Shown piece after piece: positions 1-64,000 of a stretch of DNA of 64,000 nt. The position numbers were made by a program, and so were the translations under genes. Within the stretch, counting starts at the first letter, position 1; each line of letters begins with the position of its first letter. The notes under the pieces are model-generated. The model saw only the letters and a list, made by a program, of their open reading frames with translations, did not search any database and was not told where the DNA came from. This DNA is from a virus (lineage: Duplodnaviria; Caudoviricetes): the IMG/VR virus record IMGVR_UViG_3300016744_000001; one strand, written 5' to 3'.

Positions 1-428
1 TGAGTCTTTGGACCAAAGTTAGCTGTGTAGCCATTGATTGTGCCTGTGCACAGTTCATCAATAGCTTTCTGCAGTTCTATTGTTGCCCGACCTGATCCAC
101 TGGTGACCGAGAAATCGTAGTACACGATGGATGTCAGAGGTGGCGCCAGTTCTGCTTTCCCTTGTTCCCAAAACGTTCTACGGAACAAACGTTTTGCAGT
201 GTCAAAGTCAACCAGCTTGATATCCTCAATGTCGACCTTGCCGTCCTTGTTCAGATCGGCGACATCAATATCAAGATCTTTCAGGTATGCCAGAGACACA
301 CCATTCCGGGTTGGCCCACCAGGGTCTTTTGGGTTGTTGGTCATGCCACCAAAATCACGTTCCCAATAACGAACGTGAACATGGGCAATGTTATACATTT
401 CCTCGTTCGACAGTGCGTTTACTCCCAT
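1..428 (-). CDS. Endolysin, glycoside hydrolase family 108 (N-acetylmuramidase), truncated by window edge
   Basis: Not in the ORF track. Manual translation from ATG at 428 (AGAGGAG RBS) gives MGVNALSNEEMYNIAHVHVRYWERDFGGMTNNPKDPGGPTRNGVSLAYLKDLDIDVADLNKDGKVDIEDIK...FWE...YDFSVTSGSGRATIELQKAI. E..GG..N.P.DPGG.T..G and D..V.SG..RA...LQ are GH108 hallmarks. Confidence 0.85.
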   Translation of the reverse strand, partial: MGVNALSNEEMYNIAHVHVRYWERDFGGMTNNPKDPGGPTRNGVSLAYLKDLDIDVADLNKDGKVDIEDIKLVDFDTAKRLFRRTFWEQGKAELAPPLTSIVYYDFSVTSGSGRATIELQKAIDELCTGTINGYTANFGPKT

Positions 429-529
429 GATGGTACTCTCCTCTTGGGAAAATTAAAAGAATATCACAGAATGATCTAATTTCAAATCTTGGCTTAGTGT
501 TATGAATCTAATCTTCCAAGGAGTTCTTT

Positions 530-826
530 ATGCTTAAACCCCGAGACGCCACCATCACATCCGCTGAAAGTGGTAAACTGGCCTTTGAAGTTTCTGAGTT
601 CACGGTCCAAGTGGAGACCAGTAACTTCACACAACAGGCAGACGTTCTTAATTTCTTTTTGAATGCCAGCCTGACCAGCTCCCGGATGGTCATCATCCCA
701 CAATCCAGCAAACCTTGGGTTTGTGTCAATGTTCAACTGTGCCACCCTGATGATGGCTTGAAAATCCGCGCTGTCATCAACGAGATCAAAAGCAAAACCA
801 AACACCAGGTCCGGATCATTCTGTAA
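530..826 (+). CDS. hypothetical protein
   Basis: 98 aa ORF with AAGGAG RBS, followed by a hairpin. Confidence 0.65.
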   Translation: MLKPRDATITSAESGKLAFEVSEFTVQVETSNFTQQADVLNFFLNASLTSSRMVIIPQSSKPWVCVNVQLCHPDDGLKIRAVINEIKSKTKHQVRIIL

Positions 827-831
827 TCCAG

Positions 832-862
832 TAGCTAGGCTCAGCATTGCTGAGCCTAGCTA
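832..862. terminator. intergenic hairpin between convergent genes
   Basis: tagctaggctcagca-t-tgctgagcctagcta. Confidence 0.7.
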
Positions 863-864
863 TT

Positions 865-1698
865 TTACAGGGCTAACAGTAAACGATCACGCATCGTGTT
901 GACATCAAGTTGTTCTGCGCTACCATGGAATTCCTTCCTGATAACGTCATAACGATCACCGGCGTCAGCGTACGTGTCAATAATTTCTTTCACTCGACCA
1001 ACTTCTTGACCACTGTGAATGTAACCCATGTCCAGTTTAATTGTCAACCGATTGTAGATCCATGCTTTCGCTGCGGTCACAATAAGCTCACTCAACTGAA
1101 CAACCGCATCTGGAGTGAGGTTGGTAAAATCTTTGTCATACTCCAGTCGGCAATCAAGTATCCACGAGAATGACGTGATCATTGCCATTTCCGCTGGTGT
1201 GATCTTGATCTGATTACCAGCCATCAGAATCGGAGTGGGCATGATCGGTGCATCATTGAAAGTCACACCGTTCATGGCGGCGTTCGCAAATGAACCAGCG
1301 GTCACACCACGAGTCATCCCACCCATCATCCCAGAAGCCATCATTGCCAATGAGTTGGTTGCCCCATAAGGCATTGACATTGACAAGACTTGAGTGATCG
1401 AACGATACTCTCGTGCTTCAGGGGGAATCTTGTAGATCGCAAATGGGATCAGTGGGATCATGTTCGCATCAGAGGTTTGCATCCTTGACATGCGTGCCCA
1501 CTGTGGAAGCATAACAATCTTTTTATACTGTCCGCAGATTGCAGACACATCAGGACGGACACGTCCTTCAATGATCTCTTCAGTAATAGCTTCATCAAGC
1601 GAGCGGCGTTTCCCCTTTTGATCAAAGGCGAGTTCAAGGATCTCTTGAGGAATCTTAATGTATACACTACGCAGGGCTTGTTCAACAGCGTTTACCAT
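865..1698 (-). CDS. phiKZ-type conserved virion structural protein
   Basis: 277 aa, AAGGAG RBS; C-terminal AKAWIYN...LDMGYIHSGQEVGRVKEIIDTYADA resembles a conserved phiKZ-family virion protein (recalled, not searched). Confidence 0.6.
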   Translation of the reverse strand: MVNAVEQALRSVYIKIPQEILELAFDQKGKRRSLDEAITEEIIEGRVRPDVSAICGQYKKIVMLPQWARMSRMQTSDANMIPLIPFAIYKIPPEAREYRSITQVLSMSMPYGATNSLAMMASGMMGGMTRGVTAGSFANAAMNGVTFNDAPIMPTPILMAGNQIKITPAEMAMITSFSWILDCRLEYDKDFTNLTPDAVVQLSELIVTAAKAWIYNRLTIKLDMGYIHSGQEVGRVKEIIDTYADAGDRYDVIRKEFHGSAEQLDVNTMRDRLLLAL

Positions 1699-1778
1699 GA
1701 TAGCTCCTTGATGGTTAATGTCATCTTATTTTAAGTTACGGTGGTGGATAATTGAATACACTACACTTGGAGGTATTT

Positions 1779-2378
1779 ATGGTTATTGAATTCGTTCAGC
1801 GTGCTGATTCTGTTAACGGAAAACGTGGCGACCGTTGGCTTGGTGGGTGGTTTGGTGACAACAATTTCTTGAATCGGACCGGCATCCTGTGTGAACTGCA
1901 GGCTAGCGCCATGGAAAACGGCCAGAAGTTTGAAATTGAAGACCTTGATCAGACAGTGGATTTCCGTGGTTGGGTCCTGATCAGTTTGGTCAGAAAAGAA
2001 ATCATGGTCATCCGTGAAGCTCCTGGTCTCAACCGTTCGCTACTTGCATTTGTTGTTCCCACCAGCATCAGCACACTGGGGTTGTATGAAAATGCGAATA
2101 GCTATGATGACAACGTCGTAGCATTCTACACCCCCACTGGCAATATCACCCAGGATACCATGGTGTTCAATATGCTGGTGCCTAACGCCAAGATCCGACG
2201 GATTACCCAGACAAGTAACGTGCTTGTTTACCAAGGTGGCCGGGAAATCTTGACCCCTGGCAAGTCCTACAAGATTGCCTGGGATATGGTTGGTCCGCTT
2301 GTTGAAGAAATCAGTCACACTGACAAGCTCACTGAGCTGGTCAACCTGGTTGAACTGATGCGTGAACCCAAACCGTAA
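1779..2378 (+). CDS. hypothetical protein
   Basis: ORF; start moved to ATG 1779 behind GGAGG. Confidence 0.7.
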   Translation: MVIEFVQRADSVNGKRGDRWLGGWFGDNNFLNRTGILCELQASAMENGQKFEIEDLDQTVDFRGWVLISLVRKEIMVIREAPGLNRSLLAFVVPTSISTLGLYENANSYDDNVVAFYTPTGNITQDTMVFNMLVPNAKIRRITQTSNVLVYQGGREILTPGKSYKIAWDMVGPLVEEISHTDKLTELVNLVELMREPKP

Positions 2379-2379
2379 C

Positions 2380-2412
2380 GATAGCATGGCCAGCAATGCT
2401 GGCCATGCTATC
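2380..2412. terminator. intergenic hairpin
   Basis: gatagcatggccagca-a-tgctggccatgctatc. Confidence 0.7.
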
Positions 2413-2429
2413 CAATGGAAAGTCCTATC

Positions 2430-2437
2430 TATATTAC
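2430..2437 (+). promoter_or_regulatory. phiKZ-type early promoter motif TATATTAC
   Basis: Exact TATATTAC 40 nt upstream of ORF 2478; matches the described phiKZ early (virion RNAP) consensus. Confidence 0.6.
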
Positions 2438-2477
2438 TTAGTAGAATAAACAATTCAATTTACATAGGAGGAATCGA

Positions 2478-2693
2478 ATGTTTGACAGGATTGAGCTCTC
2501 TCGTCATCAGTACCACCTCTTTGAAAAGAAATGGTTGAATGGTGACTACCTTGAACTGCGGTATGGTCAAGCATTTTATCAGTTCTTCAAACTTGAAAAA
2601 TGTACTGACCCCGAAGGCAAACTCAACAAACTGTACAATGCTGATCTCAGTGAATCCAGATCACTGATTAGCCAACTTTTCGTGTTCAGTTAA
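2478..2693 (+). CDS. small phage protein (LRYGQAF motif)
   Basis: 71 aa, AGGAGG RBS; R.GQ.F motif common in small phage proteins. Confidence 0.75.
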   Translation: MFDRIELSRHQYHLFEKKWLNGDYLELRYGQAFYQFFKLEKCTDPEGKLNKLYNADLSESRSLISQLFVFS

Positions 2694-3004
2694 AAAAAGT
2701 CCATCACAGTTTACTCAAATTTCCAGCATTAACGCTGGAAGCAAAAGGTCCACACATGGAATGGTTAGATTGTATTCTGGTGGTATTGTCGGCTCAGAAT
2801 CATCAACACTCCAACAAGTTTCTCTTGGTAACAAACACAATCCTCAACCGTACTCAACCCAACAAAAACTAACCCGGTCTCTTATTTATAAGGTGGGGGT
2901 AGCTCCCCCACCATCTTTGTTTGAACATATTTTTTTCTTGTAAAGTTCTAAGTTGACAATAAAGATATGTTCAACCTACAACCTTTTATCCTCAGAGATT
3001 TACA

Positions 3005-3328
3005 ATGAGTAACGACCCAAACCGAATCGACAATGTGAATAAGGCGATTCAAAACTACGTGAACTATCTGAAAGACAACTCGCAAAATAGCGATGAAGCC
3101 ATCAAGATTCGATTGAATGGTGCACGCGGATCTTCCGTTTCTTACTCTGGTCCTGATGGCTCGTTCACGGTCAAGGTTGACGCCGCTGGCAATGAAGCGA
3201 GTGCTAATGTACATTTCACTACTGGCAACTTCAAAGCGACAGTCACTGAAGACACCTGTACCGCTAAAGGGGTGTCACCAGTCTTTCACCGGCATTGGGG
3301 TAAGTTCCATGACGCATTCAATTCTTGA
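3005..3328 (+). CDS. hypothetical protein
   Basis: 107 aa ORF overlapping the start of the next gene. Confidence 0.65.
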   Translation: MSNDPNRIDNVNKAIQNYVNYLKDNSQNSDEAIKIRLNGARGSSVSYSGPDGSFTVKVDAAGNEASANVHFTTGNFKATVTEDTCTAKGVSPVFHRHWGKFHDAFNS

Positions 3329-3824
3329 TATCCATGGAACTGTGGTAGATCATTCTGGTCATCTCAACGGAGAACTCAGTTCAGTTGAGTATCTTTATCA
3401 GCACTGGGATCATCAATTCCCAGTTGACCCCCTAAGGATACTTTTCTTCCTTGGTGGCAAGCTAAAACAAATTGATCGGAGCAATAAAGATGCGTATTAC
3501 CTGGGCGCTGGCTCAACGATCTTTGTCTCTGAACCAATCATTTCTGGTTATCCTGCTTGGGAATCAAGACTGGTTATTGCTCGAGAGCTTCAGTTCTTTG
3601 TTCGTCGGATCAACTCATTGCAACTAAACCGTCAGTCAGAAGAATTTCTGAATATGACCAAGATGGCAATGAAGACCATGCTCCCATTAAAGGACTTGGC
3701 AAAAGATCTGATCGGGCAACCAACGATTGAATCTCTCAGTGTTAAATATGATTGCCCCATTTCAGTATTGCGTGACTACATTGATAAGTACGTGTCCAAA
3801 GGACGATTGCCAAAAGGTATCTAA
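3309..3824 (+). CDS. ImmA/IrrE (DUF955)-like protein with degenerate HExxH
   Basis: PVDPLRI...IFVSE...RLVIARELQFF...MLP...LSVKYDCP parallels PVD..I / I.VN / RFTIAHELGH / LMP / LA..F.VS; start at ATG 3309. Confidence 0.5.
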   Translation: MTHSILDIHGTVVDHSGHLNGELSSVEYLYQHWDHQFPVDPLRILFFLGGKLKQIDRSNKDAYYLGAGSTIFVSEPIISGYPAWESRLVIARELQFFVRRINSLQLNRQSEEFLNMTKMAMKTMLPLKDLAKDLIGQPTIESLSVKYDCPISVLRDYIDKYVSKGRLPKGI

Positions 3825-3830
3825 TTGTCG

Positions 3831-3860
3831 CATATCTCACGGGTAATTCCGTGAGATATG
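3831..3860. terminator. intergenic hairpin
   Basis: catatctcacgg-gtaatt-ccgtgagatatg. Confidence 0.65.
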
Positions 3861-3904
3861 TTGTGATACGAACTTCATTATCTTTCAAATATAAGGAGCT
3901 GAAA

Positions 3905-4981
3905 ATGCCTCTTTGTTTATCAGGAGCAGACCCAACATTCTACAAAACAAAGGCATTGAATACGGATCTGATCCAAAACTATCAGATAAAGTACGCGTTT
4001 CCACAAACGTCACCAAACTTTATCAGTGATGGTACCCCTCTCAATGACAGCTTTTCATCGGTTCTTGATGGTGCACCTGTGGTCAGAACGTACAACGACT
4101 TTGTAGTTAACGCTGGTCACACGGTGACTACGTCAAACCGCTGCAAAGGTCTGTACCTCAACATCTTGGGTAACTTGGTTGTCAACGGCAAACTGTCCAT
4201 GACTGCCCGTGGTGCCAGCTGTCCTGGTCAACATGTGATCATCGATAAAGATTATCGACTGATCTACTACACATCTGCCCTTGAGAGTGGTTTCGACTAT
4301 TCTCAGTTTACGTTGATCAATAAAGATGGTGGACTCGGTGCAGCACCGTACATTGCGAACCCGAATCCAATCATTGATTCAAGGGGAGCCTGTGGCGCAG
4401 GTGGAGGTACCGGTGGTAAAGAAGGAACTACGGCCTTCCTCACGACCAGAGGTGGTAATGGTACTTCTTTCTCTGGTGGCGCTGGCGCCGGTGGTGGTTG
4501 CCTGTGGCATGTTGACGGCAGTTCAATCATTACTTACGGGTGCGGCTCAGTTGGTTCTGACAACGGCGGTGCCGGTGGCGCTGGTGCGTATTCTGGCTAT
4601 GCCACTCCTTCAGTTGGTGGTGGCGGCGGTGCCGGTAACCCAGGAGGTATTTGCAAACAAACCTCCCGCAATGGTTCGTCTGGCGCAGGTGGTCTGATGA
4701 TCATCTTCGTCCATGGCAACATCATTATTGGTCCTTACGGCTCAATTGAAGCCAACGGCTCAAAGGGTGGTGCTGGTCTTGTTGGTGTCCCCGGAGTGAG
4801 TCATCCAAGCTACCCGGGTGGTGGTTCAGGTGGTGGTGCCATCTACTTGTTCAACCGTGGCAGTATCAATGATCAAAGCCGTATCACGGTCACTGGTGGT
4901 GAGTATGGTGAAAAGATCCTTGACTCAACCAAGCTTTGCTGCGCTGGCAGCAATGGTACCCTGAAGATCCTTCCATTTTAA
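3905..4981 (+). CDS. glycine-rich tail fibre/virion protein (paralog of 42801-43868)
   Basis: GGxGG repeats; shared NAGHTVTT..RCKGLYLNILG.LV.NGKLSMTARGA block. ATG 3905 has AAGGAG; the track's GTG at 3851 lies inside a hairpin. Confidence 0.75.
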   Translation: MPLCLSGADPTFYKTKALNTDLIQNYQIKYAFPQTSPNFISDGTPLNDSFSSVLDGAPVVRTYNDFVVNAGHTVTTSNRCKGLYLNILGNLVVNGKLSMTARGASCPGQHVIIDKDYRLIYYTSALESGFDYSQFTLINKDGGLGAAPYIANPNPIIDSRGACGAGGGTGGKEGTTAFLTTRGGNGTSFSGGAGAGGGCLWHVDGSSIITYGCGSVGSDNGGAGGAGAYSGYATPSVGGGGGAGNPGGICKQTSRNGSSGAGGLMIIFVHGNIIIGPYGSIEANGSKGGAGLVGVPGVSHPSYPGGGSGGGAIYLFNRGSINDQSRITVTGGEYGEKILDSTKLCCAGSNGTLKILPF

Positions 4982-5013
4982 TTGGATCTTAAACGACAAA
5001 AGGTAAGTAAGCA

Positions 5014-5700
5014 ATGTTAGTTTTTCAGGGATGTGAAGCAACTGACTTAGCCAATATGCAATACCCGGATCATTTTCATTGGTATCCGGAACTATTTGCA
5101 AACTGCGGCACGACCCCAGCCAAAATAGCAGCAGTTGTCAACAATTCACTTTACGGTAGTGTTGGAATAAACAACATTGCTGCTGCTCAGGTGAACACGA
5201 ATGATGCTGTGAATGGGTTGGACATTCGATATGGTGTCACCGCAAAATCTCCAATTGACCTGTTTTACCCATCGGCAACCTTGGCAAATCTCGCAATGCT
5301 CCGATTTGGACCAATTCCGAAACCAAAGACGATCTCAGTTGATCTGAAAGCGATCTTTGGCACCCAGTTACGGGAATGCTTTATGGTGCTGGCAATTTGT
5401 GGATCAGTTGTTTATTCACTGTTCAACCTGTACCAAGGTACAATTGACGCCAACTACGGGTATGGCCGAAACGGTGTGTGGACAAATAACGCAACAACCA
5501 GACTAAAAACACTTACAGCAACAACCACGTACACTGGCACCCTACAGATCTCTGCAATGCCCAAATGTTTCACTCTTGGTGAGACGTCTTGTGACATTGC
5601 GATTGTTCGTTTACAACAAGCGTATTGGGAAGGAACTGGAGCTGGCATGAGAAATGCTTCCACCTTATACCTCAAGAATCTCGAAATCACCACAAAGTAA
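5014..5700 (+). CDS. hypothetical protein, possibly virion-associated
   Basis: 228 aa ORF co-oriented with the Gly-rich gene, ending at a hairpin. Confidence 0.6.
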   Translation: MLVFQGCEATDLANMQYPDHFHWYPELFANCGTTPAKIAAVVNNSLYGSVGINNIAAAQVNTNDAVNGLDIRYGVTAKSPIDLFYPSATLANLAMLRFGPIPKPKTISVDLKAIFGTQLRECFMVLAICGSVVYSLFNLYQGTIDANYGYGRNGVWTNNATTRLKTLTATTTYTGTLQISAMPKCFTLGETSCDIAIVRLQQAYWEGTGAGMRNASTLYLKNLEITTK

Positions 5701-5703
5701 TCC

Positions 5704-5733
5704 GTGTCTCCACCGGGACCCCGGTGGAGACAC
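5704..5733. terminator. hairpin between convergent genes
   Basis: gtgtctccaccgg-gacc-ccggtggagacac. Confidence 0.7.
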
Positions 5734-5736
5734 TTT

Positions 5737-8283
5737 CTACAACTCATTTATTTTTGTGTACAGGTTGATTTCCTGTGGAAGCTGGATGTTGTCTTTCTTC
5801 AAACAGACAACATCCTTGTACAAGAACCCAGAGTACAAGGTAGGATCATGATAGATCATCCACAACTGCGGAGCATATTGCGAATCCATGTATCCATTCA
5901 GCCATTCCAAAAGAGTTTGTTTGTGACGTGGATCAAATCCATCATCACACTCATCGAAGAACATCGGGAAATCATTCCCGTTAGCAGCGAATACCAATGC
6001 TGGGTAAAACGCAAAGTTGATTGCTGCTTGTTGTGACTTGCTCAAGCGACTGATTGGTCCGGGTTGTTTGTTATTGCACCGAGCCATGAAGTCACAGCTC
6101 ACATCGTCATGTTCTTTCAGTAACTCAAGCTGGATTGGGTACGTCCAGATCTTGTTAAGAATGAAGTTGACGTTCTCAAGGATGGCATTGATGAACTGCA
6201 ACGTGTGATGATGAGGCATACCGGATTCAGGGTTTAATCCGATCTCAAGATAGTTGTAGATCTTCTGTCGCTTCTCAATCGTTTCGATGAGAGAAGTGAT
6301 CTCCTCAGTGTACCGTGCCCGAAGAGTTTCTTGTTCTTTGAGCTGATTGGTCAGGGTGTAGATCTGGTTATCCAATTCCTGCTTCTGTTCTGTGAATGAT
6401 GGCAGCACACAAGTTTGCAAGTACTGGATATACTCATCAAGCATGACGTACTGATGATGGCTAGCTACGTTCTTGAGTAAACGTTCCCCAGCTTCATACA
6501 GCTTCTTATACCGTTCCCCAAACTGGATTTTCTCATTGATATCCTGACAAAGGGTGTGCAGCATAATCGCATCCACCTGACACTGTTGGAGTTGTGCAAG
6601 TTTCTCTTGATAGAGCTTCTTGAGTATCTCCATCGCTGGTGTCTGAACTTTCTTGAGAGCATCAATTGTTGACTGAGCTTGTTGAATCTCTTTCTCCAAT
6701 TCAACTTTTTCTCGAATAAACTGCTGTGCCTGAATGGTCATGTGACACTGATGCAACCAGTGATTCAAATCACCATTCAAGATTTTCAGTAGATCTCGTT
6801 CAGTGTACTGCCAAACAGTTCCCGATAATAACTGGAACACCTGTTCAATTGTGCTTAACTGTTGCTTCAGGATGCCGAGCATATCAAACATTTTGTTTGA
6901 GACTCGTTCAACTTTCTGAAGTTGTTTTGATTGTTGTTCAATCTCCACTTTCAGGTTCTTCGCTTTAACTTCAAGTTTTTTACGTTGCGACCCAAAGTGT
7001 ACAGCGTAATCACAGGTTTTACAATTGCTAAGGATTTCCGTCGGACCATTCAGCAATTGTTTTAGCTCTTCTTCAATCTGAAATAGCTGATCGTCGGCTA
7101 TCCGCATCCGTTCTTTGTGATGTTGCCAACGATTTTGCAATTGGTTATACTTGTAGTTGACTCGATTGCATCGATCCGTGGGATACCAAACTCGATGAAG
7201 TTGAGCGTTCTCACCAGTAAACAAATCGTACAATCGTTCTTGTACCTGCTGATGTCTTGAAACCTGTGAGTCGGGAATGGTTGGAAACTGAAAGAACTCC
7301 TTGATCTCATCGAGGCGTTTCAACTTGACGGAAATCAAGTCAATACAGTCCTTCTGCTCATTGTCTTGGACTGTGAACATTGAAGGATCATACTGCTGCA
7401 GCTCTGACTGAATCTTTTCAAATGACTCCCGTGTGTTTTTCAACTGCTCTTCAAACTGGCTACGTTGAGCAACCAACGCGGTCATCTGGTTCTCAAACTC
7501 GTCTACTTCAAATCGCATCGGAGCTGTGGCAAGAATATGTTGCACCCGCTTACGATATTTTACGGCTTTCTCAACCGTCACTTCTTCATGTTCAATCGTC
7601 AGACGTTCATCTTGATATTCCTTGATTCGACTATTGAGCAGAAAGATTTCATTCCCAAGATCCAGCTGCTGCTGACTTAAGATCGTGGACTTTTCCATCA
7701 TGTCAGCGATGATCTCTTTAGAGAGTAATTTCTCTTCAACTGTCTGCTTTCTGGTGTACAACAACTGAAGATTACTCTTAGCTGTTCGCAGTTCAGACTT
7801 TGCTTGTTTGTGCAATTGGACAATAAAGTCTGGTACGGATGGACTCATACTCAGTAGTAACTGCTTTCGATCAGCAACCGACATGTTAGTTACCTGATAC
7901 CGACAATGTGTCAGGTCGTCAATCAACTGAGTATAACCAAGGTGTTGAGCACACAAGTCAATTTGGGTGTTGGTTAACCCATTGACGTTCAACTCAGCAC
8001 CATTCTTGCAGAATGAATGTTTCCCCTGCTTCTTTTCAAAGCTTGACGTGATAACGTATTCTTCACCGTCATGCAAGATCGTTAGCTTCTTGTAACCACC
8101 GGTATGGTAATCACTCTTAGTTGCTGGAAGAGGAGTGATTTGTGCAATCAGTTTTGATTTACCTGAGCCATTTGTACCGATAACAATCTGTACCTGACTC
8201 ATTGCCTCTATCTGTATTGATCGAATGTCTCCAACGACATCCAACCATTTCAATCCTTTTATTTCAACTTTCGTAACGTACAT
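5737..8283 (-). CDS. sbcC: SbcC/Rad50-like SMC ATPase
   Basis: Walker A GTNGSGKS, long coiled coil with central CKTC zinc hook, signature LSKSQ, Walker B FFDECD, YH switch. Confidence 0.9.
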   Translation of the reverse strand: MYVTKVEIKGLKWLDVVGDIRSIQIEAMSQVQIVIGTNGSGKSKLIAQITPLPATKSDYHTGGYKKLTILHDGEEYVITSSFEKKQGKHSFCKNGAELNVNGLTNTQIDLCAQHLGYTQLIDDLTHCRYQVTNMSVADRKQLLLSMSPSVPDFIVQLHKQAKSELRTAKSNLQLLYTRKQTVEEKLLSKEIIADMMEKSTILSQQQLDLGNEIFLLNSRIKEYQDERLTIEHEEVTVEKAVKYRKRVQHILATAPMRFEVDEFENQMTALVAQRSQFEEQLKNTRESFEKIQSELQQYDPSMFTVQDNEQKDCIDLISVKLKRLDEIKEFFQFPTIPDSQVSRHQQVQERLYDLFTGENAQLHRVWYPTDRCNRVNYKYNQLQNRWQHHKERMRIADDQLFQIEEELKQLLNGPTEILSNCKTCDYAVHFGSQRKKLEVKAKNLKVEIEQQSKQLQKVERVSNKMFDMLGILKQQLSTIEQVFQLLSGTVWQYTERDLLKILNGDLNHWLHQCHMTIQAQQFIREKVELEKEIQQAQSTIDALKKVQTPAMEILKKLYQEKLAQLQQCQVDAIMLHTLCQDINEKIQFGERYKKLYEAGERLLKNVASHHQYVMLDEYIQYLQTCVLPSFTEQKQELDNQIYTLTNQLKEQETLRARYTEEITSLIETIEKRQKIYNYLEIGLNPESGMPHHHTLQFINAILENVNFILNKIWTYPIQLELLKEHDDVSCDFMARCNNKQPGPISRLSKSQQAAINFAFYPALVFAANGNDFPMFFDECDDGFDPRHKQTLLEWLNGYMDSQYAPQLWMIYHDPTLYSGFLYKDVVCLKKDNIQLPQEINLYTKINEL

Positions 8284-8403
8284 GCGAACCTTCTTAGTTA
8301 AGTTGGAAGCATATCACAATACCTTAACGTAGGAAATCAGGGAACTAACCATTTTTAGTGACTATCATTTGGCTAGGTTTACCTAAACATTAAGAGGATC
8401 ACT

Positions 8404-8964
8404 ATGTCACTCATGAATAATGATGCAATGTTCCCGTACGTTGACATTGATGCCATCTACCTGAAGTGTGGCAACAATCAACGGCTAAAAGAAGTTTATC
8501 GGATGCTGCTTAACCAGCTCTACAGTGAATGTGATCAAGTGGTCTGTCCGATCACTGGTGATGATGCAACTAATCGGCACTTCACCTACAGCACATTCGC
8601 AGTGAATGCTGAATCATACCAAGCGTCCTATCATGACGAAGTGTACTCTTGGCATGTTGGTCCCACCGGGATCACAGTTCCGTATGGTAATGCCTTGTCA
8701 TTTCACATCTGCAGTTCTGACTGGCTGGCAAAGGTTTCCCGCTCATTGCGGTGTATCTGGCATGCTGCTCGATTGATCCCCAACGACGACAAATACCATC
8801 GGACATTCGTCAACATCAGTATCCCGTGGTTGGCGTTGGACAAACCAATCGACACCGTCACAGACCAAGAGTTGATTGACTACGCTGAAGTAGTCTTAGC
8901 ATCAATCTCTGGCCAAGTGTGGGTAAAGAACAAGCAGGTCATCAGTCTGCCAGCTTACCAATGA
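8404..8964 (+). CDS. hypothetical protein (first gene of radical SAM island operon)
   Basis: 186 aa, AGAGGA RBS, 7 nt upstream of 8972. Confidence 0.7.
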   Translation: MSLMNNDAMFPYVDIDAIYLKCGNNQRLKEVYRMLLNQLYSECDQVVCPITGDDATNRHFTYSTFAVNAESYQASYHDEVYSWHVGPTGITVPYGNALSFHICSSDWLAKVSRSLRCIWHAARLIPNDDKYHRTFVNISIPWLALDKPIDTVTDQELIDYAEVVLASISGQVWVKNKQVISLPAYQ

Positions 8965-8971
8965 GGCAATC

Positions 8972-9508
8972 ATGAACGAACTTATCATCAAAATCACAAT
9001 TGTGTCAAAACCACTGGCTTACTGGCAAACAAATGATCCAGTGATCCCATTTGGTCAAGCGGCGCATGTTGTTGAAAACGCCATGAGTCAGGTTCGCATT
9101 GGTGATGGGGTCGCCAAATGGAGTGCCCTTCCTGATAAGAACATTGACATGAGCGTAGCTCCTCACCACGGCACACATGACACAAGTGGCACTGATCCAA
9201 TCAGTATCCACCTGAGTCAAGTCAGTGACTTCACTGCACAACATGGCTCAATCGCAGCTTCAACTACTGTGGTTGGGCACATCCAAGTTGCCAGTGATGC
9301 TGACATCGCTACTGGTACAGAAACCGGCAAAGCTGTCAACCCAAAACAGTTGAAGACAGCTTTGGACGCTCTTTCATTGGTTGCCATCCAAGCCACTGCA
9401 CCGGAAAAGAAAACTGTGTTGTGGGTAAATACTACCGACTCAACGATCAACTACTGGAACGGGTCGGCTTGGGTAACCACAGTTGGGCGTTTTGCTGACG
9501 TGACCTAA
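8972..9508 (+). CDS. short tail-fibre/adaptor protein with Mtd_N-like N-terminus
   Basis: W.TNDPVIPFGQ...RIGDGVAKWSALP (Mtd N-terminal-like), fibre repeat ASTTVVGHIQVAS...GKAVNPKQLK, C-terminal LWVNTT...YWNGSAW. Confidence 0.75.
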   Translation: MNELIIKITIVSKPLAYWQTNDPVIPFGQAAHVVENAMSQVRIGDGVAKWSALPDKNIDMSVAPHHGTHDTSGTDPISIHLSQVSDFTAQHGSIAASTTVVGHIQVASDADIATGTETGKAVNPKQLKTALDALSLVAIQATAPEKKTVLWVNTTDSTINYWNGSAWVTTVGRFADVT

Positions 9509-9519
9509 AGGAGTTTGAA

Positions 9520-9789
9520 ATGGCCGTTAATGAAACGATTACTCAAACTACCTTTACTGGGTTCAGTCGATTCCCTAAGTTTGTGCACATTCAAGAACTG
9601 AAAACTGCGCTTACTCAACTGGATGCGTACAGTAAGAATGTTGTTAACTGCAACTGTGCCCCAAGTAACTGTTGCCAGGCAAACTGTTCTTATACCTGTC
9701 AATCCTGTCAAAGTTGTCAATGGTGTCAAACTTGTCAAAGTCAATGCCAAAATTGTTGGAACTGCAATTGTGGTGATGACGGATCTTAG
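9520..9789 (+). CDS. Cys-rich small protein 1, putative radical SAM substrate
   Basis: 89 aa, AAGGAG RBS; 14 Cys in the C-terminal half (NCNC..NCCQ..CQSCQSCQWCQTCQ..CWNCNC). Confidence 0.85.
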   Translation: MAVNETITQTTFTGFSRFPKFVHIQELKTALTQLDAYSKNVVNCNCAPSNCCQANCSYTCQSCQSCQWCQTCQSQCQNCWNCNCGDDGS

Positions 9790-9797
9790 GAGGTAGC

Positions 9798-10112
9798 ATG
9801 TCTTTACCAACCAGACAAGAAATCATTGACATGACTACTCAATTTGAGCAAATCCGTGACAGTGTAACCTACAAATCTGGTCAAACAAAACCAGTAATCG
9901 ACAAGCATACTCACACCGTAACTTTCCCGGAGAGGGTGACACTTACTTCGCTGCAAGCTGGGGTGAAACAACTTGAGAGTTATTACTCTCAAAACTGCAA
10001 TTGTTTAACCAACCCACAATGTTGCCAGACTTGTCAAATCTGTCAGGTGTGTCAAAGCTGTCAAAGTTGTGAAAGTGGTTGGTGTGAAAATAACTGTTTG
10101 CAGTGCAACTGA
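9798..10112 (+). CDS. Cys-rich small protein 2, putative radical SAM substrate
   Basis: 104 aa, AGGAGG RBS; 12 Cys (NCNC..CCQTCQICQVCQSCQSC..); paralog of 9520-9789. Confidence 0.85.
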   Translation: MSLPTRQEIIDMTTQFEQIRDSVTYKSGQTKPVIDKHTHTVTFPERVTLTSLQAGVKQLESYYSQNCNCLTNPQCCQTCQICQVCQSCQSCESGWCENNCLQCN

Positions 10113-10124
10113 TAGGAGACCATC

Positions 10125-10964
10125 ATGCTCAAGATATACTCCCTGGCTGTTGATCAGACAAGAAAGTTCTCAATTGATCTGGTGGACAACCAACTTTCTG
10201 TAAAAGTCATTGATGACTCAACCAACGGGATCGTCAATGAGTGCTCTCCCACCTTGATCGAGTCTTACCACTCTTATGGACTGTTTAGTGGCAACTTCGT
10301 TGAACGAGTGCCCAGCACAATTTTCAAAGAGTTGGATCAGGTGATCCATGCCGGATCACTCAAACTCGTGAACTATCTCCGCCTTGGTTATGGCCCACGG
10401 GAATCGTTCATGGGGATTGCTGACTTTTGGTCACACAACCCACTTGGTCAAGTTGACACTGGTTTGTACACCGACCAAGAAAAGGACATTGTGATCACTG
10501 TCTTTGGTGGTTGGAATCCGGATAGTATCGTCAATAGCTCGATCCCATACGAAGTCCGCACCCCACTGCCGGCAGACACATTTCACTCGCATAAATCCAA
10601 TGCCCGTTGGACGCTTTGGGATCGATATGCGGTCGGAATCAATGGCTTGGAATACTGGGCAGACCAAAACGGTATTCGAAAAGACACCAATGCAGAAACA
10701 ATTGCAATTCCAACAAAGGAATGTTTGGAGTTTAATCTCCAGAAGTATACCTCTGATTGGTCAACAAAGCTTGAACGCCCAGTCGACTGTAATGAACTAA
10801 CGCTTGAAACCACTTGTGGTCTTTTGCGCACAACCAGAGTCCCGTTGGTTGAAGGCAAAGCAAAATTCCACCTGTACCCGTTTGGTCATCTTGGTGAATT
10901 CAAAATCAAGGTTGGCTGGCGATGGTACCCTGTTTGGGATGAATACAAGTTCACGTTAATTTAA
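10125..10964 (+). CDS. radical SAM cassette accessory protein A1
   Basis: C-terminal ELTLETTCGLLRTTRVPL..GKAKF...G...KIKVGWRW matches the C-terminus of 16481-17482. Confidence 0.75.
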   Translation: MLKIYSLAVDQTRKFSIDLVDNQLSVKVIDDSTNGIVNECSPTLIESYHSYGLFSGNFVERVPSTIFKELDQVIHAGSLKLVNYLRLGYGPRESFMGIADFWSHNPLGQVDTGLYTDQEKDIVITVFGGWNPDSIVNSSIPYEVRTPLPADTFHSHKSNARWTLWDRYAVGINGLEYWADQNGIRKDTNAETIAIPTKECLEFNLQKYTSDWSTKLERPVDCNELTLETTCGLLRTTRVPLVEGKAKFHLYPFGHLGEFKIKVGWRWYPVWDEYKFTLI

Positions 10965-10968
10965 ATAT

Positions 10969-11000
10969 AGTAGTGAGAAGGTGTTTGCCTTCTCACTACT
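10969..11000. terminator. hairpin between accessory gene and first rSAM gene (cassette 1)
   Basis: agtagtgagaaggt-gttt-gccttctcactact. Confidence 0.65.
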
Positions 11001-11018
11001 GCAAATAAGGATTAAACC

Positions 11019-12098
11019 ATGAACAATCTGCTTTCTATCCCTGCTGTCAGAACTATCTTTCTGATGCTTGGACCTAAATGTAATCTGTCTTGCAAGTATT
11101 GCTTGCAGTCTTTAGATACGACTCCGGTTAAGCTCAACCCCGACATTTTTCCATTCATTGAAAAGATTGCTGAAGCAAACCCAGAAACACCAGTACACCT
11201 CCAATTTTTTGGAGGTGAGCCTTTGCTTCACTGGGATTCGGTAATCAAGGAAACACTAGATCATTTCGAAGGTGTTGAGAACATCCAGTTTTCCATGATC
11301 ACCAACGGTGTTGGTCTTACTCAAGAAATCGTGGATACCTGCAACCAGCGAAATGTTAGCATCTGTGTGTCGTGGGATGGGCCAAACACACAAGAACTTC
11401 GTGGGTTTGATGTTCTGAATTCTGAAAAACACCGAATATTGTTGTTGCAAGTTATTCGGCTTAGTTTGTCAGCTGTCGTCACATCCGAGTCATATCCAGT
11501 AGAGATCATCGATGCTGCGATGCCATTCGTTCTTGATTACCATGCTGCTACTGGAAATCACTGCTCGATCAACTTTGACACCATCTTTCAATCGAAAGAC
11601 CCCGAGCTTGAAAAGCTTGATCTCTCAAGATTGTACAACGATAATCAGATCTTGTGTGCCGAACTGAAAAAACGGTTGCTGAACCAAGAACACAACCCGT
11701 ACTACGCTCATCACGCTGATCAGATCTTTGGGATGTTGACCAAGTCAATTAAAAACGACACCGACTTCTTGTACAGTACCTGTGCATGTGAAAATGGGTA
11801 TGCTGTGCTCAACCTTGGAATTGACGGTACACTGTATCAGTGTCACAATGTGGCCACCGTACTCGGGAATATTTACTCCGGTTACCTTCCGTATATGAAG
11901 GCGGTGATCCGCAATGATCCTACGAAAACTAGGGTGGTTGAGACTTGTCAGCATTGCCCAGTTGTTGCAATGTGCAAAGGGGGATGCATGCTTGTTCCAG
12001 CTGACCAAATCAACGGTAATTACTGTGGAATCAAACGAGCGATGTTTCTTCCGTTCATTGAGCTTCTATTGTCCTTTGACAAGGATACTCCAAAATGA
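11019..12098 (+). CDS. radical SAM/SPASM domain protein
   Basis: CNLSCKYC, FFGGEPLL, ITNG, SWDG; SPASM Cys CAC...YQC...CQHCPVVAMCKGGC...C. Confidence 0.95.
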   Translation: MNNLLSIPAVRTIFLMLGPKCNLSCKYCLQSLDTTPVKLNPDIFPFIEKIAEANPETPVHLQFFGGEPLLHWDSVIKETLDHFEGVENIQFSMITNGVGLTQEIVDTCNQRNVSICVSWDGPNTQELRGFDVLNSEKHRILLLQVIRLSLSAVVTSESYPVEIIDAAMPFVLDYHAATGNHCSINFDTIFQSKDPELEKLDLSRLYNDNQILCAELKKRLLNQEHNPYYAHHADQIFGMLTKSIKNDTDFLYSTCACENGYAVLNLGIDGTLYQCHNVATVLGNIYSGYLPYMKAVIRNDPTKTRVVETCQHCPVVAMCKGGCMLVPADQINGNYCGIKRAMFLPFIELLLSFDKDTPK

Positions 12099-13057
12099 AA
12101 TCACTCACCATCCATTTAGGTAGCCAGTGCAACGCCGCTTGTGAGTACTGTCACTGTGAAAAAAATGGTCATCTTGAACCCGATGCTGAAGCATTAGCCG
12201 TCAGGATTAATGAACTTCCAGAACATTCCAGAGTGAAGTTTCTTGGTGGTGAACCATTGGTCTACTGGGACACAATCGAATACCTCCAAAAGAAGTTTCG
12301 TTTGAAGTATCAGTGGTCAGTTGGTACAAATGGTATCCTTCTTGACAAGTATCTTGACAAGTTGAAACGATTTCAAACTCAGATTTGTATCTCTTATGAC
12401 GGCAGCAGCTCTCTGCGAAAAATGCCGGTCAACTGGGATATCCTTTACCAGCTATCTGAATTGTGGTTGAGTTATACGGTGATGAACACCAATTGTGATG
12501 TGCTCAAAGAGATGACATTCATCGATGAGATCTCTAAAGAATACGTCACTCCTATCTGGTGCATTCCTCACTTCATGCATGCCTTGGTCCAAGAGCATCA
12601 ACCCTTTGTCATTACCGATCAGCAGCTTGATCAACTGATCGCTGATTGTCAGCTGGCAATTGACTACTTTGTTGATGCCGCCCCAACAAGTGTTCCAATG
12701 TCCAAGTACTTTGGAATCTATTTGTGGATTGCATCAAAAGTTCACCAGAACAATTTTTCCTTTGGTGAGACGACTTGCTTTAACAACAATCTGATCAAGA
12801 TCAACAATCAAGGGCAGTTGGTTTCTTGTTTGTACGATCAAAGCTTACACCTTTCTGACATCAATTGGTTTGATGTTCAAAAAGCTGAACTCCGCGAGCA
12901 TCAACCAAAATGTCAAACCTGTTTGGTGTATCGCTACTGTGGAGCAGCTTGTTACAAAAGCAAGTTCTCGGATCATGAATGTCAATTTTACAAAACCATG
13001 ATTCCATGGTTCGTGAGGAAGTATGGCCATAGACCACTTATTCGTCTTTGCCGATAG
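12095..13057 (+). CDS. radical SAM/SPASM domain protein
   Basis: CNAACEYC, GGEPL, TNG, SYDG; SPASM C...VSC...CQTCLVYRYCGAAC...C; ATGA overlap with the upstream gene. Confidence 0.93.
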   Translation: MKSLTIHLGSQCNAACEYCHCEKNGHLEPDAEALAVRINELPEHSRVKFLGGEPLVYWDTIEYLQKKFRLKYQWSVGTNGILLDKYLDKLKRFQTQICISYDGSSSLRKMPVNWDILYQLSELWLSYTVMNTNCDVLKEMTFIDEISKEYVTPIWCIPHFMHALVQEHQPFVITDQQLDQLIADCQLAIDYFVDAAPTSVPMSKYFGIYLWIASKVHQNNFSFGETTCFNNNLIKINNQGQLVSCLYDQSLHLSDINWFDVQKAELREHQPKCQTCLVYRYCGAACYKSKFSDHECQFYKTMIPWFVRKYGHRPLIRLCR

Positions 13058-13685
13058 CATCCAACTCCCGTGTAAACTGATCGTTGAGCGGGCCAATGGT
13101 GTCTATCAGTTCAAGTTGGACTTCTTGGATCAGGTAGTGGAGGTATCTCCAGAACTTCTAGAACAAAACTCTACTGTTGGTATCATGTACAACGCTGAGC
13201 TTCAAAAGCTTTACCCGTTGTACAACCTTCGAGAAGTCGCCAGCTTCATCGGTTGCAACTCAAAGCAACTGTGCCCTCAACTTGGGCAGAATTGCTTTGC
13301 TCAGATTGACAAGAAGTCTGATGAAGTCACGTTCATTAAGATCTTCTTGCCTCAGAGCCAACTGACGTGGCAGTCTGCCACGATTGACCGGAACACTCTG
13401 ACGATGGTTCAACTTGATCAGCTCACAGCAATTGATCAAGAATTCCAGCATGTCTGGGAAATCATTGATGTTTCGGTGATCAGTGATCGTCTTCTCGTCT
13501 CTATTGATTTCCATCGGAAGTATCCTGAACCAGTATTCCTTTTCTACGGTGGATTGTCACAAGAGTTGCATGAAGGGGTGCAACAGCTCTCGTTCCCATT
13601 CTTGAAAGGGAACAACCTTCACATCCGGTTTGACCGTACCAGGTTTTCGACTTGGCAGTATTCTGTGGACAGCAATATTAAATGA
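13023..13685 (+). CDS. hypothetical protein (last gene of cassette 1)
   Basis: 220 aa, GAGG RBS, overlaps the rSAM stop, followed by a hairpin. Confidence 0.7.
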   Translation: MAIDHLFVFADSIQLPCKLIVERANGVYQFKLDFLDQVVEVSPELLEQNSTVGIMYNAELQKLYPLYNLREVASFIGCNSKQLCPQLGQNCFAQIDKKSDEVTFIKIFLPQSQLTWQSATIDRNTLTMVQLDQLTAIDQEFQHVWEIIDVSVISDRLLVSIDFHRKYPEPVFLFYGGLSQELHEGVQQLSFPFLKGNNLHIRFDRTRFSTWQYSVDSNIK

Positions 13686-13768
13686 ACAGCACCTTTCCTA
13701 CTCTCCTTTCTTAAGGAGAGTATGGATGGTAGTATGCATTACAGATATCTTTCTTAAGGAGAAAGTCC

Positions 13769-14530
13769 ATGGCTGATATGACTGCAACAATCCCTGTCAA
13801 ACCAACAGTGTTTCCGGAACCATTTGCCAATTCTGGCGATACCACACAGCTCCCTCAGACAACCACCACTCCCGGCAAAGCATCGTTCGATGCTGGTTTC
13901 CCTGAGGAATGCTCCAAACCTCTGGCGGATGGTGGTCTCCCTCCCAGTCGTATTGACTTCAACTCAATTTTCAAATTGATCACGGAGTGGTTGCATTACT
14001 TCCAGTCTGGTGGCCAGGTCACCTACAATCAGGACCTGAACTATATCACTCCTGCTCTGGTGTTCTACAACGGCACAGGATACGAATGCACTGCCGACAA
14101 TGGTCCTGCAGTTGCTGGCATCGGTATCAAAATTCCTGGTGCTGTGGGCAGTGAAACTTTCTGGAAGCCTGCTTCAGGTGAGCTGAACATCAACCACTTT
14201 GGCAACAATGCGAACTCATACCTTTTGACAGGTTACTACTATATTGAGGACGCATACGCCACGCTGAACTTCCCAGTCATCGGTTCTGGTGGGTTCTTGA
14301 CCGTGTCACGTCGTGACAACAATCTGGATCAGGCATTCGTACTGAGGACAGACGCAACCAAACTGTATCGCCGCAATTCGACAGACGGTGGTACCACTTG
14401 GTCAACTTGGACAAAGGTCGTCCACACGACTGACATTCGTGGCGACGCCTACTGCCAGCGTTTCATCACCATGTCTGATCCAGACCATGCGATCGGTAAT
14501 GACAACGACCTGTGGATTGTGTACCGGTAA
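13769..14530 (+). CDS. tail fibre protein
   Basis: N-terminal PFANSGD..LP...GKASFDAGFP..CSKPLADGGLPPSRIDFNSIF (myovirus fibre attachment domain) plus pyocin-knob-like segment (GYYY...GFLTV...LYRR...WSTWTK). Confidence 0.85.
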   Translation: MADMTATIPVKPTVFPEPFANSGDTTQLPQTTTTPGKASFDAGFPEECSKPLADGGLPPSRIDFNSIFKLITEWLHYFQSGGQVTYNQDLNYITPALVFYNGTGYECTADNGPAVAGIGIKIPGAVGSETFWKPASGELNINHFGNNANSYLLTGYYYIEDAYATLNFPVIGSGGFLTVSRRDNNLDQAFVLRTDATKLYRRNSTDGGTTWSTWTKVVHTTDIRGDAYCQRFITMSDPDHAIGNDNDLWIVYR

Positions 14531-14553
14531 TTTTTACCCCCAAGGAAATCATC

Positions 14554-15612
14554 ATGACAGACTGCGTACTTTACTGGAATGGTTCTGGTGGCAAAGTTGT
14601 CTCACAGGGTATCCTGTTTGAGATCAGCACCAAACCTGACCTGGGTTTCGAGTACGAAACCCTGAGCTACGAACCATCCATGAACTTTGCCCACTACACG
14701 TTGGCAACCAAGGATGAAAACAACCTCAGCACCATCCTGAAAGTTGATCTTTCAGAAGCTGAACTCGTCAAGGTTCAGAATTTCTGCAATGTCTTCATTG
14801 ATACTGCAGACTACGAAGTGGCCGCCTACAACACCGATCGAGTGTTCGTTGGTGTGATCATGAAGTCCTTGGCGATTGAAAAGAACCTGAAGTACTCAAT
14901 CACCGAGCGGCCGCCCATGCCGATGGCGAAGTTCAACGAAACCACCGGCAAATGGGAACCCATCTTTGTGGCCTTCAAAGAAGATGGTTTTCCGCTGTTC
15001 AACGTCACCAAACTGTCAGACGACATGGTGATGTTCTTCACTGAAACCGAATGGAAGGCACTGCCCACTCAGCCTTCTTACCGGTACTCACTGGATTTTG
15101 CGACATTGACTTGGATGGACAAACGTGATCTTGTCCGTGTCAAGAATGATGCCCTCATGACACTGCGGGTGTACTACGAACATCAGGACATTCGTGCGAA
15201 TGCTGGTTTCCGCACACCCAAGGAAATGATCCAGTGGAACATCCAGTACAATGAAGCCAAGGCGTTTACCGCCGATTCCAAGGTCAGCACTCCTTTCCTT
15301 GACGGCTTCCTGTCCAAGAATCCTCAGAGCACCAAAGAAGAACTGTGCGCTAAGATTCTTGAAGACTACACTGACGAAGCCCTGTTTGTGGCCGGCGCCG
15401 ATCATGGTGAGATGTACAACTACGTCTACCGGATCAAATCTGCCACCACCAATGTGGCAGTTGACGCCATCGTTGACGAGGTCAATGCCAAACTGCAGAA
15501 GTACAAAGTGGTCAACTACAACCAGGCGTATCCTTCTGCTCCGGCCAAAGAAGGCGAAGAAACTCTTGTAGTTGTCGGAGGTACCATCAACCATGGCGTC
15601 GGCAGTCTATAA
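14554..15612 (+). CDS. tail fibre assembly/chaperone-like protein
   Basis: Follows the fibre gene; E..QW..QY.EAKAF......TPFLD......KEELCAKIL resembles fibre-assembly proteins; start at ATG 14554. Confidence 0.65.
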   Translation: MTDCVLYWNGSGGKVVSQGILFEISTKPDLGFEYETLSYEPSMNFAHYTLATKDENNLSTILKVDLSEAELVKVQNFCNVFIDTADYEVAAYNTDRVFVGVIMKSLAIEKNLKYSITERPPMPMAKFNETTGKWEPIFVAFKEDGFPLFNVTKLSDDMVMFFTETEWKALPTQPSYRYSLDFATLTWMDKRDLVRVKNDALMTLRVYYEHQDIRANAGFRTPKEMIQWNIQYNEAKAFTADSKVSTPFLDGFLSKNPQSTKEELCAKILEDYTDEALFVAGADHGEMYNYVYRIKSATTNVAVDAIVDEVNAKLQKYKVVNYNQAYPSAPAKEGEETLVVVGGTINHGVGSL

Positions 15613-15940
15613 AGTACAGGTGCGGGCCCAAGGTGCTTATCGTGGGTGTGTGCCTTTTGTGAAGGTTGCTGGTAAATACATCAATCCCAAAGCTATTTAC
15701 GTGAAAGTGAATGGTCTTTGGCGCGCAGCTTATGACAACTTTTACTGGTCGTACTACTGGATGACTGGTAACTGGTCTGGTTGTGCATGCGTCGGCAACT
15801 GCAGTAGCCGAGCAGTTTGGTGCAATTACTATCCGGAAATGCTCACCATGCCTGACAGCTATTGCTCGACGTCTGGTGACAAGCCTGCCACTGTTCAGTG
15901 GTGCAATTGTAATTGTGCGTGTGCCTGCTGTTGTGACTGA
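15593..15940 (+). CDS. Cys-rich fibre-associated protein with TSP1-like module and CxC tail
   Basis: GGAGG RBS before ATG 15593; VKVAGKY...IYVKVNGLWR fibre-type repeat, WMTGNWSGC..C..RAVWC...DSYC..KP..QWC, tail CNCNCACACCCD. Confidence 0.8.
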   Translation: MASAVYKVQVRAQGAYRGCVPFVKVAGKYINPKAIYVKVNGLWRAAYDNFYWSYYWMTGNWSGCACVGNCSSRAVWCNYYPEMLTMPDSYCSTSGDKPATVQWCNCNCACACCCD

Positions 15941-15989
15941 GGTTGCGACTAATTAGCAATTCAATTGCCAGTAAATAACAGACCTTTAT

Positions 15990-16023
15990 ACAGAGTACCC
16001 ACCTTTTAAGGTGGGTACTCTGT
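15990..16023. terminator. hairpin after Cys-rich gene (cassette 2)
   Basis: acagagtacccacctt-tt-aaggtgggtactctgt. Confidence 0.7.
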
Positions 16024-16086
16024 CAATGATTAATCTTGTTATCTATAAAGATGGTACCAATCTAAAACAATTTCATGGAGTGCAAC

Positions 16087-16488
16087 ATGAGTAACGAAGA
16101 TACCAAATCTGAGGCAGAACGTTTTTCTCTTCCCAGTCAGTTTGTGATGGAAGAGGATACTGAACAGTATCGTCTCAAAACCGATAAAGTGTACACCTAT
16201 CATCGTGATGGTGAACTGGTGATCCAAATCGACTTCAGTGACTTTGCCATCAACAAAGACGACATCGACCGCCTGGGTGAAGAAGCCGTAATCAACCAAA
16301 TCCAGCAGGATGCGCTGGTGTTGGCGATGAAGCTGACTGGTGGGCTGAAACCAGGAGATGTTGAAAAACTGAACAATGAAGAAGTACGGGTTCTTACCGA
16401 AACTGAGATCGAAGACGCCACTGCGTTCATTGCCAGTCATCAGCAGTTCATGAGCGACCCCCAACAAACGGAGACCCCCAATGGGTAA
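16087..16488 (+). CDS. acidic hypothetical protein
   Basis: GGAG RBS; overlaps the start of 16481. Confidence 0.7.
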   Translation: MSNEDTKSEAERFSLPSQFVMEEDTEQYRLKTDKVYTYHRDGELVIQIDFSDFAINKDDIDRLGEEAVINQIQQDALVLAMKLTGGLKPGDVEKLNNEEVRVLTETEIEDATAFIASHQQFMSDPQQTETPNG

Positions 16489-17482
16489 ACCAACCTTGTT
16501 TATCATCCGGAAAGAGATGGACATCCTTCGTCCGTTTGTTATTCGAGTTACCCGTGAGGAAGACCTTCTTCAGGTAGAGTACCTTTACCGCACCATGGTC
16601 AAAGGTGAGCAGAAGGACTTCTTGGTTCTCGGGTATCGGCTTACTCGTGAGTTCCTTGAGAAGCGCAATGACTGGAAAGACAACACCCAATTTGGCATGC
16701 ATCTCAAGGACTATGACATCTCTTACATGCACAGCTGTGTCAGGATCATCCAACAGTTCGTTGACTCTGGATTGTCGTATGCCGATGTCTGCGCTGCAGT
16801 CAGTGCTCACATGCCCAGATTCAACACAATCAACCGCAACGGATACCTGATCAACATCAGTGCCGCCAGCTACATCGGTAAAGTTTCTTCCGTGGAAGCT
16901 CATGTGTTGATCCCTGCTTACCGGGTGATCAACTGGGTACAGAAACTGAAGAGCACCAAGTTCACGGAATGCTGTGTCAACTTGGCAGCTGACCCTGCTT
17001 GCACCGTAGAAGTGATCACTGGTGATCGGACGCAGGACATCTGCAACAGCAGTGAGATCTACAAAGATCTCATCCACAAGGATGAAGCGATCAAACAGCA
17101 GGTTTGGCGTCCCAAACTCAAACTCACCCAGCAGCCAAAACGGTATCCGATCGTCAACAACTTCCCCAGTCGCACTCACTCACTGTTGCGCACGGATCTG
17201 GTTGTCGAAGATTTCACCGGCGTGGTCTTTCCTGATGAATCAGTCACATTTGACGTGCAATTGGTTCGGGAGTGGTACGGTGATGAAATCCACTCCCCGG
17301 CTGAAATCTATCTGGAATGCGTCAATGGTTACTTGCCGAAGACACGTATCCGGTTGGATGAAAACGGTCATGGTACTTTCCGGTTCATTTCCCTTGGTCT
17401 TGAGAAGGGTGACATCATGAAGGTCAAAGCTGGTTTCAGGTTCATGACAAACTCTGCTGAAGCGGATATCGCAATCATCTAA
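16481..17482 (+). CDS. radical SAM cassette accessory protein A2
   Basis: C-terminal EIYLECVNGYLPKTRIRL..GHGTF...G...KVKAGFRF homologous to 10125-10964. Confidence 0.75.
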   Translation: MGKPTLFIIRKEMDILRPFVIRVTREEDLLQVEYLYRTMVKGEQKDFLVLGYRLTREFLEKRNDWKDNTQFGMHLKDYDISYMHSCVRIIQQFVDSGLSYADVCAAVSAHMPRFNTINRNGYLINISAASYIGKVSSVEAHVLIPAYRVINWVQKLKSTKFTECCVNLAADPACTVEVITGDRTQDICNSSEIYKDLIHKDEAIKQQVWRPKLKLTQQPKRYPIVNNFPSRTHSLLRTDLVVEDFTGVVFPDESVTFDVQLVREWYGDEIHSPAEIYLECVNGYLPKTRIRLDENGHGTFRFISLGLEKGDIMKVKAGFRFMTNSAEADIAII

Positions 17483-17493
17483 CAGTCATTCTC

Positions 17494-17523
17494 ACAGAGT
17501 CAGGGAGTACTCCCTGACTCTGT
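17494..17523. terminator. perfect palindrome between accessory gene and rSAM genes (cassette 2)
   Basis: acagagtcagggagt|actccctgactctgt. Confidence 0.7.
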
Positions 17524-17580
17524 ATATCTACTGCATTATTTATGCATCGGTTACACCAAAAATAAACCTGAGGAACAGAT

Positions 17581-18819
17581 ATGTTAAGTCTAGTCTTCAA
17601 TGACAAATCGCTTGAGAAATTCAAGATCGACTTCAATCCGTACACCATGAAGTTTGGTCAGGATGTCCAAGATATCAAACCGCTGATGACTGTGCAAACA
17701 AAGATCCACAGCAAGTCACCAAAAGTGCTCAAAATCATGCTTGGTGACGCTTGCAACTTTCGCTGTAAGTATTGCCGTCAAGATCATCATGGTCGGAAAG
17801 ATTCTTTCAATCCGGCACGATTAGCAGCATTCATGCAGATGCTCACGAACAACCTGTCACTGCATCAGCTTGAACGTGTGGAGTACTGGGGCGGTGAACC
17901 CCTCTTGTATTGGGATGAAATCCGGTACTTGATGGACAGAATCGAGACACACGTAAAACGGCCCGTAACGCACCATATAACGACGAATGGCAGTTTGCTG
18001 ACCAATGACATCGTTTCAGACATAAAGTCGCTTAAATACCTCTTTAAGCTCTCTCACGATGGTCCTGGGCAAAGTCTTCGCACGGCAGATCCATTGAAGC
18101 TGCATGAAAGCAAGATCATGGATCTGTACACCCACATGAAGACGGCTGAAGGAAGCAAGTTTCACATCAACTCGGTGCTGACCAAATTGTGTCCGTCACC
18201 TTTCACGATTGTGGATTTCTTCCGAAAGAGGTTTGACAACGATGTCTCGATCATGAAGATCGAACCAGTCATCCCGTACAATGATGATGCGTTGTCTTAC
18301 GCGATCAATCCAGCAGACATGCCGAAGTTCTCATTCCAGATCGCCAACGACATCATCCGTGGGGATATCGTCAGAAGTGTTGTGGAATACCAACAGCTGT
18401 GGGATGCTTTCGTTTTGATGGAAGCTGCCCCTGACTACATCTACAACATGACTGAAGCCAAATGTCATGGGTCACAGTTGATGACTATCTGCACTGATCT
18501 CGATGGTAACCTCACCCCTTGTCAGGTGTATGACAACTACACTCCTGATCAAGTCATCGGCCATCTGACCAAGCTGGATGACATCAAGGAAGAACTTCCT
18601 TATGCTCCGATCAATCGCGCCGGTCGTTGCACCAACTGCCCTGTGATCTCACTGTGCCGTGGGGTATGCCCACACATTGCTCCTGGTCAGCATGCTGACA
18701 CCAACTGTCTGATGCGGTACAACACGTACCTGGGTATCCTTACTGCGTTCCTGTTTTTCAAGACTCAGAAATTCTTGATTCAAGTTAACGGGGACTATTA
18801 CCACAACCAACAAAGGTAG
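17581..18819 (+). CDS. radical SAM/SPASM domain protein
   Basis: CNFRCKYC, YWGGEPLL, TTNG, SHDGPGQ; SPASM C...PC...CTNCPVISLCRGVC...C. Confidence 0.95.
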   Translation: MLSLVFNDKSLEKFKIDFNPYTMKFGQDVQDIKPLMTVQTKIHSKSPKVLKIMLGDACNFRCKYCRQDHHGRKDSFNPARLAAFMQMLTNNLSLHQLERVEYWGGEPLLYWDEIRYLMDRIETHVKRPVTHHITTNGSLLTNDIVSDIKSLKYLFKLSHDGPGQSLRTADPLKLHESKIMDLYTHMKTAEGSKFHINSVLTKLCPSPFTIVDFFRKRFDNDVSIMKIEPVIPYNDDALSYAINPADMPKFSFQIANDIIRGDIVRSVVEYQQLWDAFVLMEAAPDYIYNMTEAKCHGSQLMTICTDLDGNLTPCQVYDNYTPDQVIGHLTKLDDIKEELPYAPINRAGRCTNCPVISLCRGVCPHIAPGQHADTNCLMRYNTYLGILTAFLFFKTQKFLIQVNGDYYHNQQR

Positions 18820-18824
18820 TTCAC

Positions 18825-20156
18825 ATGCAACTGATTACCTTAAAGAATGGTACTCAGCTTAAGTTCGATCCAGTCAGCGTTAAGTTCTTCCAGATGGACG
18901 GTACTCCGATCACGGTCAGGAATGATATCAATGCTGATCAAGATTGTTCCAAAGTGAGTAACCAACTGAACATGCACATGCATGCGAACACAAGATTCGA
19001 CAACCCGAAAAACTTGCGTATCGTTCTTGGGCACGCCTGCAACTTCAAGTGCAAATACTGCAGTCAGAGTCACTCACCTCTTGACCTGCCCCCGGCCAAA
19101 CAAGTTAGCAAGTTCATGATGGACTTGTTCAAAACGACTAATCTTTCCCAGTTGAAGGTTATCCAATTCTGGGGTGGTGAACCACTGCTGTACTGGCCAA
19201 CCATCTGCTTCTTTATGGATGCATTCCGGGAGATCAATCCCAACATTGGGTTCTCTATCGTGACCAATGGTAGTTTGATCACCAAGCGCATGGGCGATGT
19301 CATTCTGAACGACGACCAGTTTGGTTTCATCCTTTCTCATGACGGTCCGGGTCAACATCTCCGTGGGATTGATCCATTGGCTCTGGGTTCTCGTACCAGA
19401 GACATCCTGTTACAGTTGGCAAAGGAAAAGGTGCCCAACCAACACCGGAAGTACTTGAATGAAGGAAGGAACTTTGCAGTCAATCCGGTGATCACCTCAG
19501 CTGTGGGTTCACTCACATCCTTGGTAGAATGGTACGACAAAGCCTTTGAAGGTTGCGAAGTACCAATCGCTGAATCAATTCCTGTGATCCCAATCCAAGA
19601 CGACACGGCACAATACGCGCTGCATCATGACGATCTACCCAAGTATACAGCGATGATCTACCACGATCTACTGAAGCTTGGGTTGCATCGTTTTGACAAC
19701 TACAAGATGCTGTATGATCTCTTCCTTCAGAAGTGGTCACTTCCGCAATTCTTGGTGAACCCCAAAAAAGCTTTGTGCTTCACCACCGATCCATACATGC
19801 TGACATTGGACCTGAATGGTAACATCTTACCATGCCAGACTTTTGCAGCTTCGGATCATCTTGGTAATGGGGAACCAGCATCTTACAGTAACCTGCTGGA
19901 TTTTGGTGACAAGACTGATCCCACCACAACCGGACCAGACATCAAAATGCCAACAGTTCATGGTTATGGTAGCCGAGGTAGTAAGTGTAGTAACTGCCCA
20001 GTAGTTTCTTTCTGCATGGGTGGTTGTCCTTACCTTGTTGGTGCACAACACGACATTGACTGCCGTGTCAAGTACCATCATTTCCTTGGACTACTGTTTA
20101 CCTTTGTCACAATGGCCTTTGGTGAAAAGGTCCTCAAAATCGAAACCCTCGATTGA
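18825..20156 (+). CDS. radical SAM/SPASM domain protein
   Basis: CNFKCKYC, FWGGEPLL, VTNG, SHDGPGQ; SPASM C...PC...CSNCPVVSFCMGGC...C; paralog of 17581-18819. Confidence 0.95.
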   Translation: MQLITLKNGTQLKFDPVSVKFFQMDGTPITVRNDINADQDCSKVSNQLNMHMHANTRFDNPKNLRIVLGHACNFKCKYCSQSHSPLDLPPAKQVSKFMMDLFKTTNLSQLKVIQFWGGEPLLYWPTICFFMDAFREINPNIGFSIVTNGSLITKRMGDVILNDDQFGFILSHDGPGQHLRGIDPLALGSRTRDILLQLAKEKVPNQHRKYLNEGRNFAVNPVITSAVGSLTSLVEWYDKAFEGCEVPIAESIPVIPIQDDTAQYALHHDDLPKYTAMIYHDLLKLGLHRFDNYKMLYDLFLQKWSLPQFLVNPKKALCFTTDPYMLTLDLNGNILPCQTFAASDHLGNGEPASYSNLLDFGDKTDPTTTGPDIKMPTVHGYGSRGSKCSNCPVVSFCMGGCPYLVGAQHDIDCRVKYHHFLGLLFTFVTMAFGEKVLKIETLD

Positions 20157-20161
20157 TGACT

Positions 20162-20189
20162 ATCCCTGCTAGGCTATCCTAGCAGGGAT
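20162..20189. terminator. hairpin ending the rSAM island
   Basis: atccctgctagg-ctat-cctagcagggat. Confidence 0.7.
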
Positions 20190-20193
20190 GTCT

Positions 20194-20472
20194 TTACTTG
20201 CATTTCATTGGCTGTGCTGGTTGAGTGCTAAATGATGGTACATCAAACAACTGCAGCATGAACCCCTTTTCATGAATGAGTACTACAACACCATTGACGC
20301 ACCACATGTCAATGTTGGCTCCCCAGCTTTTCGAAGATTTGAAATGATCCATTTCTCTGATGGGCTTGTCTTCGATTGTTGCTGCAATCACTGCCTCAGT
20401 TGCAATCTGGTCAGTAGCAACACCACAAAGAACTACCAACAAAACAATGAGTTTAAAAATAAACTTCCGCAT
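20194..20472 (-). CDS. small exported/membrane-anchored protein
   Basis: Basic then hydrophobic N-terminus MRKFIFKLIVLLVVLCGVA; AGGAG upstream. Confidence 0.6.
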   Translation of the reverse strand: MRKFIFKLIVLLVVLCGVATDQIATEAVIAATIEDKPIREMDHFKSSKSWGANIDMWCVNGVVVLIHEKGFMLQLFDVPSFSTQPAQPMKCK

Positions 20473-20534
20473 ACATGTTCTCCTTTATATAACCGTACCA
20501 TCAAATACCAATTCAACGAAAGGTCTTTCCACGA

Positions 20535-20542
20535 TATATTAC
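20535..20542 (+). promoter_or_regulatory. phiKZ-type early promoter motif TATATTAC
   Basis: Exact motif in the intergenic region upstream of ORF 20620. Confidence 0.55.
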
Positions 20543-20619
20543 AACCTTGAACGTATGCTGTGGATCTTTACGACAATTCTTGATTGTATACAGAAATCTC
20601 TGCTAAAGAGGAGTGTTTG

Positions 20620-21744
20620 ATGAAAAGTCAACAGTTCATCTACGTTGATGCGCATCCAAAAGAACTGAAGGATGACTCGCAATATAAGTGTCTTGGTACC
20701 GTTGAGATCAGTGATGTGTTCTACACGGTTGAAGTGGATGGTCGCATCCAGCTCAAGCTGGTTACTTCTGCTCCGGGCTGGGCCAAGATTCTCAATGACT
20801 GTACACAATTTAACACCGAGACCATCTGCGCTGTTCTGATGGATACGGAAGATGTCACCATCGGTGACTCGTTCGAAGTCTTTCGTTTAATGGACAATGG
20901 ACGCACTGAACTGAAAGAACAGGAGAACGAGTACTTCAACCTCAGTGCCAAGGATGATGAGAACCATCTGGTCTTTCGTTGGCGGTTGAAATCAAGGTAT
21001 CATGGTGACCCTGAAAAGCACACCACCCGAACGGCCTCTGTCGTCTATGGACCTCGGTTCTGCCCAATCTGTGGGGAGGAGCTGGACATTGATGAAACGA
21101 TCGGTGATCCCATCTGTCCGAATAGTAACTGCCGAATCTACAAGTATCTGGCGATTACTCGTTTCTTAAATGTCGCTTGCAGGTTGCCACAGCATCAACG
21201 GTTTGGTCGTCTCCTTGTTGACCATCAAGTGATTGGGTCAACAGCGGATATTTTCGAAGTGCTTTCCAGCAAGAAGTCCTTGCTTCAGCAGTACGGAAAT
21301 CCACAGTACGTCAAAACGTTTATTGACGACCTGTCATCAATCAAAGGAACAATCACTCTCGCTGACTGGGTGAACTCCCTTCCGACACTGCGTCATGACT
21401 TCTACATGGTGGAGAAACCGCTTGTCAAGATCTGTCAACCCGCCGGCAATGTTGTCAATCTGAAGAACTACCTGTGTGCAACTGCGCTCAACAAGGATTT
21501 TGGGAGTAACCCAGTAAACCTCGTGAACTGGGTGGACGACTTGTTCAGTGATGTCATCTATGCTGATGACACTACTGAATTTGCAGATTGGCGGGAATCC
21601 CAAACGAAGAAGATCTTGAAGTACATGTCGGTTCCTGTCTTCTTCAGCCTTGCAGAAGTTTTCAACTATGGCCATCCGTCAGAAGAAGACTATCCCACAA
21701 CATTGGAAAAGCTCCAACGTCTTGGAGTATTCAAAACCAGTTAG
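20620..21744 (+). CDS. C4 zinc-finger protein resembling the C-terminal half of NAD-dependent DNA ligase
   Basis: P.FCPICGEEL...CPNSNC...ITRF...L.D...I.STADIF as in the LigA Zn-finger/HhH region; no KxDG motif seen. Confidence 0.5.
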   Translation: MKSQQFIYVDAHPKELKDDSQYKCLGTVEISDVFYTVEVDGRIQLKLVTSAPGWAKILNDCTQFNTETICAVLMDTEDVTIGDSFEVFRLMDNGRTELKEQENEYFNLSAKDDENHLVFRWRLKSRYHGDPEKHTTRTASVVYGPRFCPICGEELDIDETIGDPICPNSNCRIYKYLAITRFLNVACRLPQHQRFGRLLVDHQVIGSTADIFEVLSSKKSLLQQYGNPQYVKTFIDDLSSIKGTITLADWVNSLPTLRHDFYMVEKPLVKICQPAGNVVNLKNYLCATALNKDFGSNPVNLVNWVDDLFSDVIYADDTTEFADWRESQTKKILKYMSVPVFFSLAEVFNYGHPSEEDYPTTLEKLQRLGVFKTS

Positions 21745-21786
21745 GAATAATCACTGATTTCGATTTGGTGAAACACTGAATAGAAA

Positions 21787-21794
21787 TATATTAC
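21787..21794 (+). promoter_or_regulatory. phiKZ-type early promoter motif TATATTAC
   Basis: Exact motif upstream of ORF 21904. Confidence 0.55.
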
Positions 21795-21903
21795 AACATT
21801 GTGGTCCTGTCAGGAAAGTAAATCTATACTTCTTGGTGGTATCACATGCTGTTAACAGCGGTATGGTTTATCAACACAAACACTTTCCATGGAGAACAGA
21901 GTC

Positions 21904-22431
21904 ATGAGTACCGAAAAAATCGCCAGCAATGATCCCAACCGTATTGAAGCCCTTTCCAAGAAAATGCGCGAAGGCGCCACCGTGGCCGCCCCCGAAAAGG
22001 GCAAAGAACACATTGCTGAGCTTGAAGTTCCCGAAGCTATCATCCTTGAAGCCCTTGGCGAACGCGGCATCACGCGTGACCAGATCAAAGAAGTCGCCAC
22101 CGGCGTCGTCGAACTGACCCGCGCTGCCCATCACTGCGCCACCGTGCACAACATCGATCGCATCAAAACCGCCGTCAAATCCAAGACCGATCCCCGCAAC
22201 TTCGAAACCCGTGTGTCCGGCAATGTCGGCCGCTCCCTGCAGATCAACGCCTCGTCCAAAGCCATGCGCGAAGGCGAAATCACCACGCCTACCGGTGAAA
22301 AGAAATCCTACCGCACCTTCGGCACCGGCAAGGGTCAGGCAATCATGGGCGGTGGCCTTGGTGCCGCCATGTCCAGCGACCTGGCTGAAAAAGTCAAGAA
22401 CGCCTTCGACGGCTGCGAATACCTGAAGTAA
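21904..22431 (+). CDS. hypothetical protein, probably highly expressed
   Basis: GGAG RBS; strong C-ending codon bias like the capsid gene; ends at a hairpin. Confidence 0.8.
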   Translation: MSTEKIASNDPNRIEALSKKMREGATVAAPEKGKEHIAELEVPEAIILEALGERGITRDQIKEVATGVVELTRAAHHCATVHNIDRIKTAVKSKTDPRNFETRVSGNVGRSLQINASSKAMREGEITTPTGEKKSYRTFGTGKGQAIMGGGLGAAMSSDLAEKVKNAFDGCEYLK

Positions 22432-22450
22432 GCGCCCTTCCCCGGCACGT

Positions 22451-22486
22451 GTACCACCCTGCAGCTGCTTGGCTGCAGGGTGGTAC
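22451..22486. terminator. intergenic hairpin
   Basis: gtaccaccctgcagc-tgcttg-gctgcagggtggtac. Confidence 0.7.
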
Positions 22487-22583
22487 TATCTACTTAAACA
22501 TGTGAATGAAATTTTTTCTACCGATATATCACTGCTCAGGATACCATCCTCAACATTTTAACATTACCTAAAAAGGATCTATC

Positions 22584-23216
22584 ATGAGCACCGCAGACTT
22601 CAGCAAACTGCTTCCTGTCATCCGTGAACTTGAAGCAATGGATTGGGCAGAACGTGCCTTGATCGCCAAGGCCATCAACCACATCAACATGCAGGTCGAC
22701 TTGATTGTCGACTACCCCAAGCTTGAAGAGCTGGAAGAACGCTTCGCGCAGCACCTTGAAAGTCGCCAGATCAGCGACATCCTCACCGGCCGTCTCCCAC
22801 TGGACCAGGTCAACGACGAACTGTTTGAAAAGCTCGGCAAGGACCCCAGGTTTGAATACCTGCTGATCGAGCGGTTCAAGCAGCTTGGCATCAACCTCAA
22901 CGACCACGAAGGTCTCCTTGACCGCTGGGTCAACAGCGACAACCGTGATGCCATGGTCACCCACACCACGGGTATCCCCAGCCATGGTGAAAACAGTGGC
23001 ATCCCCATCGAAGACTCCAACAACTTCGCGATCCCGCCGACTGAGCATTCGCTCATGACAGCTGACAGCGCTGCGCAGACTGAAGGGTCTGTGCAGAGCG
23101 CTGATCCCGCCGGCAATCCGGTGACCATCGTTGGTGCTGAACAGGTCAGCACCACGGCTTCTGCCACCACTGACATCAACACCCGGACCGCAAATCGGCA
23201 TTCCGGAAAAAAATAG
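22584..23216 (+). CDS. hypothetical protein with possible -1 frameshift extension to 23419
   Basis: AAGGA RBS; ends GGA AAA AAA TAG; the -1 frame is open for 68 codons. Confidence 0.8.
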   Translation: MSTADFSKLLPVIRELEAMDWAERALIAKAINHINMQVDLIVDYPKLEELEERFAQHLESRQISDILTGRLPLDQVNDELFEKLGKDPRFEYLLIERFKQLGINLNDHEGLLDRWVNSDNRDAMVTHTTGIPSHGENSGIPIEDSNNFAIPPTEHSLMTADSAAQTEGSVQSADPAGNPVTIVGAEQVSTTASATTDINTRTANRHSGKK

Positions 23217-23430
23217 CCGGGGATAGGAATGGCCGACCTCGTGCTCGGCACTTCCGGTCTCCGTCCCCTATGAGAAAAACCGCAGTAGCGGAGACACCTG
23301 CGGATGACGCAGTTGATCACCAGACTACCAACTCTGTGGTTGACAATTGCGCATCAAACAAACTTCAAGTGGATTCGGTCCCAGCGATCGATCCCTCCTT
23401 GCTGGATTGTGGAACGTAGTGCACTACAAA

Positions 23431-23464
23431 CATCTGGGTACCAGGATTTCCTGGTACCCAGATG
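23431..23464. terminator. hairpin between convergent genes
   Basis: catctgggtaccagga-tt-tcctggtacccagatg. Confidence 0.7.
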
Positions 23465-23465
23465 G

Positions 23466-24164
23466 CTACGTCAAGTAAGGCGATTTATATTTACATTTCT
23501 TCAACAACTTCTTCACAGTCTTTGTAAAGGAAGTCATCCGTGGTTCCAATACTTTTGCATCCAGCATTGGTTTCCACAACTTTGAAAAGGTAAAGCCAAT
23601 GCTTATCGCATCAATGCTGTGTTCTGTGAACAAAGCACTGTCAGGCATTTTACCTACTTTAAACCCACGAAAGGTTATTTCTTTTTGTTGTACACGACAG
23701 TTAAGTGCCGTGGTCATATCGTCTTTTGTCGCTTTACCACCAAGCTCATGTGACATCACTTTCTTGATCAATGTGGGTGGAGTTTTGAATACTCGCGCTG
23801 TCACTGGATCAATGAGTATACCTTCTTCATACATTCCGTGTAAGGTTGATTCCATCGCGTAGATGGCAATCAGCAACGAAATAAATGCATTTGGACGAGA
23901 AGGATTGTAGAACGCATCTTCACTAGCGATGTAGTCTGGTTTGTACATCATCACCAATTCTCGAATTGTTCTACCTATTACCTTACCACACAGTACTCGA
24001 TCTGAGTACCACTTGTGGTCTTTACGATACCTGCTTTCTTTTGGGTAAGCAGATGGGTAAAGTGTGTTATGCTCAAATACTTCAAAATTGTTATCAGTGA
24101 CTTGACTAAACGCATACCCAAAGGAATTAGTTCCCGGGTCAATTGATAAAACTGTATAGGTCAT
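23466..24164 (-). CDS. ruvC: RuvC-like Holliday junction resolvase
   Basis: VLSIDPGTNSFGYA, IASEDAFY, PTLIKK, GKATKDDM, EHSIDAISIG acidic catalytic motifs. Confidence 0.88.
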   Translation of the reverse strand: MTYTVLSIDPGTNSFGYAFSQVTDNNFEVFEHNTLYPSAYPKESRYRKDHKWYSDRVLCGKVIGRTIRELVMMYKPDYIASEDAFYNPSRPNAFISLLIAIYAMESTLHGMYEEGILIDPVTARVFKTPPTLIKKVMSHELGGKATKDDMTTALNCRVQQKEITFRGFKVGKMPDSALFTEHSIDAISIGFTFSKLWKPMLDAKVLEPRMTSFTKTVKKLLKKCKYKSPYLT

Positions 24165-24228
24165 TGTAAAACTCCAACAGTGGTATTCACTGTATAATCA
24201 CAATCCAGTCGAAACTAACGAGGGATAT

Positions 24229-24906
24229 ATGGAAGTCATCGACCAGATCTTGGATTCTCCACTGAAGAAATTTGATTCGTACTACGTACCGATCTTAACA
24301 CAAATACGAGATTGCATCCTTGCAAACTCCACAAAACGGGCATCTCGGGATGCTGAATTTGAGACGTTGAGGAAAGCAGTGTCAATACTGCAATTGGTTC
24401 CAGCCGAGGTCATGAAGCATTGCGAATTCGTGAGGACATCAAAGAACCTGCGAATGACCATTGCTCACTCTCGAAATTTTAAAGAACATGACTCACACAC
24501 AGCAACTCCACCAACTCCAGAAGAAATCAGAGTTATTGAAGATACCATGCGGTTGATTTTCAAACTCTTCCGGACAAAGAAAGTTGATAATGTTCAACTC
24601 GAACACCCAGTGACAACATTCAGTCACAATGGTCAAGCGGTCAGAATACCGCAAGATGATTTCATCATCTACACAATCACGTTTCATGGTGGGTCAAGTC
24701 TGGTGATTAACCTTTCACCACAGCAAATACACATCAACTTTTACAACACGCTGGGTCCGATAAAAATATCCCAAGAAGTAGTGTTGTTTGATATCTTTCT
24801 GGAGCAAAACATCCTGATCTCGATCATACGACTCATGATCAATTGTTGTTTCTTTGCCGGATTTGATGATAACCCCATCATAAATCCATCTGAAAATGGA
24901 GAATGA
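24229..24906 (+). CDS. hypothetical protein (tandem paralog array, member 1)
   Basis: 225 aa; PILTQIRDCIL...EFETL motif. Confidence 0.7.
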   Translation: MEVIDQILDSPLKKFDSYYVPILTQIRDCILANSTKRASRDAEFETLRKAVSILQLVPAEVMKHCEFVRTSKNLRMTIAHSRNFKEHDSHTATPPTPEEIRVIEDTMRLIFKLFRTKKVDNVQLEHPVTTFSHNGQAVRIPQDDFIIYTITFHGGSSLVINLSPQQIHINFYNTLGPIKISQEVVLFDIFLEQNILISIIRLMINCCFFAGFDDNPIINPSENGE

Positions 24907-24909
24907 TCA

Positions 24910-25533
24910 ATGAACCCACAGATTCAGAAGTTGCTGCATACTCAGTTTCAAGATCTGATCTTGTCTGATCTTCAGCACAACACATTTGCTGAAAAATCCC
25001 CAATAAGCCTTAACACGATGCTTGAGATGGTCAACTTCATTGATGCCACAATCGCAGTTGAAGTCCCACTGGAGCAAATCTTTGACTTGGCCGACAACGG
25101 TCTCACCAATGAAGACTTCAGTGAAAACTACACGCATCTGTGGTTGCAGCTTAACGAAGAACTTCGGGATGGTGGGCTCTCTGGATTTAATCCAGAACCA
25201 GTTAGTCGGGAACACACTCCTGCTGGTAAACTTGACCTAGCCGGCGGTGAGTTCAAGGTCCTACCTGATGGGGTTACGGCTTTTTTCCTACTTCGTAACC
25301 CCACAACCAATGACCATTACAAGTTCACGCATCGAACCTTCCAGATGTACGAAGGTAGTCAATTTGGTCAAATGACTAAATACGTTGGGACAACGAATCC
25401 CATGATCAACCTGTTTATTCAGTACTACTTCTGGAAAAGCTTAGCCGTATCTTGCCATCCTAATTTTAGTGAAAAAGGCAAGGACCATTATCGAAACCTC
25501 AAGCAGATGCTTATACTTCAGCATCTACTCTAA
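24910..25533 (+). CDS. hypothetical protein (array member 2)
   Basis: 207 aa; KLLHTQFQDLIL...LNTM. Confidence 0.7.
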   Translation: MNPQIQKLLHTQFQDLILSDLQHNTFAEKSPISLNTMLEMVNFIDATIAVEVPLEQIFDLADNGLTNEDFSENYTHLWLQLNEELRDGGLSGFNPEPVSREHTPAGKLDLAGGEFKVLPDGVTAFFLLRNPTTNDHYKFTHRTFQMYEGSQFGQMTKYVGTTNPMINLFIQYYFWKSLAVSCHPNFSEKGKDHYRNLKQMLILQHLL

Positions 25534-25547
25534 TATACAAGGAGGTA

Positions 25548-26189
25548 GTGATGGCATGGACCATGACGGGGGGCCTGAAAGGACTGCCAATGGAATACAT
25601 CAGCAACCGGTATCCAATGTTTACTGCCGAATACAAACCCATACTTCCGACATGCCGTGTGCTCAAGCCAATTTTACAACAGATCACCGATCTGTTGATT
25701 GCTGACTATGATCAACCTGAAGAAGCAAGGCAACAAGAATGGGAGACCCTTTGTATTGGGATTGCTCATGCTGAAATGACCAAGTCTGAAGTTGCAAACC
25801 ATTTTAAGATTGTGGCAAGCTTAGTGCAGACTTACGGTGTGATGAAAGGTCGTGTCTCACTGGCGATTAAACTTGAAACTAGAAAAGAGCCGCAACCAAA
25901 ACCAATTGATCAAACTGTCTTTGGTGAAGCGATGTCATTTTGGGCAGGACACCCAGACGATGATGGTTTGCGAACAGTGGCAAAAAACCAAGAGGTTGAT
26001 ATTTTTCGGTACGATCATCCGAGTAAGGGCTTTCTATCAACCAACCGAGACAGTTTGATAATCATTTCATCAACGTCAGATAAACAAGTATCGATTTACG
26101 CTGACGGTGGTGTGGCAAGCTATTTTACGGTGCGCTGTACGTATTGGTTTTGTGCTTGGGTGGATAAGCAGAATACTCAAACTTCATAG
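25548..26189 (+). CDS. hypothetical protein (array member 3)
   Basis: 213 aa; PILQQITDLLI...EWETL. Confidence 0.7.
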   Translation: MMAWTMTGGLKGLPMEYISNRYPMFTAEYKPILPTCRVLKPILQQITDLLIADYDQPEEARQQEWETLCIGIAHAEMTKSEVANHFKIVASLVQTYGVMKGRVSLAIKLETRKEPQPKPIDQTVFGEAMSFWAGHPDDDGLRTVAKNQEVDIFRYDHPSKGFLSTNRDSLIIISSTSDKQVSIYADGGVASYFTVRCTYWFCAWVDKQNTQTS

Positions 26190-26197
26190 GAGAAAGC

Positions 26198-26830
26198 ATG
26201 GTCACTGATCAGCTTAAAGATCCGGAAGCTGCCAAACTGTTGAGCAAACAGTTCTTGGATTTGTTCATTGCTTGGATTGATGGTGGTTGGGATGAGAATG
26301 AGACAGCTGTGAAAGCGGAACTCACCACTTTAGTGGAAGCTTTCACCGTCTTAGACTACCATCTGGCAGATATCCTTACCGTCTTTTACCGGCAAGTGAT
26401 TAGCCAGGATATTCCGAAATTCCTGGTTGCTTGGAATTTCTACAGCACCCAAAAATGTGAGCTTAAAGCGACAGAAGAACCGCTGCACGCAGTCATGCAG
26501 TTTAGGGAAAGGTTCTGCCCTTGTCTTAACTGGACGAACCTGAAGGTCATGCGTGAAATTGAGTTTGTGGTCAATTCTCCGAAGGAGGATTCATCAATAA
26601 TTACAAATGTTGGTCTTAAGCTCAACCTTGACAACGCAATCTTCTCAATACTTAAAGACGAAATGGCAGTTAAGACACCAGAAGACATAGACTTCACAAT
26701 CATCCCGATCCAGGAAGATAATGGGTTTATCGTCAAGTTCTTCCACGCCGCGCACTACTTACTGCTGCTTACAATTGTTGAAGTCTGCAATCCAAAAGAA
26801 TCACCACTTCAACTGCAGTACCAGAAGTAG
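26198..26830 (+). CDS. hypothetical protein (array member 4)
   Basis: 210 aa; KLLSKQFLDLFI...ELTTL. Confidence 0.7.
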   Translation: MVTDQLKDPEAAKLLSKQFLDLFIAWIDGGWDENETAVKAELTTLVEAFTVLDYHLADILTVFYRQVISQDIPKFLVAWNFYSTQKCELKATEEPLHAVMQFRERFCPCLNWTNLKVMREIEFVVNSPKEDSSIITNVGLKLNLDNAIFSILKDEMAVKTPEDIDFTIIPIQEDNGFIVKFFHAAHYLLLLTIVEVCNPKESPLQLQYQK

Positions 26831-26832
26831 TC

Positions 26833-27489
26833 ATGACTGGTCAAATGTTGGATCTTTTGCGGTTACACGCAAGAGACGCGTTTGAAGTTTATGTCCACTG
26901 GTCAACTCGACCAGAAAAGATTGGTATCGACAAGCTTGAATACCAAGTGGCGCACAACCTCAACACGTTTCTTCTTGCTGTGGAAACTCTTGAACTAACT
27001 CAACCGCAAATCCTTGATCTATCTGGAATCTACCTCAACGTTAAGTGGGTTCCGGACTTCGGTGAGATCTGGAACAAAGTCACCACTGAAAATGGATTCT
27101 GTTTTGGATCACTTGATTTCCCAGCTGAGGAATACCGTCGTTTCAACAGCAGACTTAAGCGGTACAACACTCAAACTGATTACATCTTTGATCAGAGCAG
27201 TTCAATCAATTTGATCAAACCTTGGAGTGGTGTGATTCCAAGTTTGTTGCTTACTGCAAAAGGCATTCCCCTGCAAATCAAGATTGACTTTAAACGCATC
27301 ACGATTAACCCGGGAAAGAATTCTTTTGTAGTTGAACCGGAATACACAACACACTTTGGACATGTTGTTAACATGTTCCGTCATCTCGTCACAGCACAGC
27401 TTCTCACGAAACTGATCTGGCCTGATGATATACTTCAAGAGCACGAAGCGATCGTTCGTTCATGTCCGTACGAAATACAAAGCGATTGA
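26833..27489 (+). CDS. hypothetical protein (array member 5)
   Basis: 218 aa; NLNTFLLAVETL; ends at a hairpin. Confidence 0.7.
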   Translation: MTGQMLDLLRLHARDAFEVYVHWSTRPEKIGIDKLEYQVAHNLNTFLLAVETLELTQPQILDLSGIYLNVKWVPDFGEIWNKVTTENGFCFGSLDFPAEEYRRFNSRLKRYNTQTDYIFDQSSSINLIKPWSGVIPSLLLTAKGIPLQIKIDFKRITINPGKNSFVVEPEYTTHFGHVVNMFRHLVTAQLLTKLIWPDDILQEHEAIVRSCPYEIQSD

Positions 27490-27520
27490 AGTCTAGGCAG
27501 GGGATTCCCCTGCCTAGACT
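27490..27520. terminator. hairpin between convergent genes
   Basis: agtctaggcagggga-t-tcccctgcctagact. Confidence 0.7.
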
Positions 27521-27522
27521 AA

Positions 27523-29178
27523 TTATGTCATTCGTTTTCTTTTTTCATAAATCTCACGAACATGCTTTTCCATCTGCTCGTAGTTCTTCAGCCCAAAGTA
27601 CGTACTACCAATCCAAACTGCATTTTCTTTTGGATCAGATAACGCACTACACAAAGGTTCAACTACACTAGTTGGCATCCCAATAACGGAGACCAACGTT
27701 GACAGTTTGTTTTCCTTTGCAATCCCTGCTGCAATCTTCCATGACGGATACAGCGCACTGTAGTCATCGTCAGCGCAATACAACAAGACTGATGTGATCT
27801 TCCCGATTCGTTCTTTGACGCAAGGAATGCCCATTTCTATCACATTTCGAGCATCAAGAACAGCACCACCGATCTTTGACAGTAGATGATCATACGGACT
27901 GACCATCACCTTGCCAGTGGTAGCAAACACACGTCCTTGCATTAACAAGTCGTGATGATAGTCATTACCGAGCATGACTGTCTGCTTACTAAAGTCCATC
28001 AAAGTGGAATGTTCAGTCAGCATGTACAAGCTATTGTAATCCTGCGATGCCCAAGTGCCAATCTGGACGAGCATGCCGTCAAAGATATTGTACACCCAGT
28101 ATTCCAGAAAGTGATCTTTCTGCATCTCGTAATGACCTCGATCTCCAAGGTCAATCTTTGTTGCTTTGATCAACTTGGTCATGATGTCACCAAGTTTATA
28201 ACTGGATTCTTTAGGCTTCTGCTTTCTTACCTGACCATACAAGGCCATGGCGTCAAGCCACTGCGTCTTGGATGTACAGTGGAGCCAGTTCCACTTCTCA
28301 ACGATGTGCGAAACCTCACGACGATCATCGTAGTACCGTAAGAACCTTTGGCCTTTGGGAATGTCTCTCGAACAAAAGAAGTCTTGTGGATTCAAGCCAT
28401 TGGCTTGGATTCGACTGATCATCTGCGGAACGTCATAACCAAGGTTCCAGATGAACATGTAGTCAGGTTCATCACGATGGATATTGTCGAAGATCCACTT
28501 GTACATGTCCATTTCATCGTCAAAGACTTCAGCGATGATCTCAAACCCATGCTTGGCGAGGTGTGGACCAATCATCTTTTCTGCAAGTGGAAGCATCTCT
28601 TCCTTTGTAGCCTTCACTCGCTTTCCACCAACATTCTTCCACATGAACTCACCAAGAGCGGCTGTGTAGACTTTCTTGTCACAGATCACCGTGATCAAGT
28701 TCGTTCGGTGGTCATCGTGGATCACGGATGATTCAATATCGAGAGAACCAATCGTGATCGGACAGACATCATGCACCATCTTCGATTCGTACTTATAACG
28801 AACCAAAGCTTCCATGCTGATGTCAGTGCCGTAAATATACGGAGAGTTGCACAGCTCTCTCAAAAACACTCGCTGGTTTCGGTGCATCCCCAATTGTTCT
28901 CGCAACAACTCTGGGAGAAAACGATCTTCCACTTGGAAGACGTCACAATGAGAAACCAGCTCTGATTCTTTCTTGTATCTGTGAGTACGGTATTCTGGTT
29001 TTGTAATCCAGACCCGTCTTGACGGATTGATAAATGGCCGAAGCACTGTCTTGGTTGACAATACCTTCTTGGTCTCTTCATCGATCGTTACATGTTTTTC
29101 TTTAACTGTCAGGATGGCTGCTTCATCTGTTTTGTTGTAACAGCTGTGCATCCACTGAACACTTGTAAGTTCGCCCAT
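27523..29178 (-). CDS. family B DNA polymerase subunit (3'-5' exonuclease plus motif A), phiKZ-type split polymerase
   Basis: ExoI LDIESS, ExoII WNLGYDVP, ExoIII YNIFD, GGAVL and motif A DDDYSALYPS; motifs B and C absent. Confidence 0.85.
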   Translation of the reverse strand: MGELTSVQWMHSCYNKTDEAAILTVKEKHVTIDEETKKVLSTKTVLRPFINPSRRVWITKPEYRTHRYKKESELVSHCDVFQVEDRFLPELLREQLGMHRNQRVFLRELCNSPYIYGTDISMEALVRYKYESKMVHDVCPITIGSLDIESSVIHDDHRTNLITVICDKKVYTAALGEFMWKNVGGKRVKATKEEMLPLAEKMIGPHLAKHGFEIIAEVFDDEMDMYKWIFDNIHRDEPDYMFIWNLGYDVPQMISRIQANGLNPQDFFCSRDIPKGQRFLRYYDDRREVSHIVEKWNWLHCTSKTQWLDAMALYGQVRKQKPKESSYKLGDIMTKLIKATKIDLGDRGHYEMQKDHFLEYWVYNIFDGMLVQIGTWASQDYNSLYMLTEHSTLMDFSKQTVMLGNDYHHDLLMQGRVFATTGKVMVSPYDHLLSKIGGAVLDARNVIEMGIPCVKERIGKITSVLLYCADDDYSALYPSWKIAAGIAKENKLSTLVSVIGMPTSVVEPLCSALSDPKENAVWIGSTYFGLKNYEQMEKHVREIYEKRKRMT

Positions 29179-29315
29179 GTGTTACCTCTCAGTGGGGTTT
29201 ACACTTTATATCAGACATGGTTCAAAAGTAATGTCAATGATGGTGTTTGACGGATATATAACTACTTTGATAATTGCAAGTTATTACCTAAACAATATAA
29301 CTCAGCGGGCAATTT

Positions 29316-29789
29316 ATGAACATCTTACACGACCTTATGGTGAGGTTTGGGGAAATTCACCACTTCTGTTTTGTAGCACCAGACGATGCCATCTTTCGGG
29401 TACGGAACGCCATCTCTGAATGGCTTGATCGCATCGGTGTGACGATCGAACTTGATCGTGGCTCCAGTCATGTCTGGCGGCTCACTAACAAAAGTGATGC
29501 CCCTTATGGTAAAGACGGAAACCTTAAACGCTCACCTGATGGGAGCACTGTGTATCTTACTGACGGGTACACTTTGATGTCATTCACCAGAAACGGTGAG
29601 AACATCCTCATCAAACTACTGTTCATTCATCAGAAGGGAAATGCACAGTGCTACTTCAACAAAGGATCAATTGCTCTTGGCCGAGTAATCGGTCAAGGGT
29701 TTGAGCCAATCATCGTGTCATCAGAATCAGCGTCAAACACTGAACAGCAGTACTATAAGGCTTGCCCTTTCAGCACTGCTAAGATCTAA
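29316..29789 (+). CDS. hypothetical protein
   Basis: 157 aa; preceded by the variant motif TATATAAC (29255-29262). Confidence 0.6.
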   Translation: MNILHDLMVRFGEIHHFCFVAPDDAIFRVRNAISEWLDRIGVTIELDRGSSHVWRLTNKSDAPYGKDGNLKRSPDGSTVYLTDGYTLMSFTRNGENILIKLLFIHQKGNAQCYFNKGSIALGRVIGQGFEPIIVSSESASNTEQQYYKACPFSTAKI

Positions 29790-29824
29790 GTTTATAAACC
29801 AAACAAACTCCGAAGGAGTCCATC

Positions 29825-30256
29825 ATGCTTCCTACCATCACCCCCAGCAATTTTGTCAACATTCTCATGTACCTTCCTCACAGCGACCCCGACGCTAACA
29901 CCTCGGAAAACATCCAGACGAAAGATCTTATCACCAGTGCAATCGAACGCAACCTTCGGGTGGGCCACTTCGATCCGGCGGTTGACGGTGGTTTGTATCT
30001 GACCCAGGTGCGTCTGACCGACAGCACCAGCGCCTTCGTAGCAGTCAAGGATGAAGCTGGTAATCTGATCCTGCGGACGATCGTTCGCCGGTCAGGTGAA
30101 ACCTGCCAGCTTGGTGAAATCTGCAGACCGTTCGTCGACATCAACACTCCGGAAAACGTTGTGTTTGCTGATCCCAGCATCTGGCCGGCAACAAGTCAGC
30201 TGAATCCGATCTTTGTGGATGCTGACGTTCTGGAAAAACTGAACAAAGTTTTGTAA
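29825..30256 (+). CDS. hypothetical protein
   Basis: 143 aa, AAGGAG RBS, ends at a hairpin. Confidence 0.75.
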   Translation: MLPTITPSNFVNILMYLPHSDPDANTSENIQTKDLITSAIERNLRVGHFDPAVDGGLYLTQVRLTDSTSAFVAVKDEAGNLILRTIVRRSGETCQLGEICRPFVDINTPENVVFADPSIWPATSQLNPIFVDADVLEKLNKVL

Positions 30257-30263
30257 CTACCAC

Positions 30264-30300
30264 TCCACTGACCCTCTCCTTTTGGGAGAGGGTCAGTGGA
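30264..30300. terminator. hairpin downstream of the capsid gene (convergent genes)
   Basis: tccactgaccctctcc-ttttg-ggagagggtcagtgga. Confidence 0.7.
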
Positions 30301-30334
30301 TTCATCTTGCGATGATTTTTTTTTCAGTCAGTTG

Positions 30335-32647
30335 TTACTGACCGATTTTCCCGATGCCGGTCCAGTACTTGTCCCGGTTCAGGATGTTGATGATGCAACC
30401 CATACCGTTGAGGGCGATCGGGTATTCACGGGTGTTCTGCATGGACCGGCGGTAGGTGGCGTTGGCGCCATCGGTCGGGGTCCAGTTCACACTGTACTGA
30501 CCACCGTCGTAGTTGACCGCAAAGTTCAGGTCGCTCTGCGGCTGGTTCGGACGGTAGGGGATCAGGATCATGGTGTCTTCCATGTAGTGGAAGGCGGTGG
30601 TCACGAATTCGATGATCGTGCCGTTGGGCAGGACTGTCTTGAATTCGGTGGGCTTGCCAGGAACCTTGACTTCGAATACCTGTTCGCCGTTCTTGCCGGA
30701 GGGCATCTGGTTTTCATGGATGGAAGCCAGCGACCAGAGGCAGTCGATGATCGGCGTGGTGGTGATGCACTTGTACACCGGGGCAGAATCTTCCAGCTGC
30801 TGCAGGAGCAGTGAACGGTAATGCATTTCGGTGGTGATGGTGTTCATGCAAGCGCGCATGTAGGTCCAGAGGTCGGACAGCACGTCTGAGGTGCGGAAGT
30901 TCACGACGTTCTGGAAGTCGATGGTCTTGATCATGACCGTGGGGTTGACGCGGCAGCCGGACACGAAGGACTTGGCAACAGTCATGTTGTCGTAGTTCTC
31001 GATGTAGCGGGAGTCGGACATTTCGTTCTTCACGCGGTCGGCAGTGGCCTTCAGCGTCTTCATGATCAGCTGAAGGTTACGATGGTCGATACCGATCGTC
31101 TGCACTTCAGCAGCCACGTCCAGAGCGTGCTCGGGCAGAGTCTGGTTGTGGGCATGGTCGACCACGATTGTGCGGCCGTCAGGCAGCGAGTAGGTCAGTA
31201 CGTCGGTCATCGAACGCACGGCCATGTTGGTCTTGCGGAAGTTTTCTTCCGAGTAGAAGGCGTCGATTTCCCAGCCGATGACTTCGCAGGTGATGTCCTT
31301 CACCAGGTCCTTCAGGTCCTGAGAAGCATCGGTGCCAGCGATGGAAACCACAGGGCGGAATTCCACGTTACCAGCGCCATACACGCGAGCAGACTGCAGG
31401 TTGGCACGGCCGTTGAAGTTCAGTGAGCCGATGATGTATTCGAGCGAACGGTTCTGGCTGGCGAAGATGACAGTGCGTTTGTCTTCAGCCGTCATCAGGT
31501 CCTTGTCGAACGCGATCTTGGTGAGGAACATGACGCCACGGTCAGCCACGTTGTCCTGGGTGTTGTTCAGGTGAGTGAACGTACCCATGTTGGCATACGG
31601 GGTCAGATTGACCATGAACTGTTCGGTGATACCACCGGCGTTCGGGTCGCCCTTGGTAACCTTCAGGTGCACAGCGCGGAGCTGGATGCGGGCGGAGAGC
31701 AGGTCGGTGTAGTTCAGTTGGTCATAGCCGACTTTGCCTTCGACCATGGACAGGTCCCACAGGGGGATTTCCACATTGGGCTTCAGGATGTTGTTGGCGA
31801 CCAAGTACTTGTGTTCAGTGTCAGCGGCAAGCAGCGGCACCACGGGGATCAGTTCCATGTCCACAGGTTCGGGGTGACGCAGAAGCGTGATCATCTGGTT
31901 GCGGTGAGCCCAGCTCTGGCGTTCAGCCGTGGACTTGTTCTGGGATTTGGCCAGATCGTAGAATTCGTCGTTCGGACGCACGAACTGCACCACACCGGTG
32001 TCATTGGAGACGCGGTGCATCAGACGGTTGCTCAGACCCTTGTAGCCCTTCAGCAGGGTAAGCGTCATGGCAGTCTTGATGTCAGCGATGGACTGGGCGA
32101 GGTTCGAACCGAACATTTCGCGACCCATCAGGGCGCCGGAATAGGAAGCATTGGCGGTAACAGACGAAGGATAGATCGAAGACAGGTTGCGGTGGCCGAT
32201 GTCAGCGGTCTGCATGGTCTTGAAGTGATCATCCACACGGTCGTTGGTGTAGCGATGCATGACCAGGGCGAGGTTTTCCATGGTGGACGCAATGCGTTCT
32301 TCAGGAATTTCGCAGTCTTTGCAAAGCTGGTAAAGGCCTTCACCCATGGAAGCAAGTTCCTGGCTGCCCACGGCGGACATCTTGAAGCCTTCTTTGCCAG
32401 CGCCACCCCAGAAGGTGTTGTTGATCGTGCCGTAGCCGGTGCTGTTCAGGAAGTTCACAACCTTGTTGTAGAACTTGCCGGACTTGCCGTAGGAAGTCAT
32501 CTGTTCGGGATTGAATTCCGTGAACTGGGGGTCCCAGGGCAGTTTGTGGTCAGTCGCCAGTTTGGCCATGCCAGCGCGGAACTGGCGAATGGGGGACTTT
32601 TCGCTGTGGTTGGTCAGCATGTCAAAAGAAAAATTGGGATTTGCCAT
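30335..32647 (-). CDS. major capsid protein (phiKZ gp120-like)
   Basis: 770 aa, very strong codon bias, AAGGA RBS; helicase / structural gene / capsid arrangement as in phiKZ-like phages; motifs such as VIGWEIDAFYSEENFRK and candidate propeptide site GRE|MFG. Confidence 0.8.
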   Translation of the reverse strand: MANPNFSFDMLTNHSEKSPIRQFRAGMAKLATDHKLPWDPQFTEFNPEQMTSYGKSGKFYNKVVNFLNSTGYGTINNTFWGGAGKEGFKMSAVGSQELASMGEGLYQLCKDCEIPEERIASTMENLALVMHRYTNDRVDDHFKTMQTADIGHRNLSSIYPSSVTANASYSGALMGREMFGSNLAQSIADIKTAMTLTLLKGYKGLSNRLMHRVSNDTGVVQFVRPNDEFYDLAKSQNKSTAERQSWAHRNQMITLLRHPEPVDMELIPVVPLLAADTEHKYLVANNILKPNVEIPLWDLSMVEGKVGYDQLNYTDLLSARIQLRAVHLKVTKGDPNAGGITEQFMVNLTPYANMGTFTHLNNTQDNVADRGVMFLTKIAFDKDLMTAEDKRTVIFASQNRSLEYIIGSLNFNGRANLQSARVYGAGNVEFRPVVSIAGTDASQDLKDLVKDITCEVIGWEIDAFYSEENFRKTNMAVRSMTDVLTYSLPDGRTIVVDHAHNQTLPEHALDVAAEVQTIGIDHRNLQLIMKTLKATADRVKNEMSDSRYIENYDNMTVAKSFVSGCRVNPTVMIKTIDFQNVVNFRTSDVLSDLWTYMRACMNTITTEMHYRSLLLQQLEDSAPVYKCITTTPIIDCLWSLASIHENQMPSGKNGEQVFEVKVPGKPTEFKTVLPNGTIIEFVTTAFHYMEDTMILIPYRPNQPQSDLNFAVNYDGGQYSVNWTPTDGANATYRRSMQNTREYPIALNGMGCIINILNRDKYWTGIGKIGQ

Positions 32648-32722
32648 GATACGTTATTCCTTAAAAGGAAGCTCAATGTTTTTCCACATCAACATTACGT
32701 TGATCTCTTAGCCAGAGTACGG

Positions 32723-34228
32723 TTAATCAGAAAGACCAAGAATATCCCCAAGGATTTCTTTAGTTGTTGCCACAGAAACCAATGAGAACCATTGTGTCAC
32801 CCAGAACTTAAGGAATTCAACATCCTCAGCCTGGATGGTGGATGGCGGGTTATTGATAAGACGATTGATACGGTTCTGAAGTGTTCCTCTTTCAAGGTAC
32901 TCGTCAAAACTTTCGTCTGCGATCAGCTCGATCAACGGATTGACATCTTCCGGATCAACAGTGGTGTCATCTGACGTTGTGTCTGTCGATGAAGAGGAAC
33001 CATCCCCTTCACTGTCATCAGACCCATCAGGATCACCCGAAAAGTCATCGTCTGCAAACGGATCATCACCACCATCGTCCCCAGTCTCCTCGGTCGAAGT
33101 ATCGTCCGAGTTATCACTGCCTGACTCCGTAGTAGTGGTATCATCAGCTGCCTTTGTGTCGTCACCATCGTTCGATGAAGATTCCGAAGAATCTGCAGCT
33201 TCCATACCATACCCAACAAGACTCAGTGAGGAGAGGAATTTCAAGTCACCTTGTTCTTCCCACTTCTCAACTTGTCCCATCGTTGGGTTTGTATTGGTAA
33301 GGTAGGTCAACCGGTTGTCTTTAAGGTAACTGAACAAGTCACCGAACTGACTAAGTTGAACAGGTTCCTTCTCAATAAGAGAAGGGTACTTTGTTGTCAG
33401 GGCACGAAGCATATTCAACATTTCAGTCGAATACATTTTTGTGTTCACTGACATCCCGAGTGAGTTGCGGTGGAAGTAATTTTTCAACACACCACACAAT
33501 GATTCTGAACCTCGTTGTTTCAGATCATCAATGAACAAGCTCTGCAAAGTGTCGACCAACTCATGCCACGTATGCCCATTGTAGTTCATCGAGCAGATGT
33601 ATTTGTGCGTGGGGTTGGTCGTGTGATATGAATCAACACTTTGCATGGATGAGTATGAACGAGCAAAGAAGGTAACCGCAACGTCAGTCTTGCTCGTCTT
33701 ATCCCGACGAAGCACTGGCGACAAAACAATTGGCGCCAGGAACTTCCCATCGGGATTCAAAATGTTGAAGGAGTTCTCCTTCACTTGAAGATACGGAATA
33801 CTGAAGTTCCTTGGAACTGTGCAGTATTTCGAGTTCTTTGGCCCGGTGAATGTATCCACCAAAGCGGTGATATTCATACCAGGGAGTTTTCCAGTATAAA
33901 CATACTTGGCGATCAATTCCTGATCTGCCGGTGTTATCTGGGCATCTTCCTCAGTGCCACCAAGATCAAAGTCTTCGTCTTGGTAAGTTTGAAGGTTCAA
34001 ACGCAACACGTTTCGGTAATCGATCAGTGCATTGTTGTTCGGGTCAGCTGCCAGCAAGTAGTCTGCCAGCAAAGCTTGCTCGAAGAAGATTGAAAGGATA
34101 TCACGAACACCAAACTTCAAGAGTTTTTGGTTTCTGCGATATACCGCAGCGGTGATGTGCGATGCTACAAGGTTGGACAGTTTTGGTGTCATCTTTGAGG
34201 GACGAACACTGAGATATCTGATCTTCAT
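32723..34228 (-). CDS. virion protein upstream of capsid, with acidic low-complexity linker
   Basis: Start moved to ATG 34228 (GAGG RBS) to avoid overlap with the helicase; GYGME followed by a D/S/T/E-rich tract. Confidence 0.65.
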   Translation of the reverse strand: MKIRYLSVRPSKMTPKLSNLVASHITAAVYRRNQKLLKFGVRDILSIFFEQALLADYLLAADPNNNALIDYRNVLRLNLQTYQDEDFDLGGTEEDAQITPADQELIAKYVYTGKLPGMNITALVDTFTGPKNSKYCTVPRNFSIPYLQVKENSFNILNPDGKFLAPIVLSPVLRRDKTSKTDVAVTFFARSYSSMQSVDSYHTTNPTHKYICSMNYNGHTWHELVDTLQSLFIDDLKQRGSESLCGVLKNYFHRNSLGMSVNTKMYSTEMLNMLRALTTKYPSLIEKEPVQLSQFGDLFSYLKDNRLTYLTNTNPTMGQVEKWEEQGDLKFLSSLSLVGYGMEAADSSESSSNDGDDTKAADDTTTTESGSDNSDDTSTEETGDDGGDDPFADDDFSGDPDGSDDSEGDGSSSSTDTTSDDTTVDPEDVNPLIELIADESFDEYLERGTLQNRINRLINNPPSTIQAEDVEFLKFWVTQWFSLVSVATTKEILGDILGLSD

Positions 34229-34361
34229 TTCTAATGACCTCACTGAAGTGATGTTCGGTTCGCATAGGATGCTGCTTTCGTATCCTATTTTCATCAATAT
34301 CCATATGCATCGACTAGGCAATTCTCTCGAAAAAATCCCACTTAACATAGGCGGAAGCAGT

Positions 34362-35975
34362 ATGAATGGCGGTCTCTCACTCAATACCTTTTTGAACGCC
34401 CTGATTCTGTTGGTAGGATCTAAGGATGATGAGTCCTTAGATCTGGTCAATCAGTTGATTGATGTTTACCAAGAAGAAATTAAAATGAACAAAGGTCTGG
34501 ATACTGTCCTGGCAAGGAAGTTTCTTGCCTTGTTGAAAGACCTGCGTAAAATCCCAAGGAAGGACGAGAACGATATTGAGCGAGTGTCACTCATTGCTGA
34601 CTTCCTCACCAATAACAAAACTGTTGAAGATCAGGACGCGTTGTTCTTTGACTCCATGAAGAGTATCTTCGAAGCGTCTAAGAACACCCAAGGCGATAGT
34701 GACTTCTACATTAAGAAAAAGAAACAGATCAAGAACACGTTAACTTGGGCACGTTTCAAACGAATGTGTGCCCGAATGTACGGTCAGCTGAACGAATTTC
34801 TGTCGACCACGGATGAAGACCAGCAGGCGGACTACCTCTCCAACTGTGTGAATGTCGCCAGAAAGCTAGTCGACTCCGTCCGTGGTGACATCGGTAGCAT
34901 GAACAACGGTGCTGAAGAACGTGTCATATTTTCAGACGATGCATCTTTGAAGGCTGCTCTTGAAAAAGCTTTAGCTTCTGAAAAGGGCGGTGCAGTGTTG
35001 AAGACTGGGATGAAAGGTCTAAACACAATGCTAGGAAAACGTGGTGGGTTTGTTCGTGGTGAATGGGTAATTATTTACGGTCTCTCCCATCATTTCAAGA
35101 CAGGTCTTCTGTTGTCAATCACTCGTGGGATTGCCAAGAACAATGATCCGACCAAGCTGGTCAAACCTGGGAAGAAGCCACTCATCCTGCTTGTCTCTTT
35201 GGAGAACTACGCAAACCGCAACTTGCTGTGGTTCTACAAGACAGCATACGCTTGTACGTTCAACAAGCCACCGGACCCAGAAATGTCCATGGAGGACATG
35301 ATCCATTTCATCAAAGACTTCTACGTTCAGTCTGGTTGGGAGTTCATCATTGAACGTTACAAGGGCATGAACTTTGGTTATGACGAATACGTCAGCACTA
35401 TAGAAAAATACGAAGCTCTTGGTTATGAAGTGGTTGTGGCCGAAGTGGATTACATGGAGAAGATGAAGAAAACTTCCTCTATCTTCAGTGGTGAAGCTGA
35501 ATCCCACACTGGGCTTACGGCACTTGCAGATGGTCTCTTTGGCTACAACAAGTCCAAAGAAATCCTATTCATCTCACCACACCAGTTCAACCGCAAGATG
35601 CAAGAACTGGCTGACCGAGTCAAGACCAACGTGGTTAAACACTTCAGTGCTGATGGTGTTGGTGGTGCGATCTCAATCAACCAGATTGCTGACCTTGAAA
35701 TCTATGTTTACATTGAACAAGACTTCGAGAAGAATGCTTGGTTGACGGTGCAACGTGGCAAGCATCGTTACGTTGATGACACTCCAGTTGCTCATCGTTA
35801 CTTCGCGCAGAAGTTTGACAGTGAGCTTGGTATTCTGGATGACATTGACCTGAAAGAAAAGTACTTTGTTCGTGACATCTACGCCAACGACAGTGAAGCA
35901 ACTGAAGGCAGCAGGAAAGGCTCAAAACCTGATGCGTATGCTAAGCCAGGCATTGGTGCAGATGAAGTGTTCTAG
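34362..35975 (+). CDS. DnaB-like replicative helicase
   Basis: LKTGMKGLNTMLG..GGFVRGE, phiKZ-type Walker A GLSHHFKTG, LVSLEN, VDYM, SPHQFNR, QRGKHR; start uncertain (34269 or 34362). Confidence 0.88.
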   Translation: MNGGLSLNTFLNALILLVGSKDDESLDLVNQLIDVYQEEIKMNKGLDTVLARKFLALLKDLRKIPRKDENDIERVSLIADFLTNNKTVEDQDALFFDSMKSIFEASKNTQGDSDFYIKKKKQIKNTLTWARFKRMCARMYGQLNEFLSTTDEDQQADYLSNCVNVARKLVDSVRGDIGSMNNGAEERVIFSDDASLKAALEKALASEKGGAVLKTGMKGLNTMLGKRGGFVRGEWVIIYGLSHHFKTGLLLSITRGIAKNNDPTKLVKPGKKPLILLVSLENYANRNLLWFYKTAYACTFNKPPDPEMSMEDMIHFIKDFYVQSGWEFIIERYKGMNFGYDEYVSTIEKYEALGYEVVVAEVDYMEKMKKTSSIFSGEAESHTGLTALADGLFGYNKSKEILFISPHQFNRKMQELADRVKTNVVKHFSADGVGGAISINQIADLEIYVYIEQDFEKNAWLTVQRGKHRYVDDTPVAHRYFAQKFDSELGILDDIDLKEKYFVRDIYANDSEATEGSRKGSKPDAYAKPGIGADEVF

Positions 35976-35983
35976 GAGACAAC

Positions 35984-36322
35984 ATGCTTAAAGAATACGA
36001 ATTCTCTCGGAAAGTCAAGGCAGTCCAATTCACTGGCCCTGATTCGATTCAAGACATTATTGAACTAACGGCACCAGCGAGATTCCTTGGAGAGAGTTTT
36101 GAAGAACTCGCAGATGAGGAAATCGCTGATTATGAATGTTCCACAATCATCATCCAAGTACTTGGAAATACTCTTGAGGTATCTCAAGGTGATTGGATTG
36201 TGAGGTGGAACTACCCGTTGGTTAATGGAAATGGCTGCCAAGATTTTGTGGTTGTTTCCAATGATTTGTTTACACGGGAATACCGTCCGACAGCAATCGA
36301 AACTCTCAAACCACCGTTCTAA
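35984..36322 (+). CDS. conserved small phage protein
   Basis: VKAVQFTG...VSQGDWIV...F...Y pattern common in phages. Confidence 0.7.
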   Translation: MLKEYEFSRKVKAVQFTGPDSIQDIIELTAPARFLGESFEELADEEIADYECSTIIIQVLGNTLEVSQGDWIVRWNYPLVNGNGCQDFVVVSNDLFTREYRPTAIETLKPPF

Positions 36323-36327
36323 ATACT

Positions 36328-36358
36328 ACTAGGGAGCAGGTTTTTCCTGCTCCCTAGT
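36328..36358. terminator. intergenic hairpin
   Basis: actagggagcagg-ttttt-cctgctccctagt. Confidence 0.65.
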
Positions 36359-36441
36359 GGAAATGATTATTATGTCATGTCGTTTATCTGATGAACAGTC
36401 CAAAAACTGCGAATGCTTGGTTAACAAATACGAGGAATACC

Positions 36442-39330
36442 ATGGGTGCGAATAACAACACTGCATTTGATCCTGCTGACATCTATACTCAGCAGGAGAT
36501 TGTTGGTACCACACAAACACCTGACAGTCTGATCACTGTAAGTGTTCAGACAGATGAAGTTCAGTTTCCGAATGGTTCAAAACTCACTGGGCTTTCTCAA
36601 AACTTCAAAGAAAACCAATATGACACTTGCCCAAGTTCATTCGCCGTTTTCCTTGGGTTGAGCACACTCGATAGTAATATCAAAGCTATCGATCCGAACA
36701 GCAATTTCTTCAAAGACAACACTGTCATTTCACTCCCTCTGATCAATAGCAACTTTGCGCCGCCATGGCAACGAGCTGGTAACTGGTCAGTCGTGGATGA
36801 TCAAGCGTATTACACGGGCATTGCGAATGATCCTGAAAACTACCTCAAGATCCCATCCTCAGTAATCCCGTTTGTTGGCTACTACTACCTCAATCTCTCA
36901 GTAGCCAGATTGGACAGTGGTTATCTGAAGGTATATGACCACACTGACAAGTTGGTTGCTACCATTAATAAAGCTGGTGAGTACAATGTCGAAATGTACA
37001 TCGCCAGTCCAGATGTCACCACATTCAAGATTGTTTCTGAGGGAACTTTCCCTGGTGACTACGTCAATATTGACACCGTGCGGTTCTGCCGTGTCACGGA
37101 TCGATTCCGTGATTACTTCTTGTACCTGATCGATAGTCTCGGTCTTCAAGGTGCAAACGAAGAAGTGATCAAGAAAGTTGTCACTGAAGTAGTAGCGGCG
37201 GCGCTTGTTGAGATCAACCAGAAACTCAGTGATACTGAACTCGAAGTGACTGATCACAAGAATGCCAACGGTAACGTGCACAATCTCACCTTGTCGGAAT
37301 TGCACGCTGCTTCAGATGTCCACACTCATCCAGAGTTTACGACATTTCAATCAATCATTGATCGATTGGTTGCACACATGTCTGACACAGCAACCAATCC
37401 CCATGGTATCTCATGTGCAATGATCAAAGCCGCGCCAGAGATCCACAAGCACCAGCCTGAAGAGTGTGGTGCGGCTGCTGCAATCCACGCACACCCAGAC
37501 TTGGCAAATGCTGCCGAACTTGCTGATCTCAAAACCAATCTTCCGACGATGATTGATGATGAAATCAGCAAGCAGATCCTGTCAAGTAACTTTGGTGCTG
37601 CGCCATACATCATCACTGAACCAAAGAGTCTTGGTGAAGAACCTTTGATGGCTGAGGACAGTCTGATCAACAAACCAGCACCAATGGTGTTGTTCCCATA
37701 CGTCCTTCATCAATCAGCTTCAGACTACGACTACAAAAGCGGTTATGCTGAAGCCAATCGTCTTGGGATCAACAACCGTAGTGCCGCACTGGCTTTTTCT
37801 GACTACTACTGCACTAACTTCGCACTGCAGGAAGCAGGAACAAACATCCCTGAAACGATCCTGCAGTACACATTCCACACACCCAGAGAGATCTCTGGTT
37901 TGTCAATCTTTAAGGATGTCAGCAATGCCGTAACTGGCTATGCTTCATCCATTGCGGTATACGTGGATGGCGCACTGGTCGGCTCGATTAGTAATCTGTC
38001 TTGGTCTGATTTCAATAAGCGTCTTGAAACAGATGCTCTTGGTCATACTGACATTTTGTTCACCAAGGTCAGTGGTACAAGGATCAAGTTGGTGATCAAT
38101 GGTGCGAAAATGGATAGTTCTCTGCAATGGGCAATCCGTGTTCGTTTCAAGTTCATTGACGTTCCAAGTACGATTCCTGGCACGTTCACAATCAACTCAC
38201 CATTCAAGATGAACTTCGGGATGGTGGCAAACACTACAATCGATGGCAACATGGATGGTAACGGGCGGATGAGTGGGACGGTTGACCTGCCTACGTTGGA
38301 TAGCCCAACATACATCTATCTGAAAAAGAGTGGCGATGTTTCTTACACCACTCAGATGGACAACATCCCGTCAGAGTTTTCCAGATTGCAACTTGGTCAG
38401 AATGTTCTTCTGAACAAATACCTGTCTGGCAACTCTCATCCTGCATGGGGTGCGATCTCTGCGAACAGTGAAGATCCATCTTACCCTGTCCGAAACATCT
38501 ACAACGATGGTTCAACGTACTACAAAAGTGTGAATGGTGCTGCATCAGCTGTACTGACACATGTGTACGTTCAACCACAGTCAGGGATCAGTGGTTTGCG
38601 GTTTATCTTTGCTGAACTGCTGGCTAGCTTGAACCTGATCCCAGATACCATTTCTATTCAGTTCATCACACAACCCAACTGGCAAAGTGGAGACACCACA
38701 GAAGTCGCTCTTGCGCCAATCGTGATTTCAGATGTTCTTCCAATTCGCCGAGCGAATGGTAGTGGTTTCATCTGGAAGAAACTCTACTTTAATGATGACA
38801 ACAGACCGAAACAGGTCTCAAAGGTCATCATGACTTTGTACGGAAACAAAAATCAACCAGCACTTGCCATGAGTAATTTTGGTATGATGTTGCGTGGTTG
38901 GTGGTTCAATCCTTGGTCTGGAGCAAGTACAAATATTGCTCGTTGTCCATTTGGTAGGTTTGAACGAGTCGCACTACCAGCAACAAGCACGTTGCCAGCA
39001 GCAATTGAACATAACGGTGTATCGACCGGTAAATGTACGTATTATCCAATCGATCACTTTAATGTTCTGTCGGCTGGAACCTACCAGATTCCAAATCCGT
39101 TCAGTACTCAAGAGATCACAGCAGACATCATGGCGATGACTCTTGATACTGGTTCATCTGGATCAACGAAAACCCAGAACCTTTTGGCTGAAGTTGAAAA
39201 CCTTCCGTCAATTGTGTCGACAAGTAGCAATGAACCCTTGGCTGAGATCACTCAGATTTCAGTTGATCACATCACAATCCAAGTATACTCCACCGGCAGG
39301 TATGCGGTAAAGGTGTTTCGTCTATGGTAA
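36442..39330 (+). CDS. large virion/tail structural protein with NPH/HxH repeats
   Basis: GAGG RBS; H..NPH and HTH/HKH repeats plus beta-rich domains. Confidence 0.7.
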   Translation: MGANNNTAFDPADIYTQQEIVGTTQTPDSLITVSVQTDEVQFPNGSKLTGLSQNFKENQYDTCPSSFAVFLGLSTLDSNIKAIDPNSNFFKDNTVISLPLINSNFAPPWQRAGNWSVVDDQAYYTGIANDPENYLKIPSSVIPFVGYYYLNLSVARLDSGYLKVYDHTDKLVATINKAGEYNVEMYIASPDVTTFKIVSEGTFPGDYVNIDTVRFCRVTDRFRDYFLYLIDSLGLQGANEEVIKKVVTEVVAAALVEINQKLSDTELEVTDHKNANGNVHNLTLSELHAASDVHTHPEFTTFQSIIDRLVAHMSDTATNPHGISCAMIKAAPEIHKHQPEECGAAAAIHAHPDLANAAELADLKTNLPTMIDDEISKQILSSNFGAAPYIITEPKSLGEEPLMAEDSLINKPAPMVLFPYVLHQSASDYDYKSGYAEANRLGINNRSAALAFSDYYCTNFALQEAGTNIPETILQYTFHTPREISGLSIFKDVSNAVTGYASSIAVYVDGALVGSISNLSWSDFNKRLETDALGHTDILFTKVSGTRIKLVINGAKMDSSLQWAIRVRFKFIDVPSTIPGTFTINSPFKMNFGMVANTTIDGNMDGNGRMSGTVDLPTLDSPTYIYLKKSGDVSYTTQMDNIPSEFSRLQLGQNVLLNKYLSGNSHPAWGAISANSEDPSYPVRNIYNDGSTYYKSVNGAASAVLTHVYVQPQSGISGLRFIFAELLASLNLIPDTISIQFITQPNWQSGDTTEVALAPIVISDVLPIRRANGSGFIWKKLYFNDDNRPKQVSKVIMTLYGNKNQPALAMSNFGMMLRGWWFNPWSGASTNIARCPFGRFERVALPATSTLPAAIEHNGVSTGKCTYYPIDHFNVLSAGTYQIPNPFSTQEITADIMAMTLDTGSSGSTKTQNLLAEVENLPSIVSTSSNEPLAEITQISVDHITIQVYSTGRYAVKVFRLW

Positions 39331-40436
39331 TCAGCAACAATACGAACTGGCGGCAAACGTACTACCAACAGGTCATGGCTTGTCTCAAAGAGTTTTGTGG
39401 TAAGCCTGCTGAAATACCGGCAACGCTAACACTACCAGCATCCGACAAAAACTGCATGTTCGAGTTTGGTGGCAGCAAGTTTTCTTCGGGAACAGCGATG
39501 CTTGTTGCCACTCCTTCAGGATTTCCAAACTCAGCAATTGCGTTGAAACAACGTAAACGCAATGGCATTCATGCCAGCAGTAAAGTGTGGATCAATTGTC
39601 TGATAGGGATCGCTCATCATCAATACGGAATAACCAACATTGGGATCTACCAAGTCAAACGGATTCGTCGAGCTGACAGTGTTGTCCAAGGGACTAAGCT
39701 CGAAAACATCGTTGATCTGGAACTCATTGTTGGGTTAACACAAGCCAGTCCGGAACAAACCAGAGACCTGGACTGGCTGTCTCCGTATCATCGAAAATAT
39801 CCAGGACTGCGCAAACTTGCATCTGTCTTACTGGATAAGCTGGAGATGTTCAACTGTGCAGTTCCGATGTACCTTGAACCATTCAGGATTATTCGGAAGT
39901 ACACACAGAAAGAGCCTGACTTCAACAAGCTCATGCTGTACACAGATCTGACGATTCCTGAGAACCTGTCAGATCTGGTTCCAAAGTACGTAATTTACGA
40001 AAAGAACATGGCAGAGGTAATCAGGTTTGATCACTTCTACCAGTTTGAGAATGCCTTGACGAACACCTGTCAACAGCTGATCCAAACTTACCCGTTCATT
40101 TACTTGCTGTTGTGTCATCACACATCACCAAGTGAGTCAGGTGGGGTGGAACTACTCACGCACGCTTTCATTTGCTCTCAGGAGAACGAAGGTAAACCGT
40201 TATTGTTCCACAAGACAGGTTATGTCTACAAACACACTGGTCAAGAGATTGGTCGTTCGACTGACCTTGAAGGCTTCATCCGAAGCAACTACAATGAGTC
40301 GTACCTACACAGCTTGCTTGGTGTTCACGGTGGTGGCATCCAAAGACTGCTCACGTACATCAAAAGTAGTAAAGATGGGTGTTTGTACGTCCCACTCAAG
40401 TTCGTGCTCTGTACACGCAAATACACGCAATTTTGA
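39324..40436 (+). CDS. hypothetical protein
   Basis: 370 aa, coupled to the upstream gene, ends at a hairpin. Confidence 0.65.
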   Translation: MVISNNTNWRQTYYQQVMACLKEFCGKPAEIPATLTLPASDKNCMFEFGGSKFSSGTAMLVATPSGFPNSAIALKQRKRNGIHASSKVWINCLIGIAHHQYGITNIGIYQVKRIRRADSVVQGTKLENIVDLELIVGLTQASPEQTRDLDWLSPYHRKYPGLRKLASVLLDKLEMFNCAVPMYLEPFRIIRKYTQKEPDFNKLMLYTDLTIPENLSDLVPKYVIYEKNMAEVIRFDHFYQFENALTNTCQQLIQTYPFIYLLLCHHTSPSESGGVELLTHAFICSQENEGKPLLFHKTGYVYKHTGQEIGRSTDLEGFIRSNYNESYLHSLLGVHGGGIQRLLTYIKSSKDGCLYVPLKFVLCTRKYTQF

Positions 40437-40438
40437 GC

Positions 40439-40470
40439 ATAGTGAGTGCAGGTCACCCTGCACTCACTAT
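40439..40470. terminator. intergenic hairpin
   Basis: atagtgagtgcagg-tcac-cctgcactcactat; supports the 40522 start. Confidence 0.65.
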
Positions 40471-40521
40471 TTATGTCGGGATCATATGGTCAATTCAAAA
40501 GCTTACCTAAGAGGAAGAATC

Positions 40522-42759
40522 ATGTCACAAGCTGATTTGAATACAACTACTGGTGCGACGTTGACTCCAGCCGGGATCATCAGTGAACAAGCAACTGTTG
40601 ATACCCTCAGAGCGCAGAATCTTAATCTTGGTGGTCAACAAGCATCAGGCATCTCTCATGACTATACGGATGATGACCTCAAAAAGCTTGCATCCATCCT
40701 TGCTGTGCGCAACTCTTCTGAAGAACTGCGCGCCGCACTGGCTGCGCTTGGACGAGATCTGTCCAATATCTACCTGACTCCCGTACTGTCAGAAGTACTT
40801 GCTCCACCGAACTTCTCAGACTTGTCAAAGTGGTTGTTGGGTGAAGGTTGGGTGATTGAAGACAGTGATGCTCTTTACATCAACCGCAAAGAAGTCGCTC
40901 CTGAACAAGCGATCTTGCGTTTGGACTCATCTGCGTTTATCAGTCCTGGTCTGCACTTTGTTGACATGACTGTTCTTGAAATCGAATCTGGTGCAGAACT
41001 CATCGTTCGCAATGAAGCTGGCGAGGTCTTCAAAAAGATCACCTCAGCTGGGCAATACAGATTTGAAATCCTTGTCGACAACCCAGCGACTGCTTACCTT
41101 GAGTTTGTTGCTGGACTCCTTGATCCAAGCTATTCAATTCGGATTGATGAGATCAACGTGTACCATGTCAAGAACTCATTCAGTTCTTACATGTACTACA
41201 TGTCTGGCAAAATCATGTCTGGTGGTAGTGGGTTTGCTTCAATCGATGACATTAACAATGCGGTCAACAATCTTGATGCTGCATTGAGGATTTACGTCAA
41301 CACTGTGGTTGATGGCAAAACTAGTCAAATGACTGCGCATATTGCGGATACCACTAGCAACCCGCACAACATCACACCAGCCTTGATCAAAGCAGCAAAA
41401 GAACTTCACAGGCATTTGCTTGGTGATATCGATGGTGTTACTGATCAGATCTTGACACCGATCAGTCAGAACGCTGCAATGTTACAAAACCTGTCGAATG
41501 CCATCACGTCTCACTTTGCGGCAATCAACCCGCACGGAATCACTCCGGCGATCATCAAAGCTGCAAATGAAAAACACCTGCATCTTCCAGAAGACATCAA
41601 TGGACTCGTGGACTTTGAGTCCTACGTCAAAGATCTGGAAACAAGTGTCAATGCCCATTTCACCGCAATTGAAAACCGAATGGACAACTCTCAGTCTGAT
41701 GCAACTGTTGTTGCAGACATGCTCAGAAAGCATGAACAGAAGACAGGAAACGCACATAATTCAGTCCCGGCTGACTTTGGCATTGTTTTGGCTACTCCAG
41801 CTGAAGCTGTTGCTGGTACTAGTGGTACGTTGTATATGTCACCACTGGATGATCGCACTGCTTTAGAAGCGTACGTCACTGAGAAAAATGTTGATCCGGT
41901 TAAACTTAATCCAAGGTACCTAGGCAGGTTTTCACTTAAGCCAGAAAACCTGAGCGTGAACATCCCAGTAATTGCGAATCGCAGATACCAGTTTGTTCTG
42001 TCAGGAATTAAGCAAATGGATCTGCGCAGTGTGACAATGACTGCTAATGGTACTATTCAAACTGTCAGTGGTACAGCGAACCACATCAGCTTTGTTCAGA
42101 AAGCCGGGAGCACTCTTGTCAGTGAAACCGTTGACGGTTGGAAGTTTGTGCCCTCAACCTCACAATACACTACCGTGCAGGGGACATATGACTTTGATAC
42201 GAATACTGGGGTACTTCGTGGTCGTGGGATTGGTTACGTCCTCAATAGCAGTTTCGTCTCTACTGGTATTACTGACCTGCTTGATTTCACAAGTGCGTTT
42301 GACACTCCAGTTCAGATTGACAGCTTGGACACTCTCACGCTGACAGCAACAGCAATCCCAGCCGATGGTGAGATCATCATTGACATGTACGAGTTGATGT
42401 CAGTTGACATCAATCAGGTGGTAACTGATGCCAACCCCACGGGGTCAATCATCTACAGAATGGGCACCGCAGCTCTTGCGAACTACAGTCTGTTTGATGG
42501 TAGCATATTGCCACGTTCAGTGTACTCTGAATTGTTAGCGTACGCTAGCAGCACTGGCATGATCGTTGACCAAACTACGTGGGACACTGAAGTTTCCACG
42601 AATGGTTACTGTGAAAAGTTTGGGATGGGTGATGGAACAACAACGTTCCGTTTGCCTAAACTCAAAAATAACACTGTGATCAACCCTTACATCAAACTCA
42701 ACTCAAAACTATTGCCCTCACCTGCCCAGGTGATGTATCAATTTGTTTGGGGAAGTTAA
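40522..42759 (+). CDS. tail fibre-like structural protein (NPH repeats, C-terminal collar-like domain)
   Basis: Start moved to ATG 40522 (GAGG); NPHNITP/NPHGITP repeats; C-terminal GSII...DGS.L.R..Y.EL...FG.GDGTTTFRLP; N-terminus resembles 36442. Confidence 0.75.
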   Translation: MSQADLNTTTGATLTPAGIISEQATVDTLRAQNLNLGGQQASGISHDYTDDDLKKLASILAVRNSSEELRAALAALGRDLSNIYLTPVLSEVLAPPNFSDLSKWLLGEGWVIEDSDALYINRKEVAPEQAILRLDSSAFISPGLHFVDMTVLEIESGAELIVRNEAGEVFKKITSAGQYRFEILVDNPATAYLEFVAGLLDPSYSIRIDEINVYHVKNSFSSYMYYMSGKIMSGGSGFASIDDINNAVNNLDAALRIYVNTVVDGKTSQMTAHIADTTSNPHNITPALIKAAKELHRHLLGDIDGVTDQILTPISQNAAMLQNLSNAITSHFAAINPHGITPAIIKAANEKHLHLPEDINGLVDFESYVKDLETSVNAHFTAIENRMDNSQSDATVVADMLRKHEQKTGNAHNSVPADFGIVLATPAEAVAGTSGTLYMSPLDDRTALEAYVTEKNVDPVKLNPRYLGRFSLKPENLSVNIPVIANRRYQFVLSGIKQMDLRSVTMTANGTIQTVSGTANHISFVQKAGSTLVSETVDGWKFVPSTSQYTTVQGTYDFDTNTGVLRGRGIGYVLNSSFVSTGITDLLDFTSAFDTPVQIDSLDTLTLTATAIPADGEIIIDMYELMSVDINQVVTDANPTGSIIYRMGTAALANYSLFDGSILPRSVYSELLAYASSTGMIVDQTTWDTEVSTNGYCEKFGMGDGTTTFRLPKLKNNTVINPYIKLNSKLLPSPAQVMYQFVWGS

Positions 42760-42763
42760 GCTC

Positions 42764-42797
42764 TATCCATCCTCTGGGATATCCCAGAGGATGGATA
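42764..42797. terminator. perfect palindrome between convergent genes
   Basis: tatccatcctctgggat|atcccagaggatggata. Confidence 0.7.
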
Positions 42798-42800
42798 TCT

Positions 42801-43868
42801 TTAGAACAAAGCAATATTCACGGTACCTGCACCACCAGCTGCCCCGGCAATACCGTTTCCTGCAACACCACCAAGTCCACCAGTCGCAGTGATCTTGCTG
42901 GGACTATTGATCGTGCCACGATGGAAGAGATGAATTGCACCACCACCTGAGCCGGCACCACCTTGTGAATATGGATACGAACCACCCACTGTGGAGTGAC
43001 CATTACCACCATTGGAACCGTTACTCTGGATTGCTCCACTTGCACCGAAGATGATGTTTCCTCGAACAAAGAGAATCAACAGACCACCGGTACCGGTGCC
43101 ACCAACACCAGCACGGCTACCACCAGCAATCCCACCTGGGTTACCGGCACCACCACCACCTTGTGAGTTGTTAATTGCCGCACCATGACCACCCGCTCCG
43201 CCATTGTCGGTGCCAGCAGTACAACCATTGAACGCAGAAGTATTGCTCATCCCAGCAGCATCTGAGTTCGAAGCTCCACCACCAGCACCCGCACCGCCAG
43301 AAAAGGAGGTTGCATGACCACCACGATACAAGTAGTTACCACCACCAGCACCACAGGCACCATTTACTCCAATACCGCCAACTGCAACTGACGTGATGTA
43401 TGGTTTGCCGGTTGTTCCCAAACCACCTTGCTTCTTGATCACTGTAAATGGTGAGTAGTCGAAGCCACTATCCAGGGCATCGGTATAATAGATCTTTTTG
43501 TGTACCTTGTCAATAATGACATTTTGCCCAGCAACTTTCGCCCCACGGGCAGTCATTGATAGTTTACCATTGATGACCAAATCACCAAGGATATTCAAAT
43601 ACAAACCTTTACAACGTTGAGTTGTGGTGACGGTATGCCCAGCGTTGATTGTAAAGTTATTAAAACTCAACACCGCCGGATTGCTATCCAATGATGATGT
43701 AAACTGATCGTGTGCGGCGACCCCGGTTGACGAAAAATCAGTGAGGTTTGTTTCATCAAAAGCAAATGTTGACAATGCTAACGGTGGTGTAAAGTCTAAA
43801 ACTTTTTCCACGTATACTTCAGGTGGCATCTGTTCAAGACAGATCGACATCAAGATTGGTTCATTCAT
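42801..43868 (-). CDS. glycine-rich tail fibre/virion protein (paralog of 3905-4981)
   Basis: Shared RCKGLYLNILG/GKLSMTARGA block and GGxG repeats. Confidence 0.75.
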   Translation of the reverse strand: MNEPILMSICLEQMPPEVYVEKVLDFTPPLALSTFAFDETNLTDFSSTGVAAHDQFTSSLDSNPAVLSFNNFTINAGHTVTTTQRCKGLYLNILGDLVINGKLSMTARGAKVAGQNVIIDKVHKKIYYTDALDSGFDYSPFTVIKKQGGLGTTGKPYITSVAVGGIGVNGACGAGGGNYLYRGGHATSFSGGAGAGGGASNSDAAGMSNTSAFNGCTAGTDNGGAGGHGAAINNSQGGGGAGNPGGIAGGSRAGVGGTGTGGLLILFVRGNIIFGASGAIQSNGSNGGNGHSTVGGSYPYSQGGAGSGGGAIHLFHRGTINSPSKITATGGLGGVAGNGIAGAAGGAGTVNIALF

Positions 43869-43933
43869 TCTGACTTCCTTTGACAATTATGTGATTTGAT
43901 TTTAGCAATTAACAAAAAACCTTGAGAGGAATT

Positions 43934-44317
43934 ATGTCAATGCGACCTTACGGCATGGTGGGGACAGACCAAATTATGTTCGCTGAGGACTGGAATAAGC
44001 CTACCGATATGATCCTTGTTGTATCAGCAAACTCACCAGGCTCTGGTTATATTATCGATGAGACTGGCAACTGGGTATTACCTGCAAATGTCTCAGCAGC
44101 TAAAGAAGCGGTCCGCGCTGCCAGACAAGAGGCTATCCTGAATGCTTGGCCAGTCGCACAACAAATGGAAGCCATCGGTGATCATCTGGGGGGTGACAGC
44201 ACCAAGTTCGACAAGATGCAGCTTGAGCTGGAAGAGATCAGGAAGAACTTTCCTTATCCAGAACAGTCAACCGCGGCATCAAAAGGTCTCAAACTCACTG
44301 TGAAAACTTCAAGTTAA
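43934..44317 (+). CDS. tail fibre assembly-like protein
   Basis: R..R...I...WP..QQMEA.....I+K.FPYP pattern of fibre chaperones. Confidence 0.55.
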   Translation: MSMRPYGMVGTDQIMFAEDWNKPTDMILVVSANSPGSGYIIDETGNWVLPANVSAAKEAVRAARQEAILNAWPVAQQMEAIGDHLGGDSTKFDKMQLELEEIRKNFPYPEQSTAASKGLKLTVKTSS

Positions 44318-44348
44318 TGACTAGCTGGGGAATTTCCCCAGCTAGTCA
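44318..44348. terminator. hairpin between convergent genes
   Basis: tgactagctggggaa-t-ttccccagctagtca. Confidence 0.7.
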
Positions 44349-44352
44349 CTGA

Positions 44353-45276
44353 TTAGTACTTGAGCTTTCGTGTGATTTCCTTGCACACTTCCACATGGTT
44401 GTGTTCAACCCGATGGAGATCTTGCGCAGCCAATCCAAAGGTATCAAAGGTCTTGGCCATGAACAAACAAGCGTTTGCCAGAGAAGCCAGATCTTCTTTA
44501 CTGAGGGATACCTGCGAATTGGACTGCAAATGCTTGGCGGCAGCAACGGAAGCTTGCATGTTGGCATCGCATTCCAGCAGGTATTTGTAGACGGCATGGA
44601 TCTCATGCAAGAAGCGTTCATTGTCACTCAACAATGTACACTCCAAGTTGAACTCATCCATGCTCCGATATAGCTTGCTAAACTTCGCAGAGTTCGCACT
44701 GCTCTTGTCAAAACACTTGTCGTAAGTCACGAACAAGTTGTTGATCTTCTGCACTTCATTGGCTTGCCCAAACAGCAGAGCAACTGCTTCAGTGGTTGAT
44801 GCACCTTCAACCAAACGGGCTTTGATCGTTTCACTGACTTTGACAAATGACTTTGCCCTGACTTCCATGTCACAAGCCTGCAGACAGGCAAGGATCTTCT
44901 GAGTGACGTCAACGTACGTTGTTGTCAACCCTTTGGGGAGTGGCATGTCAAGGTTGGACACTTCGAGATATCCAGTCTTCCGAATACGCAACAGCGTCAT
45001 TGCATACTTTTCCTTGTAGTCCTGCCACTCTGTCCGCTTCAATCCCTGAAACGCACGGTAGACAATCTTAAAGGAGTTAAAGAGTTTGGAGATCATGTTG
45101 GCGATGCCCGTGAGCAATCGCAGCATCATGTCAAACAAGCCTTCCTGTCCAGCATAAGCCGCCAAGTTAGCTTGTGCAACCAAAAGCTCAGCATCAGTTA
45201 CCAGAGCTGAGAAATGAAATCCGTACGTTTCTCTGGTGTCATCAATCACCAGATTGTCATCCATTGTCAACGACAT
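44353..45276 (-). CDS. phiKZ-type head/inner-body protein
   Basis: Short N-terminal segment ending AGQE|G, compatible with S/A/G-X-E prohead protease processing; helical body. Confidence 0.55.
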   Translation of the reverse strand: MSLTMDDNLVIDDTRETYGFHFSALVTDAELLVAQANLAAYAGQEGLFDMMLRLLTGIANMISKLFNSFKIVYRAFQGLKRTEWQDYKEKYAMTLLRIRKTGYLEVSNLDMPLPKGLTTTYVDVTQKILACLQACDMEVRAKSFVKVSETIKARLVEGASTTEAVALLFGQANEVQKINNLFVTYDKCFDKSSANSAKFSKLYRSMDEFNLECTLLSDNERFLHEIHAVYKYLLECDANMQASVAAAKHLQSNSQVSLSKEDLASLANACLFMAKTFDTFGLAAQDLHRVEHNHVEVCKEITRKLKY

Positions 45277-45277
45277 C

Positions 45278-46789
45278 TTAAGCCTCCAGCTTAACTTTAA
45301 CCGTCATTCGGATTGGCGAAGTGATTGTCTGGAACGATTCACCGAATGGTGAGCCAGCAGAGGCACCAGCCGTAAGATAACCAATCTGACCAACCTGAAC
45401 CAAAATGTTGTTGTACTCATCATTGGGTTTCGGATTGGCAATGACACCAGTTTGGTCATTCCACTTTGATTCACCCCACTTGCTGTTGTACTCAACATAC
45501 GCAGCTGTGGTAACCTTGGAAATGAACGGGTTCACCAGCATTGCTGACTTGCCCAATGGGATCGGGTTCAGCACAGGAACAACTGCCGTGTCACCAAATG
45601 GGACGTTCACCAACTGAAGAAGCTGGTTCGACGAGAAATAGGCTTTCGCAATATACACTCGCCGCAGTAGATCACCGGCATGTGTTGTCATCTCACATGT
45701 GGCGGTATTAAAGAAATCACCCTGACTGGCTTCTCGATACGTGCCCATGGCTGGGCAATACTGAGTAACCCCGTAGTTGGTGAAATTCCCCTTTTCATCC
45801 AGGTCAACATACAGGTAGTGAACACCATCAGGCATTGTTGGTGCAAACAACCCGTTAATTGGTTGACCAAGAATTTTGCTCATCAGAACTTTGCCTTGAT
45901 AAGCATACGCCACTTGCAGTTGGCTGTTGATCACGAAGTTGCGATCACCGCTTTGAACAACGGTGTTTGGTGGAACAGTGATGTCATACATACTCCACCC
46001 AGGTAGCCGTGCACCAACCTGACCAGCGACAACAGTCTGTGGTTTCACTGACAACGCCACCTGAACCATGTCTTTCACCAGAAACGATCCAGTGTGTGGT
46101 GTCAGGTAAGTAACGTCATTGTTCTGGTCAATTGCTTGCAGTTCAGTTGCTGGTGGATAGTCAGCAACATTGCCCAGCTGAACATCGCTCTTTGTAACCA
46201 CATGCGGGTTACCCTTAATTGTGTTGATGTGGTCCAGGGCAACCGCAAGTACTGCGCGCAAACCACGCAACGAGACCAACACGTTCATGTCAGCCGTCTT
46301 GTCATACCCAGGGTCGAGTGGATCATCAGTAATTGCATTGGGCAAGTTACCAAGTCCCACTTGTGACTTATCCACGGCATGAGGATTTTTTACATCCTTT
46401 TTGTGGGTGTCAAGTTGAATTGACAGATCTGTCAGCATCTTGGAGATCTCTGACAGATCGACACTTGGATCAACGGTACCAAAGATACGGATGCTGAGTT
46501 TCCCACTGCCATCAGCAGCCTTGACAAACACCTTTTGGTTGTCAAGGCTGGAGATCTCGTAGTTGATCCCACCAACTTCTGGTGGATTTTTACCTGTCAG
46601 TGTCAGATAGTCCTCAACTGTATCTGCAGTCAAGGTCTGATCTGACGTGCTGAATACTGACACAGTTGTTCCACTAAGATTCTTGATAGTCAGAGCAGAA
46701 GTAGGGTCAGCAAACAGGTCATTAACTTGATGCCAGTTCGCATCAGGAATTGTGTATTCTTTCAATGTATCTGGTTGGTCAATTGCCAT
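45278..46789 (-). CDS. tail/baseplate structural protein with NPH repeats
   Basis: NPHAVDKSQVGLGN and NPHVVTKSDVQLGNV fibre repeats. Confidence 0.7.
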   Translation of the reverse strand: MAIDQPDTLKEYTIPDANWHQVNDLFADPTSALTIKNLSGTTVSVFSTSDQTLTADTVEDYLTLTGKNPPEVGGINYEISSLDNQKVFVKAADGSGKLSIRIFGTVDPSVDLSEISKMLTDLSIQLDTHKKDVKNPHAVDKSQVGLGNLPNAITDDPLDPGYDKTADMNVLVSLRGLRAVLAVALDHINTIKGNPHVVTKSDVQLGNVADYPPATELQAIDQNNDVTYLTPHTGSFLVKDMVQVALSVKPQTVVAGQVGARLPGWSMYDITVPPNTVVQSGDRNFVINSQLQVAYAYQGKVLMSKILGQPINGLFAPTMPDGVHYLYVDLDEKGNFTNYGVTQYCPAMGTYREASQGDFFNTATCEMTTHAGDLLRRVYIAKAYFSSNQLLQLVNVPFGDTAVVPVLNPIPLGKSAMLVNPFISKVTTAAYVEYNSKWGESKWNDQTGVIANPKPNDEYNNILVQVGQIGYLTAGASAGSPFGESFQTITSPIRMTVKVKLEA

Positions 46790-46811
46790 GATATCCCTCG
46801 AATGGTCTTGG

Positions 46812-48653
46812 TTACTCGCCAAAGAAGAAGTGAGCACTTTCCGCGTTGATCATTTCGGGATAGAACTTGAATGACTTCACATACCCGTTAAAATGATCGG
46901 ACAAATACCGGCTGCACCCAAGGTACAAGGTGGCACAATCAGGGTTCAAAACCTTTGACGTGTTCTTGATTTTTGGATCTTCAGCAGTTGCGGCAAACAA
47001 GTTTTCAGTAGGTGAGAAAGCATGGATCGTTTGAATCCAAGTTCTGCGCTGAGCATTTGTCCAGCTTGAACTTACAGTGGCATTGTTTCGGTCGTAACCA
47101 CTCAAGTAAGCCCGGTTGTTGTGGCCAACAGGATATCTGGCAACAGCGGCAATGTTTTCCAAACCAGTTGCAATGTTGTACAACTCACAGGGAGAACGCA
47201 GCTGAGTGTCAATTGCTTGGTTTGTTGCTTCAGCAACGATTGTTCCATATCGGTTGTTAAACCAAGGACCAACTGGGAGTTCCACTGTGGTTCCAGCGAT
47301 TGATCCAAGGATCTTGTGACGTGACGGAATGTACGGAGGCAAGAATGGACCATCAGTTACCATCAAGCCAAACATTGCCATCCCAACACCGTCAATACCT
47401 TCATGTGTGTCATCACCGTCATGGATGTCAAGAGTGTACAAGCTCACTGACAATGGTGTTGATGCTAATGCCCTGAAGGTGACCTGCAGTCGATACCACC
47501 CATTGTACAACGGATAGATGTATCCAGTTAGGTCGTTTGCATTTTCATTGATGAACACTTCTTCGGTTGCACAATTGAAATGTGCGTTCCGATACATCGC
47601 TGCAGTTGGTTGACGGAAAGTGCCTTGGTCAAATGGTAACAGGTTTGAACCATTGAAACCAAACCGACCAACACCATCAATGATGTCCAGTACCTCGATC
47701 CCGAAGCAATCACGCCCCATGGGGTGGACAAAGACTGAGATTGTGTAGTACTCACCTTCCACGATGTTCATCGTTTCACCAATATAGCGAATCTCATGCC
47801 TGACTGGGGTGGGATTTGCTACCTCAGTCAGAACGTAGGACGGTGAGGCAGATTCATCCAGAGACAAAGCAGCTTCACTGCGAGTGATGGTTGCCGCTTT
47901 ACAGTAGTACAAGTCTTCATCAAGGAAGTCTTCTGATTCCTCAATGTAGTTTGTCATTGCCCCAAAGATTGGGAAACTGGATTCACCAGTACTGTGATCA
48001 GCTTCCAACGTGTGCGGTGGGATCTCTTTCATTGTCCCCATTGAGGATAGAACCCACAGGCTACTTTCTCGTGTGACAACTGCGTCTTCCGGGAGACCGA
48101 TGTAGGCTTCCAGTGCAAAAGACGGAGACGTCCTCACCATGGAACCTGGGAACAATTTACGCCAAAGAGCTTCGTGTGCGTCAGGGTTGGTATCATGGTC
48201 ATTGACCACTGTATTCAGCCCTTTTGCAGAAACCACTTCATCGTACGCGGTACCTTGTCTGGTTGTCGCAATGTCAGCAATCTTGACGTACTGGAAGATG
48301 ACTTTCATGAAGTCTTCACGAGTGCCTTCATTACCAAGGGACAACCAAAGATTGTACAGTTCCTGAAGAACACTGGTATCCAGATCTGTCAGGTCCAGCT
48401 TGTGTGGATTGTCAGTACGTGCCATGTGGCGACGAATTGTTTCTTCAATCTCATCAAGCCTTGCAACACTAAACTCTTCTCGGAAAGCTTTCACCACTTT
48501 CAAAAGGTCAGCTGCTGTAAACTGGTGGTCTCCGGTTGGAGTTGCACCATCCACCTGTTGTGTGGTGATCTTATCCCACCCAGCCAAGATACCAACTGAA
48601 CGATGGTTGGGATCTCTTTGACTGTAAGGACCAGAATTATAGTAGTTTGACAT
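46812..48653 (-). CDS. virion structural protein (NPH repeat, beta-sandwich/LamG-like C-terminus)
   Basis: NPHKL N-terminal domain shared with 48664; NGWYR and LYLG...HFNGYVKSF motifs. Confidence 0.65.
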   Translation of the reverse strand: MSNYYNSGPYSQRDPNHRSVGILAGWDKITTQQVDGATPTGDHQFTAADLLKVVKAFREEFSVARLDEIEETIRRHMARTDNPHKLDLTDLDTSVLQELYNLWLSLGNEGTREDFMKVIFQYVKIADIATTRQGTAYDEVVSAKGLNTVVNDHDTNPDAHEALWRKLFPGSMVRTSPSFALEAYIGLPEDAVVTRESSLWVLSSMGTMKEIPPHTLEADHSTGESSFPIFGAMTNYIEESEDFLDEDLYYCKAATITRSEAALSLDESASPSYVLTEVANPTPVRHEIRYIGETMNIVEGEYYTISVFVHPMGRDCFGIEVLDIIDGVGRFGFNGSNLLPFDQGTFRQPTAAMYRNAHFNCATEEVFINENANDLTGYIYPLYNGWYRLQVTFRALASTPLSVSLYTLDIHDGDDTHEGIDGVGMAMFGLMVTDGPFLPPYIPSRHKILGSIAGTTVELPVGPWFNNRYGTIVAEATNQAIDTQLRSPCELYNIATGLENIAAVARYPVGHNNRAYLSGYDRNNATVSSSWTNAQRRTWIQTIHAFSPTENLFAATAEDPKIKNTSKVLNPDCATLYLGCSRYLSDHFNGYVKSFKFYPEMINAESAHFFFGE

Positions 48654-48663
48654 GTCGATGTCC

Positions 48664-49839
48664 TTATCTTGCTTGGATCAATGGGAATTGGTACAACCCA
48701 AACAAAAACGAAAGTTGTTCAGGTGACATTGCCTGTCGATAGATTGCAAAAGACTGCAATGGATCGTTTTCAGCCATCCTGGCAAAGAACACCCGAGGAT
48801 TGCTAGGTCCACGAGGCTTCACGCAAACTGAGATTTCCTGATGGTTGGTTACCACTCCGGGAATGTCGTAAGAAGAACTTGCGCCATTCACAGCAAGCGA
48901 CATCTGAGTTGGTGTGAACACCATGGCGATGCTGATGTGCCGATCAGGATCAAGATAATCGACCATGAACGGGGTGACGTCAATCGACAACAATTCTTGG
49001 TCGTATTCACCATCTAAAACTTTCTTGTGGTCGATGAATGAACCTTGGTCAAACGGCAACCAGCTATTATCGTCCAAACCAAAGGTTGGACGATCTTTCG
49101 GCAGTATACGAGACATTAAGCTCACTTTTCTGTATACTGGATCGATCTTCACGTAATGGAAATGAACGGTGTTCAGCCCTTGAATTCCAAAGACTCTCAT
49201 TGGCTCAAGAAACCGCACACACCCAATCAATGTGACAGTGTTCCGAAGAAGCTTCACATTGTCAAATGTTGGAACCATGCTGTAGCCATTTTGCTCTGCC
49301 ACATACGTGGACTCAATGTGGTGTGGCAAACCAACATACTGGAAGAAAGCATGCCCTGGTTCAACGTTTGGAACTAACCCAGGGATCATCTTTCTGATGA
49401 GATCTTCGTGTACGTAGATGCTGTCGTCATGTGCTTTAAGGAACTTGGCAACTGCTTCCACGGATGGGATCAGATCTTCTTTCTCAATGTTCCCAAGCAG
49501 GGTGTCGTAATCAACAATCTGGATATACAGAAAGAAGAGATTCTTGAAGAATTTCAGATCTCCTTTATAACCTTCTTGCCGCCATGCTTCATAGATCACA
49601 TCAATGACTTTTGTCGGCAGCTGATCAACTGTCAACTTGTGTGGATTTCCATCAAAGTCAGAGACGTGTGAATACATGTCTTTTATTGTTGCAGCCGCTG
49701 CTTGTACAACAGGATGATTCGCAATCACATCGATGACTGACTTAAGATCCTGAAAGAGTACCGCATCAACTTTAAGTGGTGCGGCTGAAGAGGAGATGTT
49801 GTGCCATTCAGCCAACACCCACGGTAAATTTTTTGACAT
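48664..49839 (-). CDS. virion structural protein, paralog of 46812-48653
   Basis: Shared NPHKL..Y..W...G..G and FG......LPFDQG.F motifs. Confidence 0.65.
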   Translation of the reverse strand: MSKNLPWVLAEWHNISSSAAPLKVDAVLFQDLKSVIDVIANHPVVQAAAATIKDMYSHVSDFDGNPHKLTVDQLPTKVIDVIYEAWRQEGYKGDLKFFKNLFFLYIQIVDYDTLLGNIEKEDLIPSVEAVAKFLKAHDDSIYVHEDLIRKMIPGLVPNVEPGHAFFQYVGLPHHIESTYVAEQNGYSMVPTFDNVKLLRNTVTLIGCVRFLEPMRVFGIQGLNTVHFHYVKIDPVYRKVSLMSRILPKDRPTFGLDDNSWLPFDQGSFIDHKKVLDGEYDQELLSIDVTPFMVDYLDPDRHISIAMVFTPTQMSLAVNGASSSYDIPGVVTNHQEISVCVKPRGPSNPRVFFARMAENDPLQSFAIYRQAMSPEQLSFLFGLYQFPLIQAR

Positions 49840-49959
49840 GGTACATCTCCAGTAAAAACTCCGATAAATTTGCTTAACCAACCGCAATGTGATCAAAACA
49901 TCATTAGGCTGGCTGAAGACACCATAGCATCAGTCACGTAAATCAAACATATTTGTCAA

Positions 49960-49967
49960 TATATTAC
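49960..49967 (+). promoter_or_regulatory. phiKZ-type early promoter motif TATATTAC
   Basis: Exact motif 51 nt upstream of ATG 50019. Confidence 0.55.
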
Positions 49968-50018
49968 TTTATTGATCAGCTTGGTCAAACCTACACATCT
50001 TGCTTTTTGGAGGCAATC

Positions 50019-50333
50019 ATGGTTACTGATTTTGAACGTTCCTCAGTTGTTGGTGCGGAGCAGCTCAGGACGAGAAGTGAAAACGCTTCTCTTCACGACA
50101 CTGTCGTGGGTGAAACACCCGTGGTTCTTCGTGACCCCACGTTGGACCGAGACACCATCAAAACCCTTTACATCACCAAGTTCAATCCAATGACGGAAGA
50201 CTTCGATCTTGCGAAGTTGATTGAGCTGGAAAAGTTACTCCGCCCTGTTCAGATGGGCATCGCCAACTGGATCGTGTACGGCTACACTCAGGAAGTGAAG
50301 CGGCATATGGAATTGGCCGGCAAAGCCAATTAG
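50019..50333 (+). CDS. hypothetical protein
   Basis: GGAGG RBS; isolated plus-strand gene ending at a hairpin. Confidence 0.65.
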   Translation: MVTDFERSSVVGAEQLRTRSENASLHDTVVGETPVVLRDPTLDRDTIKTLYITKFNPMTEDFDLAKLIELEKLLRPVQMGIANWIVYGYTQEVKRHMELAGKAN

Positions 50334-50339
50334 ATTAGT

Positions 50340-50375
50340 ATTGCACAGCACCCTCAATTGAGGGTGCTGTGCAAT
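50340..50375. terminator. perfect palindrome between convergent genes
   Basis: attgcacagcaccctcaa|ttgagggtgctgtgcaat. Confidence 0.7.
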
Positions 50376-50384
50376 GCAACAAAG

Positions 50385-51845
50385 TTATTTTTGTTTTTTC
50401 TTTCCAGTCGGTTCTGGCTTGGGTGGAACGATGGTGTCAGTAACCTGTACAGACGAGTTGACATCCTTCATCCCAACTAGCTCAAAAACGTCCATAATTG
50501 ACATGTAAGGACGTTTTTCTTCAGTGTCGTATGTCCAGTACCCTCGGCTCTGAAGAATGTCGTTAACGTCAATTCTGGAGGATTGATTGATCCTCTCCAC
50601 AAAGTTCTCAACCGTCGCTGGAATGTCATACGGATACGCTGCCGTATTCCAGTAATGGTGAATCCAGTGGAACTGGAACATCAATTCCAAGGTGCGTTTT
50701 GCCGCGTAGTTCTCGTCACAGGTCTGACGGATACTATTCCGGTGGAATGGTACATCCGGCAACAGTGGTGAGAACCGGTTGTAGCCTTTGAGCAGGAACC
50801 CAGAAGATTCGTACTCACCAGACTTGGCCTTATCACTGACGTCACGCAGATACTCGTAGTACGACAGGTCAGCAAGGACACCACGGTGCTGACTCATGAC
50901 AGTGGGGATGATTGTGCCGGTCATGTTGTTCTTACCACGAAGAACCTTCATTTCCAGCTTGTTGATTTCCACTTTTTCACGGTCAGTGGCGTTGAGATCC
51001 CCTGAAGGATACAACGGTTGTCCATCTTGGTCGACCAGTGGTTTGGGTCTTGCCAACTGGAATGACAAGTTCGGCAAGTACTGAAAGTTCTTGCCAGCAT
51101 TGGTGATCTTTTCACCCTGCTTCAGCCACTGGTTCTGCTTCGGTGTGGGGCGACGAGGATCAATTTCGATCTTCGAGTCCACATGAGCAGTAACGAAGAA
51201 GTACATGCTGTACCGATAAGCGTAGGTGATGAACAGATCCATCAGACGCTTCTTGATGCGAGCATCGTACATGTCAGCGGTGTTGTTCGACTTGTCTTCC
51301 ATGCCGGTTGAGAAGTCGACATTGTCAGTGCTCAGGTTGGAGATCGAGTCCAGCGAGATGAATGTCGGGACCATGATCTTCAACGGCTTGCCAGTGTTGG
51401 TATCCAAGAATGGTGTTTCCACCAAGTATTCTTGCTTGTTCTTCAGTTTGTACTCACCAAGGTTGGTAAGGAATTCAATGTATTCTTTCAGGTTCATCTC
51501 ACCCTTATTGGTCAAGTGAACCCGTTCGTCAACATTGACATTCAAACCTTGAGCCAAGCGATAGAAACGATGCAAGCTGGTGGACGTGTTTTCGGTGTCG
51601 TACTTGAAGTACTCTGACCTCGGATAAATCTCCATCAGGTTAACAACCATGTTGTCAACTGTAGTCGACTTAAAGTAACCACTTCTGGCAGAGAATCCGT
51701 TTACCGGTGCAGCACCAGCATCAAGCAACCACGCACCGTTGAAACCTTTGACATAAATGCCAGTGCAGATATCAATCGGTGATCTGGTGTTGAGGTATGG
51801 GTAGAAGTATGCAGGTTTGAATCCTGCTGCTTGGGCAAGTGACAT
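50385..51845 (-). CDS. UvsX/RecA-like recombinase (phiKZ type)
   Basis: IDICTG.Y, degenerate Walker A ARSGYFKST, YDTE, Walker B SLDSIS, TAHV, LRGKNNMTG. Confidence 0.8.
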   Translation of the reverse strand: MSLAQAAGFKPAYFYPYLNTRSPIDICTGIYVKGFNGAWLLDAGAAPVNGFSARSGYFKSTTVDNMVVNLMEIYPRSEYFKYDTENTSTSLHRFYRLAQGLNVNVDERVHLTNKGEMNLKEYIEFLTNLGEYKLKNKQEYLVETPFLDTNTGKPLKIMVPTFISLDSISNLSTDNVDFSTGMEDKSNNTADMYDARIKKRLMDLFITYAYRYSMYFFVTAHVDSKIEIDPRRPTPKQNQWLKQGEKITNAGKNFQYLPNLSFQLARPKPLVDQDGQPLYPSGDLNATDREKVEINKLEMKVLRGKNNMTGTIIPTVMSQHRGVLADLSYYEYLRDVSDKAKSGEYESSGFLLKGYNRFSPLLPDVPFHRNSIRQTCDENYAAKRTLELMFQFHWIHHYWNTAAYPYDIPATVENFVERINQSSRIDVNDILQSRGYWTYDTEEKRPYMSIMDVFELVGMKDVNSSVQVTDTIVPPKPEPTGKKKQK

Positions 51846-51863
51846 TGTGCACTCCTTACTGGA

Positions 51864-53711
51864 TTAAGCGATCAGACCGTCGTTGAGCACACCAACCCAT
51901 TCGCCATTGCACATGAACAACTGAATGTTTTCACCATATCCGGTCAGTTCGACCTCGGACATGGCATCCAACATCCGGCCACGATACATCAGACGCAGCG
52001 GGAATTCTGCTGTGGTCTTGATGACCAGTGCGGTGTTGTTCTGGCAGTACTTGTAGACGTTACAAACATCATTGGCTTCATGACGGTTGGACAGGTCAAC
52101 CGTAAAGCGATTGGGAGTGACGGTGTCATTGCTGAACACATACCACGCCTTCACACTGGGATGCTTCTGCACATCAAAGCTTTGCCCATTCAAGTTGCCA
52201 GCATTGATACCCCCGACGGTATCTTCCATGCCATCAACACTATTCTGCAAGATTTCGATCTTCTTTTCGGCCGAAGCGATGAACGAGCGGCAAAGCTGTT
52301 CAATCTTGTCAGTGATGCCATCAAACTCGGCTTTCTGGGAAGACGAAAGCTTGGCAACAGTGTCCTGCAATTTAAGTTGTGCCTCTTCAGCGGTGGCAAC
52401 CAAACTGTTTGTCTGATCGGCGCAGAGCTTTCGGATTTCTGCTGTAAGCTGATCCCTCAACCGTTCAGGGTAATCTGAAATCAGTGCCCGTGCTTCACGG
52501 GGTACAGCTTCAGCCGGCAATGCTTTCAATGCGGCATCAACCTTGCTGGTTACGTCATTAAGCAGGTCATTAACCTTACTTGTCAAAGCATGCTGAATTT
52601 CCTCAAACTGTTCCACGGTGACCAGATTGTCCTTGGGCTGGCTCGCCAGTTTGATGTATTTCAACTCGATGTTGTGTACATCTTCTTTGACGACCTTCAA
52701 ATGGGCATCTGCCTCATCCAGTCTGCCAGAAACATTGGGCATCGCATCATGCACCGCAGACTTGATCAGTTCCGCAATGTTAGGATGCTGCGACAGTGCC
52801 CCCACCAACAGGTCCATGTTCACTTCAGGAGTAGTCATCACTGGACGATCAGTGTCGACATTTTCAGCGAAGTGTCTGGTGACGTCAACACCTTTAAGGT
52901 TGATGGCGTAAACACTGTCAACCGGTGCAGGGATGTTGAGGGATTCGAAGACACAAGCGTCTTCAACAAAGTCAAACTCCACTCGATAGAACCCGGGAGC
53001 AGTATCAGTGGGATCAACGTCCTTGTCTTCCCATTCATGCACGATGAGCTTGAAACCCATGTACTTCAGGTTGGGCCAAGCCTCTTCTGGGAAGGAGAAT
53101 TCAGTCGGAGCACCGTAAGCCCATTCATCCACGTTGAACCGGGTGGGGTCAACCAGATTTTCCCAATTGACACGGTCAGGGTTCTGCATGACCAGATCTT
53201 CATACCGGTCATGTGTTGCCTGCAGTGAGTAGATGGCCGGAACCGGCACCCCAAGCAACAGTTCACCAGTAGGGCCAATCTTCGGACCACCCGCAGGAAT
53301 ACGTGGAATGATACGAATTCCCTTAAGTGTCTTTTCCCCGGAAACGTTCTTCAGCAGCACCCCAATGTACACAGAACGACCAGGTACCGGAGTCGACAAA
53401 AACTGTTCTCTGGGATCAACTGGCTTCGACGTGTCAATTTCCTGCAGTGCAAACTGCGGCAAAGCAACACCACCGTTCAACGGGTTGGGCACGGGAGGTG
53501 ACGAGATAATTTTGCAGACCTCGTTGGTGTCCATCCCGGGCAAAAAGTTGGTGGCACTCTTTGACGTCACATAGGGAATGTTCAACGCATCCAGCATCGG
53601 CTTTGGATAGATGCTGGTGTCAATATGGCTGCCGTCCAACGGTATGTACTGCTTGGGGTTTGCGTAACAAGTAACTTTGGGGATCAACTCAATAACGGGT
53701 GGAAAATACAT
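51864..53711 (-). CDS. hypothetical coiled-coil protein, probably structural
   Basis: Central heptad-rich region; start at ATG 53711 (AAGGAG). Confidence 0.6.
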   Translation of the reverse strand: MYFPPVIELIPKVTCYANPKQYIPLDGSHIDTSIYPKPMLDALNIPYVTSKSATNFLPGMDTNEVCKIISSPPVPNPLNGGVALPQFALQEIDTSKPVDPREQFLSTPVPGRSVYIGVLLKNVSGEKTLKGIRIIPRIPAGGPKIGPTGELLLGVPVPAIYSLQATHDRYEDLVMQNPDRVNWENLVDPTRFNVDEWAYGAPTEFSFPEEAWPNLKYMGFKLIVHEWEDKDVDPTDTAPGFYRVEFDFVEDACVFESLNIPAPVDSVYAINLKGVDVTRHFAENVDTDRPVMTTPEVNMDLLVGALSQHPNIAELIKSAVHDAMPNVSGRLDEADAHLKVVKEDVHNIELKYIKLASQPKDNLVTVEQFEEIQHALTSKVNDLLNDVTSKVDAALKALPAEAVPREARALISDYPERLRDQLTAEIRKLCADQTNSLVATAEEAQLKLQDTVAKLSSSQKAEFDGITDKIEQLCRSFIASAEKKIEILQNSVDGMEDTVGGINAGNLNGQSFDVQKHPSVKAWYVFSNDTVTPNRFTVDLSNRHEANDVCNVYKYCQNNTALVIKTTAEFPLRLMYRGRMLDAMSEVELTGYGENIQLFMCNGEWVGVLNDGLIA

Positions 53712-53790
53712 GAAAGTCTCCTTGGACTTGAGGTTGCAATGGCTGAGTCGAATGCATATCTCTTTCACACCTAATGAAAAGAAATACCTT

Positions 53791-53820
53791 CTCTAGGGAG
53801 AGGATATCCTCTCCCTAGAG
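53791..53820. terminator. perfect palindrome
   Basis: ctctagggagaggat|atcctctccctagag. Confidence 0.7.
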
Positions 53821-53831
53821 TGGGTCAGCGC

Positions 53832-54131
53832 TTACAACCGCATGATGTAATACAAACGGTCAGCATCCGTCAACCCGCACTTCAGGTTAACGTCGTCTGA
53901 CAAAGGAAGCATGTTCGGTGTGCCGTTAGTGCCATCACACAAAGCAAATGCTTCCATCGGTGCATTGTTAATCACTGGTCTTTTACCATCGCTTCCCCCA
54001 AAGGTTCCGTTCCAGAGGAGAACTCCTCTCTTCGGAACTGACATCGTCAGGAACAAAGCTTTAACGGCAATGATCTCTGGCTGAATACAGTTTCGAACGA
54101 ACGTTTGCATATTCTTAAATTGAAATGACAT
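53832..54131 (-). CDS. small tail-collar-like protein
   Basis: GVLLWNG...FALCDGTNGTPNM...YYIMRL. Confidence 0.65.
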   Translation of the reverse strand: MSFQFKNMQTFVRNCIQPEIIAVKALFLTMSVPKRGVLLWNGTFGGSDGKRPVINNAPMEAFALCDGTNGTPNMLPLSDDVNLKCGLTDADRLYYIMRL

Positions 54132-54143
54132 TTTTTATTTCTC

Positions 54144-54731
54144 CTACTTGTCAATCGAGTCTTTAATGCAGTCAGGAACGACAGGCATCTTCGATTGAGC
54201 AATTGGACCATTGCCATCCCAAGGGTACCCCGGCAGAGATGGCAGTTCTTTGATGTGCAGTCGGTATAACTCAACCTCTTGGATCTGCGCTTCTGACAGT
54301 GACGAGTCCCGCATCAGAAACCGGTCAGTCTTATCCAGTTGAGGTTTTCGCAATGTGTACCGACAAATCTCAGACAGTTCTTCCACACTCGGAGCAGGCT
54401 TTTCTGGTTGAATCAGAAGAACACCCACTGGAAGTGGTCCAAGTTCTGTCATGTAACTTGGTGGGGTCATCCAAGTGGCATCAGCTGACCAGAACGGAGT
54501 TCCACCAACCAAGGTTCCATTGTCATCAGGTTTTTGACGATGGTCTTCAACCAGATTCCAAGTGGTTCCATCCCAACGAACAGTTTTGCCTTCAGGAATT
54601 TCGGTTGGAATAGGAACCAAGGTACCGCAAGCACATTCTGTCAGTGGTTCACCATTGAGCAACTGTGCTTCACGCTGGTGAAGATATTCGCCAGTTGCCA
54701 AATCAAAAATGTACAAGATAGGAATATCCAT
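54144..54731 (-). CDS. tail fibre assembly protein
   Basis: TGEYL...W.LVEDHR...GTPFW...ELGPLP...LD.TD..L.RD...YR..I+ELP...P. Confidence 0.8.
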   Translation of the reverse strand: MDIPILYIFDLATGEYLHQREAQLLNGEPLTECACGTLVPIPTEIPEGKTVRWDGTTWNLVEDHRQKPDDNGTLVGGTPFWSADATWMTPPSYMTELGPLPVGVLLIQPEKPAPSVEELSEICRYTLRKPQLDKTDRFLMRDSSLSEAQIQEVELYRLHIKELPSLPGYPWDGNGPIAQSKMPVVPDCIKDSIDK

Positions 54732-54740
54732 GGAATCTCC

Positions 54741-55073
54741 TTAACTTCCTTCAGGGTAGGCTGGCATCAATGGCAATGAGTCGGTTAATTTTTCGCTAAT
54801 GATTTTTCGCAAAGCGACTCTGTATACAACCCATTCTTCCGGAATGGCAACTCCACGTTCAACACATCGCAAAATCGTGATGTCTGACTTTGCTAAAGCT
54901 AGTTGTGCTTCTAAAAATGCAGGGTTCTCCGTTGAGGTGGTGGCATACTCAAAAACTGTGATATTTTTAGCCACCAGTTCGTCGTAATCACGATTGCCTT
55001 TGCACACTGGAATGCATCGACCGTCTGAACATTGAATTGCCGTTTTTTCCATGTTTGCGTAGGTATATGTCAT
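54741..55073 (-). CDS. tail fibre assembly protein
   Basis: IP...GNRDY and L.KSD..ILRC.E.G..IPEEW..YR.ALR motifs. Confidence 0.75.
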   Translation of the reverse strand: MTYTYANMEKTAIQCSDGRCIPVCKGNRDYDELVAKNITVFEYATTSTENPAFLEAQLALAKSDITILRCVERGVAIPEEWVVYRVALRKIISEKLTDSLPLMPAYPEGS

Positions 55074-55084
55074 TGGTTCACTCC

Positions 55085-57193
55085 TTACATTCTAGCATCA
55101 GCAATCCAGTGACACCCACCGTATTGGCTAACGGCATCGCAGGTTCCATAAATTCTGATACTGGTCGTTCCCATGAAAGTATCAGCACGCGCTACCTTAT
55201 CAGCCGCATTTCCGTCATACTGCCTAAAATATCCAGCTGCTCCAGTAACTGGGCTATACACGGTCACGGAAGGCACCACCCGCATTGGGACTGAAAAATT
55301 CACAAAACCATTCCATTCAGCAACCCCAATTGTACGGTTACACAAGGCGCCATTATTGGTGATACTACCAAGAACGGTATCAACATCATAGCTTTTCTGA
55401 AAGTACCGACGGCACCAATTAAGAGCTTGCTGAAAAGTCAGGAATTCAAACTCAGTAGCTTCTGTTCCAGCCTCGAGTTGAACCCCACCTATTTCATAAG
55501 TCGCCCCGGCAACAGCGACTAGCTTAATACATTCCGCTGTTGTCAAGACATTACTTGCTTGCCAAATCTTTGGTGTTTCAGTGATATACCCGCTGCCGCA
55601 ACCAAGATCAAACCGAAGAACCAATGCGGTGGCCGAATCGTTTGGCCAAGTTCCAGTCTGACAACCAGGAATTGTCTGAGTACACACGTTTTCACCAACA
55701 GCAAGATCCTTAGTAAAAACGTAACTCAGGGTTCCATTTGCCAAGCAAACACTGAACGCATATTTTCCAGCGGTATTGACCTTGACAGTAAAACTCACGG
55801 TGATTGGTTTTGCGTTCGGGGTACCCCAACACAGATCACTAAGGTCGAATCCTTCGACACACATGTTGAGATGATACTTGTCATTCGTCCCTGGTGTGGT
55901 TGCAACAGCGGTTGTAATCTTTTCAGAATACATCAGCTTTGACAGTGACGTCGTCATTCGCTGAGCTTTCAGTTTTGATGCCGCGACAATGATTAATCTC
56001 GCATTGTCAGCAATGTAGTCTACGGTCGTTGGTATGACCTCAAGACTCCCATGCTGTTGTGAGATCCGAAAATCTCCGTTGCACAACCGATTTCTACGTC
56101 CAGTTGGTACCCATGCAACCAATGAACCATTCTGATTTGCTACTGGAATTTTCCCGGCATTCGGGGTGACCGCCGTATTTACTCCAGCGGCAATAAATGC
56201 TGGGCCATTATTGATCGTCGCGCTATCAATCAAATCAACACCCGTAGCAACTCGACCAAAACCGACACTTGTTGTCGTGGCCATCCAGTTCTTCGCTGCA
56301 GCTGAAACACTGAGCACTTTATCCGCCCGCCCAAGGTACATGATCACTGGGCGTTTGATTGTGTCAGGAGTAACTGTGGTTGATCCACCAAAGACAGTGC
56401 TTGCCCGACTAAGATCAATCTCAACTCGACGACCACCAACCGGATCACCACCCATGTTGAACAAATTCGCACTGCTTGTTGTGGCTTGTTTTGCAATTCC
56501 AATCGTATTTAAATTATCCGTCCCACCGACAGATCCTCCCCACCAAGGTAATGACCCAGTTGCATTCGGCAACCCGGCATTCAGATGGGTGCCAGCAGTG
56601 CCGTTAGCCGCAGCTGTCCATGCTTGATAGTACGCACCACCATCAACTGGAAGATACAGCCCAGTCGGGATCGCTGCATCGGGACGAAACATACCTTTGT
56701 TTGCTGCTTGTGTTGTTGCATCCGCGTTGTATGCCATCAGTAGTCCAGCAAATCCACCGGCATCATACTTGGCTTTGAATTCTGGACGTCCAGCAAATGA
56801 AATGAAATCCCCGTTGACCAAGACGTGGTCAGCTGGTGGTGTTGTGCTTGTTGCCCACTGGGGTCGACCAATACTGGCTTGACGAAGGTTGTTCAATTCG
56901 GTCAGAATTGCAACTTCATCATCGCCCATTCCCATTGGAGTGAAACTGACTTTTTGCCAATACAACAACCCGTCGTTCGGAGCGTGTACGCCGTTGGCTG
57001 AAGTCGTTCCGGATTCCTGAATCGCTTGATACAGTGCACTGCCGTAATACCAGTACGTACCAGTGCTGCACAATGGGACCGTATTTTTCCAGGTTGGAAA
57101 CACTCGACCAGTAACCAGATTGTTGCACAGTGGAACGAGCATTTCAATCAATTTGCGAAAACCCATCCCACTAAAAAAAGAAGAAGCTGCCAT
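55085..57193 (-). CDS. tail fibre protein
   Basis: Collar-like domain with AGLPNATG, RNRLCNGDFRISQ beta domain, VQLEAGTEATEFE..CRRYFQKSY and MRVVPSVT C-terminal motifs. Confidence 0.85.
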   Translation of the reverse strand: MAASSFFSGMGFRKLIEMLVPLCNNLVTGRVFPTWKNTVPLCSTGTYWYYGSALYQAIQESGTTSANGVHAPNDGLLYWQKVSFTPMGMGDDEVAILTELNNLRQASIGRPQWATSTTPPADHVLVNGDFISFAGRPEFKAKYDAGGFAGLLMAYNADATTQAANKGMFRPDAAIPTGLYLPVDGGAYYQAWTAAANGTAGTHLNAGLPNATGSLPWWGGSVGGTDNLNTIGIAKQATTSSANLFNMGGDPVGGRRVEIDLSRASTVFGGSTTVTPDTIKRPVIMYLGRADKVLSVSAAAKNWMATTTSVGFGRVATGVDLIDSATINNGPAFIAAGVNTAVTPNAGKIPVANQNGSLVAWVPTGRRNRLCNGDFRISQQHGSLEVIPTTVDYIADNARLIIVAASKLKAQRMTTSLSKLMYSEKITTAVATTPGTNDKYHLNMCVEGFDLSDLCWGTPNAKPITVSFTVKVNTAGKYAFSVCLANGTLSYVFTKDLAVGENVCTQTIPGCQTGTWPNDSATALVLRFDLGCGSGYITETPKIWQASNVLTTAECIKLVAVAGATYEIGGVQLEAGTEATEFEFLTFQQALNWCRRYFQKSYDVDTVLGSITNNGALCNRTIGVAEWNGFVNFSVPMRVVPSVTVYSPVTGAAGYFRQYDGNAADKVARADTFMGTTSIRIYGTCDAVSQYGGCHWIADARM

Positions 57194-57268
57194 GAATTGC
57201 TCCTAGTGAACATATTAATGATCCAAATGATAGTGCCAAGCTGGTCAAAAACCAGCTTGGCATCAATA

Positions 57269-58246
57269 CTAAGCGATCGCGATATATTGCCCACCAAATG
57301 TACTTTCCCCAGGAATGGTTCCTGGGAAAATGGTAGTGTCAGTGGCAGTGCCAATAACAGCTTTGATCACTCCATTTCCTTCAGTAGTGTACCGTTTTCC
57401 TGTCAGTGTCCCTGTCGTTGTGAACTTTGGTGCTCTGGAAAGAACCTCTGGGTTAATCCAAGCATTGATTGTTCCAACTGTTTCAACCGTGACAAATGTA
57501 GCCATCTGGGATGAACCTGTCACCTGAACATCCTGCATGACGTTGTGCAGTGAGTTGGTGCTTGCGTACAGAAACGCGGTGATAATTGAAGTGTCATCAA
57601 CTACGAATTCAAACTTCGTTGTCCCGGTCAAACTAACTGTCCCCCCAGTCCAAGTGCAGATCCCAAACACTCCTTGGCTAGTGACATTTGACGGCATGAT
57701 CATCCGACAGTTGAACACTGAAGTTTGTGATCCCTGTAACCCAGTGACCAATCCGTGGTAAGACCCACTTTCGATGTATCCTGGTGCCAGGGTAAGATCT
57801 TTCAAAATACAAGTGCCACGACTGGTGTTGGTCAACCTACCAGTCTTGACTTTGGTATTGTCAGTAGAGTTCCCAACAATCCACAACTGCCCAGTGGTTG
57901 CAACATACGCTGGGACAACCGTGTTCCCAGTAAGATTGTAACTACCGTCTGCCAACTGAATCGTGACGTTGTACTGGTTGAAATTGTACTTGGACGACAC
58001 AAAGTTCAAGGCATACTGCAACGTCTTGAACGGGTTATCAACACTCAGTCCTTGAGAGTTGGCCGTCGTATCCACACCACTTGGACTGACGTAGACAGTC
58101 AATGGCGCTGTCAACCACAAGTACATTTGAAAGTTCTGAGCCACTGCAGAAATGATGTTACTCATGCTCTGCACATCAATGCCAAGGACCAACAGCTTGC
58201 TCAAAAGCTCGCCAGTCGGCATTCTGTCATAAAACGGATTTGCCAT
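57269..58246 (-). CDS. tail spike-like protein (beta-helix type)
   Basis: TVYVSPSG.D....GLS.DNPFKTLQYAL...IQLADGSY; C-terminal FPGTIPG...GGQY. Confidence 0.7.
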   Translation of the reverse strand: MANPFYDRMPTGELLSKLLVLGIDVQSMSNIISAVAQNFQMYLWLTAPLTVYVSPSGVDTTANSQGLSVDNPFKTLQYALNFVSSKYNFNQYNVTIQLADGSYNLTGNTVVPAYVATTGQLWIVGNSTDNTKVKTGRLTNTSRGTCILKDLTLAPGYIESGSYHGLVTGLQGSQTSVFNCRMIMPSNVTSQGVFGICTWTGGTVSLTGTTKFEFVVDDTSIITAFLYASTNSLHNVMQDVQVTGSSQMATFVTVETVGTINAWINPEVLSRAPKFTTTGTLTGKRYTTEGNGVIKAVIGTATDTTIFPGTIPGESTFGGQYIAIA

Positions 58247-58287
58247 GATTAACTCCAAACTAAACAGGTTAAATCACAACATAGTTA

Positions 58288-58318
58288 GATGAGCGCTGGG
58301 TAATCCCCAGCGCTCATC
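58288..58318. terminator. intergenic hairpin
   Basis: gatgagcgctggg-taatc-cccagcgctcatc. Confidence 0.65.
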
Positions 58319-58319
58319 A

Positions 58320-59240
58320 TTACACTTCACCGATGTACATGATCACAGGAAGAATAGTGTTTCCGGGTCGAAATTCAGTATCGACTTCAACTTGAGTTGA
58401 TGCATCAAACACTGCTTTGTAGCGTTTGTTTGAAGTCAATCCATCCCAACCACCACCAATGAAACTTGCTTGTGACCGAGTAAGCGCATTAAACACCCCA
58501 CTCAGCTCATCAAACGCGTACATTGATTTAATACCGTTGTTCGTTGTCCCAACAGTCAAACCAAATGTACCATACAAGTTCTTCATTGCCCCAAGCTGGG
58601 TACTACCCGCAGTTCTGGCTAAACCGTCAACCCAGCAACGAATAAACTCATTACCAAGCACTGGTAAATACAACCCACTTGGATTCGCTGAGTTCGGTCT
58701 GAACATGCCTTTATTTGCAGCGCGAGTAGTCTGGCTTGCGTTATGTGGTAACAACAACCCATTGAACCCACCATTAATATAGACATTGTAAAATTCTGAG
58801 TTCCCAGCAAATGAAATGAAATCACCATTCACCCAAACGTGTCTAGGAGGAAGAATCGTCGATCGATGAACTCTGGGCACACCAATCTGAAGCATTCGAA
58901 GTGAATCCAAAAGGTTCACCTTATTCGTCAAGTCAGCAAGCTTCTGGCTCACATCAGTCGAGGATGCGGCAACTGATGGAGCAACTTGGCTCCACGATGT
59001 CGCTTGCGCTGCCGGCGCAACAGGACCAGCTAATGTTGAGGTTCCAGACTCTTGGAGAGCCACAAAGATTTTTGACTCGTGACTCCACAATGTCCCAATT
59101 GCGCAGAGTTCTACGGTGGATGACCAAACGGGAACTACTGCACCATTTTGAACAAGAAATGCCATACTTGTCAAAGCTTCCAACAGCTCTTTTACCGGCA
59201 TTCCGTTAACGACTTGACTGGTTGCACCCATAGGCACCAT
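58320..59240 (-). CDS. tail fibre/collar protein, paralog of the N-terminal part of 55085-57193
   Basis: Shared VNGDFISFAG..EF...GGF.GLL...AANKGMFRP...GLYLPV; FDAS...EFRP.N. Confidence 0.8.
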   Translation of the reverse strand: MVPMGATSQVVNGMPVKELLEALTSMAFLVQNGAVVPVWSSTVELCAIGTLWSHESKIFVALQESGTSTLAGPVAPAAQATSWSQVAPSVAASSTDVSQKLADLTNKVNLLDSLRMLQIGVPRVHRSTILPPRHVWVNGDFISFAGNSEFYNVYINGGFNGLLLPHNASQTTRAANKGMFRPNSANPSGLYLPVLGNEFIRCWVDGLARTAGSTQLGAMKNLYGTFGLTVGTTNNGIKSMYAFDELSGVFNALTRSQASFIGGGWDGLTSNKRYKAVFDASTQVEVDTEFRPGNTILPVIMYIGEV

Positions 59241-59271
59241 CCTAGCAACGACTCATGATGTGATCATTGCA

Positions 59272-59940
59272 CTAATTCTTCTTGAATGTTGCATACACTC
59301 CAGTTAAAACTTCTGAATTCGCTGCCACGTAACTCAAAAGAAAACTGATTGTTTCCTTAAGCAGTACCTGCCGAAATTCGACTCGTGTCAATTCGTGATT
59401 TCTACGAGCCAACAAATCATATAACGTGGCCAACCAAGTGCGGCTAATCGAGTAGATATCCAAGCCATCATACTTGGATTTGTACGTTTCGATTTCCGTC
59501 GGATCGAGTTCCATACACGCCTGAAAGAATTCAGGCGTGATGTACTTGCCCACAGAGGGGCTAGAGACGATGTTCATATTACGAACACTGGTTTGCTGCT
59601 CATCAGTGAATGAGTTTCCTTCATTCATTTGTTCTGCTGAGAGAAACGGGTTGGATCGGTCACCCCGAGCATCAATCGTGAAGAACATCTGCATTCGTGA
59701 AGCAATGTGCGCGGCATGTGCCAAGGTGCTCTGAGGTTCGTATACCTCAAACTGGCACAACTTCAAGGTGTGCCGAATCAGCGCGTCCAAGCTGCACCAG
59801 GCGGTACAATCGGTCGCATCAGTGGGTTCTTTTTCCCAACCATGCGCTTTGTACTTCATCGTAGCGTTGTGATGTATTGCCGCAACCATTGCCAGGATGT
59901 CTTTCAACATACCGAATTTGACGGTCAAACGAGCTTTCAT
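59272..59940 (-). CDS. dATP/dGTP diphosphohydrolase-like protein (DUF5664-type domain)
   Basis: KY...W......DALIRH......E.QS.L.H.AH.A....F pattern. Confidence 0.6.
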   Translation of the reverse strand: MKARLTVKFGMLKDILAMVAAIHHNATMKYKAHGWEKEPTDATDCTAWCSLDALIRHTLKLCQFEVYEPQSTLAHAAHIASRMQMFFTIDARGDRSNPFLSAEQMNEGNSFTDEQQTSVRNMNIVSSPSVGKYITPEFFQACMELDPTEIETYKSKYDGLDIYSISRTWLATLYDLLARRNHELTRVEFRQVLLKETISFLLSYVAANSEVLTGVYATFKKN

Positions 59941-59975
59941 TAAAGCTACTCCAATTTAAAGGTAGTGAGGTTGAT

Positions 59976-61499
59976 ATGCCGGTCGTACACTCAGTCGTAT
60001 CTGAGGCAAACACCCACATTCATTTGCCGATGATTACTCAAGTGGCTCACCATTTGGTAAATTCATTAAATTTGCCACAGTACATCAAAAATGACATCCA
60101 TATTGAGACTGGGTGGACATCAACTAAGGGCACAAGAGATGATCACTCGCTGCGCATCCGTGGAAACATGTTCCGTGTGATGGCGACACAAGCGTCCCCA
60201 CATGCCCCAGTGTTTGACTACCAGACATTCAACCATGTTGGTGGTCATACTTTTTATCCAGGGCAGTTGGACATCGCTTACAATCCAATCTTACGAGATC
60301 CGTACTCCGAGATCTCTCTGCATGAAGTACCACTTCCGTGCTCATTCACACTAGACTGCACGTTCTGGATGATTGATCGAAATTTGGCATACGACATCAC
60401 AAAAAGATTGGCATTGCGTTTTTCAAATAGCGTAGTGCATTCCTTATCAATGGTGTATGACTATCCAGTTCCGAAGGATATCCTTTCAATGCTGTTCGGT
60501 CTGTTCAAGTTTCGGAAGTTCTCTGAAACTGATGATCGTTTTGGTGAGATCATCAAAGCCAAGAAGAATCTGACCTTTGCTGATTGGCTGGATAAGACGT
60601 CGATCGTCAACTTCGTCATGGCAAAGTCGAGAGCAAGGAACACAAGTGAACTTGTTATCAACAAGCACATTGACAATGCGTTGCTCTCGATAGAGTTCGA
60701 AGGTGGTAAGCCAGAAGAAGACAAGAACATGACTGTGGCGAACACCTACCAGACAAACTTCACCTGTCGGTTTCAATTCGCTGAAGCGGCGGCACTGATC
60801 CTGAAGTACCCGTGCATTGTGGATAACACCATTGTTCCGGGAAACATGATTCCACAGCCTCGAGCAAACGACACACCAATCCGATCAATGAAGCCAACAT
60901 TCCAAAACCCCATGCTGGACGATGCATTCAGCGAACTCCGTGCGGTGAAAGATGTTGATGAACCAGTAGTTTGTCCGTATTACGATGACTGGGTTGTTCC
61001 TGAAAATGAGCTGTGGCATCGATCGTACCGACCATTCTTCATCAGCCTCTACACGATTGAATCAGAAAAGTTGAACACCGTCATTGACCTGAGTGGGATC
61101 TTGTACGAGAGTTCCAAGCTTCACGATATCGTGCAGTACATCTTAAAAGCTCAAGGAAATGAGAGCTTCAGGGATGACTGCATCTTCAACATTTCAGCTT
61201 ACCTGCGAAACCGTCGACAGGTGAACAGTGAACTCTCTTTGGCGTCAGACTTGAAGCTGACACTAAAAGCTCAAGACGTACATCCACAACGGCATTTGGT
61301 GATTTCAGAAATCACTGACTATCGCTACTTGAATCCCAAGTGGTGGAAGTACATTGAGCAATTCCCTGACTACTTCAATCCGAAGACGAAACCTGGTGGA
61401 AACAACTCAGGAGACAATAATGGCACTAATCGATCGTTTCGGGTCTTTAACTACGCCCTCATCCCAAGGAACACCGGTATCAGAGAGCAGAAATCTTGA
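59976..61499 (+). CDS. phiKZ-type virion structural protein
   Basis: 507 aa, GAGG RBS; L.YP.IV.N and P.YDDW motifs recalled from phiKZ-family virion proteins. Confidence 0.6.
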   Translation: MPVVHSVVSEANTHIHLPMITQVAHHLVNSLNLPQYIKNDIHIETGWTSTKGTRDDHSLRIRGNMFRVMATQASPHAPVFDYQTFNHVGGHTFYPGQLDIAYNPILRDPYSEISLHEVPLPCSFTLDCTFWMIDRNLAYDITKRLALRFSNSVVHSLSMVYDYPVPKDILSMLFGLFKFRKFSETDDRFGEIIKAKKNLTFADWLDKTSIVNFVMAKSRARNTSELVINKHIDNALLSIEFEGGKPEEDKNMTVANTYQTNFTCRFQFAEAAALILKYPCIVDNTIVPGNMIPQPRANDTPIRSMKPTFQNPMLDDAFSELRAVKDVDEPVVCPYYDDWVVPENELWHRSYRPFFISLYTIESEKLNTVIDLSGILYESSKLHDIVQYILKAQGNESFRDDCIFNISAYLRNRRQVNSELSLASDLKLTLKAQDVHPQRHLVISEITDYRYLNPKWWKYIEQFPDYFNPKTKPGGNNSGDNNGTNRSFRVFNYALIPRNTGIREQKS

Positions 61500-62835
61500 T
61501 CCAAGAAATCAGCACATGGCTACAGATTCTGACATCGACAAGATCGTCAGTATCAAAGATACCTTCACAACTCAAACAGCTCTGAACCCAGTGAACTATC
61601 CAGAAGAATACAGAATGCTTCTGGCGTACACTCGTGGTTACCCAATGTCGGTGACGTATTTTCACCGACAGAATCCCAATATCGACATCCGAAGCTTCAT
61701 CGTTTCAGTATCGATGGATGAAGACACTATCCATGAAGATCTTACAAAGATCAACAATCTGGAAATGGTGTTGGAGTCATCACTGCAGTATGAACTGCAG
61801 AACGAAGATAAGACCACCGCACTCACTGGTGCGGCGAACATGTACCCGGGTCTTGAACCTTACGAAGGTGACATGTTTGTGCTTGAAGTTGGTAACAACA
61901 ACCTTGTCCTCTTTACGGTCATGGCGGTCACCCCAACAACGTATCGGCAAGAACGTGGTTACCGGATCAACTTCAGTGCGTATGGCCGTTTGTCCGAATC
62001 ATTGTACAAACGTTTATTGTCGGCCGTGACGGACACTTGTCACTTTGAAAAAAGAAAGTACTTCGGGGAAAGTGAGTTCACATTCCTCAGTACTCAAAGC
62101 TACGAACAGCTGAACAAACTTGAGCACCTACGGCGATCGATTGCTCAAGACTATGTCAACTTCTTTTTTGTTTATGATGAACTGAGTTTCTTCAGACCGG
62201 ATGATGTCTACGACCCATACGTCACGGAGTTCCTCAGAAAGAAGTTGACAGTCCTTGAAAACAAAGTGCGGGCGACTCAGTTACAAGTGCCTTTCCTTGA
62301 TTTCTACCGGTCAATTTGGTACAAATTCATTGATGCTGAAAACCGGCACGACTTGTCAGAACTTTACCGGTACGTTGGGATTCATCGCAAGATCCCTGAG
62401 TACTTTGGAGCTGGTTTGAATGGCTTGACTGGACGGCAGTATCTTGAAATGCAAGCTACCTCAGCACTGCTTGTGTCGTCTCGTCTTCCACAAGATCCAC
62501 GCACATTGCATCACGTTGTCAGAGATGACAACAGTTGGCAACATGTGTCAACATTGTCTAATGATAATGTTGTTGATCAGATGTCAGCGAACTGGTCGGT
62601 TGACGGTGGTGATTGTTACATCTTTTCCAATGACTTTTACAACAACACAGTAACGGCTAGTTCTGACAAGATTGAGGTGTTGGTTAACAACTACCTTACA
62701 AAGAACCTGATCAACATTGATGAAGTGATCAGCGTCACTGAGCCATACCGCAAGCTTGGTCGTGGTGTGAATGCGTTTTATCGGTTGCCACTCTACTTGG
62801 AACTGATTGACGCTGCGATCATTGCTGTGAAATAA
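61420..62835 (+). CDS. phiKZ-type virion structural protein
   Basis: LLAY..G....VTYF..Q, KINNLE, G.A.MYPG..P..GDMF, YDPYV, FY..P motifs; AGGAG RBS before ATG 61420. Confidence 0.65.
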   Translation: MALIDRFGSLTTPSSQGTPVSESRNLDPRNQHMATDSDIDKIVSIKDTFTTQTALNPVNYPEEYRMLLAYTRGYPMSVTYFHRQNPNIDIRSFIVSVSMDEDTIHEDLTKINNLEMVLESSLQYELQNEDKTTALTGAANMYPGLEPYEGDMFVLEVGNNNLVLFTVMAVTPTTYRQERGYRINFSAYGRLSESLYKRLLSAVTDTCHFEKRKYFGESEFTFLSTQSYEQLNKLEHLRRSIAQDYVNFFFVYDELSFFRPDDVYDPYVTEFLRKKLTVLENKVRATQLQVPFLDFYRSIWYKFIDAENRHDLSELYRYVGIHRKIPEYFGAGLNGLTGRQYLEMQATSALLVSSRLPQDPRTLHHVVRDDNSWQHVSTLSNDNVVDQMSANWSVDGGDCYIFSNDFYNNTVTASSDKIEVLVNNYLTKNLINIDEVISVTEPYRKLGRGVNAFYRLPLYLELIDAAIIAVK

Positions 62836-62837
62836 TC

Positions 62838-62869
62838 ATAGCTCTGGTAGGAATTCCTACCAGAGCTAT
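62838..62869. terminator. perfect palindrome
   Basis: atagctctggtaggaa|ttcctaccagagctat. Confidence 0.7.
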
Positions 62870-62906
62870 CCACGATATGTCACTATCTTTAATTCTGAGG
62901 TGCGTA

Positions 62907-63515
62907 ATGAACCCCCTTTCCGACAAATTCATGAGCCGTGTTAAGATTGCTGATGTTCCACGGCTATACCTGGATATCAGCAAACTGATCAATGAAAACT
63001 GTTATCTCCTTATCAACATCCCAGAAGTCTCAGCAAAACGGTCTGCTTACGAACTTGGGGTTTTGACTGGAGAGAGTGCTGGTCCAATCAAAACTCCATT
63101 TGGGTACGAAGTTGGTCGTGGGCAATACACGATCAACTGGATGATCAACAACTACGGTGTGACACCATTTGAGTTCTACAACTGGAAGGACTCAGTTGAG
63201 GTTGCGGAACTCATCACTGAGTATGTTGATCAACTCACGAACCGAGAAGATCCGTTGACCGAGGAAGAAACAGCTTACTTGTTGAAAGCAAGTGAGTTTG
63301 GCGCAAAGATTTGTGAAATCGCCAAACGCTTGATAAGTGTTCATGGCATCAAAAACCTCGGGAAAAGTATCTTCGATCAACACAAGACTCAAAAACTCAA
63401 GGACATCCTTGAAGGACGTCGACAAGCAGAGCTTGACAAGATGGAAGATGTGGTCAGCACAACAATTCCAACAAGAGGCAATCCCGCCCTTGGTCGTTTG
63501 ACAAGGGGTAATTAA
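62907..63515 (+). CDS. hypothetical phiKZ-type protein
   Basis: GAGG RBS; coupled to the next gene. Confidence 0.65.
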   Translation: MNPLSDKFMSRVKIADVPRLYLDISKLINENCYLLINIPEVSAKRSAYELGVLTGESAGPIKTPFGYEVGRGQYTINWMINNYGVTPFEFYNWKDSVEVAELITEYVDQLTNREDPLTEEETAYLLKASEFGAKICEIAKRLISVHGIKNLGKSIFDQHKTQKLKDILEGRRQAELDKMEDVVSTTIPTRGNPALGRLTRGN

Positions 63516-63516
63516 C

Positions 63517-64000
63517 ATGTATTTTGGGAAAATCATCCAGTCTCTGGGCGACAAAGCAAAAGAGATTTTGCGTGGTGGTGTTTCTCAGATTTGTAAAATC
63601 AAAGGCACCATCTTCTCTAAGGAAGATGCAAACATCACGATTGACCTCATGCAAGTGGATACCTGGAATGTGATTCAGCTCTTCGAAAAAGAGTTTCACG
63701 ATCAGGTAACGATCACTCTTAATGTCAGTGTTGAAGAAGCAATGCTGTTGCTAACAAACTACAAAAACCTTCGACTGACCGTGAAACTAGATCATGTTAC
63801 TCAGCACTACTACCAGCTGATTGACGAGATCCCACAGGAGGTCCATGAATTCGTAGTGATTATCAAAAATCCAACGGACCTCTTGAAGGAACTTCAAAAG
63901 ACTGAGTTGACAACAACAAAAGAAGAGTCAACCACGAAGAGTGATTACCAGCCGGATTCAATCAGATCCAAGCGGTATGGTTTACAAGTTGAACTGATGG
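63517..64000 (+). CDS. probable virion structural protein, truncated by window edge
   Basis: Not in the ORF track; ATG 63517 (MYFGKIIQSL...) stays open to the end of the window; AAGGGG RBS. Confidence 0.65.
   Translation, partial: MYFGKIIQSLGDKAKEILRGGVSQICKIKGTIFSKEDANITIDLMQVDTWNVIQLFEKEFHDQVTITLNVSVEEAMLLLTNYKNLRLTVKLDHVTQHYYQLIDEIPQEVHEFVVIIKNPTDLLKELQKTELTTTKEESTTKSDYQPDSIRSKRYGLQVELM

Follow-up and report, generated by a model that had tools for sequence, protein, structure and literature searches.

What role could two sets of radical SAM (rSAM)/SPASM enzymes, each encoded as a pair close to fibre-type and Cys-rich proteins, play in a virus? Such maturases are familiar from small secreted peptides and a few enzyme subunits. 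The genes lie in a 64,000-nucleotide stretch of viral DNA (hereafter the window), and the genome bearing both cassettes is that of a phiKZ-like giant phage. The original prediction held that the enzymes modify fibre or receptor-binding components and do not make secreted RiPPs.

Gene content of the two cassettes

All the ORFs on which this prediction rested are present in the window (Table 1), as are the three Cys-rich proteins, each with a CNC motif in its sequence, and the two intergenic hairpins; beyond these two we detected a third, terminator-like hairpin at the end of cassette 2. The identification of four rSAM/SPASM enzymes also held. Their PF04055 scores (34.7–39.1 bits against a cutoff of 29.5) satisfy membership of the Radical SAM superfamily, the CX3CX2C motif is found at residues 21, 12, 58 and 72 of rSAM1–4 respectively, each has a GGEP motif, and the seven-Cys pattern CX9-15GX4C ... 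CX2CX5CX3C ... C is complete in all four, which satisfies SPASM membership. The SPASM model TIGR04085 exceeded its cutoff only in rSAM4 (29.2 bits against 27). As had been claimed, no exporter/transporter, peptidase/leader protease or immunity family was found across 8404–21744 with Pfam and PHROGs.

Table 1. Features of the two cassettes and their neighbourhood, with the basis of each assignment
Coordinates	Strand	Feature	Basis
8972..9508	+	Fibre-like protein, 178 aa, without Cys tail; precedes cassette 1	ORF; weak PHROG match
9520..9789	+	CysA, Cys-rich protein, 89 aa; candidate substrate	Homologues, family alignment
9798..10112	+	CysB, Cys-rich protein, 104 aa; candidate substrate	Sequence
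10125..10964	+	Accessory protein 1, 279 aa, all-beta, C-terminal Ig-like (Big_1/intimin-like) domain	Predicted structure
10969..11000 (approximate)	+	Intergenic hairpin, 12–13 bp stem, 6-nt loop, no T-tract	Direct sequence reading
11019..12098	+	rSAM1, radical SAM/SPASM, 359 aa, without N-terminal RRE	PF04055 34.7 bits; motifs
12095..13057	+	rSAM2, radical SAM/SPASM, 320 aa, 4-nt overlap with rSAM1	PF04055 39.1 bits; motifs
13023..13685	+	Conserved module protein, 220 aa	Homologues in other loci
13769..14530	+	Tail fibre protein, 253 aa, N-terminal fibre domain	PHROG matches
14554..15612	+	352-aa protein, after fibre gene in all cassette-2 relatives	Start from L003 orthologue
15593..15940	+	Cassette-2 Cys-rich protein, 115 aa; candidate substrate	Alignment; L003 orthologue supports start
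16087..16488	+	Acidic protein, 134 aa, conserved upstream of accessory protein 2	Orthologues
16481..17482	+	Accessory protein 2, 333 aa	C-terminal domain homologous to that of accessory protein 1
17494..17523	+	Intergenic perfect palindrome/hairpin	Direct sequence reading
17581..18819	+	rSAM3, radical SAM/SPASM, 412 aa, ~50-aa N-terminal extension	PF04055 35.6 bits; motifs
18825..20156	+	rSAM4, radical SAM/SPASM, 443 aa	PF04055 38.2 bits; TIGR04085
20161..20190	+	Terminator-like hairpin at end of cassette 2, 13-bp stem	Hairpin scan

The tail fibre assigned to the 253-aa ORF is well supported (phrog_12796 tail fiber, 3.9e-15, and five more fibre PHROGs). Two other labels found no such support: the 178-aa protein had been called an Mtd_N-type fibre, but Pfam Mtd_N (PF18454) is unmatched even at E 0.5, no Pfam family is recovered at E up to 0.5 and the best indication is a weak tail-collar-fibre match in PHROGs (2.5e-5), and the description of the 352-aa protein as an assembly protein is backed by no family in Pfam or PHROGs. 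The proposed homology of the two accessory proteins applies to their C-terminal Ig-like domain (hhalign probability 91%, E 1e-6; BLASTP E 0.004) and not to the remainder. For accessory protein 1, whose family comprises 62 representatives in 1.8e9 proteins, an AF2 model was obtained (pLDDT 87.9, pTM 0.85) in which the C-terminal domain gave VIA at Z 9.6, with whole-length resemblance (TM 0.5–0.6) to uncharacterised phage proteins. This model and the fold comparison indicate an all-beta, Ig-like protein and not the winged helix of an RRE. Accessory protein 2 has 14 related clusters, and its C-terminus is 35% identical to RSP15 ORF047 (E 2e-12).

A recent duplication was considered as the origin of the two cassettes and rejected, because their enzymes share only 22–32% identity and each type has its own distribution elsewhere.

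Recurrence of the modules and of the Cys tails in other phages

Cassette 1 is one instance of a module that is widespread but has no name and comprises one or more Cys-tailed proteins, an all-beta accessory protein of ~280 aa, two rSAM/SPASM enzymes and a protein of ~220 aa. The pairing of rSAM enzymes with Cys-tailed proteins was encountered in more than 50 other phage contigs. With the accessory protein as the sole query, 55 IMG/VR loci were retrieved, and a Cys-tailed gene was present within ~600 nt upstream in every one (55/55), usually as the next or next-but-one ORF. It is accompanied by rSAM genes and by the gene for the 220-aa protein, in agreement with the proposed co-occurrence of accessory protein, rSAM enzymes and Cys-rich proteins across phages. 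Further contigs beyond these likewise all had the upstream Cys-tailed gene and its companions, and when searches were started from rSAM1 instead, Cys-tailed genes again adjoined its close relatives. Outside the module only a handful of Cys-rich tails were found among ~1650 plus-strand ORFs. This gene arrangement is far beyond chance; given that the loci are related by descent, they do not represent 55 independent events. The carriers range from 35-kb prophage-like contigs to jumbo phages of 240–300 kb, and across them the genes appear in differing order, substrates occur both fused and split, and the proteins share only 20–38% identity. In the small phages the module is placed between the tail and lysis genes.

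Among individual relatives, the gut-phage locus L019 encodes a CysA 51% identical to that of the window, along with counterparts of rSAM1 (37%) and rSAM2 (30%). Homologues of the 220-aa protein are encoded either between the two rSAM genes or following them in L019 and L004 (E 7e-22), with a counterpart in the same position in L006–L008, and CysB-type genes come after CysA in related loci. Cassette 2 is a second conserved type, shared with L070, L071 and L073, where the 352-aa protein also keeps its position; the acidic 134-aa protein has orthologues in L003, L070 and L073, and a positional counterpart in L071. For the cassette-2 enzymes the closest counterparts come from two cultured phages, Achromobacter JWF and Ralstonia RSP15, in which the enzyme genes adjoin Cys-tailed fibres: rSAM3 is 29% identical to JWF gp030 (E 6e-38; 42% to the L073 enzyme) and rSAM4 30% to RSP15 ORF045 (E 2e-48). 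We found no publication or curated family describing these cassettes.

In CysA a conserved region at the N-terminus is accompanied by CQxCQ repeats, and the protein ends in NCNC-GDD; its family comprises at least 262 clusters, every one of them unnamed, and the family alignment reveals strong conservation of the Gln following each Cys. CysB, which is similar to it, combines CQxCQ repeats with NCNC and an HxH motif, and in the window its C-terminus is without the DD motif. The cassette-2 Cys-rich protein has a TSP1-like middle and a CNCNC...CCCD end; the Pfam model TSP1_ADAMTS matched three of six aligned family members (best 3.9e-11), the window copy remaining unmatched. Among 71 distinct tails, 60 terminate in C-x-C-(G/S)-D-D, i.e. 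C..(G/S)DD, and 66 have the last Cys 3–8 residues from the C-terminus, which places an Asp just C-terminal of a Cys, as in the geometry of PapB. In alignments spanning 20–50% identity the Cys are the invariant feature of the tail, and many relatives have HxH motifs 10–20 residues upstream of it.

Elsewhere, the same tail also terminates proteins of 266–946 aa, and some of them have strong tail-fibre matches. The tail is fused to a 946-aa fibre in L009 (phrog_33406, 6e-35), to a 367-aa fibre in L011 (phrog_892, 9e-15) and to the tail fibre JWF gp028. In L004 and JWF gp028 a self-cleaving Hint domain comes after the tail, reminiscent of Hint/Hedgehog-type domains and of the C-terminal tailspike chaperones that cleave themselves off. 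As this domain starts at G|CF or S|CF, the mature C-terminus would be alike in all forms, with cleavage being inferred from the motif only. Gut-phage relatives retain a free-standing Hint_2 protein; a Hint gene is absent from the window.

Relationship to characterised maturases

The four enzymes are relatives of PapB and not members of its family (NF047865), with scores of 95.9, 46.4, 78.9 and 57.9 bits for rSAM1–4 against a cutoff of 340. PapB is the top curated (NCBIfam) match for rSAM1 (2.7e-27, below cutoff), rSAM3 and rSAM4, and narrowly second for rSAM2, and the match spans the full length of rSAM1–3. All family-maturase matches in NCBIfam are far below their cutoffs, save TIGR04085 for rSAM4, and anSME, cyclophane and HxsB/C models also score. 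The cassettes share with the PapB/PapA (freyrasin) system an rSAM/SPASM enzyme and repeated Cys motifs with an Asp just C-terminal of Cys. They differ from it in the low scores (46–96 bits), in the lack of an RRE, in having fibre-type substrates of up to 946 aa as opposed to a short secreted peptide, and in possessing two enzymes and two partner proteins without any family. PapB installs thioethers with the Asp C-terminal of the Cys and is also active at the peptide C-terminus (PMC12373016). CXXX-repeat maturase models (TIGR04114/04115/04117) were not among the best 25 listed NCBIfam matches, and that system has a Cys at every fourth residue, whereas in the window proteins it recurs at every third (CQx) or every second (CNC).

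The rSAM/SPASM enzyme QhpD forms thioethers from Cys to Asp/Glu, and its target is not an antibiotic but one subunit of a protein complex. The QhpD/QhpC system (quinohemoprotein amine dehydrogenase gamma subunit) provides the second-best NCBIfam match of rSAM1; however, the 73.9 bits fall short of the cutoff of 453 (TIGR03906), so that membership is not met, and the cassettes lack the quinone cofactor, the peptidase QhpE and the dehydrogenase genes. Judged by sequence, TigE of the TigE/TigB cyclopropylglycine system (PDB 8VPO) is the closest protein of solved structure, with CteB (5WGG) among the nearest. TigE acts on a repeat-containing precursor (PMC10878394), but it makes C-C bonds on Ile/Val, in contrast to the Cys-repeat tails of the cassettes, and has an RRE at residues 3–85. 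Given that its product, methylcyclopropylglycine, arises through a C-C bond and not a thioether, the reaction type cannot be read from similarity. With CteB/SCIFF and the sacti/ranthipeptide maturases the cassettes have in common the SPASM fold, two auxiliary clusters and a Cys-rich C-terminal core, the alignments covering ~320 residues with weak similarity (E 5e-12 and 2e-5); they differ in their phage structural-module context. The alignments to TigE and CteB both begin after the N-terminal RRE of those proteins, and no PqqD-like RRE was found on the cassette enzymes or a partner, rSAM1 and rSAM2 starting at the cluster motif.

A proposed reaction and its alternatives

Gene content, enzyme motifs, strict co-occurrence and fusion of the tail to real fibres are all observed; that the tail is the substrate, which bond is formed, what the accessory proteins do and that the products are part of the virion are inferences. 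On balance we favour the view that both cassettes are RiPP-like maturation systems for tail-fibre or fibre-associated substrates, probably cross-linking fibre C-termini through thioethers. The substrates would be CysA, CysB and the cassette-2 TSP1-like protein, in each of which a short Cys-X-Cys tail lies within a few residues of the C-terminus. The two SPASM enzymes of each cassette would cleave SAM reductively and then abstract hydrogen from the tail, and the Cys sulfur would bond with a carbon in an Asp, Asn or Gln nearby, giving a ranthipeptide-type thioether like that of PapB on Cys-X3-Asp. A free-thiol tail may thereby turn into a knot that is redox-stable and resists proteases, formed either inside a single chain or across the chains of a trimeric fibre. 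With the enzymes lacking an RRE, the Ig-like accessory protein, together with the 220-aa protein in cassette 1, would most likely present the substrate or scaffold the complex. The more specific version, in which enzymes guided by an Ig-like adaptor in place of an RRE staple the Cys tails of fibres or receptor-binding proteins by thioethers, possibly between the three fibre chains, and the Hint domain of some lineages is a self-removing follower, is advanced only tentatively, as it falls somewhat short of an even chance. There is no chemical evidence for any modification.

The same pairing of enzyme and substrate could also serve a reaction other than thioether formation on Cys, such as anSME-like oxidation of Cys to formylglycine, epimerisation, C-C cross-links, cyclopropanation or modification of Gln/Asn. 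Jointly these are unlikely without being negligible: they draw on the proximity to the cyclopropyl synthase TigE, the scores of the anSME, cyclophane and HxsB/C models, the conserved Gln of CysA and the existence of relatives (RP12) whose neighbours are His/Tyr-rich, not Cys-rich, but have to contend with the invariance of the Cys, the ranking of thioether-forming PapB among the curated matches and the fit of the C..DD end to its regiochemistry. A metallated fibre component, which the original prediction had allowed, remains a live alternative to which we assign perhaps half that weight. Here the tails would bind metal, in the manner of metallothionein or as Fe-S or Zn on the fibre axis, with the rSAM enzymes not cross-linking them but building or inserting the metal centre or acting elsewhere in the fibre. 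In T4 fibres, metal ions along the three-fold axis are coordinated by HxH motifs, and the CxC, CC and CxxC patterns and the HxH upstream of many tails would suit such a role; yet it leaves the constant company of two SPASM maturase-like enzymes and two dedicated partners unexplained, and no metallochaperone family was detected in profile searches including Pfam and NCBIfam.

That a RiPP released during infection (a bacteriocin, signal or anti-defence agent), unrelated to the virion, is made from the small Cys-rich proteins seems more doubtful still. Their size (89–115 aa) and their division into a conserved N-terminal and a variable Cys-rich part resemble a leader and core, and the enzymes do resemble RiPP maturases, but the same tail terminates the long, partly fibre-matching proteins, the module occupies the tail-to-lysis region, and neither an RRE nor any protease, exporter or immunity gene was found. 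The fibre fusions, this location and the lack of a transporter or protease constitute comparative support for the core of the original prediction, modification, thioether and virion presence not being demonstrated. Least credible, and very improbable in our estimation, is adjacency through descent without function: many of the retrieved loci do come from related phages, but the module persists across backbones of very different size despite reordering, fusion or splitting of substrates and low identity.

If fibres do have a dedicated rSAM set, it would represent a new type of virus-particle maturation beside the HK97-type isopeptide chainmail and self-cleaving fibre chaperones; it would account for at least 262 unnamed clusters of Cys-repeat phage proteins and offer RiPP enzymology a new substrate-recognition partner. 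Should the stapling proposal be true, a virus particle would for the first time be seen to contain a radical cross-link installed by an enzyme, and a RiPP pathway would have been repurposed for structural proteins. Since fibre tips set host range, the modification could be relevant to phage engineering and to heterologous fibre expression, and fibres of this kind might, when so expressed, need their cassette and a supply of Fe-S under anaerobic conditions. Related cassettes in Achromobacter JWF and Ralstonia RSP15, both of them cultured, make the question directly testable.

Gene content of the window and its radical SAM enzymes

The window belongs to a phiKZ-like jumbo phage: one of its ORFs matches the PhiKZ_MCP profile, and its proteins are recorded on a contig of 273 kb. 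All ORFs initially called in the region 8972-20156 are present as listed and fall into two successive cassettes. Cassette 1 includes the Cys-rich proteins CysA (9520) and CysB (9798), accessory protein 1 (10125), the radical SAM (rSAM) enzymes rSAM1 (11019) and rSAM2 (12095), and a 220-aa protein (13023). Cassette 2 comprises a fibre, a ~350-aa protein (14554), a third Cys-rich protein (15593), an acidic protein (16087), accessory protein 2 (16481), rSAM3 (17581) and rSAM4 (18825). The hairpins predicted after both accessory genes were confirmed by sequence, a terminator-like hairpin ends cassette 2, and CNC motifs are found in all three Cys-rich proteins, as had been claimed. An SbcC-like gene lies immediately upstream of the cassettes, and the 875-aa collar-domain protein is a further fibre candidate without the Cys-rich C-terminus (Cys tail) described below. 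A megablast search of the cassette region against phage records returned no match.

Features of the window and of related loci (plain coordinates refer to the window; L-numbers denote relatives' loci)
Feature	Coordinates	Strand	Match
SbcC-like nuclease subunit, 848 aa	5737-8283	-	phrog_77 2e-37
Cassette 1	8972-13685		
Divergent CysB tail	10030-10112; L003:2-76		
Cassette 2	13769-20156		
Gap, Cys protein to acidic protein	15940-16087		
phiKZ-type major capsid protein	30335-32647	-	PhiKZ_MCP 5e-18
875-aa protein, C-terminal Phage Tail Collar domain	40132-42759	+	
Free-standing Hint_2 protein	L019:7613-8008		PF13403
HNH/AP2-like homing-endonuclease-type gene	L003:6051-6950; L070:7033-7977; L071:8470-9562		
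MadL/MadM genes	L071:11245-12370		
Cys-rich proteins beside distant rSAM1 relatives	L142:2879-5772		
Ralstonia phage RP12 rSAM cluster	L001, 81049-96029		

The assignment of four rSAM/SPASM genes held up: each product scores above the Radical_SAM Pfam cutoff, and all four display the CX3CX2C and GGEP motifs together with a complete seven-cysteine SPASM pattern. The ranthipeptide thioether maturase PapB is the best curated NCBIfam match for three of them and ranks second, in a near-tie, for rSAM2, with full-length alignments for rSAM1-3. Its scores across the four enzymes (46-96 bits) lie far below the cutoff of 340, which makes them relatives rather than members of the PapB family. As rSAM1 and rSAM2 begin at the cluster motif, they lack an RRE (PqqD-like) domain.

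Distribution of the cassette 1 module and its Cys-tailed proteins

CysA, CysB, the 220-aa protein and the accessory proteins all fall outside the curated families, accessory protein 1 being without any Pfam, PHROG or NCBIfam family. Clustered at 90% identity, CysA makes up at least 262 clusters, and the few with a source name among the top 120 are all termed hypothetical or uncharacterised. When 1.8 billion representatives were searched with a profile, 62 proved to be relatives of accessory protein 1, nearly all of about 275 aa, on contigs sharing a set formed by the accessory protein, an rSAM enzyme, a ~220-aa homologue of ORF 13023 (E 7e-22) and a second rSAM enzyme. A structure search with the 220-aa protein gave no usable match, only low-TM beta-sandwich entries. 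Neither an IMG/VR scan with accessory protein 1 as a single protein nor tblastn against phage records, with this protein and its counterpart from the gut-phage locus L019, found a match. An IMG/VR scan with a 10-sequence accessory alignment yielded 55 loci, and the neighbourhood check put forward in the original prediction, run via the accessory protein, bore out the association, a Cys-tailed gene lying just upstream in all 55.

Gut phages typically carry, in this order, rSAM1, CysA, CysB, a free-standing Hint_2 protein, the accessory gene, rSAM2, a ~225-aa protein and lysis genes, and in small phages the module sits between tail and lysis genes. The module-bearing host genomes are those of anaerobes (Acidaminococcus, Megasphaera, Sporomusaceae, Ruminococcus and an Elusimicrobiota MAG). 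The cassette 1 genes of the window are orthologues of those in this module, with identities to the gut-phage proteins of 37% for rSAM1, 51% for CysA, 31% for the accessory protein, 30% for rSAM2 and 25% for the 220-aa protein. The gene order differs, and the Hint gene is absent from the window. The free-standing Hint_2 protein, of 120-135 aa and without the N-terminal catalytic Cys, is encoded after CysB and before the accessory gene in L019, with counterparts in four further loci (L038, L064, L066 and L067).

In the reverse search from rSAM1, close relatives (>=32% identity) again adjoin Cys-tailed genes, more distant ones occur in variant arrangements, in which rSAM genes number three or four or the Cys-rich proteins are giant, and the most distant have no Cys-tailed neighbour. 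Among the more distant relatives (L142, L121 and L128), some are neighbours of an 856-aa protein containing 37 Cys and a 115-aa protein containing 30; others adjoin CysA/CysB pairs, after which come three further rSAM genes. The Cys-rich/rSAM theme is wider than the two cassette types of the window. Not every phage relative is part of the system: the rSAM of the Campylobacter CP220 group was rejected as a member for want of any fibre or Cys-tail context.

The Cys tail ends in the form C..(G/S)DD in 60 of the 71 distinct tails collected, with the last Cys 3-8 residues before the C-terminus in 66. It terminates not only small proteins such as CysA and CysB but also longer ones (266-946 aa), among them several clear tail fibres, namely those of L009 (phrog_33406, 6e-35) and L011 (phrog_892, 9e-15) and gp028 of the cultured Achromobacter phage JWF. 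We read the Cys tail as a fibre C-terminus. In L004 and JWF gp028 a Hint domain, starting G|CF or S|CF, directly follows the tail; should it cleave itself off in the usual manner of Hint domains, the mature end would coincide with that of the unfused proteins. Between the window and the relative L003, which is 75-96% identical, the CysB tail differs strongly, its cysteines being conserved and the remainder changed, as would be expected of a fast-evolving part in contact with the host.

Accessory protein 1 and the inferred maturation of fibres

An AlphaFold model of accessory protein 1 from 41 sequences was confident and all-beta (pLDDT 87.9, pTM 0.85); AF2 with only 3 sequences had given a poor model (pLDDT 53). 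The model shows the C-terminal domain (166-279) as a sandwich with an Ig-like fold, matching the Big_1/intimin/GH2 type with Z up to 9.6; over the whole length, structural matches are confined to phage proteins that are uncharacterised and 250-305 aa long (TM 0.5-0.6). The model thus predicts neither an enzyme-like fold nor an RRE. Given this, and the lack of an RRE in rSAM1 and rSAM2, we infer that the accessory protein presents the substrate.

Gene content, motifs, co-occurrence and fusions are directly established. That the rSAM enzymes would act on the Cys tails is an inference: across 20-50% identity, the substrate candidates encoded next to the enzymes all share these tails and nothing else. 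The reaction itself would be thioether formation, an inference with three grounds: it is Cys that is conserved, Cys thioethers are the product of the best curated relatives, and in the C-x-C-(G/S)-D-D end an Asp follows Cys closely on its C-terminal side, as in the arrangement used by PapB (PMC12373016). This step is weak because the closest solved structure by sequence is TigE, which is a cyclopropyl synthase and not a thioether-forming enzyme. Metal binding by the tails would also suit the data, and HxH motifs upstream of them speak for it. Should thioethers be formed, whether they link residues within one chain or between chains cannot be told from the present data. Both chemistry and virion presence are inferred; the novelty would lie in the use of rSAM/SPASM peptide maturation on the fibre proteins of virions, together with a partner protein that is itself new. 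Full-text literature searches, with a check of papers merely co-mentioning the terms, turned up no description of the system, and phage papers treat rSAM genes merely as an oddity (e.g. PMC3322345).

The second cassette type and related clusters

Cassette 2 is a second type that is conserved on its own. The idea that the two cassettes arose by a recent tandem duplication was dropped, because identities are too low and the distributions of the cassettes are separate. The proposed homology of the accessory proteins stands only for the C-terminal Ig-like domain common to both, whereas the remainder is not shared. Accessory protein 2 has 14 related clusters, whose contigs show the order fibre, ~350-aa protein, ~115-130-aa Cys protein, ~140-aa acidic protein, accessory 2 and, last, a pair of rSAM genes. 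In the Cys protein family the middle part resembles thrombospondin type 1, with a TSP1_ADAMTS match in three of six members but none in the window copy, and most members end in a CNCNC...CCCD tail. The nearer relatives of rSAM3 and rSAM4 are not rSAM1 and rSAM2 but JWF gp030 and ORF045 of the cultured Ralstonia phage RSP15 (28-30% identity, E 6e-38 to 2e-48). In RSP15, ORF045 is preceded by a 'side tail fiber' gene whose product ends N-C-Q-C-G-N, a 271-aa protein with a C-terminus homologous to accessory 2 (E 2e-12), and a 276-aa protein.

Between the Cys and acidic proteins three relatives carry a homing-endonuclease-type gene, and the corresponding 147 nt in the window are without one; this gap looks like a recurrent insertion site. 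In one metagenomic relative, malonate transporter genes separate accessory 2 from the rSAM genes, a placement without explanation.

In RP12, three consecutive rSAM genes follow a virion structural protein, a 125-aa protein and the 295-aa ORF075, which adjoins them. A weaker structural match to accessory protein 1 (TM 0.29) is a 295-aa RP12 protein, probably ORF075 given the same length, though its identity was not confirmed. Sequence comparison of the accessory proteins with ORF075 and JWF gp029 was negative. The 125-aa protein is His/Tyr-rich, contains two HTH motifs and lacks Cys altogether. The RP12 cluster may represent a sister system whose substrate chemistry is different.

Follow-up and report, generated by a model that had tools for sequence, protein, structure and literature searches.

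Cysteine-array protein pair encoded with radical SAM enzymes in phage tail-fibre modules, candidate cross-linked components of the fibre

Radical SAM (rSAM) enzymes and cysteine-rich substrates occur together in several described systems. PapB, the rSAM/SPASM enzyme of the PapB/PapA (freyrasin) system (NF047865), acts at a CX3D motif, linking the Cys to an acceptor at position i+4. In the QhpD/QhpC system (TIGR03906), QhpD makes Cys-Asp and Cys-Glu thioethers in a small subunit that is retained in a protein complex. The CXXX-repeat rSAM target systems (TIGR04114/TIGR04115) feature small Cys-repeat proteins encoded beside rSAMs. On the phage side, Peptidase_S74 is the self-cleaving intramolecular chaperone of trimeric fibres and spikes, such as those of the endosialidase and T5 L-shaped-fibre type. 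In Methanococcus voltae, the SPASM rSAM enzyme CrpC puts ranthionine cross-links on the Cys-rich protein CrpA, N-terminal protein domains helping the engagement of the substrate (PMC13692751). The literature yielded no description of rSAM-modified phage fibre proteins, and in one cyanophage paper an rSAM maturase appears merely under the label "antibiotic synthesis gene."

The locus described here lies in a stretch of 64,000 nucleotides of viral DNA (the window) and encodes two small Cys-rich proteins, CysA and CysB, next to the rSAM/SPASM genes rSAM1 and rSAM2. It resembles the PapB/PapA system in its enzymes of ~330 to 360 amino acids (aa) without an N-terminal RRE, in the many closely spaced Cys of the candidate substrates, each near a carboxamide or carboxylate residue, and in the Gln at i+4 of every Cys of the CQx array, which reproduces the CX3D spacing. 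It differs from that system in that the enzymes score only 46 to 96 bits against a cut-off of 340 and Gln or Asn would take the place of Asp as the acceptor. In contrast to ranthipeptide systems, the candidate substrates are found in phage tail modules and fused to structural domains, and genes for leader processing and export are missing. The likeness to CrpC and CrpA would lie in ranthionine thioethers placed on a protein rather than on a short peptide, but that pair is archaeal and cellular with no link to viruses, CrpC has a predicted RRE, and the CrpA motifs CAGM, CAVD, and CPLV differ from CQx (PMC13692751). Among NCBIfam models, QhpD ranks second for rSAM1 (73.9 bits, with a cut-off of 453), whereas the dehydrogenase genes, protease, and exporter that accompany QhpC are missing here. 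Compared with the CXXX-repeat targets (TIGR04114/TIGR04117), the period is 3 with an obligatory Gln instead of 4, and no model matches; none of the four rSAMs of the window has TIGR04115 among its 25 best matches. A relative of CysA, P0117, ends in the S74 domain as trimeric fibres and spikes do, whereas CysA and CysB lack it. What sets this system apart is the period-3 CQx family, its obligatory pair of A-type and B-type proteins, a six-gene cassette, and prophage hosts among the Negativicutes, together with fusions to S74, Hint, and lectin domains and a stand-alone tandem form of the N-terminal motif.

The window is part of a contig of ~273 kb that also encodes a major head protein (phrog_3231), a DnaB-like helicase, a UvsX-like recombinase, and several tail proteins, and thus belongs to a jumbo phage. 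No close relative of this phage and no isolate with the family of CysA (P0001) and CysB (P0002) was found in INPHARED, where blastn of the cassette, tblastn of P0001, and a search with a 979-aa protein of the window gave no match. An SbcC-like nuclease subunit (phrog_77) is encoded on the minus strand at 5737-8283, divergent from the fibre-rSAM block, and the 120-nt gap between the two (8284-8403) probably holds the promoter of this block. Scans for sigma-70 promoters and terminators gave nothing better than shuffled sequence, except for one long hairpin after rSAM4. This 13-bp GC-rich hairpin (20161-20190), directly 3' of rSAM4, is the only strong terminator-like structure in the block from 8.2 to 21.9 kb.

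All genes of the block discussed here are on the plus strand. The first (8404..8964, 186 aa) ends 7 nt upstream of a fibre-like gene and has no Pfam or PHROG match and no relatives among the fetched loci. The fibre-like protein (8972..9508, 178 aa), directly upstream of the Cys-rich pair, matches the tail collar fibre family phrog_910 (E 2.5e-5). A 35-aa segment of it is found at 63% identity in two proteins of the P22-like contig L005, one a 912-aa protein upstream of CysA and the other of 258 aa. CysA (9520..9789, 89 aa) and CysB (9798..10112, 104 aa) are followed by the accessory gene acc279 (10125..10964), by rSAM1 (11019..12098) and rSAM2 (12095..13057), the start of which overlaps the rSAM1 stop, and by a second accessory gene, acc220 (13023..13685). 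Fibre-like genes flank this cassette in the window.

The C-terminal half of acc279 is a beta-sandwich of Ig-like type, modeled by AlphaFold2 (AF2) as all-beta with a pLDDT of 82 to 92 at about residues 200 to 260. Foldseek returned only generic Ig-like or beta-sandwich matches to acc279 with a TM below 0.3, and an Atlas lead to Big_1/Invasin_D3 scores below 0.9. No winged helix is present in the confident part of the model, the N-terminal half being poorly modeled. The acc220 protein has no family match in Pfam, PHROG, or NCBIfam and no usable Atlas match.

CysA and CysB are each preceded by a strong AGGAG-type ribosome-binding site and lie 8 to 12 nt from their neighbors. The coordinates and strand of both open reading frames, and the counts of 14 Cys in CysA and 12 in CysB, agree with those first reported. 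In both proteins all Cys fall within the last 40 to 45 residues. CysA is composed of an N-terminal strand-helix motif, five consecutive CQx units, an NC ladder, and an acidic GDDGS end, and CysB of a longer N terminus that bears the motif, followed by an array of five CQx units and one CEx. A Cys-Cys spacing of exactly 3 occurs six times in each protein. Among 100,000 shuffled versions of each sequence, 145 (CysA) and 12 (CysB) reached this number, and 12 and 973, respectively, reached the count of CQ dipeptides. The period-3 CQx repeats recognized earlier are thus far commoner than the composition of the proteins would give.

The two proteins are distant paralogues, judged from their sequences, as the original prediction had proposed. 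They are 38% identical over 63 aa, with an E value of 0.026 in pairwise comparison and 2.6e-7 in a small local database, and each matches the orthologues of the other type elsewhere (for example, L002_605, a CysB orthologue like L005_11084 and L001_10333, matches P0001 at 6e-11). The core that they were said to share, L..A/G..QL..Y..N..CNC....CCQ, turned out to be the consensus of the whole family. A likeness had also been claimed between the ELKTAL segment and KQLKTALDAL of the upstream fibre-like protein (8972-9508). The strings are indeed alike, and hhalign of the family profile against that protein aligns them, but with a probability of only 4%, so that this likeness is no evidence of homology. 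Neither protein has an NCBIfam or Pfam family at E<=0.01, and a profile search against PDB sequences gave chance-level matches only.

Relatives of CysA are metagenomic only. A profile search of 1.84 billion representatives retrieved 120 clusters at E<=1e-3, 38 of them at E<=1e-10, with members mostly of 70 to 130 aa. The family consensus opens with M-A-x-N-G-x-I-x-x-T-x-[FW]-T and leads to the segment I-[KR]-x-x-H-I-x-E-L-[RK]-x-A-I-x-x-L, after which come N-V-D-N-C-G-N-C and CQ-containing units in variable number; an (N/D)-C ladder frequently follows, and the end is acidic. As a module, the N-terminal motif reads [FW]-T-D...I-[KR]-x-x-H-[IL]-x-E-L-[RK]-x-A-[IL]-x-x-L. Every longer locus contains two genes, one of A type (CysA-like) and one of B type (CysB-like), the latter with a longer or duplicated N-terminal motif. 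The motif also accompanies Cys-ladder proteins encoded beside more distant rSAM subfamilies (L055-L059).

Within the family, successive Cys are most often 3 residues apart (559 cases), then 5 (292) and 2 (217), with a spacing of 4 in 150 cases, and Gln directly follows 858 of the ~1,640 family Cys. Since the spacings vary and about half of the Cys are followed by Gln, the constant unit is the CQ dipeptide rather than a fixed period. Where CQx units repeat with a period of 3, Gln stands at both i+1 and i+4 of each Cys; members with spacers of 5 or 7 retain only the Gln at i+1, which leaves room for inter-chain links or for a different reaction of the CQ unit. Five A-type entries related to L005 9965-10270 (P0014, P0035, P0055, P0098, and P0127) represent one protein that is variously truncated or frameshifted, at points in or before the coding repeat of CQx, which has a period of 9 bp; these could be assembly errors or repeat slippage.

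The four rSAM/SPASM genes of the window (11019-12098, 12095-13057, 17581-18819, and 18825-20156) all belong to phrog_1802, to which rSAM1 matches at 2.5e-39. PF04055 is above its cut-off in these enzymes, and each contains CX3CX2C plus the SPASM motif CX2CX5CX3C with upstream and downstream Cys. In rSAM1 these motifs are at residues 21 and 310 and in rSAM2 at residues 12 and 273; the position of the first motif leaves no room for an N-terminal RRE in either enzyme. PapB (NF047865) is the best NCBIfam match of rSAM1, rSAM3, and rSAM4, with nearly the whole model aligned, while for rSAM2 MoaA is marginally ahead and PapB second. The PapB scores of rSAM1 to rSAM4 are 95.9, 46.4, 78.9, and 57.9 bits, all short of the curated cut-off, and their matches to characterized maturase families in general are far below curated cut-offs. 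The SCIFF maturase ScfB (TIGR03974) scored 27.8 to 54.9 bits against a cut-off of 425, and no SCIFF precursor was matched.

Three rSAM1 orthologues, used as seeds for a scan of IMG/VR, gave 60 loci. CysA and CysB lie directly beside rSAM1 in 39 of the 43 loci with a strong rSAM1 orthologue and are absent from the 15 in which all rSAM matches are weak. By local iterative searches, rSAM1, CysA, CysB, acc279, rSAM2, and acc220 occur together in about 38 loci (acc279 in 38 by jackhmmer, acc220 in about 37 and always after rSAM2), so that the six genes form a conserved cassette. The rSAM1 orthologues of L005 and L001 are 35 to 39% identical to rSAM1, and orthologues of rSAM2 are present in L001 and L002. 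CysA and CysB would be the substrates of the neighboring rSAM enzymes, and they may form a hetero-oligomer of A and B, which the co-conservation of the pair in 39 of 43 loci makes plausible. The proposal that each enzyme serves one substrate did not hold generally, in that one, four, or six rSAM genes surround one pair or protein: one in the Megasphaera prophage loci L068 and L069, four in L002 and L005, and six in L135. The lengths of the A and B arrays within a phage are not correlated (Spearman 0.22, p 0.24, over rows that are not independent), so that an in-register heteromer gains no support.

The cassette is found in phages of very different types. The rSAM1-CysA-CysB core is present in two loci of Acidaminococcus genomes, which are matched by siphovirus-type contigs with the cassette. 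The gene order of the latter is tape measure, Dit, Tal, a protein of 207 to 220 aa, two further proteins, rSAM1, CysA, CysB, a small protein, acc279, rSAM2, and acc220, with an endolysin a few genes on. In the P22-like podovirus L005, the cassette follows the 912-aa tail protein. A prophage with a reduced cassette has one rSAM and a Cys-rich protein that clusters with Megasphaera proteins; here the cassette closes the structural genes, and holin, endolysin, and integrase follow. Acidaminococcus and Megasphaera are strict anaerobes, a setting that suits oxygen-sensitive rSAM enzymes. Two contigs of ~105 kb (IMGVR_UViG_3300029577_000389, L010/L031; IMGVR_UViG_3300029127_000175, L011/L046) each carry two cassette copies ~50 to 59 kb apart. 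The identities of their rSAMs to the query differ slightly between copies (39 and 36%; 38 and 36%), so that each contig, instead of being a concatemer, may represent two related genomes that were fused during assembly.

The gene that directly follows Tal in the siphovirus contigs encodes the protein of 207 to 220 aa, and this protein too ends in an (N/D)-C ladder and an acidic tail (L047 5577-6200 and its equivalents in L009-L048); these phages therefore have three proteins with the same end. Two isolated phages, the enzymes of which are more distant members of phrog_1802, have a related arrangement. In Achromobacter phage JWF, a T4 gp36-like fibre (gp028) is followed by one gene (gp029) and then an rSAM (gp030), and a Hint domain in gp028 (L003 3664-5115) is directly preceded by an N/D-C ladder with six Cys, an instance of the ladder at a fibre end from a phage isolate. 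In Ralstonia phage RSP15, a side tail fibre that terminates in a short N-C-Q-C motif is followed by two unknown proteins and then an rSAM.

The domain fusions of the family are of the fibre type. In many relatives of ~280 aa, a Hint (intein-like) domain comes after the complete A-type module, and one Cys is both the last of the ladder and the first of the Hint domain. Two copies of the motif and a CQ array in P0117 are followed directly by Peptidase_S74 (E 2.7e-14, above cut-off); this fusion points to a mature portion that forms the end of a trimeric fibre. In P0054, P0076, and P0108, the motif and array come after a lectin-type Laminin_G_3 domain (above cut-off in P0054 and P0108), and in P0152 they come after an F5/8-C-like domain (a sub-threshold match). 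P0148 and P0151 (383 to 664 aa) bear two or three tandem copies of the motif at the C terminus without a Cys array, and the gene of P0151 is the last before holin. These fusions and stand-alone tandem copies identify the motif as an autonomous module of fibre-type proteins, and its occurrence with or without the array identifies the latter as a C-terminal module that can be added. CysA and CysB of the window have neither an S74 nor a Hint domain and end in the ladder or acidic tail. A further protein of 300 aa, composed of an F5/8-C-like domain, the motif, and a CQ array, is encoded in L135 (1825-12001) amid six radical SAM genes and a ThiF-family gene adjoining integrase genes, an enzyme set much larger than that of the window.

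We consider it moderately probable that CysA and CysB are retained structural components of the fibre, the Cys arrays of which are cross-linked, probably through thioethers, by the PapB-like enzymes encoded beside them. The occurrence of the six-gene rSAM set among the tail-fibre genes of very different phages points to cross-linked fibre parts rather than to a secreted peptide of the antibiotic-like kind. The conserved pair would then belong to the tail-fibre or receptor-binding apparatus and be present in the virion, instead of serving as precursors of released peptides. The N-terminal module, a short strand and an amphipathic helix, would be retained for oligomerization or docking onto the fibre, and it is probably also the handle by which the rSAM enzymes engage the two proteins; the recognition and structural roles are mutually compatible. 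The C-terminal part, with its CQx repeats, (N/D)-C ladder, and acidic end, would be the target of the enzymes. During infection of an anaerobic host, rSAM1 and rSAM2 would act on the Cys array, assisted by acc279 and acc220. The likely product is a set of many thioethers of the ranthionine type, each from a Cys to a side-chain carbon of a nearby Gln, Asn, or Asp, by analogy with PapB, QhpD, and CrpC/CrpA. The outcome would be a compact fibre element resistant to reduction and to proteases.

The alternative that survives best is a conventional RiPP, which we regard as improbable. The N-terminal 45 residues would be a leader to which the rSAM enzymes bind for recognition, and the Cys core would be cross-linked in the manner of a ranthipeptide or sactipeptide, trimmed by a host protease or one that was not recognized, and released at lysis as an antimicrobial or signaling peptide. 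The bipartite layout of a conserved N terminus and a variable Cys-rich C terminus in fewer than 110 aa has the appearance of leader plus core, the adjoining SPASM enzymes are PapB/SCIFF/QhpD-like, and the motif precedes Cys-rich tails beside several rSAM subfamilies, as a clade-wide leader would. However, the cassettes of the window, L001, L002, L005, L068, and L069 yielded no peptidase, ABC exporter, or PqqD/RRE, and a search for RRE/PqqD among the cassette proteins, as had been suggested, found no such family at E<=0.01. The cassette is always within tail or fibre modules, the relatives are fused to Laminin_G_3, F5/8-C-like, Hint, and Peptidase_S74 domains, and longer proteins in structural positions bear the same C-terminal ladder. 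A leader is also hard to reconcile with the tandem motifs that occur without a Cys core in large proteins, one of them in fibre position before holin. The earlier view of the N terminus as a docking or oligomerization module and not a cleavable leader is indirectly supported by these array-less copies, by internal and duplicated copies of the motif, by the S74 fusion of P0117, and by the lack of protease, exporter, and RRE in the cassettes examined.

Less probable again is a metal or Fe-S module, in which the arrays would bind Zn, Fe, or clusters and stabilize the fibre without covalent cross-links, either like metallothioneins or in the way that metal staples the tips of certain trimeric fibres, with the rSAMs acting on something else or needing their neighbors only as scaffolds. 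The CxxC and CxC spacings, with 12 to 14 Cys in 40 to 45 residues, fit this explanation, CxxC arrays being classical metal ligands, as do the ladder and acidic end common to several proteins of each phage and the prediction that the arrays do not fold alone. It leaves unexplained why, in phages of unrelated types, two to six rSAM/SPASM genes are tightly and specifically conserved together with the arrays; moreover, the near-invariant residue after Cys (858 of ~1,640) is Gln, which is no metal ligand, and no metallothionein or ferredoxin family of Pfam or NCBIfam was matched. Finally, CysA and CysB are quite unlikely to be non-virion assembly factors, that is, chaperone- or scaffold-like fibre helpers or rSAM redox buffers that bind the fibre transiently via the N-terminal motif outside the particle, since, although small chaperones are commonly encoded after the fibre gene in phage fibre operons and both proteins are small and largely predicted to be disordered, the module forms the mature C-terminal end of the lectin-domain relatives and precedes the self-cleaving Hint and S74 domains, placements that mark parts that stay in the fibre.

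A more far-reaching form of the cross-linked fibre component can be drawn from the period of the array, and it is to be taken as speculative. The CQx array would be a trimeric rod with three residues per turn, polyproline-II/collagen-like or similar, in which the Cys of each chain, aligned in a column, are opposite the Gln column of the neighboring chain and the rSAMs staple the chains to each other by Cys-Gln thioethers. Several fibre proteins would be held together covalently at the (N/D)-C ladder ends that they have in common, which would act as joints. The AF2 monomer of CysA has a confident helix at residues 21 to 38 with an extended segment before it, and the Cys array has a pLDDT below 50 and no confident fold. 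A prediction of the CysA homotrimer, with three copies and an alignment of 40 rows, reached 0.33 against a mark of 0.42, and the sole, indirect pointer to a trimer is the S74 fusion of the homologue P0117. Were such a rod to exist, it would be the first component of a virus particle that is enzymatically thioether cross-linked, by chemistry of the RiPP type.

A second, different fibre-rSAM cassette follows on the plus strand of the window (13769..20190). It contains a fibre N terminus (13769-14530), an ORF at 14512-15612, and a third Cys-rich ORF (15572-15940) of 122 aa with 13 Cys and a C/N/A ladder end. An accessory protein (16481-17482) is related to gp047 of Ralstonia phage RSP15, which sits between the side tail fibre and the rSAM gene of that phage. 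Two further enzymes complete the cassette, rSAM3 (17581-18819; PF04055, phrog_1802, SPASM motif) and rSAM4 (18825-20156; PF04055, phrog_1802, with TIGR04085 SPASM above cut-off), and the 13-bp hairpin at 20161-20190 comes after the latter.

If CysA and CysB are cross-linked fibre components, phages of anaerobes would build parts of their host-recognition apparatus with the radical SAM chemistry known from natural products, and not use it to make a diffusible compound. Thioether cross-linking by rSAM enzymes would extend from peptides and one archaeal protein to the structural proteins of viruses, and the presence of several rSAM genes (phrog_1802) beside fibres in many phage genomes would be explained. 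The six genes would represent a compact and genetically portable cassette for hyper-cross-linked protein modules.
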